IMG/VR virus record: IMGVR_UViG_3300033066_000592
Span: 1-64,000 of that record
DNA from: a virus
Taxonomy: Duplodnaviria; Caudoviricetes
Length of the DNA: 64,000 bases
Reading direction: 5' to 3' (one strand)
The position numbers and the translations under genes were made by a program. A model generated the notes under the pieces. It had not been told where the DNA came from, did no database searches, and saw nothing but the letters and a program-made list of their open reading frames with translations. This document shows, one piece after another, positions 1-64,000 of the stretch; within the stretch, counting starts at the first letter, position 1, and every line of letters begins with the position of its first letter.

Positions 1-19
1 AAGCCGTGCTGACACGCTC

Positions 20-220
20 TTGAACATGATCGACGAGATCACGTTCGTGCGTGCAGCGCCTGAGAAAGTCGCCACGGCTGAGGGCGTCGGCACCGAGATC
101 AGCGCCACCTACGACTATCCAGACGCGCTGTTCGACTGGCTTCAGGCGAACCTACCCGAAGCCCTGGCCGGCGGCGCTGTGGTCGAAAAGCGCGTCACCG
201 CGCATCCGAGCAACCGATGA
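20..220 (+). CDS. hypothetical protein
   Basis: Short ORF; its stop overlaps the next start (ATGA). Confidence 0.5.
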   Translation: MNMIDEITFVRAAPEKVATAEGVGTEISATYDYPDALFDWLQANLPEALAGGAVVEKRVTAHPSNR

Positions 221-501
221 GTAACTCGCACTGGTCAACAGGACCTTATAAAAGACGCATCGTGGGTTGCTTGAGTTTGGTGGTAGCAGATAGCGACAAG
301 AGTTCCGAACTCTATACGCGGCCGAATCTGGCACCGACCAAACGCTTTGCATGGGCTGTGTTGTCGTACGTGTCGGCTGAGACCAGCGTAACCGGCTCTG
401 AAGACACGGAAGAGGCCGCTATGCAGGCTTGCGCACGTGCAGCCATCACGGTGATCGATGAAACCAAACGACAGCTACAAAGCATAGAGGCCGCTTCATG
501 A
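217..501 (+). CDS. hypothetical protein
   Basis: ATGA coupling on both sides. Confidence 0.6.
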   Translation: MSNSHWSTGPYKRRIVGCLSLVVADSDKSSELYTRPNLAPTKRFAWAVLSYVSAETSVTGSEDTEEAAMQACARAAITVIDETKRQLQSIEAAS

Positions 502-1094
502 AGAAGCGTAAGAACAGCAGAGCCAAGGGCAGCCGCTTCGAGCTGGTCATTGCCAAGCTGCTGCAAGCCTGGTACGGCGGCGTGTGGAAGCGCACGCCGC
601 TTTCGGGTGGCTGGTCGAAGGGTGCCGACTTCGAGGTGGCCGGCGACGTGACGTGCAATCTCAAGAACCGACTGCACATCGAAGCCAAGAACCGCGAAGG
701 CTGGTGTCTGGATGACCTCGTCACCGGCCGGCGCGCAACGGGCACATCCAGCGTGCTTGAGTGGTGGGAGCAGAGCTGCCGCGAAGCCAAGACGCGCTAC
801 GGCGAACAGCCGCGCTGGCCACTGCTGCTGTTCACGCGCAATCGCGCGCCTGTCATGATCATGCTGACCGAGGAGCTGTTCAATCGGCTCGACAGCTACG
901 GCGGCGGCTTGGCACAGCTGCTGCCGATGCTGCGCTACCGCGTCGAGAAGGGCAAGTACGGTGCTGGTCCTGTCGTCATCATGAGCGCCGAGGTCTTCTT
1001 CGCGCGGATGCGGCCTCCGAAGGCATCACCAAATCACAAGAAGTGGCAGCCGCGTGAACTACAGCGCGACGGCCGAAAGAAGAAAGCCGCATGA
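498..1094 (+). CDS. Holliday junction resolvase, Hjc-type PD-(D/E)xK nuclease
   Basis: KGSRFE...WKRTPLSGG...GD...HIEAK motif pattern of phage/archaeal Hjc resolvases. Confidence 0.8.
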   Translation: MKKRKNSRAKGSRFELVIAKLLQAWYGGVWKRTPLSGGWSKGADFEVAGDVTCNLKNRLHIEAKNREGWCLDDLVTGRRATGTSSVLEWWEQSCREAKTRYGEQPRWPLLLFTRNRAPVMIMLTEELFNRLDSYGGGLAQLLPMLRYRVEKGKYGAGPVVIMSAEVFFARMRPPKASPNHKKWQPRELQRDGRKKKAA

Positions 1095-1276
1095 GCCTGC
1101 TGCGTCGTCTGTTGAACCTGCTCGTGGTACCACCTGCACAGCGTGATGCCGAAGTGGTCACGCTTCGACTGTGCGAAGCCGAACGCCTGCTGCTCCGACC
1201 GAACGTGCTGTATTTGTTCACCGTGAAACCTGACTGCGCCCGCTGCGTCGAGCTTGAACAGCGCGGTCGTACCTAG
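1091..1276 (+). CDS. hypothetical protein
   Basis: ATGA overlap with the upstream gene; CxxC near the C-terminus. Confidence 0.5.
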   Translation: MSLLRRLLNLLVVPPAQRDAEVVTLRLCEAERLLLRPNVLYLFTVKPDCARCVELEQRGRT

Positions 1277-1288
1277 AGGAGAAGATCC

Positions 1289-1783
1289 GTGAGCAACAAC
1301 CTACCCCCTCGTGAGCTACCGAAGCTCGCCAACGAATACACTGACCGCCTGGATCTAGGCCAACCGAAGCCCCGCGAAGTTATGCATGGCCTGGACCGCT
1401 GCTGTCCGTGTCCTGAGCACATCGAAGATGGTCGCGACGGCTGGCAGCTGTTGTTTGCCGTCGTCAGCTCCGTTGTGTCGTGTCTGCTGTGCCCTGCGCA
1501 CCTACCGGGTCTGCTTGGTGCGGCGCTGACTTGGCTGAGCGTGAGCCATGCCGCACACTGGTGGCTGTCGATGCTCGTCGCGCTACCGCTTATGGCCATC
1601 AGCGGTGCACGCTCCGTCATGAATCAACGCTGCATGCAGTTTTTCATGACGCTGCTCGGTGTGCTCATGCTCTACGCCGTGTCGTGGTACGGCGATTCGC
1701 TCGTGCTCAATGTTGGCGGTGCAGCGCTGCTCTTGCTCGCGCCGTTCTATGACCGCCTACGTCGGTATCAGAGGAGCCTGTAG
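1289..1783 (+). CDS. MerC-like multi-pass membrane protein
   Basis: GAGGAG RBS; SCLLCPAHLP followed by about four hydrophobic helices. Confidence 0.5.
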   Translation: MSNNLPPRELPKLANEYTDRLDLGQPKPREVMHGLDRCCPCPEHIEDGRDGWQLLFAVVSSVVSCLLCPAHLPGLLGAALTWLSVSHAAHWWLSMLVALPLMAISGARSVMNQRCMQFFMTLLGVLMLYAVSWYGDSLVLNVGGAALLLLAPFYDRLRRYQRSL

Positions 1784-1785
1784 CC

Positions 1786-2145
1786 ATGCCGTTCCTACAA
1801 GACTACGAGTGTCCAAAAGGCCATCGCTTCGAGCACATGGCCGACAACCGCGAGAGCGCTCCCGTGCAGTTGTCGTGCGAAGTCTGCCTGCGTATCAGAG
1901 AGGAACCGGACGGCTCTATTGCATGGGTGCATTTTGCACGGCCCGTCATCAGCGGTCGTGCGGCGCCCGTCACGATCGTCAAGGGCAACGGTGACTTCGC
2001 CGTTCGTGAAGGCGAGCGACTGCACAAGCGCGCCGCTGCGCACAATCAGACACGCGAAGTGCGCGACGAGATTCGCATGAACACAGAGCATGCGCTGAGC
2101 CGTGCCGGTGTCGATGTTGGCCTGTTGCGGCGAGGCGGCTGGTGA
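1786..2145 (+). CDS. FmdB-type zinc-ribbon protein
   Basis: MP..DYECPKGHRFE...CEVC N-terminus. Confidence 0.65.
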   Translation: MPFLQDYECPKGHRFEHMADNRESAPVQLSCEVCLRIREEPDGSIAWVHFARPVISGRAAPVTIVKGNGDFAVREGERLHKRAAAHNQTREVRDEIRMNTEHALSRAGVDVGLLRRGGW

Positions 2146-2618
2146 CGGCGAGCGTACAGACGCGAGCGCAGGCGCGGCTTGTCAGAGAAGCTGCGCTTCA
2201 GTGGATGCTCGTCTCGTTGAATATGTTCGACGCCATCGTATACGACACGTGTGGCGCTGCCACGTTCTTTGACTCCGCAGACGAACAGCGGCCAACAATA
2301 TCGGGCCTGTGGTGGTTGCGTCTTACGCAACCAGTTGCCGATGACTTCTATCTATATGCGTATCGGCAAGACGCAACGCTGTTCTCTGTGCGTTTTGCAA
2401 CGTGCGATGATCCGCATACGCCGATCTTTGACTTCCAGGTGCACCTAAGCGAGCACGAGGTCATTGATCTTCAGCTCCAGATCGCCAGCGCGCTTGTGCG
2501 TGGTCGGCTTCCACCAGTCTGCACCGAGTGGTCTGTCAATCGCTGGCGGCGTTTCGTCGCACGTACGCTGCATTACGTACGCTGGCGAGGCAGCCTGCGC
2601 GTGTACGGTCCGAACTGA
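2142..2618 (+). CDS. hypothetical protein
   Basis: GTGA coupling; 158-aa ORF. Confidence 0.6.
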   Translation: MTASVQTRAQARLVREAALQWMLVSLNMFDAIVYDTCGAATFFDSADEQRPTISGLWWLRLTQPVADDFYLYAYRQDATLFSVRFATCDDPHTPIFDFQVHLSEHEVIDLQLQIASALVRGRLPPVCTEWSVNRWRRFVARTLHYVRWRGSLRVYGPN

Positions 2619-2734
2619 TAAGCGGTGCACGACCGGCTGTGCATGCACAGTGCTATACGTGCACCGCTTCTGTATGACATGCAGGTGCGAAAAGGCGCTT
2701 GCACAGTGCACAGGTTCTGCCAACATGGTGCGCT

Positions 2735-3040
2735 ATGGGCAGACCACTTGGTGCAAACAACGCAGGCAGCGCGGCCAAGTACGCAGCCGCGCTGCCGTTT
2801 CTCAAGCTCCGCTGGCCACCTGGCGCAGTCGCACGGTTGTCGGGAGTTCATCGCAACGTAGCGCGGCGTTGGCTGCGTACGTACTGGGCTCTCAAGAGCG
2901 GCCGACACGTAACGGCATTCCAGGGATTGCCGGTGCGCGACCGCGCTCTTATCGAGCATGCGATGCACGCACTACGGCAGCTATCACCGGCAGCACGACG
3001 TGCACTCGCCACATACCTGACGGCGGATATGTCGTCATGA
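2735..3040 (+). CDS. HTH protein resembling the adjacent terminase small subunit
   Basis: AVARLSGVHRNVARRW helix-turn-helix; ATGA overlap with the terS start. Confidence 0.55.
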   Translation: MGRPLGANNAGSAAKYAAALPFLKLRWPPGAVARLSGVHRNVARRWLRTYWALKSGRHVTAFQGLPVRDRALIEHAMHALRQLSPAARRALATYLTADMSS

Positions 3041-3651
3041 GCACAGTGGCTTTGACAAAAGCCGTATCCACCGAAGACTGGTGGACCGCTGAACGCGAAA
3101 CGTACTTCAAGCTGCGCATGCAAGGCAAAGCCGATACTGACATCGCGCAAGGGCTTGGCGTACATCGCAATACGCTACGTGAGTGGCGCAGCAGTCCAGC
3201 TTTCACACAGCGCATTGCTGAGCATGAAGCTGACGTGATTGCCGCTGTGCAGACGCGGCGTCAGCGCGGCACGATATCGCTTGCCGACGGCGCACAGCTC
3301 GCAGCCCAGAAAGCACAGGCGGAGCTGCTGAAAGATCCGGCGTCATATGACAAAGCCCGCCTGTCGATTGCACTCAGCGACAGTTTCGCTCGCATGCGAG
3401 AGCGTGAGCGGCAAGAGCTTGGCGTCGGTCAAGAGGCTGTCGTCAAAGTACAGCACAGCGGTGCTGTCGTACACGCAACGGCGCATCTCGACTTTCGGCG
3501 CTTCGTCACAGAGCGCGGCGTTGCAGACCTACAAGTCGAAGGCACGCCTGAGCAAGTCGTCGCTACACTGCTCATGGCGACAGCGAATCGCACCGACATC
3601 ATCGACGTCTTTGACGCTGAAGACGCGCCCGCCGACAAGGTGGCCAAATGA
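3037..3651 (+). CDS. terS: terminase small subunit (HTH)
   Basis: IAQGLGVHRNTLREW HTH; directly upstream of and overlapping terL; start moved from 2464 to ATG 3037. Confidence 0.7.
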   Translation: MSTVALTKAVSTEDWWTAERETYFKLRMQGKADTDIAQGLGVHRNTLREWRSSPAFTQRIAEHEADVIAAVQTRRQRGTISLADGAQLAAQKAQAELLKDPASYDKARLSIALSDSFARMRERERQELGVGQEAVVKVQHSGAVVHATAHLDFRRFVTERGVADLQVEGTPEQVVATLLMATANRTDIIDVFDAEDAPADKVAK

Positions 3652-5435
3652 ACATCGCCGATGTTCTCAAGGGTCTGCCGGCGGGCCTTTCCGTGCGTGA
3701 CGCTTTCGAGCTGATGTCGGAGCAAGATCCCGCTCTGTGGTGTGCCTACAAGCGCCGGCTTAACGGTGCACCGCTGACGTTCAACAACGAGCATCAGCTC
3801 ACAGCCGCATCACTCGCGGATCTGCGTGCCAAGAATCCAGAGAAGTACGACAAAGAGCTGTACGTCAGGCTGCTCAAGCATCGGCCGATGCTTATCGATC
3901 CGCTGCGTGATCAGCATCCTGAATTGATCATTGAGAAAGGCCGACAGGCTGGCGTCAGCGAAGTCGCTATCTCCAAGGCGATAGCGATGCTCGACAAGAA
4001 GCCGAGCAGCAAGCAGACACCGAAGCTCATCTACACCTTTCCGCGCAATCCGCAGCTGCTCGACTACAGCAACACGCGCATCGCGCCGATCTTCCGCGAG
4101 ACGCCACGCGCCGCCGCTCTGTTGACAGGCAGCAACGGCGTCATGAGCAAGAAGATCGGCCGCGGCTTTCTCATCTTGCGTAGCGCGTGGGAGTCCGGCC
4201 TCGGCGAAGGCGTCGATGCCGACGCTGTCTTTCTTGACGAGTTCGATCGCATGAAGCCTGGCGTGGATGTGGCCTTTCGCGAGTCACTGTCGTCGTCAGA
4301 GTGGAACATCTTCTGCATTCTCAGCACGCCGACGCTGCCGAAGAAGGGCATTGACGAGTTCTTTCAGAAGAGTGATCAGCGCGTCTGGCTCGTGCGCTGC
4401 TCGCGCTGTTCGCTTGAGCAAGAAGTCACGTACGCCGACAACGTCGTGCAAGTGCAAGAGCTGCCCGTCGGCAGCAAAGAGGTGCCTGAAGGCAGCTTCG
4501 CCTACGTGTGCAAGCTTAAGAAGTGCCAAGGTCCGCTTGACCGTCTGCACGGTCGCTACGTCGCTCGGTATCCTGAGCGCAAAGACGCGCGTGGTTATCA
4601 CATACCGCAGACGATCATGCCGTGGATCTCCGCGTCGGCGCTTCAGCGCAAGCGCGTGAAGTACAAGTTCTTTCAGCTGTTCTGCAACTACTCGCTTGGC
4701 ATCACGAGCAAAGGCGACAACGTCTTTCTGACTGACGAGGACTTCGAAGAGATCGTCGGTACGTCAGAGGCGTTTCCTTACGGCTATCCGATGATCTCTC
4801 GACGCACGCGCGATTGGAGCCGTGTCGTCGTTGGCATCGACTGGGGCCATATGAACTGGGTCGTCGTGATGGGCATCTCCGCGCATAACGACAGGCCGTA
4901 CATACTCGCAGTCGACTACTTCGAAGACGACGCAGCGCAGGAGCTGGCGTCGGTCTACGCGATCGAGAACTTCATCAAACCGTTCGAGCCTGACATGATT
5001 CTTGCCGACAGTGGCTACGGCAAAGACCGCAACGCCTATCTCAAACGCAAGTTCGCCACGGAAGGTGGCCGCGAGTTCTACGCTGTCTTCACAGTAGGCG
5101 GCGAAGGTCAGACGTCACGTAACGTCGCGCCTGTGTGGGCTGAAGGCAAAGTCACTGTCGACAAGACGATGGCCTACAAGCTGACGGCGCGTGCCATCAA
5201 AGAGAAGGAGTTTGGCATACCGTCTCTTGAGAACCGTTCGATCGCGCTGCTGCGTGATCACTTCAAGAACTTGGCGCTGCTGAGACAGCAAGCCAACGAA
5301 GACGACGAGAACAGCGAGATCGTCGAGCACATCGCAGCAAGCGGTGATGATCACCTGGCAAGCGCAACAGTCTTCGCGTGGCTCGGCATCGAGAAGCTGT
5401 CAGCCGGCGGTGATCTGCACTTCAGTTTCGACTAG
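3648..5435 (+). CDS. terL: terminase large subunit
   Basis: EKGRQAGVSE (Walker A variant), VFLDEFD (Walker B), STP coupling motif, GIDWG / ADSG / DDH nuclease motifs. Confidence 0.92.
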   Translation: MNIADVLKGLPAGLSVRDAFELMSEQDPALWCAYKRRLNGAPLTFNNEHQLTAASLADLRAKNPEKYDKELYVRLLKHRPMLIDPLRDQHPELIIEKGRQAGVSEVAISKAIAMLDKKPSSKQTPKLIYTFPRNPQLLDYSNTRIAPIFRETPRAAALLTGSNGVMSKKIGRGFLILRSAWESGLGEGVDADAVFLDEFDRMKPGVDVAFRESLSSSEWNIFCILSTPTLPKKGIDEFFQKSDQRVWLVRCSRCSLEQEVTYADNVVQVQELPVGSKEVPEGSFAYVCKLKKCQGPLDRLHGRYVARYPERKDARGYHIPQTIMPWISASALQRKRVKYKFFQLFCNYSLGITSKGDNVFLTDEDFEEIVGTSEAFPYGYPMISRRTRDWSRVVVGIDWGHMNWVVVMGISAHNDRPYILAVDYFEDDAAQELASVYAIENFIKPFEPDMILADSGYGKDRNAYLKRKFATEGGREFYAVFTVGGEGQTSRNVAPVWAEGKVTVDKTMAYKLTARAIKEKEFGIPSLENRSIALLRDHFKNLALLRQQANEDDENSEIVEHIAASGDDHLASATVFAWLGIEKLSAGGDLHFSFD

Positions 5436-5449
5436 AGGACCAAAGCACA

Positions 5450-5776
5450 ATGCGAAAGGACGATCTGACACGACAAGGCGTTCGAGACTTGAACCGCATA
5501 GGACCTGCACCGAAAAAGCCACGCACGGACTTACGACAGCAAGTGTGCGGTCACTTGCACGTGTGGCATCAAGACCTAGGCGCCGGCAGGAAGTCGCGCA
5601 ACTGCGATGACTGCGGCATGTACGAAGAGTTCGATTCCGTGAAAGAGGAGATACAGGCAAATGAGCACGCCACTCGCACAGATCAACAGCAGCGACGATT
5701 TGAATCAGCAGCATCTGCACGACAAGGCGAAGCATCAGCGCATGCTGCTCGGCCGCTTCAAAGATCGCTATCGTGA
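5450..5776 (+). CDS. hypothetical protein
   Basis: GAGGA RBS; C/H cluster; 3' end overlaps the next ORF by more than 100 nt, so the end is uncertain. Confidence 0.45.
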   Translation: MRKDDLTRQGVRDLNRIGPAPKKPRTDLRQQVCGHLHVWHQDLGAGRKSRNCDDCGMYEEFDSVKEEIQANEHATRTDQQQRRFESAASARQGEASAHAARPLQRSLS

Positions 5777-6068
5777 CGACTGGCCGGAAGGTCACGAACA
5801 GCACACCGTCTGCTACGTGCTGCGCGAGCCTGACGAGCCTACAACCGACGCTGTCGCGCTGTGCTCGTGCGGCGAGTTGCTGTTTGTCGGCGAGACCGAC
5901 TACAGCAGCGAAGAAGTCGTGATGCTGGACTGTCACAGCTACGACACTTTGCAGCAGCGTGCGCGCAGCAAAACGCGCAACGCAGCCTGGCTCATCGCTG
6001 GCCTGCTGTTCGTCTGCATCTTGAACATCGTCTGCATCGCGTGGATCGCTACGCACATCTGTCACTAA
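5661..6068 (+). CDS. hypothetical membrane protein
   Basis: GAGGAG upstream; C-terminal TM helix. Confidence 0.6.
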   Translation: MSTPLAQINSSDDLNQQHLHDKAKHQRMLLGRFKDRYRDDWPEGHEQHTVCYVLREPDEPTTDAVALCSCGELLFVGETDYSSEEVVMLDCHSYDTLQQRARSKTRNAAWLIAGLLFVCILNIVCIAWIATHICH

Positions 6069-6096
6069 GCAACACGTCCGCAAGGAGCGTCCTCTC

Positions 6097-6795
6097 ATGA
6101 AGAAGACCAACACTGTGTCGCGAGCCGCTGCTCGCGAAGCGATGGCGCATGCGCGCCGTCATGGCATCAACGATCTTGGCCAGATTGCACTGCACGCACT
6201 CGTGCAAGCTCTGCGACCGGAAGGCTATGAGCCGCCGACGCCAGCGCAGACAAGCGCAATTCGTGCAAGCACGGAGTGGCACGCACTGCGCCGCCTGCTC
6301 AAGGCCGGTGCGCTGAGCAAGAGCGTCAAAGACAACGTCTGTCGCTTCACGAAAGCAGCAGGCGCCGTGGCGCTGCTCTGTCTGACGGCGTGTGGCTCGC
6401 AAGCGGCGCCTGCGATGCCTGCAAAGCTTGACGAGCCTGTGCTCGACACGCGCAAAGCCGACTGCGAGCCTGACACTGCTCTCGCGAGTCTCGCAGAGCA
6501 GTGGCAACACATGGCACTGCGTCTGGCACCGTGCGGCGCTGGCTACGTCGAATTTCAGCCGTGTGACGAGGCCGCGAACTACGGCGTCGGACAACATCCG
6601 TACATCGAGATGCGCTATCGTCGTCTGCTCGATGGCGGTAAAAGTGCTCTCGTCAGCATCGCAGCCTATGAGAACAGCGCGTTCGTAGCGGCGCGGGCTA
6701 AGCTCAACGATCGTGACTGCAAGCGCTACGTCGCCAACGGCGGCTTCGCGTGTATCAAGTACGGCGCAGAGCCGCGCGCTTGGTGCGTGCAGTAG
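6097..6795 (+). CDS. hypothetical protein with internal lipobox-like segment
   Basis: AAGGAG RBS; AVALLCLTACG about 90 aa in; Cys-rich C-terminal half. Confidence 0.65.
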   Translation: MKKTNTVSRAAAREAMAHARRHGINDLGQIALHALVQALRPEGYEPPTPAQTSAIRASTEWHALRRLLKAGALSKSVKDNVCRFTKAAGAVALLCLTACGSQAAPAMPAKLDEPVLDTRKADCEPDTALASLAEQWQHMALRLAPCGAGYVEFQPCDEAANYGVGQHPYIEMRYRRLLDGGKSALVSIAAYENSAFVAARAKLNDRDCKRYVANGGFACIKYGAEPRAWCVQ

Positions 6796-6803
6796 ACAGA
6801 GAG

Positions 6804-6812
6804 TGCTACTGT
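6804..6812 (+). promoter_or_regulatory. extended -10 element TGCTACTGT
   Basis: TGnTAnnnT match in the intergenic gap ahead of the 6858 gene. Confidence 0.4.
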
Positions 6813-6857
6813 ACGCGAAGCAAGTAACTCAATCACGTACGACGAGGAGCTACGAAC

Positions 6858-7925
6858 ATGACGAAGCAGAACGATACGCGCAGTGCTCACGAAATCGCCG
6901 CCAACAATGCCATTCGCCACATGAAGACACCGGGCGACCTTCGTACCGAGGAAGAGAAAGCAGCATTCGGCACGCCGCTGTCTTCGGCGACTGTCGCAGA
7001 AGTGCAACGGCGTCTTGATCTTCTGCCACAAGCGGAGCGAGACGCTTTGAAACAAACGCTCGACACGGCGCAGCTCGAAGCGACGCGCGATGTGCACACC
7101 GAGATGCGTCAACAAGATGCACAGGAGCTGCGCACGTTCCTGTCGGAGAAAGACGCAAAGGCACCGAAGCATGTGCTCAAACTGCGTGTGCTGCCGCCTG
7201 GCGTGTCGCTGCTGACAGAAGCCCTGTCGGCGTTCGGCTCGGCCTACGGTCAGAGCATGATGGGCAAGAAGCTGCGTGAGAAGTTCCGCAAGACGCGCGC
7301 AGAGAAAGTGCTGCGCATGACGAACGCGCACAAGCGCGTCGCCAAGGTCTTCGCAGCACTCAGCGAAGAGGTGCGCTACACGCTGACGTCGGCTGAGCGC
7401 GAAGCATCGCCGCTGAAAGATGGCGACACGTCGGCTGCAATCGACTGGCGTGTCATCGCCGATCGCGTGCTTGCCGATCACGGCTTGCCAAATCTCGACG
7501 AGTTGCAGGCCGCAAACAAGCATCTGGAGCCCTACCGACCTGCCTTGATGGCCTGGCGCGTATATGGCCGGCTCATCGCGGCAGTTCTAGAGGCCCTGAA
7601 GCCACAAGGCATGTATGACGAATCAGCTCACGACACCGTGATGCGCGTGCTGATCGAGCGTGCCGCGATGTCAGATCGCCTGGCGCGGTATGACAAGCTG
7701 CTACAGCCATTCGCGACGAATCGTGATCAGACGTTGGTGTGCACTCTTGAACGCCTGCTCAAGGAACTTGTCGCGTGGCGTCAGGACATGACGCCGCAGG
7801 ATGCTGCGGTGGTGGCACTCACGCAGCAAGCACTTAACACGTTGGAGCCGCTGCGCAACGTCGTGATTCCGATCGAGACGCTGATGCGTCTGATTCGCGA
7901 ATACGCCGTACACAACAAGAGCTAA
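6858..7925 (+). CDS. hypothetical helical protein
   Basis: GAGGAG RBS; 355-aa ORF. Confidence 0.75.
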   Translation: MTKQNDTRSAHEIAANNAIRHMKTPGDLRTEEEKAAFGTPLSSATVAEVQRRLDLLPQAERDALKQTLDTAQLEATRDVHTEMRQQDAQELRTFLSEKDAKAPKHVLKLRVLPPGVSLLTEALSAFGSAYGQSMMGKKLREKFRKTRAEKVLRMTNAHKRVAKVFAALSEEVRYTLTSAEREASPLKDGDTSAAIDWRVIADRVLADHGLPNLDELQAANKHLEPYRPALMAWRVYGRLIAAVLEALKPQGMYDESAHDTVMRVLIERAAMSDRLARYDKLLQPFATNRDQTLVCTLERLLKELVAWRQDMTPQDAAVVALTQQALNTLEPLRNVVIPIETLMRLIREYAVHNKS

Positions 7926-7985
7926 TCAACGCAGCACACGAAACGCTGGAGCGCCTGTACGGGCTTCGGCGCAGGAGCCTCAGTC

Positions 7986-8174
7986 ATGAAATGCGACGTA
8001 CGAAACTGTGCAACGTCAGAAACCGACGTCAAGCGCGTGCGCTTTGCCGTCAGCACGACGCAGCTCGGCTCGTTTCACGCAACGTGTCTGCTGTGCAAGA
8101 ACTGTCGGCATAAAGGCTACGCAGCACGTGCAACGACTGGCACCGTGACGATGCTCATGACGATCGACGACTAG
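7986..8174 (+). CDS. small Cys-containing hypothetical protein
   Basis: AGGAG RBS; C-x4-C and CxxCxxC. Confidence 0.6.
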   Translation: MKCDVRNCATSETDVKRVRFAVSTTQLGSFHATCLLCKNCRHKGYAARATTGTVTMLMTIDD

Positions 8175-8183
8175 GAGACACCA

Positions 8184-8840
8184 ATGTTCTGTAATCGCGT
8201 CAGAGTGCTCATGCAGCATGTCGCAGCAGGCGGAGACTGTACAGAGACCTTCGCCTTTCTCTGGTGGCTCAACGCCGCTGTAGACGGCGACTTTCCGCGC
8301 CAAGACGCTATCGACTCTCTACAAGCGACAGGCTACGAGCTGAAAGCCGAGCAGAGAGGCGAGAACTGCAAGTGCTGCGGCAATCGCTGGCCGTGCCGCG
8401 GCATCGCCAAAGAGCATTTGCCTGACATGCTCTATTTGCCTGACATGCTCTACATCGAGACGACGCTGTCTCTAACGCATCGTCTCGGTGGCCTTCGCTG
8501 TGTCGTGCGTTGGTGCACGTACAATCAGACCGTGCGCTTCGAAAAGCTGTCACAAGGCGCGCTCGTCGTAGTCACAGTGCGCGGCTACGGCGCGCAGACA
8601 ACGCCGCGCAAGTGCTCAGGCTTTCTCGTCTCAGACAACGGCGAGACGTGCGAAATAGAGCTGAGCGTAGACAAAGGCGTTGTGACAACGCACGCACGCG
8701 CCGACGTCAGCTTGATGCTCATGAACAACTCTGTGGCATACAAAAACGAGCCGCAGCCAGGCCAGCGCAGCCGAGAGAGGCGCGCAGAAGCTCTACAGCA
8801 AGAACTAGAGCAGAAGCTCGGCAACGTCTTGAAGACGTAG
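8184..8840 (+). CDS. hypothetical protein
   Basis: AGGAG RBS. Confidence 0.7.
   Translation: MFCNRVRVLMQHVAAGGDCTETFAFLWWLNAAVDGDFPRQDAIDSLQATGYELKAEQRGENCKCCGNRWPCRGIAKEHLPDMLYLPDMLYIETTLSLTHRLGGLRCVVRWCTYNQTVRFEKLSQGALVVVTVRGYGAQTTPRKCSGFLVSDNGETCEIELSVDKGVVTTHARADVSLMLMNNSVAYKNEPQPGQRSRERRAEALQQELEQKLGNVLKT
8416..8452. repeat. exact 18-bp tandem duplication
   Basis: ATTTGCCTGACATGCTCT twice, giving LPDMLY-LPDMLY in frame. Confidence 0.9.
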
Positions 8841-8852
8841 AGGAGTCTTAGC

Positions 8853-9227
8853 GTGAAGTGCAAGCACAGATGGCAAGCGTTCAAGAGCGTAATACAGCGA
8901 GATGCACGAGATGGCACGCAGACAGCTTATGTGCATCAGATGTGCATGCAGATGGGCTGTCGCAGCACGCGCTACAAACGCCGCAAGATTTCTCAGAAGT
9001 ATCGCGGCTGGCCTGGTGCATACAAGCCACGGCCGGCAAAACCGCGGAAGCTAGATCTCGGTTCACTGCGAGAGCGTGTAGAGAAAGCGATGCAAGAGCT
9101 TGCACGCGCTGCACAGAGCAGAAACGTGCTCGTGCGTGTGACACTCGACATCACAGCGGTGTCGAACGCAAAGCAAGCAGGCGCGTATGTGAATCGCGGT
9201 CTGAGCGGCTTCGAGAAAATCGCGTAG
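8853..9227 (+). CDS. basic hypothetical protein
   Basis: GAGGAG RBS; GTG start. Confidence 0.6.
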   Translation: MKCKHRWQAFKSVIQRDARDGTQTAYVHQMCMQMGCRSTRYKRRKISQKYRGWPGAYKPRPAKPRKLDLGSLRERVEKAMQELARAAQSRNVLVRVTLDITAVSNAKQAGAYVNRGLSGFEKIA

Positions 9228-9251
9228 ACATCTCAGCTAGAAAGAGAGCGC

Positions 9252-9617
9252 ATGCAACCGACTAAGAAGCGACGTACACAGCTGACGCAGTTGCAGCAGG
9301 CCGTACAGGAAGACGCAGCCGGTCAGCAGATTCGAAAAGCCGTAGAAGACGCAGAGCACGTGCGCATGCTGAAGAGAGCAAAGATGCGCGCCGACTACAT
9401 AGCAGCAGGTGTGAAAGCTCTCAAAAGCTACGGCTACGAGAGCGTGAGCGCAGAAAACATCTGCAAGGACACGATCTTCAAGAGCTTCTTTGCCGTGCAA
9501 GTGCAAGAGGCTCTTGAGGCAGCACGGCTGGTTCCTGCTCACATGAGAAACGCAGACGTAGAAGCTGTGCTGAGCGCTCTGCTGCAAGAGATGAACTTCG
9601 CAGAGAGAAGGAGCTAG
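9252..9617 (+). CDS. hypothetical protein
   Basis: 121-aa ORF in the same run of genes. Confidence 0.65.
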   Translation: MQPTKKRRTQLTQLQQAVQEDAAGQQIRKAVEDAEHVRMLKRAKMRADYIAAGVKALKSYGYESVSAENICKDTIFKSFFAVQVQEALEAARLVPAHMRNADVEAVLSALLQEMNFAERRS

Positions 9618-9638
9618 AGTCATCACAGCGAAGGAAGC

Positions 9639-9674
9639 GTCACAAGCGGACTAGAAACCGTGCACGCTTGTGAC
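9639..9674 (+). terminator. 10-bp stem-loop after the 5.4-9.6 kb gene run
   Basis: GTCACAAGCG...CGCTTGTGAC; no clear U-tract. Confidence 0.3.
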
Positions 9675-10063
9675 AGTCGTGTACAAGAAACAACACGCAT
9701 CAGATGCGTTCAGAATCACGCGAAGCGATGCAAAACAGTGTCGAGATCGCGTGATTGCTACCGACCCACAAAATCTTGGCGCTGTTTTGACGCTTTCGCG
9801 TTCTCTTTCGTTCTGCTGACCGGCGTTTCTGTGCAGCTCTTGCACGCGCCGTGACAGCTCCCGCCTACTCCTCAAAGTCCGGCGTTCTGCCGGCGAACTT
9901 CCAAGCCTGAAAAGTGCTGAAAAAGGCCGCCTGCAAGCGTTTTTGCAGTCAAAACAGCCGAAAAATCGACTTTCTCGTCGAGAAAACACGTGTGCATGAA
10001 ATAGATTTACGTAATTGAAATATGTATAAGCAGCACAGAGACACACTCACAGGAGCTACGCAC

Positions 10064-10627
10064 ATGGCAAAGACTACAAACACAATCTCCGCAACAGCTT
10101 GGAATCAACGTAGTGCTGCCGGAGCAGACACCGTTACCTATTTCTATTGTGTCGTGACCGGCAATCAGCGCACTCACTACTACAACGACTCCATCAGCTG
10201 GACGTGTTCGCGCTGCAAGCACACGTATCACGTCTGTGCGCAGCACGACGGCGACTTGCAGACGTGGCGCGCGGACCACTTGAAAGAGTGCTGCGGCAAG
10301 ATCGACTGTCCGCACATGGGCGGCATGATCGATTACACGCGGCTGTCTGAGTCTTGTGCTCATCGTCTCGGCCTTGCAAAAAAGCTGATGACCAATCCGC
10401 CGACTGTCGAAGCTGTTCTGTGGACCGCGCATCCCGAAAGCGAGCGCCGCGCTGACGCGCTTCTGCAAGCTCTGTACGAACAAGACGACTTGCCGTGCGG
10501 TCCTAACGGCGAGTTCACGCAGGATCTCTACGACAGCGTAGCTGAGATCGTGCTGTCAAATCCCGGTGTTCTCGTTGATGGCAGCTTGGCTGTTCTACAA
10601 GACTGCATCGAAAGCGGAGATCGCTAG
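10064..10627 (+). CDS. Cys-rich hypothetical protein
   Basis: AGGAG RBS before ATG 10064 (MAKTTN); CxxC pairs. Confidence 0.7.
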   Translation: MAKTTNTISATAWNQRSAAGADTVTYFYCVVTGNQRTHYYNDSISWTCSRCKHTYHVCAQHDGDLQTWRADHLKECCGKIDCPHMGGMIDYTRLSESCAHRLGLAKKLMTNPPTVEAVLWTAHPESERRADALLQALYEQDDLPCGPNGEFTQDLYDSVAEIVLSNPGVLVDGSLAVLQDCIESGDR

Positions 10628-10629
10628 CT

Positions 10630-10899
10630 ATGAAGATCGCGACTATCAAGACGGCCGCAGACAAGAAGGCTCACGTCATCACGCGCAGCGGCAAACGCAA
10701 AGATCAAGGCGGCGCTGGCGTCATGTGGCGCTGCTCTTGCAGCAGGAAAAAAGCATGCGTGCGTCTGCGCGATCTGGTCTACGGCCGCTTGTATACACAA
10801 GACGTGACGTTGTTTTCTGTAGGTGAACAACGGTTCTTCGATTACGTCACGAGTGACGGTGCTGTTCGCGTTGTGCCAGCAGGACGGAGCGCAAAGTGA
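10630..10899 (+). CDS. hypothetical protein, possible SWIM-like zinc finger
   Basis: WRCSC...C motif. Confidence 0.55.
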   Translation: MKIATIKTAADKKAHVITRSGKRKDQGGAGVMWRCSCSRKKACVRLRDLVYGRLYTQDVTLFSVGEQRFFDYVTSDGAVRVVPAGRSAK

Positions 10900-11105
10900 T
10901 GCTGACCTGGGATCTCGTTATGTATTGCGTGCAGAACGCTGACAGCAAGTACACGCGGCTGGATCTCATCGAACGTGAGTGGTGCTTCATCGCGCATGCT
11001 GCCAATTCGTTCTGTGCACGCTGTCTCAGTGCAGAGCGTGACTGGCTTGTTGCGTGCAGCGGTGATGCTGTCTACGCGACTGCTTTCTGTCCCATGACCT
11101 ACTAA
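10896..11105 (+). CDS. hypothetical protein
   Basis: GTGA coupling. Confidence 0.5.
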   Translation: MMLTWDLVMYCVQNADSKYTRLDLIEREWCFIAHAANSFCARCLSAERDWLVACSGDAVYATAFCPMTY

Positions 11106-11117
11106 GAGGAGACGACG

Positions 11118-11693
11118 ATGCCTGATTGTTCCTGCAAAAAATGTCGCAGTGCCTGTGCAGCCGACGTCGGTAAACCTGGACGCTTTCTACCGGATGAGCT
11201 TGAGAAAGCGGCGGCGTTCAAGGGCTTGTCTGTGCAGGAGTTTTTCAATACGTACTGCGGTGTAGAAGGACCACTGCATGACCACGAAGACGTCTTCTTC
11301 TGGATCACGCCAGCTATCGTGACGATGCAGCCGGGCGCTGAGTATCCAGCCTATCCACGTGGTCAGTGCATCTTCTACAAAGACGACAAGTGTGAGATTC
11401 ACATTGTGAAACCGTATGAGTGTCGCGAGACGCTGTGTTGTGCGGAGGATGACGTCTTGCTGTCCGAAAAACGGCAAGACGTACTTACGACCCACTGGAA
11501 CTTGATCGAGCCGCAACGTCTCGTACGTAAGCTGCTCGGCCGTGCGCCAGCGCCATGGCCTATAACAGAAACCGATTGGCAAAAGTTCCGGGCCTGGCGA
11601 CGACTTCAATTAGAGGCGCAGCTCATGCATGAGCTGGAGAAAGCGTCTGTTCTGTTGGCGAACCACTTGATGCAGAAAGCCGTTGAGTCATGA
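11118..11693 (+). CDS. YkgJ-family (CxxCxxCC-like) Cys-cluster protein
   Basis: CSCKKCRSAC...CIFY..DKCEIHIVKPYECR. Confidence 0.75.
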   Translation: MPDCSCKKCRSACAADVGKPGRFLPDELEKAAAFKGLSVQEFFNTYCGVEGPLHDHEDVFFWITPAIVTMQPGAEYPAYPRGQCIFYKDDKCEIHIVKPYECRETLCCAEDDVLLSEKRQDVLTTHWNLIEPQRLVRKLLGRAPAPWPITETDWQKFRAWRRLQLEAQLMHELEKASVLLANHLMQKAVES

Positions 11694-12016
11694 GTCACGA
11701 AGATCGCAAAGAACGGAAACATCTGCTACGCGACATCGGTGCGACTGTGAGCAAGGCTGTGAGCCTTGTGCTGCGGCGCGCACCTACACTTAATGAGCTT
11801 GAGATGATGTGCGAGGCGCTGCCTAGCGTGCTCACGAAAGACATCGTCAAGCACGCGCTTACGGCGCAAGCGCAGCAGTGCCTGCATCTCAACGTGCAGA
11901 CCGCGCACGTAGGTGCCGAGATGGACTGTGTCTCGCTGCGCTGCGATGACTGCGGTGCCTGCAAAGTCGTCAAGCTCGCGCATTCTCGCGAAGACGAGTG
12001 GACCCTCAAACTCTAG
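11690..12016 (+). CDS. hypothetical protein
   Basis: ATGA coupling; CxxC. Confidence 0.6.
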   Translation: MSHEDRKERKHLLRDIGATVSKAVSLVLRRAPTLNELEMMCEALPSVLTKDIVKHALTAQAQQCLHLNVQTAHVGAEMDCVSLRCDDCGACKVVKLAHSREDEWTLKL

Positions 12017-12029
12017 GAGACTCAAGCAC

Positions 12030-12467
12030 ATGAAGAAGCCCGCTGCGAAAGCTGTTCCGCTCAAAGGTCACAGCAAGCTCACGGTTGCCGCCAGCAAGCT
12101 CGTGCGCTTTCACACAGATGCCAACGGCAAGCCCATCAAGCCGTGCGACTGCAAGAAAACCTGTATGCGCAAGGCGCGCTCTGTGCTGCACAACGTGCAG
12201 TTGGAGCCACATGAAAGCCCGCTCATTCAGATGCGCATTCGCCACGCGCAAGTCCATTGCCAGTGGGCGGCCTATCAGAACCAAGCGCTGGATTCCATGA
12301 ACTGCGGTCACGTCATCTTCCTGGCATTCGGTGCAGGCTGTACGTACGAGAACGACGAAGCCCTGCCTGCGTACGCACCTGACGGCACGTACGGTCTTGG
12401 CTGGCGCTACAAGCACGTCGGCTACGTGAACCTGGAGACCGGCGACATCGAAGAAGACCTGAAGTAG
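12030..12467 (+). CDS. hypothetical protein
   Basis: AGGAG RBS before ATG 12030. Confidence 0.65.
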   Translation: MKKPAAKAVPLKGHSKLTVAASKLVRFHTDANGKPIKPCDCKKTCMRKARSVLHNVQLEPHESPLIQMRIRHAQVHCQWAAYQNQALDSMNCGHVIFLAFGAGCTYENDEALPAYAPDGTYGLGWRYKHVGYVNLETGDIEEDLK

Positions 12468-12517
12468 CTATCACGCACGTCACGCAGTACAACCCAGACA
12501 GAGGAGCTAGAACGCAC

Positions 12518-13009
12518 ATGACCAAGAACACGATTGCTACCAAGAAGCCCGCAGCCAAGAAGTCCAACACCAAGCCTGCTCAGAAGGCCGGTGGCAAAGG
12601 CACCAAGCCAGCGGCCAAGAAAGCCGCACCGAAGAAAAAGAAGGCCGCGGTCAGCAAGCCTGAGCCGTTCGTGCACAAGAGCACGGTCGAGAGCATCAAC
12701 GAAGCCATCGCGAGCAACAAAGGCAAGATGCCGATGAAGCTGCTGCGCGTCATCATCGACAGCTATCACGCGCATGCCGCTGACATGGTGGCGCAGCACG
12801 GCAGCTACAGCATGCGCGGTCTCGTGAAGCTCAAGGCAGCACACGTCAAGCCGCTGCCAAAGCGCGAAGGCAAGAAGCCTGGTACGAACGAGATCGTCAT
12901 GCTGCCTGCGCGCAAGGAAGGCTACAAAGGCAAAGCCGTGGCGCTCGCAACGCTCAAAGAGGCAGCACTGAAGTACGCGAAGTCGCAAGGCTGCAAGGTG
13001 AGCAAGTAG
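12518..13009 (+). CDS. HU/IHF-family DNA-binding protein with Lys/Ala/Pro-rich N-terminal tail
   Basis: GLVKLK...REGKKPGTNEIVMLPARK HU arm; PAAKK repeats; GAGGAG RBS. Confidence 0.8.
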   Translation: MTKNTIATKKPAAKKSNTKPAQKAGGKGTKPAAKKAAPKKKKAAVSKPEPFVHKSTVESINEAIASNKGKMPMKLLRVIIDSYHAHAADMVAQHGSYSMRGLVKLKAAHVKPLPKREGKKPGTNEIVMLPARKEGYKGKAVALATLKEAALKYAKSQGCKVSK

Positions 13010-13010
13010 C

Positions 13011-13421
13011 GTGCAGACGTTCTTGCCGTACGCGAGCTTTGAGCGTTGTGCGCGTGTGCTTGACAATCGGCGCCTGCACAATCAAGTCAACGAGGCGCTT
13101 ATCATCTATCGCACGCTGACAGGCTATTACGGCGAGGACGGCGGCTGGCCGAATCACGCCGCCGTGCGCATGTGGCGCACCTACACAGGTGCGCTGCTCT
13201 TGTACCGCAACGCGATGATTCGCGAGTGCCGACGTCGCGGTCTCGGTACAAGCGCAGCACTCGCACCGGTACGAACGGATGTGCGCCTGCCGCGCTGGCT
13301 GCACTCACGCAAGCTGCATGCCTCGCACCGTTCGCAGCTACTGCACAAAGACCACGCGCGTTACAAACGCTTCGGTTGGCACGAACGCCCAGGAGCGCTG
13401 CCGTATCACTGGCCCGCGTAG
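13011..13421 (+). CDS. pyrimidine dimer DNA glycosylase-like protein (MSMEG_6728 family)
   Basis: MQTFLPY..F..CARVLDNRRL..Q..E...I; HAAVRMW; HASHRSQLL.KD. Confidence 0.85.
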   Translation: MQTFLPYASFERCARVLDNRRLHNQVNEALIIYRTLTGYYGEDGGWPNHAAVRMWRTYTGALLLYRNAMIRECRRRGLGTSAALAPVRTDVRLPRWLHSRKLHASHRSQLLHKDHARYKRFGWHERPGALPYHWPA

Positions 13422-13482
13422 AAGTAGAACACTCGCCTTGGGGGGCGTTTACCTATTCAAGTTCAGCAAGAGGAGTTCACTG

Positions 13483-14391
13483 ATGAGCAAGAAAGCAGCA
13501 GTAGAGAAAAAGATCGCGCGACGCCTGTACAAGAAAGGCGATCACGTACGCGGAAAAGATCACAAGCTAGACGGTCTTGTGGCGGAAGATGAAAACCCAG
13601 ATCGCACGACAGGTCTTGTCAGTGTGTGGTGGCCAGGCGACACGCCAGAGGTGTGCTTGCACACAACGCTTCAGCTCTGTACAGAAGCATCGCCGGAAAG
13701 CATCAAGGCCGTGGAAGAGGTCACAAAGTTCGAGCATGACGCAAAGCTCGTATGGACACATTTTCAGGCAACCTGGATGCCTACGCTGCATCGGAATGTC
13801 ATCAGCACGGAGTTCAGCAACAAGCCCAAACCAACACTATACCAAGCGGCAATGATGCCTGATCCGGCAGGTCACGACGTTCAGGGCGGCGTGGATTTCA
13901 GTAGAGGTAAAAGCTGGTCCGCACAGCGGCTCATACCTGAAGACGTGCTGTATGCGGCCGTGCTTGAGAAGGACCAGCCTGCACGTGAAGGCTCGCACGT
14001 GCTTGTCTCACCTACCGAAGTCGTTCCGGCTGAAGAGTACAATCGCAGTCACGGTCTCGTGATCAAAGACAGCCTGATGCGCAGTCACGCACCGGCAGAC
14101 AAGCCGCTCACGGCTACGCTCGCGCAGCGTGGCATTCAACTGCCCGGCCAGCAGCGCATGATTCGCGGTGACAAGCATCTTGGTCATCGCATGCACGACT
14201 ATCACGACAACATGAGCGATCCGGTCTATCAAGTCGGCTCGTACTTCTTTGCAGAGCGGCCGGTGCCTGAAGAATGGGCACGCCGCGCGCTGTCTTCTCT
14301 GCACGCCTTCTACAAGGCGCATCGTACGGAGCACCTGCGCCGCGTCATCACGGATCTAGAGACTGCACTAGCAGGAGGAATCGCATCATGA
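13483..14391 (+). CDS. hypothetical protein
   Basis: GAGGAG RBS before ATG 13483. Confidence 0.7.
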   Translation: MSKKAAVEKKIARRLYKKGDHVRGKDHKLDGLVAEDENPDRTTGLVSVWWPGDTPEVCLHTTLQLCTEASPESIKAVEEVTKFEHDAKLVWTHFQATWMPTLHRNVISTEFSNKPKPTLYQAAMMPDPAGHDVQGGVDFSRGKSWSAQRLIPEDVLYAAVLEKDQPAREGSHVLVSPTEVVPAEEYNRSHGLVIKDSLMRSHAPADKPLTATLAQRGIQLPGQQRMIRGDKHLGHRMHDYHDNMSDPVYQVGSYFFAERPVPEEWARRALSSLHAFYKAHRTEHLRRVITDLETALAGGIAS

Positions 14392-14687
14392 GCAAGCGTC
14401 ACGTGAAGTACAGAATCGTGCTTGAGTTCAACAGCACGCTGTACGACAGAGCAACAGGCGATGAGCCCTTTAGCAAGCTCATGCGCTTGCAGCGATTGGA
14501 CGCTTTGCGTGCCGAGCTGATCGATGGCCTTGACGGCTCGGAGTCTATGAAAGCGCCCGAGTTCATGAAGATCATCGAAGTCGTGAACTGTGACGACCTG
14601 CTTGAGCGTCATGCTGATGGCACGCCCTGTCACAAGCGCAAGGGCTGCGACCGCACGCACTACGTACCGAAGCATCCGCCTCTGTAG
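14388..14687 (+). CDS. hypothetical protein
   Basis: AGGAGG RBS; ATGA coupling. Confidence 0.65.
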   Translation: MSKRHVKYRIVLEFNSTLYDRATGDEPFSKLMRLQRLDALRAELIDGLDGSESMKAPEFMKIIEVVNCDDLLERHADGTPCHKRKGCDRTHYVPKHPPL

Positions 14688-14914
14688 TCCACATCACACA
14701 CGCCTACCTAGACCGTCCTGGTCACGCTACACAATCCCCCACGCACAAGCACACGACCACGTTGACGAAATCGGCACCCACGCGCTGCACAGGCGGCGCC
14801 TCTCAGAGAGACCGAGAAGGGGCCTCTCGAATACTGCGGGAGAGAAAAAACAGTGAGTAGCACTCCGACACTTTTTTACCCGTACGCGCCGCTTTTTTTG
14901 TTGCTGCATGTACG

Positions 14915-14923
14915 TGCTACCAT
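14915..14923 (+). promoter_or_regulatory. extended -10 element TGCTACCAT
   Basis: TGnTAnnnT about 30 nt upstream of ATG 14955. Confidence 0.45.
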
Positions 14924-14954
14924 TACGTGTATCTTGCACACCCGAGGCTCGCCA

Positions 14955-15224
14955 ATGAATCAAGTACGCTTGCGTCTGTCACTTCTCGCTTGTCTGTTTT
15001 TGACGAGCTGTCCTGACGGCGTTGACGACGTCATCGACACGCTCACCGGCCTAACGACAGGCGAAAAGACCATCCACTCGTGCGGCTGCGACTACTACAA
15101 GCAGCACAAGCAGTATTGGAATATGACCGCCTGCAATCGCAGCAGCGGCAACTATGGCGTTCGTGCCACGCTTCCTGCCGCTCAGCATATGTGCTGCGCT
15201 AGCTGTCGGCTCATCTGCTTCTAG
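14955..15224 (+). CDS. small Cys-rich lipoprotein
   Basis: MNQVRLRLSLLACLFLTSC lipobox; CGC and CCASC. Confidence 0.6.
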   Translation: MNQVRLRLSLLACLFLTSCPDGVDDVIDTLTGLTTGEKTIHSCGCDYYKQHKQYWNMTACNRSSGNYGVRATLPAAQHMCCASCRLICF

Positions 15225-15340
15225 CCGCTGTTATTTTTTTTGACTTTCATCCTCGCTATGCCCAAGAATCCGAGTTCCTTAGGCGCGGATTTCTTGCGAC
15301 AGCAAGGATGACGTGTTTGGTCTGGCCTGACCGATGTTGT

Positions 15341-15382
15341 CAGGCGGCGCGGAGGGCATCTAAACCGCGCCGCCTGGCTTTT
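15341..15382 (+). terminator. GC-rich 12-bp hairpin with short U-tract
   Basis: CAGGCGGCGCGG / CCGCGCCGCCTG followed by GCTTTT. Confidence 0.5.
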
Positions 15383-15410
15383 CCGCCCGCTTCCTGCTAC
15401 GCCCTCCTGT

Positions 15411-16070
15411 ATGAAAATCCTCCGACTCGCTCCTCTCTTCCTGCTCATCTCCTCGTGCTTCTTCGACCTAGCCGGCTTGCAAAGCGGCAATAAAGTGCCT
15501 GACGCAGCTGCGTCAGCTGTCGACATGCACAGCAGTACTGTCGTCACGACGTATGATCTGACTACGTCTGTCGATTTGCTGCCTGCGCAAGATCCGCCTG
15601 TTGCCGCAGCTGGCTGCTCGTCTGGCCTCGGCTATCCTGTCTACGTCGGCGCTGTGCAGCTGTATGCGTGTCCTGGCATCTTTGATGCTGGCAAAGCCGC
15701 GTCTCTCTGCGCCAGCGGCTACACGATCGCAACAGCCGTCACGCCGAACTGTACGTTCGCTGTCACGCAGACGTACAAGACGTACGGTTTTTTCACTGCG
15801 AACGTGCTCTACGCCAACATTGGCGCCGATGCCGCAGCGCCTGTATGCCAGTGGCAGAACCAGTCGGCCGTAGATCGCGGCATCGGCGGCTGCGGCAATG
15901 CCGCGAACGTGCTTACGACGCCAGCAGGCTGTGGCAGCACCGATCGCACGATGCCTTGCTCTGCTGCTGCATCGAGTTTCAGCTGTCCGACGACGAGTCG
16001 CGGTGATGGCGACTTCGCTGCTGGCTTGTCCAACACGGATCCGCGTAGCGGCGTGCTCTGCTATCGCTGA
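15411..16070 (+). CDS. Cys-rich lipoprotein
   Basis: MKILRLAPLFLLISSC lipobox; D-L spaced linker; many Cys in the mature domain. Confidence 0.75.
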   Translation: MKILRLAPLFLLISSCFFDLAGLQSGNKVPDAAASAVDMHSSTVVTTYDLTTSVDLLPAQDPPVAAAGCSSGLGYPVYVGAVQLYACPGIFDAGKAASLCASGYTIATAVTPNCTFAVTQTYKTYGFFTANVLYANIGADAAAPVCQWQNQSAVDRGIGGCGNAANVLTTPAGCGSTDRTMPCSAAASSFSCPTTSRGDGDFAAGLSNTDPRSGVLCYR

Positions 16071-16149
16071 AAAAAAGAAAAGCCGCACACGGAATGATCT
16101 GTGTGCGGCTCCAGCTCAACACCCTTCGCAGCGCAAAGCGTAGCAGACG

Positions 16150-17103
16150 CTACGGCACCGTCGCAAGCTCCTGAACGACAAAGCTCAGCTCGACTTCGGC
16201 ACCGACGCCTGCATGCACGGCGTTGTCGAAGCCGAGATTCGCCGTGCTCGCGGCGTCATGTTGCACGCTGCCGTTGGCGCCTGCCGTGTTGGTCGTCACA
16301 GCGAGAGCCGCGAGAATGCCAGTCGCATTTGCGCCGACAAGCGGCAGCGCGTTGAGCGCGATACGCGCTTCCAGCGCCGTCATCGCTGCCAGATTCGCAG
16401 CGTCGCCCGTGCCTGTATACGTACCGACGCCCGGCAAGCCTAGCGAGGTCGGCACGCCAGCGTCCGAGAAGGCGACGAATTGCACTGAGCTGCCTGTGCC
16501 AAACGTACCGCTGGCGTAGTCGATCTCGCTGCCGCCGGAAGCCACAGGCGCGAAGTTCGGAATCGCCGCGGCGATCAGCGTCGCGAGCACGGCGGCGCGC
16601 GTGGTGTCGCCGACGCCGAATGTCACCATGACAGGCGCTCCACCGTTGACAGCGATCGTCACGCTCTTGCCGTTGAGGCCCGCATAGGTGGCGCCGACAC
16701 TGACCTTGTGACCGGCTGTACCTGCCCAGGTCTTGGTCTGCACGGCTCCGCCATCGATCTTGAACTTCGTTGTCTGACCTGGCGTGATGTTGAAAGGACC
16801 CGTACCGCCGATGGCAGCTCCGATGGTCTGCGTGGCGTCCGTGTTGTTGGCTTGCAGCACGGCGACTTCGAACGTGCCCAGCTCAGGCAGCTTGCGCGCC
16901 TGAACCTTGACGCCGTTCGATGTGCTCCAGTCGTTCACGCTCGCTTGTACGACGTAGTTGTTGTGCATGATGCCGAGCTTGACGACGGCTCGCGCAATGG
17001 CGTGGAACGTACCCAGATGCAGCTGCGGATTGAATCGGCTGCGCCACGGAAACGGTGCGCTGCGGCTGCCGGCATCGGCCGGCTCGACGAGAACTGCGGT
17101 CAT
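16150..17103 (-). CDS. beta-rich protein paralogous to the tail-sheath insertion domain
   Basis: AGGAG RBS before ATG 17103; shares LGFDNAVHAG and other blocks with the sheath ORF at 51915. Confidence 0.8.
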   Translation of the reverse strand: MTAVLVEPADAGSRSAPFPWRSRFNPQLHLGTFHAIARAVVKLGIMHNNYVVQASVNDWSTSNGVKVQARKLPELGTFEVAVLQANNTDATQTIGAAIGGTGPFNITPGQTTKFKIDGGAVQTKTWAGTAGHKVSVGATYAGLNGKSVTIAVNGGAPVMVTFGVGDTTRAAVLATLIAAAIPNFAPVASGGSEIDYASGTFGTGSSVQFVAFSDAGVPTSLGLPGVGTYTGTGDAANLAAMTALEARIALNALPLVGANATGILAALAVTTNTAGANGSVQHDAASTANLGFDNAVHAGVGAEVELSFVVQELATVP

Positions 17104-17183
17104 GTGCTTTCTCCTGTGCTCGTGAATCAGCGCCGTTCGCCACCGTGGCGTCGTGCGCCTATTGCGCCGCACAGGCTAGCACG

Positions 17184-17471
17184 TCAACGATCGAGTGGCG
17201 TGACTCCTGGATCAGGCTCACCGTAATCGACGAGATAGAAGCGCTCGCTATGAGCCTGCGCCTCACAGTGACCTGTGTTTGGATTGCAGCGGGCAGGCAG
17301 CTTGCAGCCGCCTGGACACTCTTTAACAGGCATGACGCCACCGTCGTACGTCTGCACAGGTGGCGTGTGCTCGTAACGACGGCTGACAACCTGTCGATCA
17401 CGTGTGAAGTAAACGAACAGCAGCAGCGCCAGGAGCATCGCCGTGGTCTGTATGAAGTCGCGCCAGCTCAT
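17184..17471 (-). CDS. membrane-anchored protein with Cys-rich motif
   Basis: N-terminal TM helix; CPGGCKLPARCNPNTGHC. Confidence 0.6.
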   Translation of the reverse strand: MSWRDFIQTTAMLLALLLFVYFTRDRQVVSRRYEHTPPVQTYDGGVMPVKECPGGCKLPARCNPNTGHCEAQAHSERFYLVDYGEPDPGVTPLDR

Positions 17472-17797
17472 GGCTTGATCTCCGAGATGGGCGGCTTGCT
17501 GATAGGCACTGCTGTCGGCTCTGCTGTTGGCGCAGATGGTGTAGCTGGCACGGCAGGATCTTTGCGACGCAGTGCTTCGAGAGCGATGTCGCGGTTCGTG
17601 TCGATCAGACGCAGAATCACGCGCTCTGCGGAGGCGTCTTTCTGCTTGGGCATCTTTCGTCTGACGATGAGCGTAGCTACAACGACAAACACAACGGCGC
17701 CAACGCCCGATATGCCTTTGAGAGACGTTGCCGTCTCGACCATCTCAGGTATGCCCGCGTCGGCTATTCGCATCCACATGGACGCGGACCCTATCAA
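17468..17797 (-). CDS. single-TM hypothetical protein
   Basis: GVGAVVFVVVATLIV followed by RRK; adjoins both neighbouring genes. Confidence 0.55.
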   Translation of the reverse strand: MIGSASMWMRIADAGIPEMVETATSLKGISGVGAVVFVVVATLIVRRKMPKQKDASAERVILRLIDTNRDIALEALRRKDPAVPATPSAPTAEPTAVPISKPPISEIKP

Positions 17798-18583
17798 CTA
17801 CCAGCTACCTATGACAAGCGACTCTACGTCGGGTAGGTTTTTTGGCACGTGCAGACGGGCCAACGCACGACCCAGCCAGAGCGTGTTGACGTTCTGTCGT
17901 AGCAAGTCGACTACGGCTGGACTGGTGCTGTTCATGATGTCTGCGTCATCGGCGGATAAGACGCCACAGAGGTCGTAGAAGTCGCGTAAAAGCACGTTGG
18001 CTGTTGCCGGTCCGATGCCGCGAACGCCTGGCACTTGATCGTGCTTACCGACGAAAGCGAGGTAGTCTGCATACCGTGATGGTGGAAAGCTGTAGGTCAG
18101 TGCGAAGTTGCCGAGGTTGAATTCGGACTTACCGTCGGTGATGCTCGTAACCTTGCTCACGGCTGCATAGAGATCATGATCGCCGGTCACGACGAGAACG
18201 CGATTGAAATTCACAGCTTCAGCTCGTCGAGCAAGACCGAATAACACGTCGTCAGCTTCCACGCCATCAGCGTCGACAACTGTAAAACCAAGCTTGTGTA
18301 CAGCTGTGCGTGCTTTTTTCAGCTCACCGACGAAGGCTGGGGTCTTCGCGTCACGAAGGGCTTTATAGCCTTCGCCGTCGGTGAGTGGTTTTAGACGCTG
18401 TAGGATGTTGCGGCGATAGTCTCGACTGGAAGCGGTGTCAAAAACGACGGCACCGTGCGTGAAGTCTCGACGGAAGCGAAGAACATTTCGGATGACATAG
18501 TTTGCACCGCCCACCGACGGTACGGCGCATCCCCGATGTAGGAGGTTGTATCCGTCGAGAAGCACTAGCGATTTTTGGCTCAC
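17798..18583 (-). CDS. 5'-3' exonuclease (PolI N-terminal / T4 RNase H family)
   Basis: LLDGYNLLHR, VFD, YKALR, EADDV, TGDHDL, GKHDQVPGVRGIGP (H3TH). Confidence 0.92.
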   Translation of the reverse strand: MSQKSLVLLDGYNLLHRGCAVPSVGGANYVIRNVLRFRRDFTHGAVVFDTASSRDYRRNILQRLKPLTDGEGYKALRDAKTPAFVGELKKARTAVHKLGFTVVDADGVEADDVLFGLARRAEAVNFNRVLVVTGDHDLYAAVSKVTSITDGKSEFNLGNFALTYSFPPSRYADYLAFVGKHDQVPGVRGIGPATANVLLRDFYDLCGVLSADDADIMNSTSPAVVDLLRQNVNTLWLGRALARLHVPKNLPDVESLVIGSW

Positions 18584-18952
18584 CGGCCTATCGTAGCGCA
18601 GGTGTTTTTCAGTCTGTAGTTAAAACTGGTGTAGCGAAACGGTGATTACTGCGACCTTGCATTTACATGTGTCTTGAGCAAGTACACATGATACCTAAAA
18701 GATGCAGGTCGAGCATGTACAGCACAAATTCAGGATTTTATGTGCCAAGATTCATGACGCATTTTTCGCGTGTGCTTGTAACAAGTGTTGCATTTACGTA
18801 TCGACATTACTTGCTTGATGTACAGCGAGTTTGCCGAAGGTATTGGGGTTGTAAGCGGAGAATACCGGGTCCTATGGCTCGGTGCGCACGCCTGGGCCCG
18901 CGTAGGCTGGCCCGTCGCTGTTCACGTAGGCACTAACAGGTAAAGAGGCTAC
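18584..18952. promoter_or_regulatory. AT-rich divergent intergenic region
   Basis: Non-coding gap between divergent exonuclease and dTMP kinase genes; TTGCATTTAC occurs twice. Confidence 0.5.
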
Positions 18953-19633
18953 ATGCTTGACGTACCTAATGAAGTTAGAACAGCGCTGCTGATTGCGCTG
19001 GAAGGTCCCGATGGTTGCGGAAAAACCGCGCTGAGTTTTCATCTTGCGGAATCTCTGAAAACTCAACAGCCCTGTTCCGTGGTTTCGTTTCCAGGTCGCG
19101 GCACACGTCTGGGCGAATTCGTGCGTAGTAGCTACGCTGCTGAGGCAGCTGAAACGCTGTGCACCGACGAGGCGCGGCTGTACTTGTTTGCAGCTGACGC
19201 CGTGAATGCCTGCGACGGTGTTACGAGAGAGCTTGCACAGGGTCACACTGTGCTGCTCGACAGGCATCCGTTGCTGTCGGCGCTGGCTTATCAGGCCGAG
19301 CATCACGCCGTGAGTCGCATCACAGCCGTGCTGGATCAAGCTGCACAGGCGCTATATCCAGACCTCGTGTTGCTGATTCACACCGACGCAGCGGAGTGCA
19401 TGCGTCGTCGGAATCAAGATCACACACGACAGCGTGACAGCTACACGCCCACCGACGTGGCGCAAACCGAGCAGCTGTACCAGCGTTACTACGCGGCATT
19501 GACGCTCGTGAATTACAACGCCGTCGTCGTCGATGGCAATCAGAGTCCTGTCGATTTGCGTCGGCAATGCCTGCGGGAGATTGCGCGCGTAGCCGACGCG
19601 AAGCGGAAAATTCTGCTTGCAGCTACGAGCTAA
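18953..19633 (+). CDS. tmk: thymidylate kinase
   Basis: IALEGPDGCGKT P-loop; SFP; LLDR; PDLVLLI. Confidence 0.88.
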   Translation: MLDVPNEVRTALLIALEGPDGCGKTALSFHLAESLKTQQPCSVVSFPGRGTRLGEFVRSSYAAEAAETLCTDEARLYLFAADAVNACDGVTRELAQGHTVLLDRHPLLSALAYQAEHHAVSRITAVLDQAAQALYPDLVLLIHTDAAECMRRRNQDHTRQRDSYTPTDVAQTEQLYQRYYAALTLVNYNAVVVDGNQSPVDLRRQCLREIARVADAKRKILLAATS

Positions 19634-19714
19634 CGCGACTAGCTTATTTGCATTCACGGCACTGCGGGTCGCTGACCTGTCAAGCCAAAAGAACCCTCAG
19701 CGCAGGAGACACAC

Positions 19715-19894
19715 ATGGCCAAGCTCGTTGCATCGGCAGGCGTCAGCCCCAAGTCCAAAGCCAAGAAAGGCGCAGCCAAGAAGACCGCCGCCGTTGCCAA
19801 GAAGGCGACCAAGGCCAAGAAGAAAAAGAAGGGCGGCGGTGGTGGTGGTGGCGGCGGCAAGGGCAAGGGCTCGACTGGCGGTCGCCTGCTGTAG
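19715..19894 (+). CDS. 59-aa Lys/Ala/Gly-rich basic protein (histone H1-like); below the ORF-track cutoff
   Basis: AGGAG RBS; MAKLVASAGVSPKSKAKKGAAKKTAAVAKKATKAKKKKKGGGGGGGGGKGKGSTGGRLL. Confidence 0.75.
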   Translation: MAKLVASAGVSPKSKAKKGAAKKTAAVAKKATKAKKKKKGGGGGGGGGKGKGSTGGRLL

Positions 19895-19902
19895 TTCTTG
19901 TC

Positions 19903-20424
19903 GTGCTGTCGCTGCTCGTCATCGACGGCTTCTCGTCTGAGTCTCCTGAGAGCGAGCTGGTCACAAGTCTCGCTCGCCACAGTTCGAAATTTTCCTCTGA
20001 CATTCTCCTCGTCACCAAACCGACCGACCAGATGCTCAAAAGGCGCTGGTCGGTCGTTTGGTTTTGTGGCCATGTGACTGTGCATCGAAAAGTGGGCACA
20101 GCCACTCTGGAGCAGCGACGAGGCCGAGGCTATCAGCCTCTTTGTGCTGCTTCGCTTGTCGCGCAAGCTCGCTGCTCACTGCTCGTGATGTCTGGCTGTT
20201 ACACGAGCCGTCCTGAAGTCAGCGGTCACGTGCCTTATGCACATAACCTCGTCACGTATGATGGCAAGCTGTATCTGCATGACAGCCTGGTGTTTGCGTC
20301 GAGCTTCATGTGGCTTCTGCGTGAGAATGTATCGGCGCGTCGTGTCACAGCGCCTGTAGTGCGTTACGCATTTGGTGTAGCTAGTAAGGCCGCAGGTGAT
20401 GGCTACCGACTGCGTTCGCGATAG
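19903..20424 (+). CDS. putative CHAT/caspase-fold (clan CD) protein; start uncertain
   Basis: VVWFCGH and LLVMSGCYTS resemble the CHAT His and Cys motifs. Confidence 0.4.
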   Translation: MLSLLVIDGFSSESPESELVTSLARHSSKFSSDILLVTKPTDQMLKRRWSVVWFCGHVTVHRKVGTATLEQRRGRGYQPLCAASLVAQARCSLLVMSGCYTSRPEVSGHVPYAHNLVTYDGKLYLHDSLVFASSFMWLLRENVSARRVTAPVVRYAFGVASKAAGDGYRLRSR

Positions 20425-20439
20425 TGCTACGCTTTCAGC

Positions 20440-21555
20440 ATGGAACAACCCCTTCTGAAGGTGCTGCAGGGCGGAGCCGGTCGTGAGCTTGCGACATGCC
20501 GTGGTAAAGATTATTGCTCCGACTGCACGTTGCACGTGAGCAAAGGCGGTCGGTGCGAAGGCTGCACGATTCGCAAGAAAAATACCCTCGGCGAGAATTT
20601 TGCATCCTGCTATCAGGAATGCGCCACGTGCGCTGGCTACAAGGTCCAGGTGCCTGCGATCTGTTGCCGCTCACCGATGAAGAAGCTCTATCTGGATTCC
20701 GTGACGCGCAGCCCTGGCGACTGGAATAATCCGAAGCTAGAGTTTCACGAGCGGCCTCCGATCACGACGCACAAACAGCGTGCGGTGTTCTACATCACGT
20801 CAGGTGGCGTCAACACGATCGGTGACGTCACAGAACCAATCGTTGAACACGAGCTGGTTGCAACGAACCTGAGCCGCGTCTGGTCAGGCAACGGCTTCTA
20901 TGCGCGTAATCTCAAGCGGATTCTGCGGTTGCCGGCCGCCACCAAGCTGCTGCTGCTCACCATGACGAAAGATGACCTGCTAGAGAACGCCTGGCGGCGT
21001 TATTTCTACGCAGATCCGGCCGAGTACGAGCGCGTCAAAGTCGACTACTGGATGCCTCTGTCCTTTTCGTCGTATCCGACGGAGGCGCACATGCATCAGT
21101 TGTATCAGCTCTACCGTACGCTCTACTGCACTGAGCAGAGCAGAGCCTGGTTCACGACGGGCGACCATTTCCAAGAAGGGCTGCGCATTGACGACTTGTT
21201 TCTTAAGTGCGTCAAACGGGTGCAGAACGTCGTGTTCAACACGCAGTTCGTGAGTGACGAGACGTACAAGTTTCATCTGCGGTTGTTTCAGCATGCGCAT
21301 GAAATCAGCCCAGCGCACGTGCCATTTTGGTTCGTCGGTCGCGCAGACCCGACGTTCATGCACAACGTCAAGAAGGTCTGTGGCAAGGGCTCTCGTGTTT
21401 TGTTCTGGGTGTCCAGCAAGCCTCTGTACGTTGCCAGCATGGGCGCACGCCTAGACCTCAAGGGCAAAGCGAAACCGAGCACGTTGCCGAAGGTCGATCT
21501 TGTGCGCGAGAATTACGCCGTCTTCGAGAGGATGGTCAACGACTATGGACGCTAG
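20440..21555 (+). CDS. Cys-rich protein with DUF4417-like C-terminal region
   Basis: About 10 N-terminal Cys; PLSFSSY...HQLYQLYR resembles the DUF4417 pattern; adjacent to a ParB-like gene. Confidence 0.45.
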   Translation: MEQPLLKVLQGGAGRELATCRGKDYCSDCTLHVSKGGRCEGCTIRKKNTLGENFASCYQECATCAGYKVQVPAICCRSPMKKLYLDSVTRSPGDWNNPKLEFHERPPITTHKQRAVFYITSGGVNTIGDVTEPIVEHELVATNLSRVWSGNGFYARNLKRILRLPAATKLLLLTMTKDDLLENAWRRYFYADPAEYERVKVDYWMPLSFSSYPTEAHMHQLYQLYRTLYCTEQSRAWFTTGDHFQEGLRIDDLFLKCVKRVQNVVFNTQFVSDETYKFHLRLFQHAHEISPAHVPFWFVGRADPTFMHNVKKVCGKGSRVLFWVSSKPLYVASMGARLDLKGKAKPSTLPKVDLVRENYAVFERMVNDYGR

Positions 21556-22606
21556 CACTGGAATCAAGCGCAGAAAAAAGAAGCCCTGCGCCGACTGTGG
21601 CAAGCCGTACAAGCGCAGCACAGGTTTCTGCTCACGCTGCTACAAGAAGTCCTGCGATGCACCGGACTTCAGCTCGGGCGGGGCTTGTGCTTGCGGCATC
21701 AGCAAGCCGAATCACAAGCCGCCGATGGCTACCGAGACGCTGCGCAGCATCGTCAGCGAAGGCCAAGCTTCGCGTGTGCCAATCGAGCAGGTCGTGCCGA
21801 ATCGCTGGAATCCGAACACGATGCCAGAGGATCGCAAGGCGAAGCTATGGCTTGGCATGGTGCGCGTGCTCCAACAGCAAGCACAGGCCGGCGAGGCTGC
21901 ACCACGGTTGCCCCCCATCATCGTCAGGCAGCTTCCACCTGGCCGAGAGCACAAGTACGAGATCATTGACGGTGAGCAGCGCTGGAAGCTGCTTAAAGAC
22001 AATCAGGATCACGAGCTGGTGCAGCGCTGTCTGCCTGGTGTCATCGACATCGTCGTGATCAACGTCGATGACACGACGGCGCGCTTGCTGACCTCCACGA
22101 TGAACTGGCTGCATGGCGACGCTGACGCTGATCGTTATGTCGACATGCTCAGTGATATCTGGAAAGCCGGCATGACGACAGAGCAGATGTCCGAGCTGCT
22201 GCCTGAGAGCGCAGGCGAGCTCACGGCCATCGCCGAGAACTACGGCATCAAGATCGAGGAGGTCACGATCGCGCAAGATGACCTCGACAAGTCGATTGCC
22301 AACGACACACGTGAGGACCTGCACGAGCTGAAGTTCAGCTGCTACGCGCAGCAGTCCGAAGTGATCATGGGTGCCATCAGCCGTGTTGGCAGCCTGCTCA
22401 CAGGCAAAAACGTGTTGGCGAGGGCCTTGGAGCTGATCTGTGCGGAGTCTCTAGGCACGCCTGTGGAGAGCTTCGCTGAGAAGATCAAGGAGCTGTATCC
22501 GCCTGAGCCTGAAAAGTCCAAGAAAAGGGGCAGCTTGAAAGAGAAGCTTGCCAAGAAGGCGAAGAAAAGTAGTCGCGCCAAAGCAGCCGAAAGTAATGCA
22601 CCGTGA
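21545..22606 (+). CDS. ParB/Srx-like domain protein with N-terminal zinc finger
   Basis: CADC..CSRC; VPNRWNPN, PPIIVR, YEIIDGEQRW. Confidence 0.85.
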   Translation: MDASTGIKRRKKKPCADCGKPYKRSTGFCSRCYKKSCDAPDFSSGGACACGISKPNHKPPMATETLRSIVSEGQASRVPIEQVVPNRWNPNTMPEDRKAKLWLGMVRVLQQQAQAGEAAPRLPPIIVRQLPPGREHKYEIIDGEQRWKLLKDNQDHELVQRCLPGVIDIVVINVDDTTARLLTSTMNWLHGDADADRYVDMLSDIWKAGMTTEQMSELLPESAGELTAIAENYGIKIEEVTIAQDDLDKSIANDTREDLHELKFSCYAQQSEVIMGAISRVGSLLTGKNVLARALELICAESLGTPVESFAEKIKELYPPEPEKSKKRGSLKEKLAKKAKKSSRAKAAESNAP

Positions 22607-23040
22607 GTTACGGTGAAGACCCGTCTTTCGATGCGTTCGAAGGCCCTTCAGACGACGCTATAGAGCTTGTCGGTCAGGCGCAGCTAGCTCACGTAAACGA
22701 GGCTGATAGGCAGCGACGCCTCTACACTGCTGAGATGCAGCGCTTGCGCGATGTAGAAGCCGCCGCCTTAAATGCCGGTGCGGCCGAGAAGTTTCTATGC
22801 ATCGCTTGTCGACACGTCTTCAGTAGCGTCGCTGTGGGCCGCAAGAGTCCAGCCTGTGCACACTGCCGAAGTCCTCAAACAACGCCCACGATGCTCAGCT
22901 TCACGACATCGTCGGTACCGACAAGACCAGACGCTGCTGACGTGGATGTGCTACAAAAGCAGGGCACAAGCGAGGCCCCGACACATGCCGCTAACCGACA
23001 GCGTTCCGCCATCGAAGCACCCATCATCACAGAAGAATAG
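22603..23040 (+). CDS. zinc-ribbon hypothetical protein
   Basis: CIAC...CAHC; GTGA coupling. Confidence 0.55.
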   Translation: MSYGEDPSFDAFEGPSDDAIELVGQAQLAHVNEADRQRRLYTAEMQRLRDVEAAALNAGAAEKFLCIACRHVFSSVAVGRKSPACAHCRSPQTTPTMLSFTTSSVPTRPDAADVDVLQKQGTSEAPTHAANRQRSAIEAPIITEE

Positions 23041-23197
23041 CTCGTACCACTGCAACAGCTGTGGCCAGGATTTCGTGGCAGCGTCAGCAGATGCCTGTCC
23101 TGGCTGCATGTCGAAAGCTGTGCGCTACGATGGCGAAGCCTTCGCCACGATGACGCATTCGCAAGCGCCGTCGGACATCTTCAAGGGAGACTTCTGA
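22985..23197 (+). CDS. small zinc-ribbon protein
   Basis: YHCNSC...CPGC; stop overlaps the next start (TGATG). Confidence 0.5.
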   Translation: MPLTDSVPPSKHPSSQKNSSYHCNSCGQDFVAASADACPGCMSKAVRYDGEAFATMTHSQAPSDIFKGDF

Positions 23198-23649
23198 TGC
23201 CAGGCATGCGTCTCTATTTCGAGCTGTACACGCGCTGCTCGTCAGATCCAGATCAGCGGCAGTCTGTGCTCGGCCCGCGCCGCGACATCAACGAGGAGTA
23301 CAGACTGACGCCGGCCAGCACAGGGCCTGGCCCTGGCTCGCTGTCGGTACCAGCAGGCGCTACGAACTGGCAGGTGCCCTTCGGCAGCGTCGTCAACGCG
23401 AGCTACTTGCTCATCGTGATGAAGGCGCCCGTCGAGTGTCGGATCGGGCCCAGCGGCCTTTACTTTCCTCTGAACGGGATTCCGGCTGACCTCAATGCAT
23501 ATCCGTACAGCGACGTCGTGAAGACGCCGCAGCCGGGCATCCTGTTTATCAGCACGACGTCGATCCCTGCTGGCGGAATTTACTTCAACAATCTCGATCT
23601 GGTGAACGCAGCCCCTGGCGAAGTTCACTTGTTCGGAGAGGGACCGTAG
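23197..23649 (+). CDS. hypothetical protein, possibly virion-associated
   Basis: GGGAG RBS; beta-rich. Confidence 0.65.
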   Translation: MPGMRLYFELYTRCSSDPDQRQSVLGPRRDINEEYRLTPASTGPGPGSLSVPAGATNWQVPFGSVVNASYLLIVMKAPVECRIGPSGLYFPLNGIPADLNAYPYSDVVKTPQPGILFISTTSIPAGGIYFNNLDLVNAAPGEVHLFGEGP

Positions 23650-23651
23650 CC

Positions 23652-24668
23652 ATGATCACGGATTACAGACGGGTGCCTTTCGGCAATCCAAAATGCTCGC
23701 AGTGCCTGCACTACGCACCAGAGCGCAGCGCCTGTGAAATCGGGCAGCTACCTGACGTGTGCGGCGATGGCAGTCGGCCGGACCTCGGTTTTGCGCCGCT
23801 GCACTCGGACTCGCTCATGGTGGTGGGCATACCGCAGAGGCCGCGCATGCTCGAACCTGCGGCGCCTATCGCAGCAGCGGCAGTGCCCAGCCTGGGCATC
23901 GACCCACCGCAAGTCGTGGACATCGCTGCGGGTCCGTCTGCGTCGCTTGCGATGCTTTCGACGGAACAACAGTCCGTGAGCGCGACAGACTCCGACGAAG
24001 CCGTCAATGCGTCGATCGACGAAGTCTTCGAGCAGATCGGTCCAACGGATTTGAACGTCGTCGTTGGTGTCGTCACGCATGTCGGTTTCGACGGCGTGGC
24101 GCGGCCTGGCAACGGAAGCAATCTGCTGCGGTCAATCGCAAATGACGAGTCTCTGATCGTCAACGTTGCGGCGCAGCTCTTGCCGCGAGCGCAGCATATG
24201 CACAAGTCGATGTGCCGTGAATGCTCTGTGGTTCGCATGAACCAGGGCTTTCATGATGGTCGGCTCGACGTGGCGCAGTTTGGGAAGCTCGTGAAAGCCC
24301 AGCTGAGCTATCGCCTGATGAAGGGCTACAACCTGTCGATGCTCGACAGCGTGCTGATGCGGCGATTGCCGGGCTACGAGAACCTGATCAAGGGCGCTGG
24401 CTCCCATGCCAAGCGTACGGCGAGCGGCAGCGTGTCGGCGGCGTATCGAAAAAAGAACGCGACTCTGTCTGAGGGTCGCTTTCCGATCGGTGACAAAGAC
24501 ACTGCCGACAAGGCGCTGAAGCTGCGCGGTCATGCCAAGACCGCGCAGGAACGCAAGAAGATCGTACAGCGCGCGGCTCGCTACGTGCCTGACAAGGCCA
24601 AGGCCGCAGCAAAAGCCGATGGCTGGCTCCTGAACGCAGTGGGTCCGCGTCCGCCAGCTGGAGAGTGA
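23652..24668 (+). CDS. pre-portal head-associated protein
   Basis: Immediately upstream of portal; several L/M-x-K-A/G/S sites; basic C-terminal GRFPI.D domain. Confidence 0.6.
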   Translation: MITDYRRVPFGNPKCSQCLHYAPERSACEIGQLPDVCGDGSRPDLGFAPLHSDSLMVVGIPQRPRMLEPAAPIAAAAVPSLGIDPPQVVDIAAGPSASLAMLSTEQQSVSATDSDEAVNASIDEVFEQIGPTDLNVVVGVVTHVGFDGVARPGNGSNLLRSIANDESLIVNVAAQLLPRAQHMHKSMCRECSVVRMNQGFHDGRLDVAQFGKLVKAQLSYRLMKGYNLSMLDSVLMRRLPGYENLIKGAGSHAKRTASGSVSAAYRKKNATLSEGRFPIGDKDTADKALKLRGHAKTAQERKKIVQRAARYVPDKAKAAAKADGWLLNAVGPRPPAGE

Positions 24669-24672
24669 TCGC

Positions 24673-26529
24673 ATGAATTCGGCGCAGCAGCAGAGCTGGC
24701 AAGAGCGCAGCAACCTAGATCCAGGTACAGCACAGCTTGTTGACGAACTGGCGATGGCCCTCGTCAACAAGCTGCATCCAGCGCAGCTGCGCAACCCTGA
24801 GTCGCCGCCTAGTGAGTCGGTGCTGGTCGATCCACAAGGGGAACCTCTGTCGAAGTCGTTCGACGAGCCAAAAAGCTACTTCATCGATCCGAATGACATG
24901 CTGGGCGGGACGGGTATGAACTACGTCTACCCGCCCACGCAAGTCACGTACGAGACACTGCGCCTGCTGGCGGAGCGTGTGCCTGTTTGCTCGTGTGTGA
25001 TTCTGACGCGTGTGAATCAGGTCGCGTCGTTCTGCCGAGCGCCGCGCAACAAGTATGACATCGGCTTCAAGGTGCGGCCGATCGGCAAGTTCGATGATCG
25101 CGAGCTGACACCGGCAGAGAAATCCAAGTCGGAGGACATTGAGACGTTCCTGCGTTGGACTGGCAACGAGTACAACGAAGGTCGCGATGACTTCCAGACG
25201 TTCGTGAAAAAGCTCGTCAGAGACCGCTTGTACTATGACCAGGCGTGCTTTGAGAAAGTCGCATCACGTGACGGCGGCCTTGCCAGTTTTCATGCGATTC
25301 CGTCAGAGTCGATTCGCATCGCGATTCCGAAAAACGCGCAGGCGACACCTCCGACGGAGCACGATGTACGCCACGACGTCAAGTACGTGCAGATCATCAA
25401 CAGTCAGCCAATTCGCGACTACACGCATCGTGAGCTGGCTTTCCTGGTGGCTAACCCGCGCACGAATCTGCACGTCAACGGTTACGGATTCCCTGAGACA
25501 GAGATGATGCTGACCACGGCGATGGCGTTGCTGTGGGCAGAGGAGTGGAACCGCAACATCTTCAAGCAGGGCTCCACGCTCAAAGGCATCCTCAACGTCA
25601 AAGGCAGCTTCGCCAAGAACAAGTTCCTCGACCTGAAGCGAGAGTTTCAGACGAAGTTCACAGGCGTTCATAACGCGCACAAAAACGGCATCGTCAACGT
25701 CGACGAGCTTCAGTGGATTGCACTCCAGCTGAGCAATACGGAGATGGGCTTTCAGAGCTGGATCGAGTACCTGATCAAGCTCACTTGCGCGTTCTACCTC
25801 ATCGACCCCGCCGAGGTGAATTTCGACCTGCGCGGTAGCTCCCAGCAGCAGCCGATCTTCATGTCTGGCAACGAAGCCCAGCAGAAGATCAGCCGTGATC
25901 GCGGCTTGTCGCCGTTGCTTCAGTACGTCGAAGACGCCATCAACAAGCACATCGTATGGCGTATCGACCCACGCTATATGTTTGGGTTCGTCGGTCTCAA
26001 CGCCAAGACGCAAGAGCAGGCGATCGAGCTGGCCAGCAAAGAGGTCAGTTCCAAGCTCACGCTCAATGAAGTACGCGCGCTGGACGATCTGCCACCTGTG
26101 AAGGGCGGCGACATCGTACTCAACGCGATCTACACAGGCCGCTTGGCTGCATTGGACCAGCAGCAGGCTGGCGGTGGCATGCCAGGAATGCCACCGGGCG
26201 CGGCACCAGGCATGCCTGGTCAACCTCAACCGCCACAGCCGGGTCAGCAGCAGCCTGGGAATCCTTACGACCAGCTACAGCCAGGCCCGCCGGCTGCCGA
26301 AGATAAGCAGGCCGGTGCAAACCTGAAAGCTGCGAGTCAAGGTAAAGATGAGTCGTCATCGAGTGGCGACTCATCTGTGCCTAAGAAGGTCCGGCGCGTG
26401 TTGATGCGCAACGATTGGGAAAACAGCTCTCTGTTCATGTCGCAGGACAAGCGCAGCGCAGCAGGCACAGACTTGGTGAAGTCTCTGTTTGGCCAGGATG
26501 CGACTGGCGATACGTACGACGAAGTCTAG
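24673..26529 (+). CDS. portal protein
   Basis: LVRDRLYYDQACFE, NPRTN..VNGYGFPE, F.QGS..KGIL, QWIAL..SN.EMGF, IDPAEVNF, TLNEVRA.DDLPP..GGD. Confidence 0.92.
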   Translation: MNSAQQQSWQERSNLDPGTAQLVDELAMALVNKLHPAQLRNPESPPSESVLVDPQGEPLSKSFDEPKSYFIDPNDMLGGTGMNYVYPPTQVTYETLRLLAERVPVCSCVILTRVNQVASFCRAPRNKYDIGFKVRPIGKFDDRELTPAEKSKSEDIETFLRWTGNEYNEGRDDFQTFVKKLVRDRLYYDQACFEKVASRDGGLASFHAIPSESIRIAIPKNAQATPPTEHDVRHDVKYVQIINSQPIRDYTHRELAFLVANPRTNLHVNGYGFPETEMMLTTAMALLWAEEWNRNIFKQGSTLKGILNVKGSFAKNKFLDLKREFQTKFTGVHNAHKNGIVNVDELQWIALQLSNTEMGFQSWIEYLIKLTCAFYLIDPAEVNFDLRGSSQQQPIFMSGNEAQQKISRDRGLSPLLQYVEDAINKHIVWRIDPRYMFGFVGLNAKTQEQAIELASKEVSSKLTLNEVRALDDLPPVKGGDIVLNAIYTGRLAALDQQQAGGGMPGMPPGAAPGMPGQPQPPQPGQQQPGNPYDQLQPGPPAAEDKQAGANLKAASQGKDESSSSGDSSVPKKVRRVLMRNDWENSSLFMSQDKRSAAGTDLVKSLFGQDATGDTYDEV

Positions 26530-26540
26530 GAGACACGACG

Positions 26541-29500
26541 ATGGTGATGGTAGCGATTAAGCCACCGAGGCGCGTACGCAGATGGCTAGAGCGACTTGAT
26601 GCGCCTGGCGCAGTGGATGCCGAGAGCTACCACGTCACGTTGTTGCACATCAAAGGCGCTGACCTGTCGAAAGCTGGCTTTGCCGCTCTGTGCGAAGCCG
26701 TCGCCACGACTTGTCGGACGCACAAGCACTTCGCAGCCAAGATCGGCGGCTTCGGTTATTTCCAGAACAGTCAGCCGAAGCCCTGTGTGTGGGCTTCTGT
26801 CGATTCTGTCGCTCTCACAGACGTGCGAAACAGCGTCCTTGCGCATCTCAAGGGCAGCGATGTCAAGGTCTCAGACGAGCACGGATTCACGCCGCACATG
26901 ACGCTCGGTTACACAGAGCATGCGCGCAAGTGGAAGCCTGATCATGTGAAGCGCATGCCCGAGTGGACTGCGAAATCTCTGTACGTCGTGAAAGACGACG
27001 TCTGGACCCGCATGCCTCTGACAGAACCCGTGGACGATCGTATGCGTCTTGTGCCGACGTTTGAGTCAGGCTACCGCGACCTTGAAAAGCTATGGACCTG
27101 GCACAAGTCGCTCGTCGTCGTGAATGAATCCCTAGAGAAAGGCCGCAAGAAGGGCGGACAAAACAAGACGCGCCGATACTTGCTGCGCATCGAGATGCCC
27201 GGTGGTTCACCGGGCAAGCCGAACTACCGCTACGTCTATCCAGATAAAGACGACGTCGTCAGCTTCGATCCAAAGACGGGCTTCAAACTCAAGCCAGGTC
27301 GCAGCATTGCCAAGATCGTCAACGAGAAGCTGTTCGGCGACTACGGCGTAGACTCGCGCACGGGCGATCCCTACGTGAAAGAGGGCCTGTTTTACGCATA
27401 CGAGCCACGTGTCAGCACGTCGTACATGAAGCGCGCGTACGGTGAGCCGATTGCCACGGAGACGCTGAACAAGGTTCGGTTCTTCAAGTACAAGAAGGTT
27501 CACGGCTACACGGACGTCGACCTGGGCCCTGGCGTGGCCGCGTCAGGCTACCGGCTGCCACAGAAGCTGACGCAGCTTCAGATGACCGCTGACGAAGCGG
27601 CGGCGGCTCCGGGAAATCTCGCCGCAGAAGGCGCCGTCATCCTCAAACCAGAGGAGTTTGAAGAGAAGCGACCGTCGCCGTCTCACGACGTGGCACCTGT
27701 CGGCGAGAAGTCGATCGTCGTCGTACCAGAACAGACTCCTCTGTCGAAGTTGAACCTGGCTGAGCCGCTTCCTGACGACGTGGACCCGCTTCAGTACGCG
27801 GTGTCAGCAATCGAAGGCACGCGGCCTGGCCCTGGCAAAGCCGTTGTACGCCCGTTCAAGCAGTGGATGATCGACAAGTTCGGCAGCGAGTCAGGCTTGG
27901 TACAAGAGCTTGGCAATCGGCCGGCTACGACGTTGGTGACGCTCGGGCGTTTCAAGCCGACGCAGAAGAAAGTCCTCGCACGGCTCGAAGAAGAGTGGCG
28001 CGGCGTGATTCGGGGCATCGCCAAGCGTGCTGTGTCGGCGTATCGCGTGAGCAACGCATATCTTGCGGCCAAGGCATCAGATCAGGCCGCTGGCGTGCCG
28101 TACGAGAGTCAGAGTTCAGCAGCGCGCGGCTATATGCGTGAAGTCTTCAAAGAGGCCACGCAGCACGGCAGTGAGCAGCTGCTGCGCCTCGCTCGCCAGT
28201 ATGAGCCCACGGTTCATCACGATGATCGTTTCGACAAGTGGCTGTACGGCGCACTAGAGACGCAGATCGCGCGACACACCAAGCAAGAAGTCGAGCAGAG
28301 CAGCGGTGGCGGTGGAACGATCGAGCCGATCGTCAGCGGCGACATCGAAGAGGCCGCACGACGTACAGCGCAGCAGGTTGACCTGCAGCCTGACGAAGCC
28401 TATGAGCTGAAAGAGGCTGGTCATGACCAGCTGTCAGGCGACGAACTGACGACGTTGTCGACTGTGACAGGCCCTGCGAAAGCGACACTGCTGCGCACGC
28501 TGCACTCGCCTGAGATGCCGCAAGCGTACAGACGAGTGCTGGCTGCGCGCCTGTGGCTCGATTCGCCTGAGTCAAGCGCCGCTGAGGAGCAGGCCATCGC
28601 CAAGCGGTCTGACAAAGGTGTGAAAGGGCCGCAGAGTTTCGAGCGCAACTACACAGGCAAGAACGGTATCGCGTCGCGCTACAAGACGTGGATAGACCCA
28701 AAGACAGGCAAGCTTGTAGACGTGTCGAAGCTGAATCAGAGCCGACAAGCCGCCCTGTTGTCGAGCTGGTACGAAGCGGCTAAAGCGCATGTATTTCGGC
28801 AGCTGAGCGTACCGATGGCCGAGGCTCGCGCCACGATGCCAGACGTGCATCCGAGCGGCCTCTATCAGAATCCGAAGCGTGTGCCGTTCACAGAGCAGCA
28901 GATCGCCGACAAGCTGCATTCAGTCGGCCATGGCACAGCTGAAGATGCCGCAGACTTGCTGGTGGACGCCGCGCTTGGTGGCGGTATGCGCGTGCTGACG
29001 CGCGAAGGCGCGATGGTCAAGCGTTGGCTGGAGCTAGAGACGAAGCTGGCGCGTGGCAATCGTCGACTGTTCTCAGAGCGCACGCAGCATCCGATTGCAC
29101 AGGAGTCGCTGTCTGGGCCCGTGCCCGCACGTCCCGCGAAAATCGTCGTCATGCCTGAGAAGCCTGTGCTGGATAAGCACGGCGAGTGGCAGTCGCTACC
29201 TGTACATCCGACGCAGCGCTCAGCGCATCCGGCGATCGACTTCTTCTCGTCGACACCGAACCAGCAGCTTGCGCAACGGCTGGGCATCAATCTGCGACAC
29301 ATCAGTGGTCCAGAGACGGCCAGTGGTGTCTACGCGCATCAGAACGTCAGCATGGGCACCGCCGCGGAGCACACGCTTGCTGCTGCCAAGCTGGCACACG
29401 CGAAGCTGCTCAAGATGCAAGCACTCAAGCCTGCGCGTCTGCACGAAAAGCTAAAGCGCGCTCAGGCCGACGCAGATGCTCTAGACAAGCTAGGGTTGAG

Positions 29501-30296
29501 CCGCACGTCAGCAGGCATGACGTGGAACGAAGCCGGTCAGATCGGCAAGTTCTACAATGCTGTGCGTGCGCTGCACGCAGCTACGAACACGATCAAGCAA
29601 AAGCAGGCGAAGGTCCGTCTCGCCAAGAAGGCGTATCGCAAAGAGGCTGGCAAGGTCAGCATCGCGGCCAAGAATCCGTTCGACCGAAAGAAGGACAAGC
29701 TCGCGCATTCGGTCATGCGACATATCCTCGCTGTGAAACCGACGAGTACGCAGGAACTTGACCAGGCTGTGATGAACTGGATCGACGAGACGCACGACGT
29801 CGAGAGCAAGTCTGCACGGCGGACGTTTTTCAATGCCGTGAAAGAGCATCTACGCAACGAGAAAGCCGTCAGCAGTGGTGGCGACTTGGCGAAGCATGAA
29901 GCCGAGCTGAAGAGTCACGCGCCGACTGCACAGGAAATAGCAGCGCACAAGGCCGCAGCTGATCACGCAGCGAAAGCTGGAGCTGCTCTTAGCGCCGTGA
30001 AAGTCGCAGGCAAACCGTTCGGTAAGGAAGTCGTGATGCGCTACATCAGCAGCAAGAATCCGGCTGAGGTTCATGACGAGGTGCGTGCTTCGCTTCAGAA
30101 TCTTGCATCAAGCGTACATACCGACAAAGAGCTTGCCGAGTTCGAGCTGAACCGTCGCAAGACGGCCGGCAACACGCTCGTCAAGTCGATGGCTGAGGCT
30201 TCGTTCGAGAGCTTCGGTGCAGCGATCGATGCGTTTGATTTCGCGCTTACGATGACCGATTCTGCACGTATGGCTGCCGAAACGGTCGTGGTGTGA
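26541..30296 (+). CDS. polyvalent protein: N-terminal 2H phosphoesterase, central sigma70-like region, C-terminal shared helical module
   Basis: AGGAG RBS before ATG 26541; YHVTL and PHMTL HxT motifs. Confidence 0.75.
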   Translation: MVMVAIKPPRRVRRWLERLDAPGAVDAESYHVTLLHIKGADLSKAGFAALCEAVATTCRTHKHFAAKIGGFGYFQNSQPKPCVWASVDSVALTDVRNSVLAHLKGSDVKVSDEHGFTPHMTLGYTEHARKWKPDHVKRMPEWTAKSLYVVKDDVWTRMPLTEPVDDRMRLVPTFESGYRDLEKLWTWHKSLVVVNESLEKGRKKGGQNKTRRYLLRIEMPGGSPGKPNYRYVYPDKDDVVSFDPKTGFKLKPGRSIAKIVNEKLFGDYGVDSRTGDPYVKEGLFYAYEPRVSTSYMKRAYGEPIATETLNKVRFFKYKKVHGYTDVDLGPGVAASGYRLPQKLTQLQMTADEAAAAPGNLAAEGAVILKPEEFEEKRPSPSHDVAPVGEKSIVVVPEQTPLSKLNLAEPLPDDVDPLQYAVSAIEGTRPGPGKAVVRPFKQWMIDKFGSESGLVQELGNRPATTLVTLGRFKPTQKKVLARLEEEWRGVIRGIAKRAVSAYRVSNAYLAAKASDQAAGVPYESQSSAARGYMREVFKEATQHGSEQLLRLARQYEPTVHHDDRFDKWLYGALETQIARHTKQEVEQSSGGGGTIEPIVSGDIEEAARRTAQQVDLQPDEAYELKEAGHDQLSGDELTTLSTVTGPAKATLLRTLHSPEMPQAYRRVLAARLWLDSPESSAAEEQAIAKRSDKGVKGPQSFERNYTGKNGIASRYKTWIDPKTGKLVDVSKLNQSRQAALLSSWYEAAKAHVFRQLSVPMAEARATMPDVHPSGLYQNPKRVPFTEQQIADKLHSVGHGTAEDAADLLVDAALGGGMRVLTREGAMVKRWLELETKLARGNRRLFSERTQHPIAQESLSGPVPARPAKIVVMPEKPVLDKHGEWQSLPVHPTQRSAHPAIDFFSSTPNQQLAQRLGINLRHISGPETASGVYAHQNVSMGTAAEHTLAAAKLAHAKLLKMQALKPARLHEKLKRAQADADALDKLGLSRTSAGMTWNEAGQIGKFYNAVRALHAATNTIKQKQAKVRLAKKAYRKEAGKVSIAAKNPFDRKKDKLAHSVMRHILAVKPTSTQELDQAVMNWIDETHDVESKSARRTFFNAVKEHLRNEKAVSSGGDLAKHEAELKSHAPTAQEIAAHKAAADHAAKAGAALSAVKVAGKPFGKEVVMRYISSKNPAEVHDEVRASLQNLASSVHTDKELAEFELNRRKTAGNTLVKSMAEASFESFGAAIDAFDFALTMTDSARMAAETVVV

Positions 30297-30297
30297 C

Positions 30298-32484
30298 GTG
30301 CATCTGCATTACGAGGACATCAGAGCTGACCTTGCGTACCTGAGCCCGTTTCCTGTGGAAGCGGCTAGCGTGCGCAAGGTCGTACAGGGTTATGAAGGCG
30401 TGTTGTACAGCGCCGGCCGTGCCTATATGTACACGCTGAACGGTCGGGGACTTCGCTTCGTAGGCGTGCCTGATGAAGCCGCAGACGACGCTGCGCGAGC
30501 GCACGATCTGTCGATGGACGCAGAGCGCGCGTTGTCGCTGGCCGAGAATCGTCGTGTGTCAGCGGCTGAGGCCAGCGAAGCCGTACAGATGAACGGCGCT
30601 ACTGTCGGCCAGGTGCTGATCGTCAAGGCGAGTCCAGGCGCGCACCACGCAGGTTACATGCGGCGTGATCCACGCACAGGTAAGTTGGAGCAGGTGTCGC
30701 CGCTTGGTTACACGCCAGAGAAGCCACCGCCGCGCGAGACGAAGCATTATGCGGCAGTGAGCGTGAATGCGGATGTCGAGCTGGAGTCTGACGACGAGCT
30801 TGGGCATCAACTGCTCGCGCATCTCATCAAGCGACAGCCCAAGAATGAAAAGCAGCTTGCCGCCGCTGTCGAGAGCTTCGTTGACGACAGTTTCGACATC
30901 GAGAACGCAGCTGCTCGTAAGAAGTGGCTGAAAACGATTCACAGCTATCTGACGGAAAACGGAATCACAGAGACGGCAGACGCCAATGACGAGGAAGCCG
31001 AAGGTGATGCCGAGCAGGATGCGTGGAGCAGTCGCAAGGCACAGGCAAAGCTTCAGATTCCTGTCACGTTCAAACCACGTGGCACCAAGCTGCTTGTGAA
31101 TGGGCAGCCCGTCTCTGTATCGGCCGATGTCGAGCAGGCGTGCTATGCGTACGCCAAGCGCTTCCTCGTCAAGGGCGGTACCGTCAAAGACCAGGCGCGC
31201 TTCGTCAAGAACTTCGAGTCGAGCTTGCGCAAGCTCGGCGTGCCCAAAGGTGACATTGGCTATAAGCACTTCGTTGTTCAAGCGAAGAAAGACCTCGCGG
31301 CGCCTGTCAGCAAGAAGGGTCCGAAGGACGAGAGCCCGCAAGCACGGCCTGACCTGTACGTGAAGCAAGACGGCGTTATGACGCGCGTGATTGCTGCAAC
31401 GCTTCCGACAGGTGGCTTCTACACGGGCAAGAAGGGCTACGGCACGTGGGTTCCTCCTGTACGTGAAGAAGACCTTGTGCTCAACGTGTCGCCAGGCGGA
31501 GCGCCAGCAGGTTGGCGTGGTAAGGTCATCAACGATCCGTCGAAAGATTTCTACCTGACATGGGAACACCCTGTCGCCAAGAAGCGCGGTTACGTCTACA
31601 TGAGCCGCAAGCAGGCGGATCTGGAGAAGTTTTTTGCCTGCACAGTGCTCAGCAAGAAGTTGCAAGACATCTCCGACGATGTGTTCAAGGACATCACGAG
31701 CAAGAGCACACCGTCAGCCACCAAGGCCGCGGCGTTGTGCGTGATGCTCATAGATCAGCATCACTTCCGTGTGGGCAACGAGACGTTCGCCAAGCAAGGC
31801 ACGTACGGTGTTGCGTCGTTTCGTGCCAAGCACGTGAAGATCGACGGCACGAAGGTTACGTTTGAGTTCGTTGCCAAGAAGCAAGAGCCGTGGAAGCGCG
31901 AAGTCGACTTCGCTGGTATGCCGTCAGCTCTCGCATTCCTGAAGACGTGCATGAAGGGCAAGAAGCCTGACGATCGGCTCTGGTCTGGCACTGACTGGTC
32001 TGCATCGTCGAAAGACGTGAACGAATATCTGGCGCCGTACTCAGCTGATGGCGTCAAGATCACGGCGAAGTCATTGCGCACGTACCATGCGAATCGGCAC
32101 ATGACGGGCTACCTGCGCAAGCTGGAAGAGGCGCAGACGGCCTACAAGCTCACCGATGTCGAGGTGCGCAAGCTGTACAAGGGCGTCAAGCTCAAAGGCA
32201 AAGACGCCGCGCTGCTCACGCGCAAAGCCAAGAAAGACGGACCGAAGCTGTCGGACTTCTTGGGCTTCGTGCCGTATGTCGGCGCCAAGGGCAAGGGCAG
32301 CGCCATGACGGGCGTGCTGCCGTCTGTGGCAGCAAAGATGGGCCACACGACGGGTGCCTGCCGGAATAACTATATCGATCCTGTCGTGGTGACACGGTTC
32401 GCTGTACTGCACGGCTGGGACGATCGAACACCAAAAGAGCGCAAGTCTCGTGAAGACCTGCCAGGGTATGAGCCCGATGCGTGA
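30298..32484 (+). CDS. DNA topoisomerase IB with long N-terminal extension
   Basis: FRVGNE..TYG, FEFVAKK, KSLRTY, KMGHT..ACRNNYIDP: the R-K-R-H-Y catalytic set. Confidence 0.88.
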   Translation: MHLHYEDIRADLAYLSPFPVEAASVRKVVQGYEGVLYSAGRAYMYTLNGRGLRFVGVPDEAADDAARAHDLSMDAERALSLAENRRVSAAEASEAVQMNGATVGQVLIVKASPGAHHAGYMRRDPRTGKLEQVSPLGYTPEKPPPRETKHYAAVSVNADVELESDDELGHQLLAHLIKRQPKNEKQLAAAVESFVDDSFDIENAAARKKWLKTIHSYLTENGITETADANDEEAEGDAEQDAWSSRKAQAKLQIPVTFKPRGTKLLVNGQPVSVSADVEQACYAYAKRFLVKGGTVKDQARFVKNFESSLRKLGVPKGDIGYKHFVVQAKKDLAAPVSKKGPKDESPQARPDLYVKQDGVMTRVIAATLPTGGFYTGKKGYGTWVPPVREEDLVLNVSPGGAPAGWRGKVINDPSKDFYLTWEHPVAKKRGYVYMSRKQADLEKFFACTVLSKKLQDISDDVFKDITSKSTPSATKAAALCVMLIDQHHFRVGNETFAKQGTYGVASFRAKHVKIDGTKVTFEFVAKKQEPWKREVDFAGMPSALAFLKTCMKGKKPDDRLWSGTDWSASSKDVNEYLAPYSADGVKITAKSLRTYHANRHMTGYLRKLEEAQTAYKLTDVEVRKLYKGVKLKGKDAALLTRKAKKDGPKLSDFLGFVPYVGAKGKGSAMTGVLPSVAAKMGHTTGACRNNYIDPVVVTRFAVLHGWDDRTPKERKSREDLPGYEPDA

Positions 32485-33811
32485 CGACTACACGAAATAT
32501 TTTCTGAGCCGCGTAGACGGCAGTGAAGACGCCTACAACGGCTACCTACAAGCGCCTGGTGACGACTTGGTGTTTGTGGCCGAGCGGCACGGCCGAGAAG
32601 ACGTCGTGACGAAATCGACGGTGCTGATGAAGGCCGAGAAGTATAAGGTGTTGGGAGTAGCATTTGGCTATGCGAAGCACATTTCCTATCAGCGTCTAGA
32701 TCCCCGCACTGGAAAGATGGTGCAGGTGAAAGGCGGTCGTGATACGCCGATAGGAAAGACGTCGCTGACACCGCACCACTTCGACATTACGGTGCAGAAG
32801 AAGCATGGTCTCAGTGACGATGAGACGGCGATGGCCGTACTTCGCTACGTCGCGCAGAAGAAAGTCCGCACAGAAGGCGAGCTGCACGAGGCTGTGCAGG
32901 AGTTCGTGGAGAAAAATTACGACTCCGAAAGCTCAGAAGCTCGGGGCAAATGGGTGAGCACGATTCTGAAAGCCCTGTTTCACCACAAGGCTGTACAGGT
33001 CACGCATCCAGGTGACGACATTGCGTACGGCAATATGCGCGTGCGTGATATGGCCATGGTGAGCCAGTGGGTACAGGGCTCCAACAACACCGTCGGTTCT
33101 GTCAGGCTCCGTGTCGGTGTTGCGAAACTGTTTAAGCAGGATATCGAGCGCGTCACGGAACGCGCTCGAAAGAATTCATCTGACAAGAAACGTTTTGAGC
33201 GCATGTTGGCTGACGCCAAGGCCGACAAAGACCTCGTCGCTTCTGTGGAGCGCGTAGCGGCGCTGTCACAGTCTGCTTACAAGGGTCAAAAGACGGTCGT
33301 GCTGCATCGCGCTATCAGCAAGGAACAAACAGCTGAGATTCGGAAACAGCTAAAGCTGAAGCCCGGTGTGACTGCACGTGGGAAGGTCATTACGATACCC
33401 GTCGATAACGTGACGTCGTTGTCAGAGAATGCTGCTGCGGCACATTCGGCGTTCGCCGGTTTTGACGGCATGACTGTACGGGTCGAGGTACCCGTGTCTG
33501 CCATCGTGATGTCGTATCGGGCAATGCCGTCCACGATGTCGCTAAGCGGCGACACTGAGTGGGAGGTAGTTGTCGCTACGCCAGGTAAGCTTCATGCTAC
33601 GATCGTAGCCGACAGATATCTTGGTGAGAATTCGTTACCGGAAGCTCCTATTAAATACCAAAAATCTTCTTTACGGGCTTTGGCTGAAAAAGAACGTGCA
33701 CGTTTTGAATCTAGGTACACAAAATTAAATCCCAAGCAGCACAGTATCTACAGCACCTATTGGAAAAAAACGCCTGCGGAATTCCTGCTCGAAGAAGATG
33801 TGTTTTCATGA
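32477..33811 (+). CDS. putative ADP-ribosyltransferase (R-S-E class) with shared N-terminal module
   Basis: VLHRA...VTSLSEN...VEVPVSAIV...EWEVVV. Confidence 0.6.
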   Translation: MRDDYTKYFLSRVDGSEDAYNGYLQAPGDDLVFVAERHGREDVVTKSTVLMKAEKYKVLGVAFGYAKHISYQRLDPRTGKMVQVKGGRDTPIGKTSLTPHHFDITVQKKHGLSDDETAMAVLRYVAQKKVRTEGELHEAVQEFVEKNYDSESSEARGKWVSTILKALFHHKAVQVTHPGDDIAYGNMRVRDMAMVSQWVQGSNNTVGSVRLRVGVAKLFKQDIERVTERARKNSSDKKRFERMLADAKADKDLVASVERVAALSQSAYKGQKTVVLHRAISKEQTAEIRKQLKLKPGVTARGKVITIPVDNVTSLSENAAAAHSAFAGFDGMTVRVEVPVSAIVMSYRAMPSTMSLSGDTEWEVVVATPGKLHATIVADRYLGENSLPEAPIKYQKSSLRALAEKERARFESRYTKLNPKQHSIYSTYWKKTPAEFLLEEDVFS

Positions 33812-34329
33812 AAACAAAGCCCATAGCGCTCACAGTAGACATCGACGCAAACGGTGGTAACGAATGGCTGCACGAGATTCGTCGCAGGCGCGCGGCGCAA
33901 CAGCGCATGCAGAAGGCGCTACCCCAACCGCAAGCCGAGAAGCCGGCCAAGCAGCTTGAGCCTGCGAACAAGCACCAGGGCACCAAGGCTGCGAAAGTCG
34001 CGGCCAAAGGCAGCGGTCGGCCTCGCTACACCTACCCGACCGAGAAGAAGTCGGCACAGGCTGTGGCAGCCAAGCAGGAAGCTGTGATGGTCGCACCTGA
34101 TGGCGTCGATCCACAAGCATTTGCCACCAAGCTGGGCCTGTCCCTGTCGACGCTCAAAGGCACCGTACAGGAGTTTGTGAGCGAGCCGAAGATGGGTGGC
34201 CGTGAGGGCTTCGCCAAGTTCATGCGCAGCACCGTAGGTAAAGCGTTCATGACGCGCAACGGCGTGGGTGACGACTACTTCGGCAAGCTGTACGATGTGT
34301 TCACGAAACCCCCACAGCAGGAGAACTGA
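33808..34329 (+). CDS. basic head-region hypothetical protein
   Basis: ATGA coupling; MQKA site followed by GRPRYTYP. Confidence 0.65.
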   Translation: MKTKPIALTVDIDANGGNEWLHEIRRRRAAQQRMQKALPQPQAEKPAKQLEPANKHQGTKAAKVAAKGSGRPRYTYPTEKKSAQAVAAKQEAVMVAPDGVDPQAFATKLGLSLSTLKGTVQEFVSEPKMGGREGFAKFMRSTVGKAFMTRNGVGDDYFGKLYDVFTKPPQQEN

Positions 34330-34330
34330 G

Positions 34331-34843
34331 ATGCCGATGCAGACACCGACCATTGCAGAACGCATGAGTGCCGCCCTTCACGACGATGACGATGCCATCG
34401 AAAAGGGCGGCGCCGACAAGCTGAAGGTGAACAAGGTGCCGTTTCCGCACAAGAAGCGCACGGGCCCCACAACGGTGCGGCCTGGCGGCAATGTGCCGAA
34501 GCACGGCAACACGCCGGCCCAGCTTAAGGGTAAGATCAAGAAAGGCGACGAGGCCGAAGGCGTCGATGAGACCGACGGCAGCGTGCTGACGCCGCCCGAA
34601 GGCGTTGTCGAGAAGGGCAAGGGCGCGTCCTGCAAGAGCTGCGGCAAGTATGGCGCGCTGTGCAAGTGTGAGGGCAGCATGCAAAAAGGCGAGGACACCG
34701 AAGACAAGCCGGCGCGTGTCGGAGCTTCGGATTTCGTCAAGAGCATGCACGGCATGACCGACGATGACATCGCCCGCGCCGCGCAGTCCGGTATCCTCGG
34801 TCTTGGCGGCACGCCGGCCTCGCTGGGCTTCCCCTCCGCGTAG
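34331..34843 (+). CDS. head-region protein with multiple hydrophobic-x-K-G/S sites
   Basis: IEKG, IKKG, VEKG, MQKG, FVKS; CKSC..CKC. Confidence 0.65.
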   Translation: MPMQTPTIAERMSAALHDDDDAIEKGGADKLKVNKVPFPHKKRTGPTTVRPGGNVPKHGNTPAQLKGKIKKGDEAEGVDETDGSVLTPPEGVVEKGKGASCKSCGKYGALCKCEGSMQKGEDTEDKPARVGASDFVKSMHGMTDDDIARAAQSGILGLGGTPASLGFPSA

Positions 34844-34899
34844 TACCCCTCGCTTCTGTTGCCTAGAGCCGTTCTGGCTCGACTATACTGCCCCACATA

Positions 34900-37800
34900 A
34901 TGCTGACAGGCAAAACGGTGTCAGGCGGCAAGCTGCGCGTGCGCGTGCAGCCGCTGCCCTACGCGCATCTCCAGCAAGTGGCTGACGGTTTGACGCACGT
35001 GTTTACGACACGTATGCGAGAGCTGGAAGCCAAACTGAACGCGCGTCTCGCTCACACGGTAGAGCGTCTACAGCCAGCCGTGCTCATCGTGTCTGACGAA
35101 CATCTGAGCAAAGCGGCTTCACCTAAGCAGAATGCATCTGGTCAAGCACGCGCGAAAGCCGGCGAGGGTCAGACGCGCACGTATCAGCGACCGCCAGGCG
35201 GTGTGAAGACGCCAGGCCAGCGCGGCGGCAAGTTCTACTACACGGCGACAGGCAAGCTTCGTTACGGCGAGAAGCCGCAGCCGCAAGAACGTGAAGCCAC
35301 GCACGAAGAGGTGCGCCAGCATTTTCAACACTTCCGGCCAACGCCATTCATGTCGAATTCTCGGGAGCACAAAGACCTGCTCCAGGCGATTCGTGATCTG
35401 AAGACCGGTGGCTTCGATGAGACAGATGACACGCTGCTCGGCTGGTGGGAGAAACACCAGAAGCAGTTCAACAAGCTATGGGGCCTGTCTGACGAGGATG
35501 TGGCCGGCGATCTGTCTGCGATCCAGCTACAAGACAACGACGGTCGAGAGCTGTCATATGAGCAGGCGGTTCATGAATTCCTGATGGATCAAGACTGGGG
35601 TGACGCCTCTGAAGCTGACGTAGAAGAGGCGCTGCGCGATGTCATGACGCGCTATCAGAATGCGCTACGTGACCCGGCCGTCATGAAGAAGGCCGAAGCC
35701 ATCGCAGCGCAAGTGGACCAGCAGGTGTATGGCTGGTTCACGAACATGGAAGCGACAGCCGATCACTATGACGGCCTGGCTGCGTCGCTGTCCGGTGATC
35801 CTGACGTCGCTGTTGCGAACATGACAGCGGCGCTTGGCGCTATGGAGCTGGTTTTCAAACCAGGCAAAGGCCAGAAAGCTGGCGATCTGACTGGTGCGAT
35901 TGCGCCGAACAGCGGCTGGCTCGACGAAGGCGGATACCTATCGACGACAGGCGCCGATCGCGTAGCGAGTCTCAACGTCGGACAGCTTCTCGCTATCTAC
36001 GCTGGCGCCAGGCTCAACGAGGCTTTCGATCCAGACACAGCGACCTACGACACGCTTCACGGTGGCAAAGGCCCGCAGTCAAAGCTGGCCGAAACTGTGC
36101 GCAAGCTCATCGCGCAGAAGCTGAAGCTGGACCCTGCGGGCGCGGTCATGACGACGGTGCTAGATGGCGTTCACGCAACCATCGAGCGTCTGGCTACGAC
36201 GTTCTCGAATGCCAACACAGGCCGTGACACGTCAGGTCTCGCCCGCAAGTTGCTCGACATGCCGAGCGACAAGCTCACCAAAGGTGGCGAGGGCGTTCAG
36301 AAGCTGATCGAGAAGGCGCAGAACTTCGAGCAGCTGAAGGCCGACGCGCTCAAGGCCCGTGAGGACGAATCCTGGTCTGTGCCCGACACGATGCTCGAAG
36401 GCAACGTCGGCGGGAAGAAGATCAATCCGATCACAGGCAAACCGTTCGACCTGTTCAAGCACCAAAAACAAGCCATCAACTGGGCCAAGACTGTCAAGCG
36501 TGGGCTTCTTGCAGACGATGCCGGTATGGGCAAAACGGCCGAAGTGATTGGCATTTGCGAGTCGCTGAAGCAAGACGGCAAGATCAAGCGCGGCATCTTG
36601 TTCCTACCACCGTCGCTTCTTGCACAGTGGCCAAAAGAGATCATGAGCTTCGCGCCAGAGATGGCAAAAGGCGGGCGCATCCTGAACCTGTCTGGCCTGT
36701 CCCTGGAAGCTCGCAAGGCCGCGCTTCAGAGCGACATGGCCAAGAACGCCGAGTACATCCTCATGAGCACGGGCTCACTTGCCTATGGCAAGTCCGAAGA
36801 CGGCGAGGAGGATGGCGGTATGGATGAGGGCTTGGTGCAAGCTCTCGCGGATCTCGACGGCGCTGTGTTCATCGACGAAGTACATCAGGGCGGCTTCAAG
36901 ACAGGTAGTCAGGGCGTCGCTGGTACGAAGGATTACAGACCGGGTAGTGTTAAGCATGAGATCACGAAACGCATCATCGGTGAGCGTGATTACGCGTTTG
37001 GCATGACAGCTACACCATGTCCAAACAACCCGATGGACCTGTATCACTTGATAAACCTCTTTCACCCAGGGTGTGTTGGGGATCAGGCTGAGTGGGAAGA
37101 GAAGTTGTCGGGCGTGAAGTGGGACGGCCATTCGTGGCGCATACCGCATCCTGAGAATGTGCAAGAGATTAACCGTCGTATTAAGCCGTTCGCGCTACAC
37201 CGTTTGATCACGGACAAAGTTGTTGAAGAAGACATGGGCAAGCAACTCCCGCAGCTCACGTCTAACGCGATAGACTTAGAGCCAGCGACGGCAAAGTGTC
37301 CCGTAACAGGTTGGAGTCAGCTTGATTACCTGCGACCTGGCGGTGTTTGCGATGCTTTGGCGCAGAAACGCTTAGAGATCATCAACGCGAAGCGTGAAAA
37401 AGCCGGAAAGCCTGTGTTGGAGGGTGTAGACGCAGAGACTACCGTGCGCATGATCCACATGGGCCTAGAGCGCCAGGCCGCTATCAGTCCAGAGCTGATA
37501 GATCCGCGCTACCGCGGTCCTGCCGCCAAGCTCGATCGCGTTGTTGCCGATGTCATCGCCCACTTCTCAGGCGGCGCTGGTCAGGAAGGCAAGCCGATCG
37601 TTCTGTTCGACAGCTTCCCTCGCAAGTCTTTTCCCGTCGTCAAGCGCAAGCTTGCGGAAGCCGGCATCGACGTGAGCGGCATCGGCGAGATCATGGGTGG
37701 CAAGTCAGCGCAAGAACGCGCTTTCATGCAGGATATGCTCAACGGTTATGAGCGTGTGAATCCTGCGACGAAAGAGAAGGAGTTCGTACCAGGTAAGCTC

Positions 37801-39282
37801 AAGGTGCTGCTCGTAGGTACGAAGGCTGGCGGCGCTGGTCTGAACCTACAAAAAGCGGCGAATCGCTCGATGTTTTTGAGCGAGCCGTGGGACCCCGCGA
37901 GCAAGCGCCAAGCACTTGGCCGCGTGTGGCGCACAGGGCAGAAGTCGCACTGTACCGCTGACAACTACCGCATGATCGGTACCTACGATATGCGTGTGGA
38001 AAATAAGCTCGGCACCAAGCAGCTCATGACGACTGCTTTGCTGGGCGACGCTGACGTGGACTTCAATCAGAGTGCTGACGAGCACATCCAGCGTCTGACG
38101 GGCCGCGAACTTGGCGGCGAGAACATGAGCACCGAGCAGATGGCGGCTCTGTTGGCAAACGCTGGTAACTTCAGTATCGACGCCGATTCGCTGGGCGATG
38201 ACTTCGATGACGTGAGCGAAGACTCGTTTGACGATTCTGAGTTCATGGACAAGAAGCTCAAGCGGTCAGAAGAAAAGAAGCTGGAGGCTGACCCAGCAAA
38301 GCGCGCCGCGCTTCAAAAGAAGGCGCCACAACTGGCCGAAGTCGTCGACATGAGTGCCGAGTCTGACAAGTGGCACGCAGAGGCGATGCGTCAGACGGCC
38401 AAACAGCGCTATGACATCGCGATGATGCAAGCGAAGGTCGCCGAGACGGCCGGTGACAAGCAGATGGCCGACAAGGCACAGAAAGCAGCGGAGCGCGTTA
38501 AGGCAGCCTTTCCAGAAGCTTTCGGCGCTGTCGAGCGTAAAAAGCAGGAAGTCGACACGGACGACCTGTTCGCCAAAAAGCAGCAAGCGAAAACCGAGTC
38601 GGTACAGCGTCAAGCGCAGACGGTAAACGAAGGCAAAGAGCCCACGCGCGGGGACATGAGCCTTGCTGCGGCCAACTATGTTGCGCGCAACAAAGATCAC
38701 TTCAGTACCAAGCAGCGCAAGGCCGCGCAAGAAGTGATCACACAGGCAGAGCGCCTGGGCATCGACAGTGATACGTGGCGACCTAACGAGGAGCGGCTTG
38801 ACCGGCTCGCCAAGCACAAGGGCCAGATGCCCAAGATGGGCGACGTGCTCAAAGACCTCAAGCAGCGGTGGGCGGAACACAACTGGCTTGAAGCAAACGG
38901 TCACACGAAAGAAGCAAAGGCCGCACGCAAAGAGATCGATCAGCAGCATGGCTGGCTGCCTGAAGAGTTCGATGACGTGGCGTCTCAGCAGCAGCAAGAG
39001 ATGGCGCACAAAGGCATTGGCGTGAAGCCGAAGAAGCCGGAAGGCTTTGTGGCACCTACGGCGTTTCCGGCCAAAAACCCCTTCAAGAAAAAAGAAGACC
39101 CTCTCGCTTACGACGCGATGGAACACCTGCTTGCGAAGCAGCCCAAGACGTATGACGATACGCAGGCAGCGCTACTCCAGCACGTCAAGAAGACGATGAA
39201 GGGCACACCCGAAGCGCTTAACAAGTTCGCCACGCAGGTGCACAAGTACCTGATCAAGAACAAGGGTTTGACCTATGGATGA
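34900..39282 (+). CDS. SNF2-family (SF2) helicase/translocase, 1460 aa
   Basis: GLLADDAGMGKT, FIDEVH, MTATP.PNNPMDLY, AGGAGLNLQKA, PWDP...QALGRVWRTGQ. Confidence 0.92.
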   Translation: MLTGKTVSGGKLRVRVQPLPYAHLQQVADGLTHVFTTRMRELEAKLNARLAHTVERLQPAVLIVSDEHLSKAASPKQNASGQARAKAGEGQTRTYQRPPGGVKTPGQRGGKFYYTATGKLRYGEKPQPQEREATHEEVRQHFQHFRPTPFMSNSREHKDLLQAIRDLKTGGFDETDDTLLGWWEKHQKQFNKLWGLSDEDVAGDLSAIQLQDNDGRELSYEQAVHEFLMDQDWGDASEADVEEALRDVMTRYQNALRDPAVMKKAEAIAAQVDQQVYGWFTNMEATADHYDGLAASLSGDPDVAVANMTAALGAMELVFKPGKGQKAGDLTGAIAPNSGWLDEGGYLSTTGADRVASLNVGQLLAIYAGARLNEAFDPDTATYDTLHGGKGPQSKLAETVRKLIAQKLKLDPAGAVMTTVLDGVHATIERLATTFSNANTGRDTSGLARKLLDMPSDKLTKGGEGVQKLIEKAQNFEQLKADALKAREDESWSVPDTMLEGNVGGKKINPITGKPFDLFKHQKQAINWAKTVKRGLLADDAGMGKTAEVIGICESLKQDGKIKRGILFLPPSLLAQWPKEIMSFAPEMAKGGRILNLSGLSLEARKAALQSDMAKNAEYILMSTGSLAYGKSEDGEEDGGMDEGLVQALADLDGAVFIDEVHQGGFKTGSQGVAGTKDYRPGSVKHEITKRIIGERDYAFGMTATPCPNNPMDLYHLINLFHPGCVGDQAEWEEKLSGVKWDGHSWRIPHPENVQEINRRIKPFALHRLITDKVVEEDMGKQLPQLTSNAIDLEPATAKCPVTGWSQLDYLRPGGVCDALAQKRLEIINAKREKAGKPVLEGVDAETTVRMIHMGLERQAAISPELIDPRYRGPAAKLDRVVADVIAHFSGGAGQEGKPIVLFDSFPRKSFPVVKRKLAEAGIDVSGIGEIMGGKSAQERAFMQDMLNGYERVNPATKEKEFVPGKLKVLLVGTKAGGAGLNLQKAANRSMFLSEPWDPASKRQALGRVWRTGQKSHCTADNYRMIGTYDMRVENKLGTKQLMTTALLGDADVDFNQSADEHIQRLTGRELGGENMSTEQMAALLANAGNFSIDADSLGDDFDDVSEDSFDDSEFMDKKLKRSEEKKLEADPAKRAALQKKAPQLAEVVDMSAESDKWHAEAMRQTAKQRYDIAMMQAKVAETAGDKQMADKAQKAAERVKAAFPEAFGAVERKKQEVDTDDLFAKKQQAKTESVQRQAQTVNEGKEPTRGDMSLAAANYVARNKDHFSTKQRKAAQEVITQAERLGIDSDTWRPNEERLDRLAKHKGQMPKMGDVLKDLKQRWAEHNWLEANGHTKEAKAARKEIDQQHGWLPEEFDDVASQQQQEMAHKGIGVKPKKPEGFVAPTAFPAKNPFKKKEDPLAYDAMEHLLAKQPKTYDDTQAALLQHVKKTMKGTPEALNKFATQVHKYLIKNKGLTYG

Positions 39283-39673
39283 TCACGCGATTTTCGAACT
39301 CGTGCGCGCTGACGGTAAGAAGCGCGCACGAGTGACGACACCGAAAGACACGCTGCGCGTGCACGACGCCGACGAGCTTCGTGCACAGCTTGATCACTAC
39401 AGCAAGGCCAATGGTGTGACGTTCCTACGTCACGTGGTCGTTGACTCGCAGCAGGCACGTCTTCAGTACGTCAAGTACCTGCGACCGGCTTTGCGCTACT
39501 ACTGCAAAAAGTTTGGCGTACAAGTGCCCGACTGGCTCAAGGCCGATACAGCTTTCTCAACGCTGTCCGCACACGAGCAGCACACGCTGTTCGGTGAAAC
39601 GGTCAAGTTTCCTGTGCGTGAATTCGCAGAGGTGAACACGTCTGGTTCGAAGCAAGGAAAGATCGCGTCATGA
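39275..39673 (+). CDS. hypothetical protein
   Basis: Overlapping start and stop with both neighbours. Confidence 0.65.
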   Translation: MDDHAIFELVRADGKKRARVTTPKDTLRVHDADELRAQLDHYSKANGVTFLRHVVVDSQQARLQYVKYLRPALRYYCKKFGVQVPDWLKADTAFSTLSAHEQHTLFGETVKFPVREFAEVNTSGSKQGKIAS

Positions 39674-40374
39674 GCGCCGGCCTTTTGGACCTGACAGTGC
39701 TGACGCGCGAGGTCGACGTAGAGTTCACGGCGTTCCTCTACGAACTTTTTGGGTCGGCCGTTGTCGACGCGGAAAGCGCCATGATCGCTCGGACTACCTT
39801 GCACAAGAAGTCCGAGCGCGTCGGTATGCAGCTGTTGGCTGAGGCGAATAGCAGTCGACCTACGCAGCGGTTAGCTCGTGAGCGGCTGGTTCTGCGGGCG
39901 CAGGCACTTCGTGACGACGTGCAGCGTGGCTTGACGCAGGCGTGGCTGTCTGCCGATGGCCAGCCGGTCGAGGCTCGCGTGGAATTTATGCGTCGCGAAA
40001 TCGTGCCTCGTCTTGTGATGGACGCTGTGCGTGCATGGGTTCGCGTCGGCACGGCAGAGGTCTGGACGCTCTACCAGGAAGCGCGAGCACAGGAAATCGT
40101 CGATAGTACGGGCTTGCCTGATCCGTATGTGCACAAGATAGGTGCCGAAGACTGCTGTGAGTTCTGCGTGCATCTGTACGGCTCCGAGGGCAAATACAAG
40201 ACGTACCGGCTGAGCGAACTGCGTGGGAACGGCACGAATGCGGGCCGCGAGCCTCGGCAGGAGGTTCTAGAGGGCAAGGTTGTGCCTGAACAGCATCGTG
40301 ACTGGTTGCCTGTGCTGGGCTCTACGCACGGCTGGTGCAACTGTGCGTTGCAGGCGGCGGGAGCACCTACGTGA
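39670..40374 (+). CDS. MuF-like head morphogenesis protein
   Basis: CCEFC...THGWCNC C-terminal motif; position in the head module. Confidence 0.65.
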   Translation: MSAGLLDLTVLTREVDVEFTAFLYELFGSAVVDAESAMIARTTLHKKSERVGMQLLAEANSSRPTQRLARERLVLRAQALRDDVQRGLTQAWLSADGQPVEARVEFMRREIVPRLVMDAVRAWVRVGTAEVWTLYQEARAQEIVDSTGLPDPYVHKIGAEDCCEFCVHLYGSEGKYKTYRLSELRGNGTNAGREPRQEVLEGKVVPEQHRDWLPVLGSTHGWCNCALQAAGAPT

Positions 40375-41225
40375 GCGAGTCACCGTTTGCACGTGTGGTT
40401 CTGCACCAGAAACCTACAAAGCTGGAAACGCCAGATTCTGGCCGCACAGGCTTGGTGCGCATTGCGACGTACGAGGGCGGCACCAAAGCTGTGGTCCGTG
40501 TGCAGAGTCACGAGCTTGAAGGTAAGCGCACCAAGGGCTTCACCAAGCAAGACGGGCTGCCTGTGAAATCACAGCCCGTCAAAGACGCGGCCTACTACGC
40601 ACTGGCGAAGCTGTTGCGTTGCGACGACATCGTGCCCGAAACGTTGCTGAAGATTACGCGACGCGGCAACGACGTTTCATACCAACGATTCGAGCGAGCA
40701 CTGACACTGCGTGACCTAGAGCCGGCTTTACACAAGCTGGAAAAGGGCAGCGACGAGTGGCGTGCTGCGGCGGCACAAGCCATGAAAGTCGTCTCTGACG
40801 AAGACTGGCTCAAGGCAGCGCTGCTCGGCCTTGTTGCGGCTGACCGAGACAGGCATCTCAAGAACTTTGGCGTGCGTGTCTTGGTTGAAGGAAACCGCAT
40901 CGTCTATAGGCTCGTGCTGTGGGACAACGGCGTTTGTCTCGGACAAGCATTCAAGAAGTATCGCAGCGTCGTGCATGAGATCCTGCATGCTCGCAAACTG
41001 GTGTTCGGTGACGTCTTGGCGCGCGTAGACGACATACGTGCTGACGACGTGACAGACTTACTGGTTACGAACCGCATCCACCCGACGGAAGCACAGCAAG
41101 CCGGCAAGCGGCTTGACTTCGTGCGCCGATACCCCCACCGGATGCCTTGGAACATACTCACAGGCATGCCCGGCTATCCTGCCTATCGAAATTTCTTCAG
41201 AGGCGGGGTAGATTGGCGGGGATGA
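40371..41225 (+). CDS. PI3K/PI4K- or HipA-like kinase
   Basis: AAYYALAKLL..DIVPET; DRDRHLKN catalytic loop; LWDNG. Confidence 0.72.
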   Translation: MSESPFARVVLHQKPTKLETPDSGRTGLVRIATYEGGTKAVVRVQSHELEGKRTKGFTKQDGLPVKSQPVKDAAYYALAKLLRCDDIVPETLLKITRRGNDVSYQRFERALTLRDLEPALHKLEKGSDEWRAAAAQAMKVVSDEDWLKAALLGLVAADRDRHLKNFGVRVLVEGNRIVYRLVLWDNGVCLGQAFKKYRSVVHEILHARKLVFGDVLARVDDIRADDVTDLLVTNRIHPTEAQQAGKRLDFVRRYPHRMPWNILTGMPGYPAYRNFFRGGVDWRG

Positions 41226-42010
41226 GTACAGCACACGAGGTACAGCGTCTTCTTGAGGAGGACGAATTTTCGCTGTGGGTTCCGCCTACCGCGACGTCAG
41301 GCTTTACGCTCCTGTCGAAAGCTGGCGAAGTTCCTGCTGACGATGCCCCGCGCATCATTCACGGCTTCTGCACGACAGAGCACGAAGACCGGCAACAGGA
41401 AATCGTGATCGCCAAGGGCCTGGACTTCGCACCGTTCATCAAGCATGGCTGGTTCAACGACAATCACTCGCCACGAACGGCCGACGTGTTGGGCTGGCCT
41501 ATCGAAGCTCGTCTCTACGAAGACAAAGGCTGGTACACGAAAGGCCAGCTTCTGAAGGGCAAAAAAGCCGCTGACGACGTATGGGAACTGGCTGTCGCCC
41601 TTTTCAAGAGTGGTAGCCCTCGACGCCTGGGCTTTTCGATCGAAGGCAAAGCGACGTTGCGCAATGCAGCAAATCGCATTGTCAAAGGCGTTGTGCGTCA
41701 TGTCGCCATCACGCGCGATCCTGTGAACCCGAACTGTCAGCTCGACGTGCTGTGCAAGGCTTTCGCGCCGTCGGAAGAAATCGAGCGCGCCTACACGATC
41801 AGCAAGGCCGCGATGATCGGCCATCAACATCCCGTTATGCACGGTCACGCAGCTCTTGTGCCTGCAAACTTGGAAGCTGCACGTATCATCCGACGAAAAC
41901 AAAAACGTTTGTCGAAGGCAGACGTAGAACATCTCGTACGTCAAGAGATGCAAATGTCCGACGCCTCCGTGATGCGCGTCGTGGACTGGATCATGTCGCA
42001 ACAACAGTGA
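41222..42010 (+). CDS. prohead maturation protease
   Basis: IHGFCTTEHEDRQQEIV, FNDNH, GFSIEG, HVAIT.DPVNP. Confidence 0.85.
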   Translation: MSTAHEVQRLLEEDEFSLWVPPTATSGFTLLSKAGEVPADDAPRIIHGFCTTEHEDRQQEIVIAKGLDFAPFIKHGWFNDNHSPRTADVLGWPIEARLYEDKGWYTKGQLLKGKKAADDVWELAVALFKSGSPRRLGFSIEGKATLRNAANRIVKGVVRHVAITRDPVNPNCQLDVLCKAFAPSEEIERAYTISKAAMIGHQHPVMHGHAALVPANLEAARIIRRKQKRLSKADVEHLVRQEMQMSDASVMRVVDWIMSQQQ

Positions 42011-42017
42011 GGACCAG

Positions 42018-42389
42018 ATGAACAAGGCACCGACGCAGACCACTCGCCGTATCAACCTGACCGATCCCCAGATCAAGCTGTTTCAGCTGGCGAGCGGTCA
42101 GAGTTTTACGATCCCGGAATCGATCGACATCCCTCCGATGCCGAACAACCTGATGGCTGCGGCCACCAGTCGGCGCGCCACTGGCGGTGAGATTTTTGGC
42201 TTCACCGATGACCAGGGCGTCATCGAGCCGCATCGGGATTTCGGCCTCGTGCTGAAGCCTGGCGATCGGCTGGTGCACGGTGCCATCGGCGCGGTGGCCG
42301 CGAACACTTCGATCCTGTACGTCAACGACGTCGAAGTGCTGCGAATCACGTGCAGCGACATCAGCGTGGTGCTCGGCTTCTACAGCTAG
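42018..42389 (+). CDS. hypothetical protein
   Basis: GAGGA RBS; lies between protease and scaffold. Confidence 0.65.
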   Translation: MNKAPTQTTRRINLTDPQIKLFQLASGQSFTIPESIDIPPMPNNLMAAATSRRATGGEIFGFTDDQGVIEPHRDFGLVLKPGDRLVHGAIGAVAANTSILYVNDVEVLRITCSDISVVLGFYS

Positions 42390-42438
42390 GCGCTGTCGTT
42401 TCACATCACCGAACGCTGAAAAGCACTGGAGCTTCAAG

Positions 42439-43404
42439 ATGGGTAAGAAAGCAGTTTCAGACGAGACGGTTACGGCAGCGCTGGCACAGCTGCGATCCAA
42501 GATCGCCAAGAGCCAAGGCGGCGATGCCCTGGCGAGCGCCGATACGGAGGGTGGGCTGTCCTCCGAAGGTGAAGACATGAGCAAGCTGGGCAAAGGCAAG
42601 GCCGGCAAGGTCGCCAAAGGCAAGAAGCCACCGATGAAGAAGATGTATTCGGAGTCGGATAAAGATCCCGACGAGTCGTCTGACGATGACGAATCGAGTG
42701 ACGACGAGTCTTCGCCCGCAGCGCCGCCTGTCAAGAAGGGCATGCCGGAGTCTGACGAGTCGTCCGACGAAGAGTCATCCGACGACGAGGAGTCTTCGCC
42801 TGCGCCGACCGTCAACAAGAGCAAGAAGCGCGTTCGCAAGTCGCTCGTCGATCGCGTCGAGGACGACACGGATTTGCGCAAGGGCTTCGCCGCCAATGCG
42901 TTCCTGAAGTCGATGACGGAACGCCTGTCGGACACCGTCGAAGACTATCGCGACGAGCTGCGCAAGTCGTACGGCGAGCTGTCCGAGCAGGTCGATGGTC
43001 TGGGCGAGAACTTCGCGGGCATGCACGAGAACATCAGCGCTCTGGCGGCCGACAACGCGCGACTGAAGAAGGGCATGGATGTGCTTGCGGAGGGCCTGAC
43101 TGAGGCGCTGTCGCTGCTCGAACGCATTGCCAAGGCGCCTACGAGCAGCGGTCCACGCAGCGTTCTGCGCAAAGGGGATGTCGTGGAGCCGTCGCGGCTC
43201 AATGACGGCGGTGATGATTCGCTGAACCCCGCGCAGCACAGCAATCTCGTCAAGTCGTACCTGCTAGAGAAGATCGAGAAGGGCGAAGTGGCCAGCACGG
43301 TCATGGCTGCCTGGGAGCAGATGGGCAACGTCGAGTATTTGCCCTCGAATGTCATGAACAAGATGCTGGCCGATTTCCAGGCCGGCTGGAAGCCCAAGGC
43401 GTAA
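42439..43404 (+). CDS. capsid scaffold protein
   Basis: Acidic D/E/S tracts and coiled coil; directly upstream of the major capsid gene; GGAG RBS before ATG 42439. Confidence 0.75.
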   Translation: MGKKAVSDETVTAALAQLRSKIAKSQGGDALASADTEGGLSSEGEDMSKLGKGKAGKVAKGKKPPMKKMYSESDKDPDESSDDDESSDDESSPAAPPVKKGMPESDESSDEESSDDEESSPAPTVNKSKKRVRKSLVDRVEDDTDLRKGFAANAFLKSMTERLSDTVEDYRDELRKSYGELSEQVDGLGENFAGMHENISALAADNARLKKGMDVLAEGLTEALSLLERIAKAPTSSGPRSVLRKGDVVEPSRLNDGGDDSLNPAQHSNLVKSYLLEKIEKGEVASTVMAAWEQMGNVEYLPSNVMNKMLADFQAGWKPKA

Positions 43405-43413
43405 GCCGCCGCT

Positions 43414-43436
43414 GAGGCAGCTATCTCGGCTGCCTC
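43414..43436 (+). other. 8-bp stem-loop between scaffold and major capsid genes
   Basis: GAGGCAGC-7 nt-GCTGCCTC. Confidence 0.45.
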
Positions 43437-43468
43437 TCAACGCAAACCAGGAACAAGGAACAGAGAGT

Positions 43469-44944
43469 ATGTACGATAACGGAAACCTGTCAGAACTTGC
43501 CGGCGGCGGCGCGTCCTTTGGCGTCGGTCTGCCAGAGAACTACTTCGGCGCCGGTTTCGGTGGTGCGACCGAGAGCGAGATCCGCAAGGCGCTCACGATC
43601 GGCACGCAGCATCCGGCCGTCAGTGGCGGCATGACGCTCACGAGTCAGTCCCTGGAAGGGACCATGCGCGTCACGACGCTCAACATGAGCCACATCAAGT
43701 TCTACAAGAAGCTGTCGCGGCTCGGCGCCGACAACACGGTGCTGGAGTACAACCTGCAAGACAGCTACGGCCAGACCCGCGCCGGAGCCTTCACCAAGGA
43801 AGGCGAGCTGCCGCAGCAGCAGGATGCCGCGTATCGCCGCGCGCTCGCGCAAGTCAAGTACCTGGGCACGCAGCGTGGCGTCAGCCATCCGATGACGGTC
43901 GTGAAGTCGGCCTTCGGCAACGTCATCGCGCTGGAAACGACCAACGGCGTCATCTATCTGATGTACCAGCTGGAAAAGGCCCTGTTCAAAGGCGACAGCA
44001 CGATCGTGCCCGAGTCCTTCGACGGCATCTTCCAGCAGATCGTGCAGCATCCTGTTGCGCGTCGCCGGAACATCATCGACCTGCGCAACGGCGTCGTCAC
44101 GCAAGACATCATCGAGCAGGCGTCGAACATCATCGTCTCTGCACTGGGCGAGCCGACGGATCTCGTGTTCTCGCCGAAAGCGCATTCGGACTACAGCCGC
44201 CAGTTCTACCCGATCCAGCGTGCGGGCCTGCCGATCGCGACTTCGCAGGGTACCGTCGGCTTCGTGGTGCAAGAGACGCTGACCACGGGCGGTATGATCA
44301 AGCTGGAGAACAACCTGTTCCTGCGGCCTGGCGAAATCGGTTCACTGAGCGAAGGCGACACCGACAAGGCGCCGCCGAGCGTAGCCAGTTCGCCGAAGGC
44401 CCCGCTGCCTCCGACGATCGCGCTGGCCGCCGCCGTGGGCATCGGCAGCAAGTTCAGTGCTGCCGATGTCGGCACCTATCGCATCCGTGTGTCGGCCAAG
44501 AACCGCTTCGGCGAAAGCGCCGCGTCGTCGTCGTCGTCGGTCCTTGTGGCTGCTGCCGGTGACGGCATCCAGATCACCATCACGGATGGCGGTGGTCTCG
44601 GAGATCAGACGACGACGGGCTTCATCATCTATCGCAGCGCCGATCCGAATGCCATCGCCGGTACCGAAGAGGTCATGGTCGAAGTGCCGCGTACGCCTGG
44701 CGCGACCACGATCACGATCGACGCCAACGATGACATCCCTGGCACGAGCAAGGCGCTGATGTACAACGCCTCGCTGCAGGTGATGTCGTGGCGTCAGCTG
44801 CTGCCGATGATGAAGGTCGCGCTGGCCACCACGGCGCCTTCGGTGCAGTGGATGCAGCTGCTGTACGGTACGCCCATCGTGTACCAGCCCACCAAGGTCG
44901 TGCTGCTACGCAACATCCGTGATCGTCAAGCGCTGCTGTCGTAG
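43469..44944 (+). CDS. major capsid protein (SPO1/Twort-type)
   Basis: QSLEGT, EYN...F..EGELP...D..Y.R....KYL, LEKALFKGDS...FDG; FN3-like YRI.V..KNRFGES insertion. Confidence 0.92.
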   Translation: MYDNGNLSELAGGGASFGVGLPENYFGAGFGGATESEIRKALTIGTQHPAVSGGMTLTSQSLEGTMRVTTLNMSHIKFYKKLSRLGADNTVLEYNLQDSYGQTRAGAFTKEGELPQQQDAAYRRALAQVKYLGTQRGVSHPMTVVKSAFGNVIALETTNGVIYLMYQLEKALFKGDSTIVPESFDGIFQQIVQHPVARRRNIIDLRNGVVTQDIIEQASNIIVSALGEPTDLVFSPKAHSDYSRQFYPIQRAGLPIATSQGTVGFVVQETLTTGGMIKLENNLFLRPGEIGSLSEGDTDKAPPSVASSPKAPLPPTIALAAAVGIGSKFSAADVGTYRIRVSAKNRFGESAASSSSSVLVAAAGDGIQITITDGGGLGDQTTTGFIIYRSADPNAIAGTEEVMVEVPRTPGATTITIDANDDIPGTSKALMYNASLQVMSWRQLLPMMKVALATTAPSVQWMQLLYGTPIVYQPTKVVLLRNIRDRQALLS

Positions 44945-45051
44945 TACCGCCTCAGCGTTCTGCTGATTCCTTCCTACAAATCACGTAAGTATCGCGCTGC
45001 TGTGTAGTACGCTTTTGCGAGCGCACTATCAACAGCGCGAAAGGATTACTC

Positions 45052-45708
45052 ATGAACCCGCAACAGGTCGTCACCGGACAGGACATCGTGCAGGTGCAGC
45101 TCAATGCGCGAGCTGACGCCACAGGCAAGCCTCACTTGGCGAATACGTCGCTCAGCACGACGTGGGGCGTTTTGCAGTTCGACAAAGATGGTCGCTCGGT
45201 GGCCAAGCTGCCCACAACGGCGCTGCCCATGCTGGCGAAGTACAACATCGACTTCAGCCATACGGTCGATCCTGATCTGGCCGCAGAGCAGAACGTCAAG
45301 GCGCCCACGGGCCCTGTCGATCACAAGAAGCTGCTGTTCCTGCTGGAGCAGCGTCACGGTGAGCTTGCCAACGAGCACGATGATGCACTGCGCGCGATCG
45401 AGTCCCAGCGACGTCAGCTCGACGAGTATCGGCGCGAACACCAACCACTGCACGAGCGTCTGCAAGTGGCTGAGAGCCGCATCCGTGAGTTGACGGACGA
45501 CTTGGAGCTGCAACGCGGTCGTGCTGAAAACGCCGAGAAGTTGCTCGGCGAAGCTGCAACGCTGCGTGATCAGGCCAAGCAACTTCTTGGTGAGCTGGAA
45601 GCTGTGAAGGCGTCATTGGCCGCTGCCAACGAGCAGCTTGAAGCCTTGCGCACTGCTGAGACGCCGCGCAGCCCTGAGACGCCGTCGACCAAGCGCAAAG
45701 ACCGCTAA
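45052..45708 (+). CDS. coiled-coil protein downstream of major capsid gene
   Basis: LQFDKDG N-terminal part; heptad-rich C-terminal half. Confidence 0.7.
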   Translation: MNPQQVVTGQDIVQVQLNARADATGKPHLANTSLSTTWGVLQFDKDGRSVAKLPTTALPMLAKYNIDFSHTVDPDLAAEQNVKAPTGPVDHKKLLFLLEQRHGELANEHDDALRAIESQRRQLDEYRREHQPLHERLQVAESRIRELTDDLELQRGRAENAEKLLGEAATLRDQAKQLLGELEAVKASLAAANEQLEALRTAETPRSPETPSTKRKDR

Positions 45709-45738
45709 GCCTGGCTTCCGATAGGCCACGCTGCTATC

Positions 45739-46530
45739 GTGGCTCTCGTGCTTCCTCGACCCTTCTATGTAGACATCAGCGACTTCACCGCTGCCTACCT
45801 CAAGAAAAACTATCTCATCGGCTTCAAGTTCGTCGACGGAAATGGCGTCGAACTTGAAGACAGTGTGTACGAGCACTGGCTTTCAGTCGCTGTTGCGATG
45901 CTTGAAACCAAGCTGAGTATCGCGATCTGGCCTGTGGATGTCATAGACGAGAAGCACGAATACTACGTTGAGGACTACGTCAACTACGCGTTCGTGCCAC
46001 TTGAGAAATGGCCCGTGCGCGATGTCACAGAAGTGTCGATTCACTACGCGCCAGATAAGAAGATCCTGGTCTATCCGCATGAGTGGTTGCGCATTCATAA
46101 GTCAGCCGGACAGCTGCAGCTAATACCCACGCTTTCGCAGTCAGCACCTTTGTCGATCGTTGGGTTTCAGAGTTCATGGGTGCCCTTCATCCTGAACATC
46201 TACAGCAACAAATTTCCACAATACTGGTACGTCAGTTACAGCGCAGGGTTTGACAACAAGATCCCGGCAGATGTTGCTGACGCAATCTTCAAACTCGCTG
46301 TCACGGATATGTACATCCTGATGGGCGTAACGGCTGTGCCGATTGGTGTTGCGTCTGAGTCTGTGTCTGTGGACGGTCTCAGTCAGAGCCGCAGCTACAA
46401 TGAACCGTTCAAGGCTGTTCTCGACAGATATAACAAAAGCTTGTATGGCACGCCTGGTAATCCAAATGATCCAGGTATCATCGCTAACCTCGTCGCCAAG
46501 TACAAAGGCGTCATGATCGAATCGCTGTAG
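45739..46530 (+). CDS. head-tail adaptor/connector; start may be GTG 45748
   Basis: YVSYSAGF...IPADV.DAI..L, S.SVDGLSQS; position after the capsid gene. Confidence 0.75.
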   Translation: MALVLPRPFYVDISDFTAAYLKKNYLIGFKFVDGNGVELEDSVYEHWLSVAVAMLETKLSIAIWPVDVIDEKHEYYVEDYVNYAFVPLEKWPVRDVTEVSIHYAPDKKILVYPHEWLRIHKSAGQLQLIPTLSQSAPLSIVGFQSSWVPFILNIYSNKFPQYWYVSYSAGFDNKIPADVADAIFKLAVTDMYILMGVTAVPIGVASESVSVDGLSQSRSYNEPFKAVLDRYNKSLYGTPGNPNDPGIIANLVAKYKGVMIESL

Positions 46531-46542
46531 GAGAGAGCTTGC

Positions 46543-46851
46543 ATGAATACGCAAGGTGAAAGCAGCACAGGTGTTTTGAACCTAGCCAGTACAGGTGAGT
46601 TGCAAGTGGTTGACGTACAGACCGTGACGCGCGGTGACGCCACATTCGCGCGCAACCTACAGCTGTACAACTTCGGTCCTGACCCGATAGAGGTAGCGTT
46701 CGGCAACGGTGAGCTGAGTGCATTCGTACCTGTCGCCATAAGCCAGCCTTTCGGCACGGACGGTCCTATCACAAAATTCGCGTTGCGCGCTGCTCCTGCA
46801 TCTGTAGGTGCGCGGGTCTCCTATAGCTTGCGAAATGCAGGTGGTAAGTGA
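46543..46851 (+). CDS. hypothetical virion protein
   Basis: AGGAG RBS. Confidence 0.55.
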   Translation: MNTQGESSTGVLNLASTGELQVVDVQTVTRGDATFARNLQLYNFGPDPIEVAFGNGELSAFVPVAISQPFGTDGPITKFALRAAPASVGARVSYSLRNAGGK

Positions 46852-47249
46852 CTGGTTGGGGATCTGGGGCAGGTCCTGCCGGTCCTGCCGGTCCTGCCGG
46901 TCCTGCTTACGAAACGGTGGCATCGGACACCGCCGCTAGTGCTGGCGACGTAGCGCGGCGGGTGCCAGGAGGTCACATCGAAAAAGCCACAGGCGGCGCT
47001 GCAGGCGATGGCGAAGGCTGCGTTGGTATGTATGGTGCAAACGTAATTGGAGGCGCAAGCGCCACGCTTTACCGTACCGGGTCGCGCTGCCCGGTCGCGG
47101 GGCTACCTGTTGGCGAACTCTGGCGCAGCAACACAGGCACAGCGGTGCAGTATTCGTCGATTGTGTTCGGGGAGTACACCAACCGGATCGGGTACTCCGA
47201 TGGTGCTGGCGTCGATGTGAACATTGGACCCGAGGAGCAAAAGCCATGA
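46848..47249 (+). CDS. protein with short collagen-like GPA repeat
   Basis: GTGA coupling; GPAGPAGPAGPA. Confidence 0.6.
   Translation: MTGWGSGAGPAGPAGPAGPAYETVASDTAASAGDVARRVPGGHIEKATGGAAGDGEGCVGMYGANVIGGASATLYRTGSRCPVAGLPVGELWRSNTGTAVQYSSIVFGEYTNRIGYSDGAGVDVNIGPEEQKP
46872..46906. repeat. 9-bp tandem repeat (GGTCCTGCC, about 4 copies)
   Basis: Seen directly in the sequence. Confidence 0.9.
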
Positions 47250-48991
47250 AACGTCTATCAGCCTATCTGTGCTTTGCGCTGGCCGTGCTGCTTGCCGCAC
47301 CGGCGCACGCGTACAAGCCGCAGTGCAAAGACGCCTCTGGGCGCCTGATTCAATGCACTGGCAACCTAGACAACACGCAGGCACCGACCTCGATCGCTGC
47401 CTCGACACTGACCGGTGCTGTCGGCGTGCCGAATGGCGGCACCGGCGCAACGTCGATGACGGCACACGGCGCAGTTGTCGTGGACGGTTCGGGCACAGCA
47501 CTGCAGGCGACAAATGCGCCAACAACGGCCGGCCAGCATCTCATGTGGGACGGCGCGCAGTGGCTGCCCGGTATTCAGACAGGGACGGTCTACTACTTCC
47601 GCCGGGACGCTTCGGACATTGGCGGCGGCTATGAGCAGATCACGCAGACGCCGCAGACGGGCGCGGAAAAGACCGCATCGACGACGCTAAACAATGCGTC
47701 AGGAACGGTGGTGTTTGACCGATACGCCACCAATGTAGGCGAGCCGGGTCTAACGCAGTTGCTAGCGGGAACCTGGGAATTTGACATTTACGCCCAGGTA
47801 TCATCCACGGCGGGCGGTAACTCAACTAACGTCGTGATCCAAGTCTACCAACGCACGACTGGCGGCACAGAGACGCTGTTGTTTAGCACAACAAGCCCTG
47901 CGCTAGACAGCACAAGCCCAAAGCTGTATTCGTGGCTGTACACGCAGGCCGCCGACATTGCGCTGGCTATCACAGATCGATTAGTAGTTAAGGTTGCGGC
48001 GACCAATAGCAGCGTAACAAATCGCACGGTTACGTTCTACTATGAGGGCACATCGCGTTACTCTCATTTCCATCCGCCGTTTTTATCGCTGATTGACGGT
48101 GGTTCGCTGGTGACGGTCGGCGGAACCCAGACAATCACAGGCGCTAAGACGTTTAGCGTCGCGCCGATCATGTCCGGCGCAAACATCACCGCAGCGACGG
48201 TGCCAGCGGCGAAGCTCAGCGGCGGCACGTTGGGTCGTCTGCTGTACGATGACGGCACCGGCGGCGCATGGCTTGGCGTTGGTACGTCGGGCTATCTGCT
48301 GCAGTCCGCGGCACCTGGCTTTGCGCCGGTGTGGTCCAACACCATCAGCGGAATCACAATCCCAGCTGATCTCAACACGATCACCAACCTGACCACCGCA
48401 TCGCTCGCCCCGGCCTTCGTGCTGGGCGCTGCCAACGGCGGCACGGGGCAGTCGACTTACACCGCTGGGCAGACACTGTATGCGACCGGAGCCACCACGC
48501 TCGCAAAGCTCAGTATCGGCGCGGCCAACACGGTCTACACCAGCACGGGCAGTGCGCCAAGCTGGGCGGCCCTGCCCACGGCGTCGAGTGGGTCCGCTGT
48601 GCTTGGTGCGGCCTTTCCGCTGACGACGACGGATGTTTATCAAGACACTGGCTTAAACGCGTCACTGCCAAGCGCTGGCACGTATCAGATAACGGCACAG
48701 GTCAAAGCTACGCTGCTGGCAACAACCGGAGCCCCTTATGCGGTGTGTCGTCTCTACAACGTCACAGCGGGAGCCGCCGTGACAAACACAGAATTGTTTG
48801 TCGCATTTGCTCCTGCCGCCGGCACATATGGGATTAACACCGCAACTGGGATTTATGTTGTTACCATCGGATCGGCTGCGACGGTGCGGCTAGACTGCGC
48901 GCGAAGACAAGCCACCGTCTGGTCACAGGCTGAGATTAGCAGCGACCCAGACGGCAAAACTCTGATCACTTGGGTCAAGTGGGCGTCATGA
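47246..48991 (+). CDS. fibre-like Thr/Gly-rich protein with N-terminal signal peptide
   Basis: MKRLSAYLCFALAVLLAAPAHA; NGGTG motifs; TQTITGAKTF. Confidence 0.7.
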   Translation: MKRLSAYLCFALAVLLAAPAHAYKPQCKDASGRLIQCTGNLDNTQAPTSIAASTLTGAVGVPNGGTGATSMTAHGAVVVDGSGTALQATNAPTTAGQHLMWDGAQWLPGIQTGTVYYFRRDASDIGGGYEQITQTPQTGAEKTASTTLNNASGTVVFDRYATNVGEPGLTQLLAGTWEFDIYAQVSSTAGGNSTNVVIQVYQRTTGGTETLLFSTTSPALDSTSPKLYSWLYTQAADIALAITDRLVVKVAATNSSVTNRTVTFYYEGTSRYSHFHPPFLSLIDGGSLVTVGGTQTITGAKTFSVAPIMSGANITAATVPAAKLSGGTLGRLLYDDGTGGAWLGVGTSGYLLQSAAPGFAPVWSNTISGITIPADLNTITNLTTASLAPAFVLGAANGGTGQSTYTAGQTLYATGATTLAKLSIGAANTVYTSTGSAPSWAALPTASSGSAVLGAAFPLTTTDVYQDTGLNASLPSAGTYQITAQVKATLLATTGAPYAVCRLYNVTAGAAVTNTELFVAFAPAAGTYGINTATGIYVVTIGSAATVRLDCARRQATVWSQAEISSDPDGKTLITWVKWAS

Positions 48992-49566
48992 TGCGCGCGC
49001 TTGTGTTTGCGGCCTTTTGCCTGGCTTGCGGTCCAATGCCCGGCGTGTCGCGTCCGGCATCAAAGCAGGCCGAGCGTACGCCTGCTGCTTGGCCCGATCC
49101 GGTGCCGTACTGCCAGCGACCTGCGCCGATGCCGTCTTGTGCCAACGGCTGCCCAGAAGCAAGCGACTGCATCGAAGGTCAGTGTGTGCCCGTTTGGGAG
49201 GCAGATGGTGAGCATCGTTGCATTCCGGCAGATCGGCCCGTCGTTCTATGCCAAGGCAACACCGCACACCATGGTGTCTTTGTCGACGGTCGACAGGTCC
49301 GCTACTTATCAGTGTTGATACCGGCTGCGGTGTCGGTTCTTGGTCGTGCGGCGTGGCGTGTCTACGACGCAAGCCCGGATTTGCGTCCGCGTGCCTGGCT
49401 GGATAGCGTTAGTCAGAGCTATTGGTTCTCGTTGGTGCTTGATTGCGACAAGAACATTCCCCGCTACGAGCGTGCCGATTTGCTGTCCTCACCCGAAGCC
49501 GCAAACTGGTCTATCTATCTACTAGTTTTTGACGGTGGCGGCGGTCCTCGTGAGGTGATTCCGTGA
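48988..49566 (+). CDS. Cys-rich lipoprotein
   Basis: MMRALVFAAFCLAC lipobox; CANGCPEASDCIEGQC. Confidence 0.65.
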   Translation: MMRALVFAAFCLACGPMPGVSRPASKQAERTPAAWPDPVPYCQRPAPMPSCANGCPEASDCIEGQCVPVWEADGEHRCIPADRPVVLCQGNTAHHGVFVDGRQVRYLSVLIPAAVSVLGRAAWRVYDASPDLRPRAWLDSVSQSYWFSLVLDCDKNIPRYERADLLSSPEAANWSIYLLVFDGGGGPREVIP

Positions 49567-49641
49567 TCAAGATACCCTCGCCTCTGGCGGTTGGTTGCGT
49601 GTCGTTTTAGTTCGGGTACATCAACGCTAGGAAGTGATTGA

Positions 49642-50484
49642 ATGCCTATCGTCGTCGGTATGGGACCTTTGTTGGGTGGTCCTAAATACACAGGCACACC
49701 GTCACCCAAAGGCACGTGGGCGAAAGTGTGGGACGATTTCGACGTTCCATTTGCACGTGACGGTTTTGCACGACTTATCAGTGCGCACGGAACAGACGTA
49801 CTGTGGGAGAAGTCTGTTCCATGTCCAAAGCTGTCACCTGTCGATAAACGCCATCATCACGACTTCGCGTGTCGTGTCTGCGACGGTTTTGGTCGCATTT
49901 ACATCGATCCCCAAGCGGCCCCGATGCTGATACAGGCGATTGATTTGCACCAACAGTACAGCGCGCAGTCTCGCGTGGATTCAGGTACAGCACGCGTCAC
50001 AGCGATGCCTGAATTTCGGCTTAGTGAAGGTGATCGACTGACACTTGTGACAGCTATCGACCGTTTTGAAGAAAAGGTTCTGCGCTCACGCACGTCTGAC
50101 ACCGACGATGCGAAGTACCCGATCGTTGCGACGATCGTGTACGACAGTTCGCCTGGTGCATTCAACGTGTCTTGGGTAGACCGTACCGGTGTGCTCAAGA
50201 CGTACGTGCAAGGCGTAGATTTCCAGATCACAGTGTCTGGACGAATCAGATGGCTGAATCTGGCAGGACAACCTGATGCAGATTCGTTCTACAGCGTGGC
50301 CTACCACTACCATCCGCGCTACATCGTCATTCCAGACTTGCTGCATCAAGTTCGGATGCAGCCAGTGAAAGGCCGCGCCTGGGAATTTCCAGTACAGGTC
50401 ATGGCTAAGTACGAATATCTCATGCGAGACGAGAGCCGCGATGCGCCTGTCAGTCCGGTGCCAGATCCCGTCATCCGTAAGTGA
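49642..50484 (+). CDS. neck / head-closure protein
   Basis: WEKSVPCP...CRVCDGFG.IY pattern of SPO1-type neck proteins. Confidence 0.7.
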   Translation: MPIVVGMGPLLGGPKYTGTPSPKGTWAKVWDDFDVPFARDGFARLISAHGTDVLWEKSVPCPKLSPVDKRHHHDFACRVCDGFGRIYIDPQAAPMLIQAIDLHQQYSAQSRVDSGTARVTAMPEFRLSEGDRLTLVTAIDRFEEKVLRSRTSDTDDAKYPIVATIVYDSSPGAFNVSWVDRTGVLKTYVQGVDFQITVSGRIRWLNLAGQPDADSFYSVAYHYHPRYIVIPDLLHQVRMQPVKGRAWEFPVQVMAKYEYLMRDESRDAPVSPVPDPVIRK

Positions 50485-50488
50485 CGCC

Positions 50489-50962
50489 GTGTTTGTGAAA
50501 GTGCAGCGCGATATCACAGCGCTTCTGCCTGGCATACGCGCTTCTATGGCGGCGGCTCTTATGGAGGCTGTGAAGCTCGAAGCGAGAAGTCAGCTTCACA
50601 GCACGTACGATGCGTACGTAGCTGGTTTACCTGTGCAAACTACAGACGATGGCGAGCATGTCACCGTTCGTTTGCAGGGCGCTCTGCCTGAGATGCTAGA
50701 GCGCGGCTTTGCGGCATTCGACATGAAGCCGGGCCTGCTTAAAGGCGCCAAGACGTCGAAGACAGGCAAGGCGTATCGCAACGTACAGCTAGGCAAAACA
50801 GGTCAATTCCGGCGGGTGTCAGAGAAAAGCGCAGCCGCGTCGTGGCGACATCCGGGCTATCCTGGTCTTCACCTGTTTGAAGTTGTGCCGCCACGCATCG
50901 AAGAACATCTACGCAAGGTGGTGGCACGTGATCTCGCCGCGAAAGGTTACGTGATCAAGTGA
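50489..50962 (+). CDS. neck / tail completion protein; start uncertain
   Basis: MLERGFAAFDMKPGLL, FRRVS..S...SW.HPG. Confidence 0.6.
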   Translation: MFVKVQRDITALLPGIRASMAAALMEAVKLEARSQLHSTYDAYVAGLPVQTTDDGEHVTVRLQGALPEMLERGFAAFDMKPGLLKGAKTSKTGKAYRNVQLGKTGQFRRVSEKSAAASWRHPGYPGLHLFEVVPPRIEEHLRKVVARDLAAKGYVIK

Positions 50963-51657
50963 GAACGCTAGACGGAGAAGATCCAGCCCGAAACTATGCG
51001 GAGCCTGCTACAGAGGCGCTTGGTTCGCGTTGCCATGACGTGTTGCTACGTGACCTGCTGGAGTGGGCACTCGCCAACGTGGCGCGCAATGTGCGTACGC
51101 CTGAAGACGTGCTACCTGAGCTGTTCAAGACGCACCCAGAGCACGTCATCTCGCAGATGCAGGACTACATGCAGCAGCATCGGAACATTCCGATCAACCT
51201 GCACTGGCCCCGCGAAGACGCCAGCTTGCCGTTTGTCGCCGTGGTGCTCAGCACGAACAGCAACGACGAAGTGCAGTCACTAGGCAACGAGGTCGGCACG
51301 AATCGACGTGACATGCAGTCGATTTACCAAGTCGGCGAAGACGTTCGTATCGACTTGTATGTCACGACGCTGGACCCCAACTTCACGATCCTGCTGGCTG
51401 AGCTGATCAAGCGCATCATGTGGGTCAACTCTGTGGCACTTGAGGGCTATCACGCCATGCGTGGCATGACTCTCAGCATGCAGGATGTGCGTCACTCGAT
51501 TGAGTACCTACCCAAGTTCTGTTATACGAGGGTCGTAATGGTTAAATTTGGCACCGACTTCCAGTGGTCCCACGATGAGCGGGTCTTGCGAGCCGTGTGC
51601 GTGGACTTCTTGTCGCGCGGCGTCTACGTCAAGCGAGACGGAACGGTGGCACCATGA
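50959..51657 (+). CDS. tail terminator-like protein
   Basis: Position before sheath; LPFVAVV; GTGA coupling. Confidence 0.55.
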   Translation: MRTLDGEDPARNYAEPATEALGSRCHDVLLRDLLEWALANVARNVRTPEDVLPELFKTHPEHVISQMQDYMQQHRNIPINLHWPREDASLPFVAVVLSTNSNDEVQSLGNEVGTNRRDMQSIYQVGEDVRIDLYVTTLDPNFTILLAELIKRIMWVNSVALEGYHAMRGMTLSMQDVRHSIEYLPKFCYTRVVMVKFGTDFQWSHDERVLRAVCVDFLSRGVYVKRDGTVAP

Positions 51658-51887
51658 AAGAGTACAAAGGCCAGACGCATTTTCCTGTACGAGCACATGC
51701 CGCAGTGTTGGCGATCAACGAACGGCGCGCTCGCTACGAACAGGAAGACGGCGCCATACCGCTCACCACGTATCTGGTGAGCGTCGGCGTGAAAACGCAG
51801 ACCGAAATTGACATGCGAATCGCTCATGCCAAGGGCGTGCAGCGTGCGACGCCCAAAGCATGGGCTGACATCTTCTCCGACTTCTAA
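51654..51887 (+). CDS. small pre-sheath protein
   Basis: ATGA coupling. Confidence 0.55.
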   Translation: MKEYKGQTHFPVRAHAAVLAINERRARYEQEDGAIPLTTYLVSVGVKTQTEIDMRIAHAKGVQRATPKAWADIFSDF

Positions 51888-51914
51888 CGGCGAGACGCCT
51901 AGAGAGGCTACGAC

Positions 51915-54632
51915 ATGAGCAGGCAGGTCATCTTCCACGGCGCAGTTCTGACGCGGCCAGGCGCGGCCACGTTCGTTGACGCCTCGGCTTTTGCCGATTT
52001 CTTTCTGGCGGGCCTAGGCATCGTCGCAATCATCGGTCTGGCCGATGGTGGTGAGCCGGGCGTCGTCAAAACGTTCCGCACGCCAAAGGCTGTGCAGGAC
52101 TACTACCGCCAGGGCGACATCCCTGAGTGTGCGGCGATCGTCTCGGACCCGAGCAACGACAACCGTATTCAGCAAGGGGCGTCACTGCTCGTCTGCGTCA
52201 AGACGAACAACAGCACCAAGTCGACGCTGACGAAGGGCCCGTTTACCTTCTCGTCGCTCGACTGGGGAGCGCATACGAACAACATCCAGCTCGCGTTTTC
52301 GAATCCGAGTGGCGGTGATGATCGCGTGCTGAGCATCAACTCGCTCGATCCGCTTGGCGGCACCATTCAGGAGGTGAGTCCTCCGCTGGGCCTCACCGGC
52401 AAGATGACGCTTCAGTATCTGGGCCTGGCCGGCGACGCACTGCTCTCGATTACGGCGACGCAGCTCACGCTGACTACAGTGGCATCGAGCGGCAAGCTGT
52501 ATACGGGTGATGCTCCTTTCAACCTGGCGCCGAATGACACGGTCATCGTCTCGATCGACGGCGGCGTGGATCAGACGTTTACGTTTCTGGCCACCGCGGG
52601 TACGACCGACAGCGCGGTTCAGCCGTACACGCTCGCCAACGGCGAAACGCTGCTGGTGTCTGTGAACGGTGATTCGCCGCAGACGTTCACGTTCAACGCG
52701 ACGGCTGGCTACTACCAAGGCTCGGCAGGCACGTTCGCTGCACTCAATGGCACGACGTTGGCTGTGAAAGTCAACGGCGGTGCGGCTCAGACCACGACGT
52801 TCACGGCTGGTGCTGTGGACGCCGTGACGGCTGCCGCGGAGATTCTGGCCGCGACCACAGGCGTGGCTGTCGGTGTGTTCAACGGACAGATTCGCGTTAC
52901 GTCGCTGCGCGAAGGCACCAGCTCCAGCATCGAAATCACAGCGACAAACGTGGCGGCTGGCTTCCCTGCGCTAGGCTTGGGCGTGGCCGGCACAGGCGAT
53001 TTCTCGGACATCGCGAATGCGACGGCTGCCGAAGTGCAGACGAAGATCGCAGCGACGCTCGTGAACGCCACGGCAAGCGTCGCTGCCTTGAAGGTACGGC
53101 TGACGTCGTTGCGTCAGGGACTGTCATCCACGGTGCAAGTGACGGGCGGTACCGCGCGCATTCCGCTCGGCTTCGACAACGCCGTGCACGCGGGCACCGG
53201 TAACGTGCAGAACATCGACGCCGTGACGGCCAACGAGGTGAAGACTATCGTGGCGCCGGCTGGCGGCGTCAGCACTGTCGTGCCCAGCGCCACGGTATCC
53301 GGCGCATTTCGCGTGGAGCTGCGATCGGCTACGGCCGGTGCCAGTTCGTCGATCAAGATTCAGCCGTTGTCGACCGCTGACACCGCGTTGAGTCTCGACA
53401 ACGTCACGCACAGTGGCCTTGACGCCGTGCCTGGCGACAACATCACGGTGCTGTTCTCGGCCGTGCCTGACATGGCGAGTCTCGCGCACGTCATCAACGT
53501 CACGGGCAAGTACATGCTGACGCCGCTCGTGGGCAGCCCTGGGCTTTGGGACAACACATACTTCGATGCCATCACGAACGTCTCGACGATCGGCGGCGTT
53601 GAAGTTTTTGCGCGTAACTGGGATGTGCTCGACTGGGTCTCGCAGACCAGCCAGCTCGTGTCTGTGGACTTGACGAAAGGTCAGACGGGACCGGCTGCCA
53701 CGTGGGCTCTGACCGCAATGGCTGGCGGTACGCGCGGCATCGCAACGAACGCCAGTTACATGGCTGCGCTCGCCAAGCTCACGACGATCACCAAGAATCA
53801 AGTCGTCGTGATGGCCCCGACCGATGGCATTCCGCCTGACACGTACACGCGCGAAGCTGTGCTGGCCGGCTCTGTGTCGCACGTACGGCAACAGAGCGGT
53901 GTCGCTGGCAAGAACGAGTGCCAGCTGTGGTTCGGCTTTGCAGGCAGCAAGTCGGACCTCATCTCGACGGCCAACCTCTACAGCAGCGAGCACCTGTGCC
54001 TCTTGGGTCAAGAGGTGCGGCGTCAGCGCGTGCTCGATGGCAACGTCGTGTGGCACGCAGCCTGGTCCAGCGCTGCGATCTGTGCAGGCATGCGCGCTGG
54101 CGCTCCACCAGCTACGCCGCTCACGTGGAAGTATGTGAACGCACTCGGTGTGCGGCCCGTCGACAGTTCGTGGAGCGACGAGAACAGCTCGGACATCTCG
54201 GACTTCAACCTGAACGGTGTGATGTGCCTGACGCCCGTGCAGGCCGGCATTCGCATCGAGAAGGGCATCACGACCTACACACGCACGAACAACGCAGCCT
54301 TTGAGTCTGAGGTCATCGTGCAAGGCTGGAAGCGCATGGCGCGCGGCCTGCGCACGACGCTCGAAGACACGTTCATCGGTGAGAGCGCCAGCGCGCGGCG
54401 CATCTCGGCTGTGCCGAGCACCGTGACTGCCGTGATGCAGCAGTACAAGGAAGAGGGCGAGATCACGGACAGCGTCGAAAACGGCGTGCAGGTCAACGCC
54501 TTCCACGACATCAACGTGCGTGGCTCTGGCGACATCGTGGAAGTTGACGTCACGATTCACCAGCCTGATGGCATCAACTTCATCCTGGGCACGATCTTCA
54601 CGCGACCGGCATCGTTCGCGGCCACGGCGTAA
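51915..54632 (+). CDS. tail sheath protein with large beta-rich insertion
   Basis: N-terminal LTRPGA...IIGLADGGEPG; C-terminal IRIEKGITTY, F.G, INFI. Confidence 0.92.
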   Translation: MSRQVIFHGAVLTRPGAATFVDASAFADFFLAGLGIVAIIGLADGGEPGVVKTFRTPKAVQDYYRQGDIPECAAIVSDPSNDNRIQQGASLLVCVKTNNSTKSTLTKGPFTFSSLDWGAHTNNIQLAFSNPSGGDDRVLSINSLDPLGGTIQEVSPPLGLTGKMTLQYLGLAGDALLSITATQLTLTTVASSGKLYTGDAPFNLAPNDTVIVSIDGGVDQTFTFLATAGTTDSAVQPYTLANGETLLVSVNGDSPQTFTFNATAGYYQGSAGTFAALNGTTLAVKVNGGAAQTTTFTAGAVDAVTAAAEILAATTGVAVGVFNGQIRVTSLREGTSSSIEITATNVAAGFPALGLGVAGTGDFSDIANATAAEVQTKIAATLVNATASVAALKVRLTSLRQGLSSTVQVTGGTARIPLGFDNAVHAGTGNVQNIDAVTANEVKTIVAPAGGVSTVVPSATVSGAFRVELRSATAGASSSIKIQPLSTADTALSLDNVTHSGLDAVPGDNITVLFSAVPDMASLAHVINVTGKYMLTPLVGSPGLWDNTYFDAITNVSTIGGVEVFARNWDVLDWVSQTSQLVSVDLTKGQTGPAATWALTAMAGGTRGIATNASYMAALAKLTTITKNQVVVMAPTDGIPPDTYTREAVLAGSVSHVRQQSGVAGKNECQLWFGFAGSKSDLISTANLYSSEHLCLLGQEVRRQRVLDGNVVWHAAWSSAAICAGMRAGAPPATPLTWKYVNALGVRPVDSSWSDENSSDISDFNLNGVMCLTPVQAGIRIEKGITTYTRTNNAAFESEVIVQGWKRMARGLRTTLEDTFIGESASARRISAVPSTVTAVMQQYKEEGEITDSVENGVQVNAFHDINVRGSGDIVEVDVTIHQPDGINFILGTIFTRPASFAATA

Positions 54633-54659
54633 TCAACCCGCTCTGAGAGGAACAGCATC

Positions 54660-55130
54660 ATGGCGAACAGAAGCACACAAGTTATCTCAGGCGCGCGTCT
54701 TGGCTTTCTCTTCAACGGCAAGATCGTCGCCTACGCCAACGAAGTCAGCGGCGGTGAAGAGATCCGGCATGACGAAATCGACGTGCTCGATGACATCGTC
54801 GTCAAAGAGCACGTGCCTGTGGCATATCGCGTCAGCTTGAGCGCCGTCATTTGGCGCACGGTGGCTGACGGACCTGCAACGACGGAGGCGCCTGGCTCTC
54901 TGAAGGAGATGAACCTCTTTCCGAAAGTCGAGAACATTCTCCGCACGGTCGGTTTGCCAGCCATCCTGGTCGACAGCATCACAGGCAAGACGATTGCGAT
55001 GTTCGAGAACGTCAAGGCCAGCGGCAATCGCTGGAGCGTGCCCGCCAAGGGCACCGTTCGGCAGAACGTCGAGTTCGTCGCACGTCGTCAGCGCGACGAG
55101 TCCGAAGTGAAGCCGGTACGCACACCGTAG
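54660..55130 (+). CDS. tail tube protein
   Basis: Follows sheath; VISGAR...EH.PV.Y.VSL. Confidence 0.8.
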   Translation: MANRSTQVISGARLGFLFNGKIVAYANEVSGGEEIRHDEIDVLDDIVVKEHVPVAYRVSLSAVIWRTVADGPATTEAPGSLKEMNLFPKVENILRTVGLPAILVDSITGKTIAMFENVKASGNRWSVPAKGTVRQNVEFVARRQRDESEVKPVRTP

Positions 55131-55137
55131 CGTCAGG

Positions 55138-55146
55138 TGGTACCAT
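55138..55146 (+). promoter_or_regulatory. extended -10 element TGGTACCAT
   Basis: TGnTAnnnT in the gap before the chaperone gene. Confidence 0.4.
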
Positions 55147-55169
55147 CTGGTCACGAGGAGACAGACCAG

Positions 55170-55619
55170 ATGGACCCCAAAGACCAGCAGCCTGCCCAGC
55201 CTTCCGAGAATCCTCCCAGTATCCTTGACCTGAAGCTTGACGATCCCCGTCTACCGAAGACGGCGGAGCTGCCGTTCAAGCAAGCCTTCGTCGTCAACGT
55301 CGACATCGAAGAACCGGACACGACGCCTCCATACGAGCCGGTGGTGCGTAATTACAACGGCGTTTTCATCGTCAAGCGCATGACGATCGAGGAGCTGGCG
55401 CAGGTCGAGGTCCGGCGTACGGCCCTGACAGGCGGCATGATGCTGTCGCAGTCGATCGACATGGTGGCCGAACAGATCACGTACCTGGAAGGCTGCTTGG
55501 TGGTCTGGCCCGCCTGGTGGCGTCCGCGCACGATGCACTCAGCTAAGCTCATCAACATCGTGTGGCAGAAGGTGCGTGCTTTGCACGCCAACTTTCGAGT
55601 CCGAGTGCTGGGGGAGTGA
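55170..55619 (+). CDS. tail assembly chaperone
   Basis: GAGGAG RBS; lies between tube and tape measure. Confidence 0.7.
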   Translation: MDPKDQQPAQPSENPPSILDLKLDDPRLPKTAELPFKQAFVVNVDIEEPDTTPPYEPVVRNYNGVFIVKRMTIEELAQVEVRRTALTGGMMLSQSIDMVAEQITYLEGCLVVWPAWWRPRTMHSAKLINIVWQKVRALHANFRVRVLGE

Positions 55620-56028
55620 CAACCACGGCACACGTCTGCGTGAGGCTGCGTACGCGCGAAACAAGCTGAACCCGTTGGCACGCTGGTGGTGCGATAAGTA
55701 CCGGCTGCCACCTAACGATCCACGTCTGACGAGCCTCACGCCAGAGGAACTGGCTATCCAGTTCTACCAGGACTTGGTAGAGCAGGACGTGAGCAACGTG
55801 CTACCGCCAGACACAGATCACGGCAAGGTGCGCGTACGCAGCGCCGATCCGATCGCAGATAAGTGGGACAAGCAGCTTGTCGAAACGGGCGAAATCGACA
55901 TCACGCAGGATCTAGACGAAGAAGACGCCGCCGCTTTCGAAGCTTTTGCAGCACGTATGGCAGCCAAGCAAGCGCCTATGCAGATGCCCGCTCTGCCTGC
56001 TGACATGAACGACGACACGCCGATGTGA
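55576..56028 (+). CDS. tail assembly chaperone extension, likely reached by frameshift
   Basis: Overlaps the upstream ORF across CTGGGGGAGTGA; weak independent start. Confidence 0.6.
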   Translation: MLCTPTFESECWGSDNHGTRLREAAYARNKLNPLARWWCDKYRLPPNDPRLTSLTPEELAIQFYQDLVEQDVSNVLPPDTDHGKVRVRSADPIADKWDKQLVETGEIDITQDLDEEDAAAFEAFAARMAAKQAPMQMPALPADMNDDTPM

Positions 56029-58316
56029 GGACCATGGAACCGATCGAGCTACAGCTTGGTTTCGACCTAGAGAAGCTACGCGCTGACTCCAAGACGGCCG
56101 GCAAAGTGATCCAAGATGGCGTGGCCGGTGAAGCCGCAGCCTCTTCGAGCACGGCCAAGAGCACAGACCCGCTGCTGCGCATGTCTGCGAGTGCAGAGGC
56201 GTTGCGGCGTGAGCTGCTGGGTGTAGGCAAGCTTCTCGACGACAACGAAAAGCGCTACGGCAACACGCTCAAGCTGCTTGAACGGCAACGCGACGCTGCA
56301 AAAGAGCTGTTCGCCGCCACCAAGGGCGAATCCGGTGGTGTCGGCGGTGGTGGATCGGGCGGCACTGGTAGCGGTTCGGGCGGTGGAAAGCGCGAGAGCA
56401 GCATGCTGAGTCACGCACGAGGCATGCAACTCGTGCATGCCCTGCAGCAGGTCGAACAGATGGCGATGCACGGCTTCTCAGAGTCAAGCATCTTGCGTGG
56501 CGTGGGCAGCATGCTGTCTACGCTCGGACCTGCCGGAATGATCGGCGGCATGATCTTCAACACGGCTGCGGCGGGTCGTGAGCTGGAAGTCGGTGAAGGC
56601 CGAACGCGGCTTGAGATGTACAGGCGCGGCGGCAATGCAGCGCGTCAGACCTACCATGACCTGACGTCGGGTGCGATGGCTGGCTCAGAATTCACAGGCT
56701 GGCAGAAAGGTTCGCCGCAAGACCTGGGCCTGACGAATCCTGAGATGGCGCGCATTGTTCAAGGTCTCATGCGTGCACAGGGCAACCTGAGCAACACGTG
56801 GGACGTCACCAAGCTCCAAGCGGGGTATGGCGCTGGCGATGAAGCCACGAAGTTTCTAGGCGCGCTGTCGAGCCAAGGCCAGCAGGGCAGCCGACGAGAA
56901 ATCGCGCAGGTCATCGGCCTCTACTTAGCGCAAGGGCTAGATCGCGGCCACTTCGGACAGAGCTTCGATTTCATGACACGCGCCGTGGCGAGCGCCGTCA
57001 CGGGCGTCGTCAACGTGAGCGAGCTTGCACGCACCGCGCAGTTCATCGGTGCAGCAGGCGACCGTTTTAAAGGTGACACGGCATCCGGCCATACGATGCT
57101 ATCGGCCTTGGAAGGTATGGCTGGTGGTCGCACGGGCGCAGCCAGCAGGTATTTTGCGCTGCGTGCAGCGGGCCTGGGCTCTGGCGCGAATTACTGGCAA
57201 GCCAGTCTGGCTGTGTCGCGCGGTCTGAACATGGCCGGTGGCGTGACGACTCGACAGACGATCGGTGCGTACCTGCAAGAAGCACCGGACATCGAGTCAG
57301 CATGGCGTGCAGGAAACCGCGCCTACGCTGCGAACCGTTTGGCAATGCTCAGTGGTCAGACGCCAGCGATGGCTGAAGACATGCTGCAAGCGTACTTCGC
57401 TGGCGGCGGCTCTGAAGATGTGACTGCTGGCCGTGAGAGCAAGATCAACGCCGCCATCGATCAAGCGCGCGTACCGGAAGCTGATCGGACGCACGCAGAC
57501 GATGAGAATCGCAAGCAGTGGCTTCTCAACAGAGAGGCGTATTACAGAGACCGCTCGCGCGGTGCACGGCAGAGCCGTGGCAGCGACTATCTAGAAGGCG
57601 AGCACGATATCAAGTCGACGGAACAGTTCGAGTCGTTGTACGGACGCTCCAACTATGGTCAGCCCCGTTCCAACGTGATTGAAAACGGCGAGTACAAGCC
57701 GGGCCAGCGCACGCACGATGCACAGGATATGTACTTTCCGCCTGGCTCGCCCGTGTACCTGGCCGTGGCTGGCGTTGTCACAGGCATCGGCCAAGCGATG
57801 AAAGACAGCCGCTACGGCTGGTACGTCGAAGTGACAGACGAGCAGGGCCGTGTCTACAGGTACGTGCATCTGGCGGAGAAGCCACCTTGCGCTGTGGGCG
57901 ACAGCCTGGCCGCAGGTACGCCGCTTGGCCGCACGATGCCAAATGCCTTTCCAGGCGGTGACAAGAGCCACCTGCATATGAGCGTGCGCGACCGTGCCGG
58001 TCGTGCTTTGAGCCCATACAGCGCGATCGGCATCAAGGGCCTGAACACGCTCGTGAACGGCTTGAAGTACAAAGCTGGTGATGGCGAGTCTACAGCGCCT
58101 GTGGGTAACACAGAGAACGGTGTCTCTGTAGACGACATGCCTGGCGGCGTGCCGTCAGAAGACTACACAGGAGGACCAGTTAGCGCGCTCGGTCGTGGTC
58201 GCAGCAACGTGACGTTCGATGTGCATGTACACGATCATCGTGTCAGCGTGACACAGCGTGCCTCTCGCGAAAGCAGTGGCAACGGTGTGGCGCTTGCACG
58301 ACAGGGGCTTGGCTGA
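56025..58316 (+). CDS. tape measure protein with C-terminal M23 peptidase
   Basis: Ala/Gly-rich helical body; HDAQD...YGWYV...YVHL...HLH M23 motifs. Confidence 0.85.
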   Translation: MRTMEPIELQLGFDLEKLRADSKTAGKVIQDGVAGEAAASSSTAKSTDPLLRMSASAEALRRELLGVGKLLDDNEKRYGNTLKLLERQRDAAKELFAATKGESGGVGGGGSGGTGSGSGGGKRESSMLSHARGMQLVHALQQVEQMAMHGFSESSILRGVGSMLSTLGPAGMIGGMIFNTAAAGRELEVGEGRTRLEMYRRGGNAARQTYHDLTSGAMAGSEFTGWQKGSPQDLGLTNPEMARIVQGLMRAQGNLSNTWDVTKLQAGYGAGDEATKFLGALSSQGQQGSRREIAQVIGLYLAQGLDRGHFGQSFDFMTRAVASAVTGVVNVSELARTAQFIGAAGDRFKGDTASGHTMLSALEGMAGGRTGAASRYFALRAAGLGSGANYWQASLAVSRGLNMAGGVTTRQTIGAYLQEAPDIESAWRAGNRAYAANRLAMLSGQTPAMAEDMLQAYFAGGGSEDVTAGRESKINAAIDQARVPEADRTHADDENRKQWLLNREAYYRDRSRGARQSRGSDYLEGEHDIKSTEQFESLYGRSNYGQPRSNVIENGEYKPGQRTHDAQDMYFPPGSPVYLAVAGVVTGIGQAMKDSRYGWYVEVTDEQGRVYRYVHLAEKPPCAVGDSLAAGTPLGRTMPNAFPGGDKSHLHMSVRDRAGRALSPYSAIGIKGLNTLVNGLKYKAGDGESTAPVGNTENGVSVDDMPGGVPSEDYTGGPVSALGRGRSNVTFDVHVHDHRVSVTQRASRESSGNGVALARQGLG

Positions 58317-60004
58317 TGTCCGTCACGCGCTCTCGCGAAACGTGTCATGTCTACTGGATCTCGCGATCCGACTCCCGGCTATCGTCAGACGCGCTGCTCA
58401 CGGCTGTCGGCGATTTGCGCTACCTCGTCACGCGCACAGGCGGCAGCGCCAGCGGCTTTTTGACGGACGAAGCTGGCGTAAGCGATGTCGTGTCGTCGAG
58501 CTGGACAAAGGACACGCGCACGCCAGCTGGCGTGTGGTCCATGAGTTTGGTTCCGAATAAGGACTACGCGAACCTCATTCGTGCTGGCGATCTACTCATT
58601 CCGATCTGCGGATACCGATACGCTGACGACGCGAAGCGCACGCTCATCACAGTGCTTGTCGTCGACAGCGTGCATGAAGACAGCACGCTTACAGGCACAG
58701 GTGCGATTGAGCCTATCGTGCAAGTGACAGCGCGCGATCTTGGCAAGGTTCCGCAAGAGACGTCGCTGGTGCTTGATCCTGCGTTTGCCGCCAGTGCTGT
58801 GACGGCCGACAACTTCTTCAACGCACAGCTGTTCGGTCGGCTCAAAGGCATCTACGGCGGAAGTCCTGTGCAGATCGTGATGACAATCTTCGACATCCTG
58901 TACAACTCCGCCGTGACGGGTAGTGGCCTTGTTCAAGAGCAGTGGCGCCTGTCGAGCAGTGCGAAAGCGGGCGTGTCGCTCATGAATCTGCTCGACCTCA
59001 AGAGTCATGTGCAGGCACCGATGTTCGGCTACTGGGTTCCAAACACGCTGGGCCTGGCTGAGGCCGGCAATGCCTGGCAGCTCATGAAGTCAATGAGCAA
59101 TCCGATCGTCAACGAGTTCTTTGTCGACGTACGTGACTTGGTGAAGGGCTACGACAATCACTTGCGGCACACAGAAGACGTCGCCAGTGCTTATCTACCG
59201 GCTGGCGACGTTCGTGCACAGCGAACACAGCGTGACGCCGTCGCGAATAACTTCAATCCGCCACGATCGTCTTCCAAGGAGTTGGCCGAGTTGGCACGGC
59301 TCAGCCAGCATCGCGTGTCCCTGTCGCTCGTGTTTCGGCAGATGCCCTACGACACGGCGACGTTTGAAGCGCTACCTGAGCACGTCGTAACAGAGGCTGA
59401 GCTGTTGTCAGCTGCGAGTATGTCGCGTAGCGACAGCGAAGTTTACAACCTGTTCCGCGTGCGCACGCCATCGCTTCCGCAGATCGAGCAGGAACTCGTC
59501 TTCGGTCTGAAAGTGAACGAAGAGTCGATCCGGCGTTTCGGTATCAGGCGCTATGAGGGCGAGACGCTGTACCCGCTTGCAGATGAGGGCCTTTCCAACG
59601 CATACAAAGACGGCAAGCTGTCTACGCCTCCTGGCATCTCGCAGGTGGCCTTTGACTACTACGTGGGCCTCGTTTCGACGTGGTTCGCGTACAACCAAGA
59701 GCTGTACGCGATGCCGCTGCACATCCGATACCGACCTGATATCCGTGTCGGCAACACGTTGCGCTTCGTGCGCACCGTACGTATCAAGGGCAAGCCCGCT
59801 TTTGAGCAGACGCTGAAGTTCTACATCGAAGGCGTGAAGCATAACTTCCAAGCGCAGCCCGGTGGCTCTAGCACGACACTCACGCTCGTGCGTGGCGTCG
59901 TGCAAGATAGGAAACGGCCAGAGGCCAACCTGTACTTCACAGGCAAAGGGCCTTCGCTGAAACGAGATCCGTACAAGACGATCCGAAACGTGGTGGGCGC
60001 ATGA
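58316..60004 (+). CDS. baseplate hub-like protein
   Basis: Follows tape measure; SIRRFGIR; P.IRVG...FYIEGV.H.F. Confidence 0.65.
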   Translation: MSVTRSRETCHVYWISRSDSRLSSDALLTAVGDLRYLVTRTGGSASGFLTDEAGVSDVVSSSWTKDTRTPAGVWSMSLVPNKDYANLIRAGDLLIPICGYRYADDAKRTLITVLVVDSVHEDSTLTGTGAIEPIVQVTARDLGKVPQETSLVLDPAFAASAVTADNFFNAQLFGRLKGIYGGSPVQIVMTIFDILYNSAVTGSGLVQEQWRLSSSAKAGVSLMNLLDLKSHVQAPMFGYWVPNTLGLAEAGNAWQLMKSMSNPIVNEFFVDVRDLVKGYDNHLRHTEDVASAYLPAGDVRAQRTQRDAVANNFNPPRSSSKELAELARLSQHRVSLSLVFRQMPYDTATFEALPEHVVTEAELLSAASMSRSDSEVYNLFRVRTPSLPQIEQELVFGLKVNEESIRRFGIRRYEGETLYPLADEGLSNAYKDGKLSTPPGISQVAFDYYVGLVSTWFAYNQELYAMPLHIRYRPDIRVGNTLRFVRTVRIKGKPAFEQTLKFYIEGVKHNFQAQPGGSSTTLTLVRGVVQDRKRPEANLYFTGKGPSLKRDPYKTIRNVVGA

Positions 60005-60867
60005 CAAGAGACTACGACGGAAGGCCCAGACAGGCCGGCGCTGATTCGCACACGCTGCACGGCCGTTACAACAACTATTCCGTGGTCGGCATGCGCGAAG
60101 GCGTCGTCATTCGTGTGCTGTACGTTGACGATCAGGACAACCGCAACAAGGCTGCGGTCGAGTACGTCGTACGTGACATCGGCACACAGAAAGAATTTCG
60201 CTGCGTACAGCTTCTACCTACGTCTGGGCAGGATGACGGCGACGACACGGTCCTGCGTGCAGCTGGCGCTACGAACACGAAAGGCCAGCTCACGAGCTAC
60301 ACCGCAGCGAAGGATACTGACGGCGACCATGTTCACTTCATGTGCGTGGAAGGCAGCATCGACGTCGGTGTGATTCTAGGCGTGAAACGACATCGGCAAG
60401 CACGCTACGGCGCAAAGCGCGCTGACGGCCGGCGCCGTCTCGTCAGGAATGCTGGTACGAATGTCGAGCTACACGCTGACGGCGGTTTTACGATCACGCG
60501 CGACAAAGACACGACACGCCTGAACATCGACAAAAACGGCAACATCGCGCTAGAGCACAAGAAGGGCGCGAAGCTCATCATCGACGCAGACGGTCAAGTC
60601 ACACTCGACGCTGCCGCTGGTCAGAAAGTCATACTGCAAGACGGCACGCTCGGTGTAGCGCGACTCACCGACACGGTGGACGAGAGCGGCGCCTTGGTGG
60701 CGTGGGACAAAGCGCTCATCGCGTTTTACACGCAGGTGATCAAAAACGAAGGCATCCTTGCGTCGGCCTTCTCGACGCTCGGCATCACGCCGTCAACGCC
60801 GCCTGGACCCATACCACAGACTGTCGGTGTGATAAGTTCCGCCAGCAAGAAAATCACGGGTGGTTAG
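60001..60867 (+). CDS. baseplate spike protein (gpV/gp5 OB-fold type)
   Basis: N-terminal OB-like region; beta repeats; GVARLTD..; ISSAS.KI terminus. Confidence 0.7.
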   Translation: MTRDYDGRPRQAGADSHTLHGRYNNYSVVGMREGVVIRVLYVDDQDNRNKAAVEYVVRDIGTQKEFRCVQLLPTSGQDDGDDTVLRAAGATNTKGQLTSYTAAKDTDGDHVHFMCVEGSIDVGVILGVKRHRQARYGAKRADGRRRLVRNAGTNVELHADGGFTITRDKDTTRLNIDKNGNIALEHKKGAKLIIDADGQVTLDAAAGQKVILQDGTLGVARLTDTVDESGALVAWDKALIAFYTQVIKNEGILASAFSTLGITPSTPPGPIPQTVGVISSASKKITGG

Positions 60868-60875
60868 GCTTACCG

Positions 60876-62846
60876 ATGGCGACGAGCACACAGCAACATC
60901 CCAGCGAGGACAACTGGCAACGCTCAGACCTCAAGTATGGCTTCTTCCTAGAGATCAAGCCGAACGAGAATCTGCGTGACGTGCAGGCAGACTCTCGCTA
61001 CATCGAGCTGTTTCTCAGCCCCGATCGGCATGTGGTATCAGAGCCTGCTGCGACGGCAATCAAGCCCACGCAGGCAGGTTCTTTCGTGTCGAGCAACGGC
61101 TGGTTCGTGATCAAGCATGATCTGAGCGGGCAGACAGGCATGCAGCCAGGTAACGGCGTGTCCGGCCAGGCCGCGTTTTGGCAGTTCGCCAACTTGTATC
61201 GGCTTTGGAAAGACCGCACTCGCGCGAACCAGTATGCCGTGATGCACTGGTTCGCCATCAAAGAGGACGAGTTCTGGGTCATCGAGATCGAGACTTTCCG
61301 TCTCACGAGAACCAGCAAATCGCCCATCCAGTATCGCTACGATTTGTCGTTCACAGCTGTAGAGCCGTCGGTTCGCTTTGCGCAACGCACAGCCGCGGCT
61401 GTCGACGTCACACCGACAGTCATCGTGAAAGACACGCGCTCGACGTTAACTGAGCTGACCGACGTGCTTGATAGAGGCCGCACGGTGCTGCCGTTGGTGG
61501 CGGGGCAGCTCCGCAACGCTTACCAGCTGGCGCTCAACAGTGCAGGTGTCGTCGTGTCGACGCTGTCAGACCTGGAAGACTCGGCAAAGGCCATCACGAC
61601 TGACCTCGTCATCAATCTGCTGCGACAGACCAGCTCGTTTTTCAGTGGCGTCTTCACAGTGTTGTCACGTGTCAAGAGCTTGCCCGAAGAGGTCGAGTTC
61701 GAGGTGAACCGCTGCGCTGTTGAAGCTTCCGTACTCACGGACGTGCTGCTCGCGTTTCACGAGCTGGAGTCATCGCAGTTTGGCTTATCAGGCATAGACG
61801 GCAGCGTGCGCACGAGCGGCGCCGGCTTAGATTCGTTCCGGCCTATCGACGCGAACCAGCAAGAGGATCTGGTCTTCCAGGTGCCAGCTGATAGCGTCGG
61901 TCGTGCTGTCGCCGAAGATTTCATCGCACAGGTGCCTGACATCGAACGGTACCTGGCCGCCAAGATGCTCAAGAGCGTCAAGGTGCGCGACGGTCAGGCA
62001 ATCGAAGACGTGGCCTTGGAGCATCTTGGCAGCGTACATGCGGCGATCGTGCTCATCACGGTGAACGATCTGACGTATCCGTACATCGCACCGGATGCCG
62101 CCAACAAGCCGCCAGGTACCGTCGCGTGGGGCGAAGACCTGTACGTGCCTGTTTTGGTGGAGCCCGATCGCGTTGGCACTGATGGCCGCGCGACCGCGAT
62201 CCTGCATGAGAACCGTGTCGGCACGTTGACTGCGTCTACAACACTGACGCTGACCGACGCCAACGCCAAATTTCCACCGGACCTGCTCGTCGGTTACACC
62301 GTGCAGATCGGCCCAACTCTACGCATCGTCGTGGCGAATACGGCTACGACGTTGACCGTGAATCGCGCGTACCCGTTTGCGCCACTTCCAGGCACGACAT
62401 ACACCGTGACGTATCGCGAGTTCACGTTGCAAAAGCAGGACTCACGCGAAGTGCTCACTTACGGCAAAGATGCACTCGTGCGTGAGGTGCACGTTGGTGC
62501 AGGAACCGAGGCGTATTTCGACACTGTGATCGGACCGAACAACGACCTGCAGCTCGTGTACGGCTACGCGAATTTCGATCAAGCGATGACAGTCATGCTC
62601 AACACGGAGCAAGGCAGCTACAAGCTACATCCGACGTATGGTCTGAACATGCCTGTGGGCCTGTCGATCAGTCAGAACAAGTCAGAGCTGTTCGTGTTCG
62701 ATGCGAGACGATCGCTTTCTCGGAACACGAAAGTTGATTCTGTACCGCGCATCGACGTGCAGTCAGCCGGTGACGTCCTGAAAGCCGACTTCTATATCAA
62801 GCCGATCGCGGAAGGCCGCGCCCGGCTGTTTCGGAGAGCCAGCTAA
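60876..62846 (+). CDS. fused baseplate protein: tube-initiator-like + LysM-like + gp25-like
   Basis: EDVALEHLG...VNDLTYPYI...GEDLYVP; DLQLVYG.ANF.QA....L.TEQGS..LHPTYG. Confidence 0.7.
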   Translation: MATSTQQHPSEDNWQRSDLKYGFFLEIKPNENLRDVQADSRYIELFLSPDRHVVSEPAATAIKPTQAGSFVSSNGWFVIKHDLSGQTGMQPGNGVSGQAAFWQFANLYRLWKDRTRANQYAVMHWFAIKEDEFWVIEIETFRLTRTSKSPIQYRYDLSFTAVEPSVRFAQRTAAAVDVTPTVIVKDTRSTLTELTDVLDRGRTVLPLVAGQLRNAYQLALNSAGVVVSTLSDLEDSAKAITTDLVINLLRQTSSFFSGVFTVLSRVKSLPEEVEFEVNRCAVEASVLTDVLLAFHELESSQFGLSGIDGSVRTSGAGLDSFRPIDANQQEDLVFQVPADSVGRAVAEDFIAQVPDIERYLAAKMLKSVKVRDGQAIEDVALEHLGSVHAAIVLITVNDLTYPYIAPDAANKPPGTVAWGEDLYVPVLVEPDRVGTDGRATAILHENRVGTLTASTTLTLTDANAKFPPDLLVGYTVQIGPTLRIVVANTATTLTVNRAYPFAPLPGTTYTVTYREFTLQKQDSREVLTYGKDALVREVHVGAGTEAYFDTVIGPNNDLQLVYGYANFDQAMTVMLNTEQGSYKLHPTYGLNMPVGLSISQNKSELFVFDARRSLSRNTKVDSVPRIDVQSAGDVLKADFYIKPIAEGRARLFRRAS

Positions 62847-64000
62847 TGCCGCCAACAACCGCCTATCGGCCGAAGTCCTATCCAACGATTCTGAGTGACA
62901 TGCTGCGCCGGCTGAAGAAAGCCCTTGGCGTCGCAACCTACTCAGAGGTAGGCGGTATCCTGCTCACGATGCTGGAAACCACCAGCTTCTCTGTGGCAGA
63001 GGTGCACATCCGAATCAAGACGCTGCTCGATCTGTTTAGCATCTGGCGCTGTCGTGGTCGCGACCTTGACGAACGTGCACGTGATTTCGGTTCGGATCAG
63101 CTCGATCAGATGAAGCGGCGCAAGGCGCGACAGGCAACAGCACCCTTGGTTGTCGCTGATGGTCAGCTTCCTGCCACGAGCTTGTTGGCTGCCGATGTGC
63201 TGGCCGGCGCCACGGTCTTTCAGGTGCAGCCCGGTGATGGCGCACTGTTTCCGTTAGGTGGCAGCGTCGTGCTAGAGCGCGGCACCGCTCGCGCGGAGAC
63301 TGTCGTATTTGTGCGCGTCGGTGACGTGTTCAACGTCATACCCGTGCCAGGCGGGCCGACAGGGCTTCTGTATGCGCACAACGCTGCGACTCTTCTCAAT
63401 TTCATCTCGACAAAAAGCTATATCGCGGCGCCCGTCGTGACTGGTGGCCTGACGATCCTCCTCGCGTCAGGCACTGGTACGGCGTGGCCCGCGTCCGGTG
63501 CCGTCGTCATTGACCGTGAATCGGTGCTGCGCGAGCTGCTGCCGTTCACACGTACCGGCGACATGCTGACACTTGGCTTGCCGCTGGCAAACAACCATGC
63601 GGCAGGAGCGTCGCTATACCTGTCGACTGCTGGCGTAGATCGCCAGGTGCCTGTCAACACAGGCGTGTTTGCGCGAGCCACCACGGTCAATGCACAGGTG
63701 AATTTCCGAACGAAAGCAGCTGGCACGCTGCTCGATGGCGACCTCACAACTGGTCTCATACAGGCGGAGTCGGAAGACGTCGGCGCTGATACGAATGTCG
63801 GTAGCAACACGCTGACAAGCTGGCTCGACAGACCGTTCCCCACAGCCGTCGTGTACAACCCAGTCGCGGCAACGCGCGGTCGCAATGAAGAGGAAGACGA
63901 CGACTACAAGGATCGGCTCTGGTCGTTCATCTTGTCGCTCAGCCGCAGCACGCCGCTCGCTATCGAGACGCTGGTGCAGGGTCTAGAAGATCCTGAGACG
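62846..64000 (+). CDS. baseplate J-like wedge protein (3' partial; absent from the ORF track)
   Basis: Hand-translated open frame from ATG 62846 to the window end; G.DLDE.ARDFG; G.NEEEDDDYKDRL...SLSRST. Confidence 0.88.
   Translation, partial: MPPTTAYRPKSYPTILSDMLRRLKKALGVATYSEVGGILLTMLETTSFSVAEVHIRIKTLLDLFSIWRCRGRDLDERARDFGSDQLDQMKRRKARQATAPLVVADGQLPATSLLAADVLAGATVFQVQPGDGALFPLGGSVVLERGTARAETVVFVRVGDVFNVIPVPGGPTGLLYAHNAATLLNFISTKSYIAAPVVTGGLTILLASGTGTAWPASGAVVIDRESVLRELLPFTRTGDMLTLGLPLANNHAAGASLYLSTAGVDRQVPVNTGVFARATTVNAQVNFRTKAAGTLLDGDLTTGLIQAESEDVGADTNVGSNTLTSWLDRPFPTAVVYNPVAATRGRNEEEDDDYKDRLWSFILSLSRSTPLAIETLVQGLEDPET

Follow-up and report, generated by a model that had tools for sequence, protein, structure and literature searches.

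By both fold and homology, residues 455-760 of a 1251-residue phage protein are a real but very divergent module of the sigma70 superfamily. The window that we analysed, meaning the whole 64,000-nt stretch of DNA, comprises positions 1-64,000 of IMGVR_UViG_3300033066_000592 (Duplodnaviria; Caudoviricetes). Within it, the sigma-module gene occupies 26541..30296 on the + strand, an open reading frame whose translation is a multi-domain protein of the polyvalent type and for which the record holds an identical 1251-aa gene call (P0002); residues are numbered here from the ATG at 26541. The module spans positions 27903-28820 and has a sigma2-like domain, a flexible linker and a sigma4-like domain in the canonical order, which is the two-domain layout of ECF-type sigma factors.

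Sequence and structure of the sigma module

The initial annotation had noted, by eye, strings resembling sigma regions 2 and 4 at positions 27990-28690. These strings are real and all lie in a single open reading frame in frame 3 of the + strand: WRGVIRGIAKR begins at aa 486, EATQHG through IARH covers aa 538-579, LLRTLHSPEMPQAYRRVLAARLWLD occupies aa 649-673, and SFE...IA lies at aa 700-711. The span corresponds to aa 484-717 and clips the module at both ends. The sigma2-like domain, supported by structure, HMMER and hhalign, extends over aa 455-594 (27903..28322, + strand) and contains the equivalents of regions 2.1-2.4, and ~30 inserted residues separate its first long helix from the 2.2-like one. 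It is followed by a low-confidence linker at aa 595-634 (28323..28442, + strand; pLDDT 46-59), delimited also by alignment blocks and bearing a conserved L-S-P-E-E motif. The sigma4-like domain, aa 635-760 (28443..28820, + strand), is supported by the same three methods. Its 4.1-like helices read A-K-x-x-L ... P-E-x-Y-R-R-V ... R-L-W-L-D, and an insertion of ~50 residues, made of a helix and a beta-hairpin with the motif W-x-D-P-x-T-G, comes ahead of its last long helix.

Direct searches do not see this module. The Pfam models Sigma70_r2, r4 and r4_2 gave no match to the 1251-aa protein or to the six-frame phage record even at E 10, Pfam scans of the region and the complete protein yielded, apart from the N-terminal 2H domain described below, just a sub-threshold Creb_binding hit, and phmmer, run with the complete protein on PDB sequences, gave no match. 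The homology becomes detectable at the level of the family, which has ~45 representatives at 50% identity, all of uncultured origin. Pfam sigma models recognise almost none of these members: P0071 scores above the Sigma70_r2 gathering score (26.5 vs 24 bits), four others have sub-threshold Sigma70_r2 signals at the homologous position (P0033, 21.8 bits; P0035, 18.2; P0043, 16.0; P0037, 13.9), and none matches the Pfam region-4 models. A five-member family profile matched region 2 of three SigA chains (E 0.16-0.5), and the 45-member profile matched B. subtilis SigA with an E-value of 0.006 in two HMMER stretches, one in region 2 and one in region 4 (SigA 266-352), and also matched FliA and RpoS. 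In the protein atlas, a viral cluster with PF04542 is listed for the module.

When the family alignment was compared with six E. coli sigma factors using hhalign, the score was 51.1 (P 1.2e-6, probability 90.8%), and the match ran collinearly from region 2 to region 4.1. Taken domain by domain, the sigma2-like part alone gave P 1.4e-4 and the sigma4-like part alone P 2.4e-4. The reversed alignment scored 12.9, 30 column shuffles at most 23, 30 block shuffles at most 29, and four other parts of the 1251-aa protein at most 22.6. The resemblance noted by eye thus exceeds chance, at 51.1 against no more than 29 in any control.

We counted signature residues over 44 family members at positions aligned with named residues of sigma70. 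In region 2.2, the D403 position is D or E in 40/44, Q406 is Q in 28/44 and G408 is G or A in 39/44; L412 is L in 37 members and F419 is Y in 41. Nearly all members have R at K426 (42/44) and F at F427 (43/44). The family consensus, D-L-x-Q-x-G-x-x-x-L-x-x-x-A-x-x-Y and then R-F-D, therefore keeps the core-binding signature of region 2.2. The 1251-aa protein itself reads E-A-T-Q-H-G, with the Q and G kept and the D replaced by E. Among the aromatic and -10-reading residues of region 2.3/2.4 (Y430, W433, W434, Q437 and T440 in sigma70), the W433/W434 melting dyad is not kept in the family, a loss that is not decisive for sigma membership because ECF sigmas also do without the dyad; the Y430 position is often aromatic and Q437 is N in 18/44. 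None of the motifs that are best conserved in the module (R-P-x-T-T-L-x-T-L-G, E-W, W-x-D-P-x-T-G and W-Y) is a sigma hallmark, and the last sigma4 helix has few conserved basic residues.

Fold searches were run with two AlphaFold models, the second of which has a pLDDT of 84.3, and pLDDT is above 93 over the sigma2-like aa 455-594. Against the PDB, sigma factors make up 46 of the best 50 Foldseek rows, all with E-values >0.01. The top VIA-align match is SigB, which spans both domains with a Z-score of 9.3, where scores of 6-9 are middling for helical proteins on VIA-align's own scale. For the sigma2-like domain the matches include ShbA sigma2 (Z 8.1, rmsd 2.6, 95 aa), sigmaE region 2 (Z 7.1), RpoS region 2 (Z 7.0) and sigma70 (1sig, Z 6.6), and the first model ranks the sigma2 matches identically. 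For the sigma4-like domain they include SigL sigma4 (Z 7.0), sigmaH sigma4 (Z 6.6), sigmaE region 4 on -35 DNA (2h27_D; Z 6.1, 69/69 residues), SigR region 4 (5fgm; rmsd 2.2, 65/65 residues) and SigF sigma4 (8jzt_A; rmsd 1.6, 57/57 residues). The sigma4 match covers 120 model residues, so the domain holds ~50 extra residues. In the viral-model search, the best matches are phage sigma factors with probabilities of 0.96-0.98. The initial annotation had named the absence of any sigma r2/r4 profile or structural match as the outcome that would speak against it; instead, profiles with likeness to regions 2 and 4, Pfam matches in family members and fold searches with both models all bear out the sigma reading of the structure.

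Genome setting and other parts of the protein

The sigma-module gene lies between a portal gene, directly upstream at 24673-26529 (matching PF04860 and phrog_12), and a gene for a topoisomerase-IB protein. The cargo-type genes in the neighbourhood encode this topoisomerase IB protein, a 453-aa protein and an SNF2 helicase. In this phage and three relatives (4/4 genomes) the sigma-module gene follows the portal gene, and the three related phages all have their genes in the order ParB, portal, sigma-module gene, cargo genes, SNF2. Two of these relatives, G001 and G003, are complete; they have neither a PF00562 or PF00940 polymerase nor a threshold-passing sigma gene, and in G003 (117 kb) the sole Sigma70_r2 signal of the genome, at 17.4 bits, falls inside the sigma-module gene.

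Related loci were found with clade alignments; the 45-member alignment was too diverse for a locus search, and searching for loci with the region alignment gave none. Using tblastn, the 1251-aa protein and two distant family members had no match among 50,697 phage records, and hence no cultured relative. Two candidate homologues, L006 and L008, were rejected since they share just the 2H domain and one weak stretch of 90 residues.

Outside the sigma module, the protein begins with a 2H phosphoesterase domain at aa 9-129 (26565..26927, + strand), which has two H-x-T motifs and matches PF13563 (1.8e-14) and PF02834 (1.3e-10); the family profile also matches the PDB 2H proteins 1vdx and 2fyh. Between this domain and the conserved core is the junction L-E-K-G at aa 198-201 (27132..27143, + strand), a candidate head-protease site. 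Homologs without the 2H domain also have L-x-K-[AGS], 10-20 residues from the N-terminus, and in P0003 the junction VVVN-x-x-L-x-K-[AG] is duplicated, with one copy on each side of an ART insertion. Among head-module proteins L-x-K-[AGS] is enriched (56 observed, 31.9 +/- 5.4 expected). After the predicted cuts, the sigma module would remain in a fragment of ~1000 residues (predicted at about aa 201-1213), a point that counts against the full explanation proposed below.

The conserved N-core domain, aa 200-454 (27138..27902, + strand), is ~40% identical to P0004 and P0006. It has no Pfam match, and the protein atlas, queried with aa 190-440, returned uninformative scores of 0.83 or less. Toward the C-terminus, a helical module of ~70-100 aa (aa 1038-1143; 29652..29969, + strand) is common to three neighbouring proteins. 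Searching all six frames of the phage genome placed the copies at 30754-31005 (E 1e-6), 32807-33067 (E 1.7e-4) and 39055-39372 (E 1.9e-7), and an alignment also supports the sharing.

The other domains are shuffled within the family, with 2H, ART or topoisomerase IB found at variable positions: P0003 has an added ART domain, one member has topoisomerase IB, and L034 and L035 have the 2H domain in the next gene. Being large, carrying effector enzyme domains, lying beside the portal and being shuffled among relatives, the 1251-aa protein is of the polyvalent kind.

Possible roles of the module

The initial annotation further proposed that the protein would be packaged and would redirect or block host RNA polymerase at entry, a putative function for which the grounds are gene position, polyvalent architecture and the conserved junction motifs. 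In the full explanation, to which we give roughly even odds (a probability of about 0.5), a divergent sigma module is part of a packaged, ejected cargo protein and docks on host core RNA polymerase. The 1251-aa protein would be loaded into the prohead together with the topoisomerase IB protein, the 453-aa protein and the SNF2 helicase, would be trimmed at L-x-K|[AGS] junctions, and would then exit the capsid along with the DNA. Once inside the host, the sigma module would bind the core enzyme, its 2.2-like helix resting against the beta-prime clamp helices and its sigma4 domain against the beta flap. The host enzyme would in this way be brought to the incoming genome, and the module would act either by conferring specificity or by tethering the enzymes attached to it. 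We think it unlikely that the wider form of this proposal holds, in which a ~118-kb contractile-tailed lineage without a polymerase or free sigma has its sole sigma-family module in a packaged, protease-trimmed cargo protein, and would at entry capture host core polymerase and direct it to phage DNA ahead of any phage gene expression.

Any promoter specificity of the module is doubtful because the sigma4 helix-turn-helix is broken by ~50 residues and there are few basic residues in its last helix. We also looked for promoter motifs. Direct repeats within the window form chance-level families only, the most enriched 8-mers in putative intergenic gaps reach 13, compared with a maximum of 10 after shuffling, and are GC-rich, and exact 11-mers in G000, G001 and G003 are just coding Asp-rich repeats and terminal tandem repeats. 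These searches showed no recurrent promoter-like motif, a null that is not evidence of absence because the gene calling was crude and poor for the lower-GC relatives.

Several other explanations were considered. That unrelated helical bundles have converged by chance is highly improbable: helical proteins do reach middling Z-scores against many folds, and no single search with the 1251-aa protein itself attained conventional significance, but two separate domains match two sigma domains in the right order, mutually independent sequence and structure methods agree, the controls are clean, and one family member exceeds a curated Pfam cut-off. A more serious alternative, though still a somewhat unlikely one, is that the module derives from a sigma factor, has lost contact with RNA polymerase, and was exapted as a scaffold that binds DNA or protein, such as one that holds the end of the genome or arranges cargo within the capsid. 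Its strongest family-specific motifs do fall outside the classical sigma signatures, the sigma4 insertion is large, the last helix is without conserved basic residues, and the module stays within a very large polypeptide. Against this, the D, Q and G of the core-binding helix D-L-x-Q-x-G are kept over 44 diverse members, and since these residues are surface-exposed and polar, it is hard to attribute their retention to fold maintenance alone.

We consider it quite unlikely that the module is instead the phage's own middle or late sigma, made after infection along with the head genes to guide host polymerase to late promoters in the manner of T4 gp55 and SPO1 gp34, and left unpackaged, with the fusion to other domains being incidental. 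A phage of ~118 kb that relies on the polymerase of its host usually requires a sigma factor or some equivalent, and the complete relatives have no polymerase and no threshold-passing sigma signal outside the sigma-module gene. The capsid of this phage also bears a distant likeness to that of SPO1, whose group uses phage sigmas. However, known free phage sigmas are stand-alone proteins of 150-300 residues, whereas this module shares a polypeptide with 2H, ART or topoisomerase IB domains, its gene keeps its place between the portal and further cargo-type genes in all the relatives seen, and the helical module and junction motifs are common to the neighbouring genes.

Comparison with known systems

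Phages are known to redirect host transcription with free sigmas made after infection, with injected whole RNA polymerases, or with injected polymerase-modifying enzymes. A sigma module in head-loaded cargo, if the full explanation is true, would be a fourth and cheaper route in which the specificity or docking subunit alone is delivered, and would account for the way in which large phages begin their programme when they have no polymerase and no recognisable sigma gene. Polymerases are packaged by N4, phiKZ and crAss-like phages, and a packaged sigma would stand beside these as a strategy. The N4 virion RNA polymerase and the T4 Alt ADP-ribosyltransferase work on the same principle, in that a protein aimed at transcription enters with the DNA (PMC5512222). 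Yet N4 delivers a whole polymerase and T4 Alt is a polymerase-modifying enzyme, both with packaging shown experimentally, whereas here a polymerase-docking subunit alone would be delivered and its packaging is what we infer.

The polyvalent proteins of phages and conjugative elements described by Iyer, Burroughs, Anand, de Souza and Aravind (2017, PMC5512222) are likewise giant multi-domain proteins whose genes adjoin the portal or MuF gene; their domains are shuffled between relatives, and they occur with 2H phosphoesterase, ART and SNF2-type neighbours. The word "sigma" is absent from that paper and a sigma-family module is not among its domains. We found no published description in the literature of a sigma module in such a head protein. 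As annotated here, the module is a cloneable piece of 300 residues for binding and transcription assays.

Within the viral library, the best structural matches are ECF-like free phage sigmas of the kind of phiEco32 gp36 and the identical SU10 CDS32. They too are sigma2-linker-sigma4 proteins, from a phage using host core polymerase; they have ~220 residues, are middle genes and have a defined promoter motif (PMC4281155). Pfam models recognise them, unlike the present module, which escapes Pfam inside a 1251-residue head-module protein. In particle proteomics the SU10 sigma appears as one peptide, in the company of numerous non-structural proteins, and this does not speak for packaging. Another fold match of the sigma2 type is the late sigma T4 gp55 (PDB 7d7d chain F), with a Z-score of 6.4 over 103 residues, covering model residues 4-142. 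Unlike T4 gp55, which lacks sigma4 and needs both gp33 and the sliding clamp, the present module has sigma2 as well as sigma4.

The sigma module and its sequence relatives

The initial annotation had pointed, by eye, to a sigma70-like region at 27990-28690 within a head-module protein. This span lies inside one long ORF on the + strand and corresponds to aa 484-717 of a 1251-residue product (database gene call P0002) whose gene starts with an ATG at 26541, and all of the sequence strings quoted in the annotation are present in the protein. We refer to aa 455-760 (27903-28820), comprising sigma2, a linker and sigma4, as the sigma module. The resemblance seen by eye was correct, as family profiles, hhalign comparisons with controls and fold searches with structure models agree, and we put the probability of a sigma-family fold and homology at about 90%.

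The protein also has a 2H phosphoesterase domain at aa 9-129 (PF13563 at 1.8e-14). A word-indexed search with the protein found four relatives only, while a profile search run exhaustively over 1.84 billion representatives yielded 1090 matches at E <=0.001 and 32 at E <=1e-30; about 45 among the matches listed cover the region of interest, and many weaker ones match the 2H domain alone. One of the four relatives from the word-indexed search, P0003, shares 92% identity over the searched region and has an additional insertion resembling an ADP-ribosyltransferase (PF07357). With P0004 or P0006, two other members, the protein shares ~40% identity across the N-core (aa 200-454), 41% across sigma2 and 32-43% across sigma4, compared to ~25% for both the 2H domain and the C-terminal third. 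On another viral contig with the order terminase, portal, MuF (L006:6246-9596 and L008:4414-7764), we noted a 1116-residue protein with a mid-protein 2H domain (PF13563, 5.3e-11) and a weak 90-residue likeness to the sigma4.1-like stretch of the sigma-module protein (pairwise E 1e-6).

Pfam detected no sigma domain in the single sequence of the sigma-module protein, even at E 10, nor did Sigma70_r2, r4 and r4_2 match anything when the phage record was searched in six frames. When a 5-member family profile was searched against PDB sequences, three SigA chains were matched on regions 2.1-2.3 at E 0.16-0.5. With 45 members, the profile matched B. subtilis SigA at E 0.006 in two stretches, one in region 2 and one in region 4, the second aligning ...L-P-E-x-Y-R-R-V...R-L-W-L-D-D of the family with ...L-T-D-R-E-E-N-V-L-R-L-R-F-G-L-D-D of SigA; FliA and RpoS were also matched. 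Among the individual members, 3/45 match Sigma70_r2 in Pfam at E <=0.01, with P0071 above the curated cut-off (26.5 vs 24 bits) and P0033 and P0035 scoring 21.8 and 18.2 bits, at a position aligned with the region of interest.

An hhalign comparison of the region alignment with an alignment of six E. coli K-12 sigmas gave a probability of 90.8% at P 1.2e-6, and the match runs collinearly between regions 2.2 and 4.1. Each half alone also aligned with the correct part of sigma (P 1.4e-4 and 2.4e-4). The true alignment scored 51.1, compared to 12.9 for the reversed alignment, at most 23 for 30 column shuffles, at most 29.2 for 30 block shuffles and at most 22.6 for four other parts of the sigma-module protein.

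Predicted fold and departures from canonical sigma

A first model of aa 440-860, built from 5 sequences, had a pLDDT of 62, and sigma factors already predominated in its Foldseek list, with sigma2 domains on top of its VIA-align list. A second model, of aa 455-770 from 45 sequences, reached a mean pLDDT of 84.3, with values >93 for the first 130 residues, 83-98 for residues 190-300 and low confidence in the intervening linker. A Foldseek search of the PDB with this model gave sigma factors in 46 of the 50 top rows, all at E >0.1 and with a large rmsd, since the model poses the two domains differently. VIA-align, run on 48,161 representatives, ranked SigB first, with both domains covered (Z 9.3). 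The sigma2 matches included ShbA (Z 8.1, rmsd 2.6, 95 residues), SigI6, sigmaE region 2, RpoS region 2, sigma70 and T4 gp55, and the sigma4 matches included SigL (Z 7.0), sigmaH, sigmaE region 4 on -35 DNA (69/69 residues), SigR region 4 and SigF (rmsd 1.6, 57/57). Phage sigma factors were the top rows in a library of viral models (probability 0.96-0.98), and feature neighbours in the protein atlas include a viral cluster with PF04542. Individual Z-scores are middling for helical proteins by the tool's own scale; the structural case carries weight because it is consistent, has the two domains in the correct order and agrees with the sequence evidence.

For regions 2.2 and 2.3 we set the residue register with HMMER and hhalign in 44 members. 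The family retains the hallmark of the sigma70 core-binding helix and the start of region 2.3, with D or E at D403 in 40 members, Q at Q406 in 28, G or A at G408 in 39, L at L412 in 37, Y at F419 in 41, R at K426 in 42 and F at F427 in 43. The melting dyad W433/W434 of sigma70 is not kept. Before the first long helix come the strongly conserved element R-P-x-T-T-L-x-T-L-G and an E-W pair, and ~30 additional residues separate this helix from the 2.2-like helix. In sigma4, R-L-W-L-D is followed by a helix, a conserved R-x-W-T-G-x-x-x-I-A, a beta-hairpin W-x-D-P-x-T-G and a last long helix in which a W-Y and few basic residues are conserved. We conclude that the module is sigma-like in its fold and in the likely core-binding surface, and is atypical precisely at the parts with which sigma reads DNA. 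We give even odds to the module docking on the host core polymerase, and we consider it unlikely to be a genuine promoter-specificity factor for early phage genes. Its mechanism is hypothetical, and the 300-residue module now offers a defined piece for testing it.

Gene neighborhood and related genomes

The IMG/VR source record is 74,264 bases long and rated 63% complete, and the window is its first 64 kb. The terminase is at 3648-5435, and the portal gene (PF04860 and phrog_12) ends at 26529, 12 bases upstream of the sigma-module gene. Immediately downstream, at 30298-32484, a 728-residue protein has a eukaryotic or poxvirus-type topoisomerase IB core (PF01028, 1.4e-27, aa 437-615) preceded by a ~400-residue extension; in one member of the sigma-module family this domain is fused into the same polypeptide. 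Next come a 453-residue protein with no assigned family, an SNF2 helicase of 1460 residues, then a protease/scaffold-like gene and the gene for the major capsid protein. The capsid protein shares ~33% identity with its counterparts in SPO1-like Bacillus phages, so this phage group has no close cultured relative.

Three related viral contigs were retrieved with the clade alignments of the family: G001 (118.7 kb, 100% complete), G002 (88 kb) and G003 (117.4 kb with direct terminal repeats, 100% complete). All three have the order ParB, small conserved gene, portal, sigma-module gene, variable cargo genes, SNF2. At loci L034 and L035, the 2H domain is in the next gene and not in the sigma-module gene, indicating domain shuffling among cargo genes. 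Across the whole G003 genome, the sole Sigma70_r2 signal is within the sigma-module gene (17.4 bits), and a weak r4_2 match (16.8 bits) in a 255-residue ORF elsewhere provides the one further sigma-type signal. No multisubunit polymerase domain was found in G001 and G003 with PF00562, for which the control was valid, and no T7-type polymerase with PF00940, a weaker negative in that its control did not ring.

We also noted several repeats. The protease/scaffold-like gene contains two copies of a 50-base repeat (42670-42803) coding for Asp/Glu/Ser-rich runs, and among the repeated words of G001 and G003, Asp-rich coding repeats of a similar kind predominate. Both ends of the G001 record (L043:12-86, and L048 at G001:118603-118677) have five tandem copies of the 15-base C-C-A-T-T-A-C-G-C-A-G-T-A-T-T, which suggests terminal repeats; its IMG/VR class is linear without end repeats. 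In an AT-rich intergenic region, T-T-G-C-A-T-T-T-A-C-R-T occurs exactly at 18657-18668 and 18788-18799, 131 bases apart; a third match, with one mismatch, lies elsewhere in the window at 49893-49904. Three matches compare with 0.22 expected and were reached in 0/100 shuffles, and the element may be an operator or promoter element.

Indirect signs of head loading

Fusions of 2H, ART and SNF2 domains to MuF and portal genes, or their location beside them, have been described for polyvalent proteins, which were proposed to be packaged and injected; that paper does not mention sigma (PMC5512222). Reviews of jumbo phages cover free sigma factors and packaged polymerases, and packaged sigma is absent from them (PMC7824862, PMC13282480). 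Full-text literature searches yielded no account of a sigma module within a virion or ejection protein. The SU10 proteome includes the phage's ECF sigma, represented by a single peptide alongside polymerase and further non-structural proteins (PMC4281155); we do not count this as evidence of packaging.

On balance, we slightly favor the sigma-module protein being loaded into the head and ejected. A ~70-residue helical module is common to four consecutive, otherwise unrelated proteins of the phage: the sigma-module protein (29652-29969, aa 1038-1143), the topoisomerase IB protein (30754-31005), the 453-residue protein (32807-33067) and the C-terminus of the SNF2 helicase (39055-39279). Its consensus is D-D-E-L-A-H ... 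L-L-A-K-K-P-K-T ... F-V-D-K-T ... E-A-R-x-K-F ... H-K-Y-L, with own-genome E-values of 1.9e-7 to 1.7e-4, and it may serve all four as a loading or partner-binding domain.

The 2H domain and the core are joined by the peptide V-V-V-N-E-S-L-E-K-G (27111-27143, aa 191-201). In P0003 the junction peptide V-V-V-N-x-x-L-x-K-[AG] is duplicated, with one copy on each side of the ART insertion, and in homologs without the 2H domain, the corresponding alignment position holds the L-x-K-[AGS] that closes a short N-terminal leader. The C-terminal end of the sigma-module protein is V-V-V. Head-module proteins contain 56 copies of the motif [ILVMF]-x-K-[AGS], vs 31.9 +/- 5.4 in shuffles; one copy is at residue 38 of the capsid protein, and the scaffold region has many. 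The shared module, the junction peptide and the motif enrichment would fit cargo proteins that are cut by a prohead protease but are no proof of this. Candidate cuts at residues 200 and 1215, if real, would leave the sigma module within a ~1000-residue fragment.

Follow-up and report, generated by a model that had tools for sequence, protein, structure and literature searches.

Phages that inject enzymes together with their DNA must get those enzymes into the head, and, to our knowledge, virion cargo enters either by way of a short N-terminal peptide, as in T4 and P1, or fused to a head protein, MuF being one example. In the locus analysed here, four otherwise unrelated enzymes encoded among the head genes of an uncultured tailed phage carry one small helical domain, which raises the question of what such a shared domain does on these proteins. 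In this study, the homology, predicted fold, distribution and possible function of this domain (hereafter, the module) were investigated in IMGVR_UViG_3300033066_000592:1-64000. The window, namely, the whole stretch of DNA that was analysed, comprises 64,000 nt; the full virus record comprises 74,264 b and represents ~63% of the genome.

Carrier proteins and head-gene block

The module is carried by the following four proteins:

26541..30296, + strand: carrier 1, 2H phosphoesterase protein of 1293 aa (Pfam 2_5_RNA_ligase2, E 1.9e-14; TIGR02258, E 6e-12), composed of an N-terminal 2H domain of 170 aa, an uncharacterised core of ~850 aa, the module and a C-terminal tail (gene as called in P0005)
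30298..32484, + strand: carrier 2, type IB topoisomerase (TopIB) of 728 aa (Pfam Topoisom_I, E 1.4e-27, aa 437-615)
32450..33811, + strand: carrier 3, probable ADP-ribosyltransferase (ART-like, P0003) of 453 aa
34900..39282, + strand: carrier 4, SNF2-family helicase (Pfam SNF2-rel_dom, E 1.2e-14, ResIII and Helicase_C; phrog_62, E 2e-49)

The motifs TAKSLRTY and NYIDP were read in the TopIB sequence. The SNF2 carrier is DarB-like by context; DarB of phage P1 carries helicase and methyltransferase domains. Carrier 3 had been named an ART in the first-pass annotation, and P0003 gave no ART match in Pfam, NCBIfam or PDB sequences. Its identity is probable through a related protein, P0006, whose ART cassette matches DRAT (E 8.5e-7) and aligns to P0008, the P0003 orthologue (E 2e-36); the R...S...ExE pattern is also directly readable in the ART-like protein.

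All carriers sit between the portal and prohead protease genes, within the following head-gene block:

24673..26529, + strand: portal protein, left border of the cargo block (Pfam Phage_portal, E 1.4e-19; phrog_12, E 3e-48)
41147..42010, + strand: prohead protease, right border of the cargo block (phrog_1028, E 8e-45)
42280..43404, + strand: scaffolding protein with 14 hydrophobic-x-K-[ASG] motifs (phrog_15087, phrog_9427)
43469..44944, + strand: major capsid protein (phrog_752, E 2e-84; predicted site IRK|A, residue 40)

The major capsid protein shares 32-34% identity with SPO1-like capsid proteins. No relatives were found among viral contigs using the portal protein as query.

Homology of the four module copies

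One module of ~70-75 residues is common to the 2H phosphoesterase protein, TopIB, the ART-like protein and the SNF2 helicase, with one copy in each:

29655..29879, + strand: module copy 1, C-type (basic, 'AKNPFxxKKD' lead-in), about aa 1081-1155 of the 2H protein, followed by ~140 aa
30751..30975, + strand: module copy 2, N-type (acidic), aa 152-226 of the TopIB protein
32780..33001, + strand: module copy 3, N-type, aa 111-184 of the ART-like protein
39058..39279, + strand: module copy 4, C-type, last 74 aa of the SNF2 protein

BLASTP within the window aligned TopIB with the ART-like protein over 128 aa (E 2e-13), and the 2H protein with TopIB over 71 aa (E 2e-6) and with SNF2 over 75 aa (E 8e-5). 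In leave-one-out HMMs, the omitted copy scored 46.5, 52.2, 41.9 and 28.3 bits, whereas 2000 shuffles per copy averaged close to 0 and never exceeded 13.6 bits. Chance similarity is ruled out by this difference (28-52 bits versus ≤13.6 bits), and the four copies are homologous. The first-pass annotation had proposed this homology in all four proteins and named shuffled controls as its check, which the real copies passed by far. Its four quoted peptides were all located on the + strand, with exact starts for copies 2-4 (30787, 32813 and 39070); copy 1 begins at 29667 rather than 29680, so the range given for it was ~13 nt off and out of frame. The proposed ~55-aa helical module proved to be ~75 aa long, to include strands in addition to three helices and to begin one short strand earlier. 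Likewise, the placement as C-terminal in two proteins and N-terminal in two holds as nearness to either end but not as a strictly terminal position (aa 1085-1152 of 1293, 152-226 of 728 and 111-184 of 453).

Exactly four copies are present across the 74,264-b record. A look-alike seen by eye in the C-terminal part of ORF 33808-34329 was rejected as a fifth copy (hhalign probability 0.5%). The module had been called undescribed, in agreement with the lack of a match in Pfam, PHROGs, NCBIfam and PDB sequences; A2 as query also gave nothing significant against PDB sequences.

A beta-hairpin motif, HxxYxRxDPRTGKxxxV, is common to TopIB and the ART-like protein upstream of the module:

30637..30735, + strand: hairpin motif (HHxGYxRRDPRTGKxxxV, then SPLGYTPEKP), upstream of copy 2
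32666..32740, + strand: hairpin motif (GYxKHISYQRLDPRTGKMVQVKGGR), upstream of copy 3

The motif of copy 3 is identical at 26/26 residues in the inserted cassette of P0006, and the hairpin of the paralogue was predicted at low confidence. Weak look-alikes of the hairpin in the 2H protein (YKTWIDPKTGKLVDV) headed the sub-threshold list and were discarded as not significant (iE 0.71).

Predicted fold and the question of DNA binding

The AlphaFold model of copy 1 (pLDDT 90) contains a strand (2-3), three helices (15-27, 32-46 and 52-68) and a closing strand (72-73). A second model, of the paralogous copy 3, has the same strand-three helices-strand order (pLDDT ~78 over the module), and the fold check named in the first-pass annotation thus yielded two independent models in agreement. 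The helices are long (13, 15 and 17 residues), the H2-H3 connection comprises 5 residues in the model, and the only sheet is a two-stranded ribbon formed by the two ends.

The closest solved structures to both models are nearly all winged-helix domains (VIA; Z 4.2-6.1, where Z 5-6 is the level of a common arrangement only), and the neighbour list is the same for both paralogue models. The best neighbour is the N-terminal winged helix of MukF (Z 6.1, rmsd 2.2 over 61 aa), and others are MecI (Z 5.5), Fur, Lrp, linker histones, Hel308 and the MCM winged helix (Z 4.2-5.5). Among the neighbours are winged helices that bind proteins or peptides, namely, the MukF N-terminal domain, JetA, cullin WHB and RiPP recognition elements (TbiB1, Z 4.7/4.5; McbB, Z 4.8/4.2; PqqD cluster, TM 0.57), in favour of a docking role. 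Foldseek searches of PDB and BFVD with the module returned no match at E ≤ 1, and ESM Atlas feature searches gave no usable match. The models suggest that the module is winged-helix-like, a likeness at the level of the fold and at modest Z.

The winged-helix fold serves DNA binding as well as protein binding, and the main alternative to a protein-docking role, one not raised in the first-pass annotation, is that the module is a nucleic-acid-binding winged helix that would tether the enzymes to packaged, entering phage or host DNA, so that, once injected, TopIB, SNF2, the ART and the large core protein would continue to act on DNA in cis. Both models point in this direction through their neighbours MecI, Fur, Lrp, linker histones, Hel308 and MCM, as do the 3-6 Lys/Arg residues on the third helix of each copy. 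A winged-helix fold with a Lys/Arg-rich third helix fits DNA binding, and at least two carriers, TopIB and SNF2, act on DNA, all of which speaks against a docking role. Several features nevertheless make DNA binding doubtful. Apart from the modest Z, the helix-turn-helix of DNA-reading proteins has a tight turn of fixed length, whereas the H2-H3 connection of the module varies by indels of 1-10 residues among copies, and a fixed tight turn between helix 2 and recognition helix 3 was not found. The net charge ranges from -10 to +9, with pI 4.5-6.2 and an acidic balance in the copies of TopIB and the ART-like protein, and no HTH or WH sequence family matches the module at E ≤ 10. The variable connection, the range of charge and the missing family match argue against a classic DNA-binding helix-turn-helix, and we lean towards a module that binds protein rather than DNA.

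Distribution and portability

A database search with a module HMM, as the first-pass annotation had suggested, was run exhaustively on 1.84e9 protein representatives and returned 8 matches, all of them from this virus or from cargo proteins of a few related uncultured phages. Local HMM searches also detected the module in the L007 TopIB, the L007 and L008 2H-core homologues and the P0016 SNF2. Neither the remaining proteins of the 74-kb record nor those of the related contigs searched contain it. The module is confined to a small clade of uncultured myoviruses, solely on proteins encoded between the portal and the prohead protease, and this restriction also counts against DNA binding. Searches using A1, A2 and the SNF2 N-terminal region recovered orthologues only, and each SNF2 orthologue found bears the module. 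The TopIB protein gave one distant catalytic-domain match among GenBank phages and no cultured relative with the module, and the hairpin and module of the ART protein found no relatives among metagenome contigs.

The description of the module as a portable tag is borne out as far as portability is concerned. The module occurs on at least 5 kinds of carrier, near either end, once in tandem and once in an inserted cassette: in P0013, the hairpin and module are joined to an unrelated 200-aa tail, P0010 has two tandem copies, and P0006 contains an inserted ART cassette with its own divergent copy on a carrier already bearing one. The module moves as part of cassettes. The second copy in P0006 is at odds with a docking role, as a pure loading tag on the cassette would need no module of its own, and it is in keeping with DNA binding, under which the fused ART cassette would retain its copy.

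Another explanation is that modules pair with one another, acidic N-type copies (TopIB, ART, P0013) with basic C-type copies (2H-core, SNF2), and that the accessory enzymes enter the head as a cargo complex. The two classes are of opposite charge (N-type -10 to -2, C-type 0 to +9), an arrangement that is also odd for docking onto one shared receptor. C-type carriers occur in every related contig and N-type carriers were not seen in the part of L008 covered, the L007 SNF2 has two C-type copies, and the closest structural match, the N-terminal winged helix of MukF, is a dimerisation domain. We consider pairing quite unlikely, in that N- and C-type copies do not match in number in the P0006 phage, the two classes differ in charge largely through the lead-in segment and less through the helices, and the split of the module tree is weak (support 74/69).

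The module may also lack a common partner altogether and be a stable folding unit left by cassette shuffling, a structural spacer or a solubility domain. Conservation is mostly limited to buried hydrophobics and an Asp that caps a helix, and between orthologues the module changes at least as quickly as the remainder of its carrier (SNF2, 34% identity in the module versus 48% overall), both of which speak for such a unit. Yet one copy is kept on each of at least 5 types of carrier in phages with <50% identity in capsid and portal proteins, the fold is still confidently predicted at 20-30% identity, and the tandem duplication and head-block restriction point to a selected, context-specific role. 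We regard a partnerless unit as the least probable of the explanations considered.

Predicted prohead-protease sites

The scaffold contains 14 hydrophobic-x-K-[ASG] motifs against 2.0 ± 1.3 in shuffles (0/2000 reach 14), the protease contains 8 against 1.0 (0/2000 shuffles), and ORF 34268-34843 contains 5 against 0.96 (p 0.0035). A hydrophobic residue-x-K followed by A, S or G is probably the cut site of the prohead protease. The motif is not enriched in the cargo proteins relative to shuffles, and each cargo protein has one conserved site close to its start:

27111..27143, + strand: predicted site LVVVNESLEK|G, separating the 2H domain of carrier 1 from its core
30610..30630, + strand: predicted site QVLIVK|A, upstream of the TopIB hairpin and module (kept in P0007 and the L007 TopIB)
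32615..32635, + strand: predicted site STVLMK|A, upstream of the ART-like hairpin and module (P0009 has TVIEK|A)
35077..35115, + strand: predicted site AVLIVSDEHLSK|A near the SNF2 N-terminus (kept in P0010 and P0011)

The L008 homologue of carrier 1 begins at the predicted LVVVNESLEK|G site, and in P0006 motifs of this type lie on both sides of the inserted ART cassette. No conserved predicted cut site was found after the module. Because the predicted sites lie ahead of it, the module probably remains on the mature enzymes and would therefore not be a T4-style removable leader. In three of the four carriers, it would lie near a terminus of the predicted product: in SNF2 this is the C-terminus itself, whereas in TopIB and in the ART-like protein the new N-terminus would be 40-50 aa away.

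The diverse N-terminal segment predicted to be cut from each cargo protein could itself be the loading signal, which would leave the module free for another job and weigh against docking. The 2H domain would come off without a module, a further point against docking. The same predicted maturation suits DNA binding, as the clearest DNA enzymes (TopIB and SNF2) would retain the module, whereas 2H, an RNA/nucleotide enzyme, would lose it.

Possible function of the module

The carrier proteins are probably packaged in the head, because their gene position, their enzyme activities, of the kind common among packaged 'polyvalent' effectors, and the predicted protease sites all point to it. The first-pass annotation had proposed a capsid-loading, ejection or complex-assembly domain, which stands as a candidate function. 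At somewhat below an even chance, we favour the reading that cargo is tethered within the head by the module, which would then be a winged-helix-like docking domain specific to this lineage. The module would give several different enzymes one handle onto a common head-interior component, for which the scaffold, the capsid inner surface, the portal or a core internal protein are candidates. Through this handle, the enzymes would be incorporated during prohead assembly, retained in the head and eventually passed to the host along with the DNA.

In a more specific form, which we consider unlikely, a folded winged-helix-like adaptor would bind, by strand addition in the manner of RiPP recognition elements, a short peptide or hairpin motif (DPRTGK or RYxYPxEKK) belonging to a core head protein or to other cargo, thereby networking, loading and co-delivering the enzymes. 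Such an adaptor could sit at either end of an enzyme and would be kept after protease maturation. If this form is true, foreign proteins could be loaded into capsids by means of a portable tag that works in either orientation.

Should the module be a docking handle, it would represent a third way to organise virion cargo and a candidate tag by which capsids could be filled with proteins of choice. The locus also marks out an unusual putative injected tool-kit of topoisomerase IB, SNF2 helicase, ADP-ribosyltransferase and 2H phosphoesterase, which may act at the start of infection. The function proposed here is a prediction for a module known from a handful of uncultured phage contigs.

Comparison with known systems

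Winged-helix domains (MukF/JetA kleisin N-terminal WH, BlaI/MecI, Hel308, linker histone) resemble the module in their three-helix core closed by short strands. They differ in having a hairpin wing after helix 3, whereas the strands of the module come from its N- and C-terminal ends, its helices are long, its H2-H3 loop is of variable length and its sequence gives no match to them. RiPP recognition elements (PqqD-like) consist of a three-stranded sheet followed by three helices and bind a peptide as an extra strand; the similarity to PqqD reaches TM 0.57, but the module models have a two-stranded ribbon only.

Iyer, Burroughs, Anand, de Souza and Aravind (Iyer et al. 2017) placed 2H, ART and SNF2 among the domains of head-packaged polyvalent proteins (PMC5512222). 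As with MuF / SPP1 gp7 and LPD domains, a non-catalytic domain lies here beside effectors that are encoded near portal genes and predicted to be carried in the head. Polyvalent proteins join many effectors in one chain with one MuF or portal domain, whereas the effectors of this phage are separate and each has its own module. Sequence tests gave no match to MuF / SPP1 gp7 (PF04233) for whole proteins at E ≤ 0.1 or for modules at E ≤ 10, and no LPD family was among the Pfam matches of carriers or modules, where Pfam may lack some of the 40 LPDs.

In P1, the cargo protein DarB is packaged and DarA-Hdf anchor on the capsid inner wall and also bind DNA (PMC9024508, PMC12810830), the latter property being consistent with DNA binding by the module. 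The SNF2 carrier, through its phrog_62 match, recalls the large anti-restriction cargo of a myovirus head. The signal of DarB is its N-terminal 30 aa on one protein, whereas the module is a domain repeated on four proteins, and Pfam gave no match that would indicate sequence similarity to Dar proteins.

In T4, the CTS is shared by the unrelated internal proteins IPI-III and Alt, which are built into the prohead and injected; Alt is an ADP-ribosyltransferase, and the CTS is tied to prohead-protease processing (PMC5512222, PMC9024508). The present system likewise has one element on otherwise unrelated proteins and a putative link to a prohead protease, with packaging suggested by the genes. Known capsid-targeting signals (T4 CTS, P1 DarB N30) are short N-terminal peptides rather than folded domains, a point against docking by the module. 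The T4 CTS is an N-terminal peptide of ~10 residues that the protease removes, whereas the module is ~75 aa, folded and near either end of its carrier. It is thus no peptide of about 10-30 aa placed at the very N-terminus, and the predicted cut sites precede the N-type modules rather than directly follow them. Compared with these systems, the shared element here is a folded domain that occurs near either end of its carrier, and its retention on the mature enzymes is predicted.

Virus and gene organisation

The window covers the first 64 kb of a linear IMG/VR virus record of 74,264 b, which is approximately 63% complete. The head and tail gene set, including a tail sheath, identifies the virus as a myovirus. 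The capsid protein showed 32–34% identity to the capsid proteins of SPO1-like phages, and no close cultured or IMG/VR relative was found with the portal and TopIB as queries. Four large genes on the + strand and five small ones lie between the portal and the protease.

Features of the virus (coordinates, strand where assigned, identity)
3648-5435, large terminase
24673-26529, portal
26541-30296, +, 2H-phosphoesterase protein (Pfam 2_5_RNA_ligase2, E 1.9e-14)
30298-32484, +, type IB topoisomerase, TopIB (Topoisom_I, E 1.4e-27)
32450-33811, +, 453-aa ART-like protein
33808-34329, 34268-34843, 39275-39673, 39670-40374 and 40335-41225, five small conserved ORFs of the portal-protease block
34900-39282, +, SNF2 helicase (Pfam; phrog_62, E 2e-49)
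41147-42010, prohead protease
42280-43404, scaffold
43469-44944, major capsid protein
51915-54632, +, tail sheath

The terminase and portal are separated by 19 kb containing many unannotated ORFs, which is unusual for a head module. A ParB-like protein is encoded at 21500-22606, roughly 2 kb before the portal gene (phrog_2159, E 1.5e-12; Pfam ParB_N below threshold), and P1 DdrB-type packaged proteins include ParB domains (PMC5512222). The 340-aa ORF at 16150-17172 on the minus strand aligned with the tail sheath protein (34% identity over 203 aa, E 1e-15), and possibly represents an additional short sheath-like gene remote from the tail genes.

The 453-aa protein had no direct family match in Pfam, NCBIfam or PDB sequences. 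Its orthologue P0008, from a related uncultured phage, aligned at E 2e-36 with a cassette in another such phage protein, P0006, and this cassette matched DRAT at E 8.5e-7; an R...S...ExE pattern is also readable in the 453-aa sequence. On this chain and pattern, the protein is called a probable ADP-ribosyltransferase.

Homology and distribution of the module

The first-pass annotation proposed that four enzymes share one portable, undescribed helical module. The quoted peptides of all four copies are present in the sequence, and the starts assigned to the TopIB, ART-like and SNF2 copies were exact; the 2H copy begins at 29667 instead of 29680. Common descent of the copies was borne out by within-window BLASTP and leave-one-out profiles, judged against shuffled controls. 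The BLASTP alignments were TopIB with ART-like protein, 128 aa (E 2e-13); 2H protein with TopIB, 71 aa (E 2e-6); and 2H protein with SNF2, 75 aa (E 8e-5). Profiles of three copies scored the omitted fourth at 28–52 bits, and shuffled sequences (2000 per copy) reached at most 13.6 bits. The whole 74,264-b record contains exactly four copies.

No module family was matched in Pfam by the module (E <= 10) or by whole carriers (E <= 0.1), and PHROGs, NCBIfam and PDB sequences gave no module match; the module is thus undescribed in these four collections. The four-copy profile recovered eight of 1.84 billion representative proteins, namely, three from this virus, the close TopIB orthologue P0007, which evidently stands in for the TopIB cluster of this virus among the representatives, and four from related uncultured phages. 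A local profile run on contigs fetched for these phages located the module on TopIB, 2H-core protein and SNF2 orthologues in L005, L007, L008 and L009. Portability was upheld, since the module occurs near either end of its carriers, in two tandem copies at the SNF2 end (P0010), with its upstream DPRTGK hairpin on an unrelated 200-aa tail (P0013), and, as a weak match (iE 0.006), inside the ART cassette inserted in the 2H protein of P0006. The hairpin of this cassette is identical to that of P0008 at 26/26 positions, with identity falling to ~29% in the module and ART parts, which points to hairpin-module-enzyme being an old cassette type.

Module copies split, with weak support, into an acidic N-type preceded by the hairpin (TopIB, ART, P0013) and a basic C-type preceded by KNPFxxKKD (2H-core protein and SNF2). 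That acidic modules pair with basic ones is conceivable, and we consider it very unlikely. A sub-threshold hairpin look-alike occurs in the 2H protein at 28683-28727 (YKTWIDPKTGKLVDV); such look-alikes, which the L007 and L008 2H-core proteins also have, topped the weak matches, and none was significant (iE 0.7–6).

Predicted prohead-protease sites

The motif [LIVMF]-x-K-[ASG] was counted in each protein and compared with the expectation from 2000 shuffles.

Occurrence of the motif (observed; expected; shuffle result)
Scaffold, 42280-43404: 14; 2.0 +/- 1.3; reached in 0/2000
Protease, 41147-42010: 8; 1.0; reached in 0/2000
191-aa ORF, 34268-34843: 5; 0.96; p 0.0035

Enrichment was absent from the putative cargo enzymes, portal, sheath and terminase in the same test. 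Strong enrichment confined to scaffold, protease and the 191-aa ORF is what a scaffold-shredding prohead protease would be expected to show at its cut sites, and the motif is its probable cut rule, with cleavage after Lys. The capsid protein has one site at residue 40. In each putative cargo protein, one site follows a hydrophobic strand close to the N-terminus, and these sites are kept in orthologues.

Predicted sites in the four carriers (a slash marks the cut)
27111-27143, LVVVNESLEK/G, 2H protein
30610-30630, QVLIVK/A, TopIB
32615-32635, STVLMK/A, ART-like protein
35077-35115, AVLIVSDEHLSK/A, SNF2

In P0006 (Logan SRR14092373 contig), the 2H protein is 1598 aa long, and the inserted hairpin-module-ART cassette (aa 195-560) lies exactly between two VVVNxxLxK/[AG] motifs, equivalent to window position 27111-27143; this protein looks like a polyprotein destined to be cut into its 2H, ART and core parts. 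In L008, the protein homologous to the 2H protein starts at the position of the first predicted site. Predicted cut sites therefore coincide with module joints, and from the sequences we infer cleavage at them in the cargo proteins. Cleavage would give new N-termini at A111 of TopIB, A62 of the ART-like protein, A72 of SNF2 and A41 of the capsid protein. The module would then remain on mature TopIB and ART-like protein, 40–50 aa from the new N-terminus, on the large core protein and, C-terminally, on SNF2, and the 2H domain would be freed without a module.

The small conserved ORF family of 33808-34329 (homologues L007:4465-5073 and L008:8738-9451) has two invariant elements, an xK/ALP site and the motif G-R/K-x-R-Y-x-Y-P-x-E-x-K. 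Similar sequences (YRYVYPDKDD, GYTPEKP, RYGEKP) follow soon after the predicted cuts in the 2H protein, TopIB and SNF2, a pattern recognised post hoc.

Predicted fold and possible role of the module

AlphaFold on the four-copy alignment confidently predicted (pLDDT 90, pTM 0.77) three helices, 13, 15 and 17 residues long, bracketed by two short strands that pair with each other; the helical description thus held for the core and omitted the paired strands at both ends. A second model, of the ART-like copy and its upstream region, had the same strand and helix order (pLDDT ~78) and placed the DPRTGK motif, poorly, as a separate hairpin. Foldseek gave no match at E <= 1 in PDB and BFVD. Exhaustive structural alignment of both models returned almost wholly winged-helix domains, including the MukF N-terminal domain (Z 6.1 and 5.9), MecI, JetA, Hel308 WH, linker histones, MCM/Stn1/Rpa2 WH, Fur and Lrp regulators and cullin WHB, together with the peptide-binding recognition elements TbiB1, McbB and TbtB; an Atlas structure search added PqqD (TM 0.57) and MksE. 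Z of 5–6 in these models indicates fold-level likeness only. That the module is a partnerless structural unit is the least probable reading considered.

The four carriers look like head cargo. Their block occupies the place usual for genes of MuF-type and polyvalent effectors, and 2H, ART and SNF2 domains are the set described for head-packaged polyvalent proteins by Iyer et al. 2017 (PMC5512222). We tentatively read the module as a shared protein-docking handle for this putative cargo, a reading that may well be wrong. It is favoured by the confinement of the module to proteins of the head block in a single small clade, its occurrence once in each cassette and at either end, the existence of a tandem copy, its mixed charge and variable H2-H3 loop, the protein or peptide binding of some fold neighbours and the precedent of cargo anchors in P1. 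Against it stand points that would suit a DNA-tethering domain, which we regard as rather unlikely: the winged-helix-like fold, the Lys/Arg-rich helix 3, the DNA-directed nature of the carriers keeping the module, the copy retained even in the fused ART cassette, and the diverse, cleavable N-terminal segments, which could themselves be the loading signals. The H2-H3 loop differs by 1–10 residues between copies, unlike a DNA-reading helix-turn-helix.

A candidate hub or partner is the 132-aa product of 39275-39673, the best-conserved block protein (54–61% identity to L007 and L008, vs 45–48% for SNF2 and capsid protein), which had no family match. The first 8 nt of this ORF overlap the end of SNF2, stop codon included. 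The 234-aa product of 39670-40374 also had no family match, and has a Cys cluster, CCEFC ... HGWCNC, reminiscent of the metal-binding end of MuF/gp7 proteins; the 296-aa product of 40335-41225 matched HipA_C (kinase-like) weakly (E 0.01).

Comparison with known systems

The module differs from T4-type and P1-type targeting peptides in size, position and predicted retention, and by sequence it is not a member of MuF or the catalogued LPD. It resembles winged-helix domains at fold level only, its strands being contributed by both domain ends instead of by a wing that follows helix 3. A new domain family within a known strategy, that of virion-carried effector enzymes, describes the module best; the new element would be one folded handle repeated across separate proteins.
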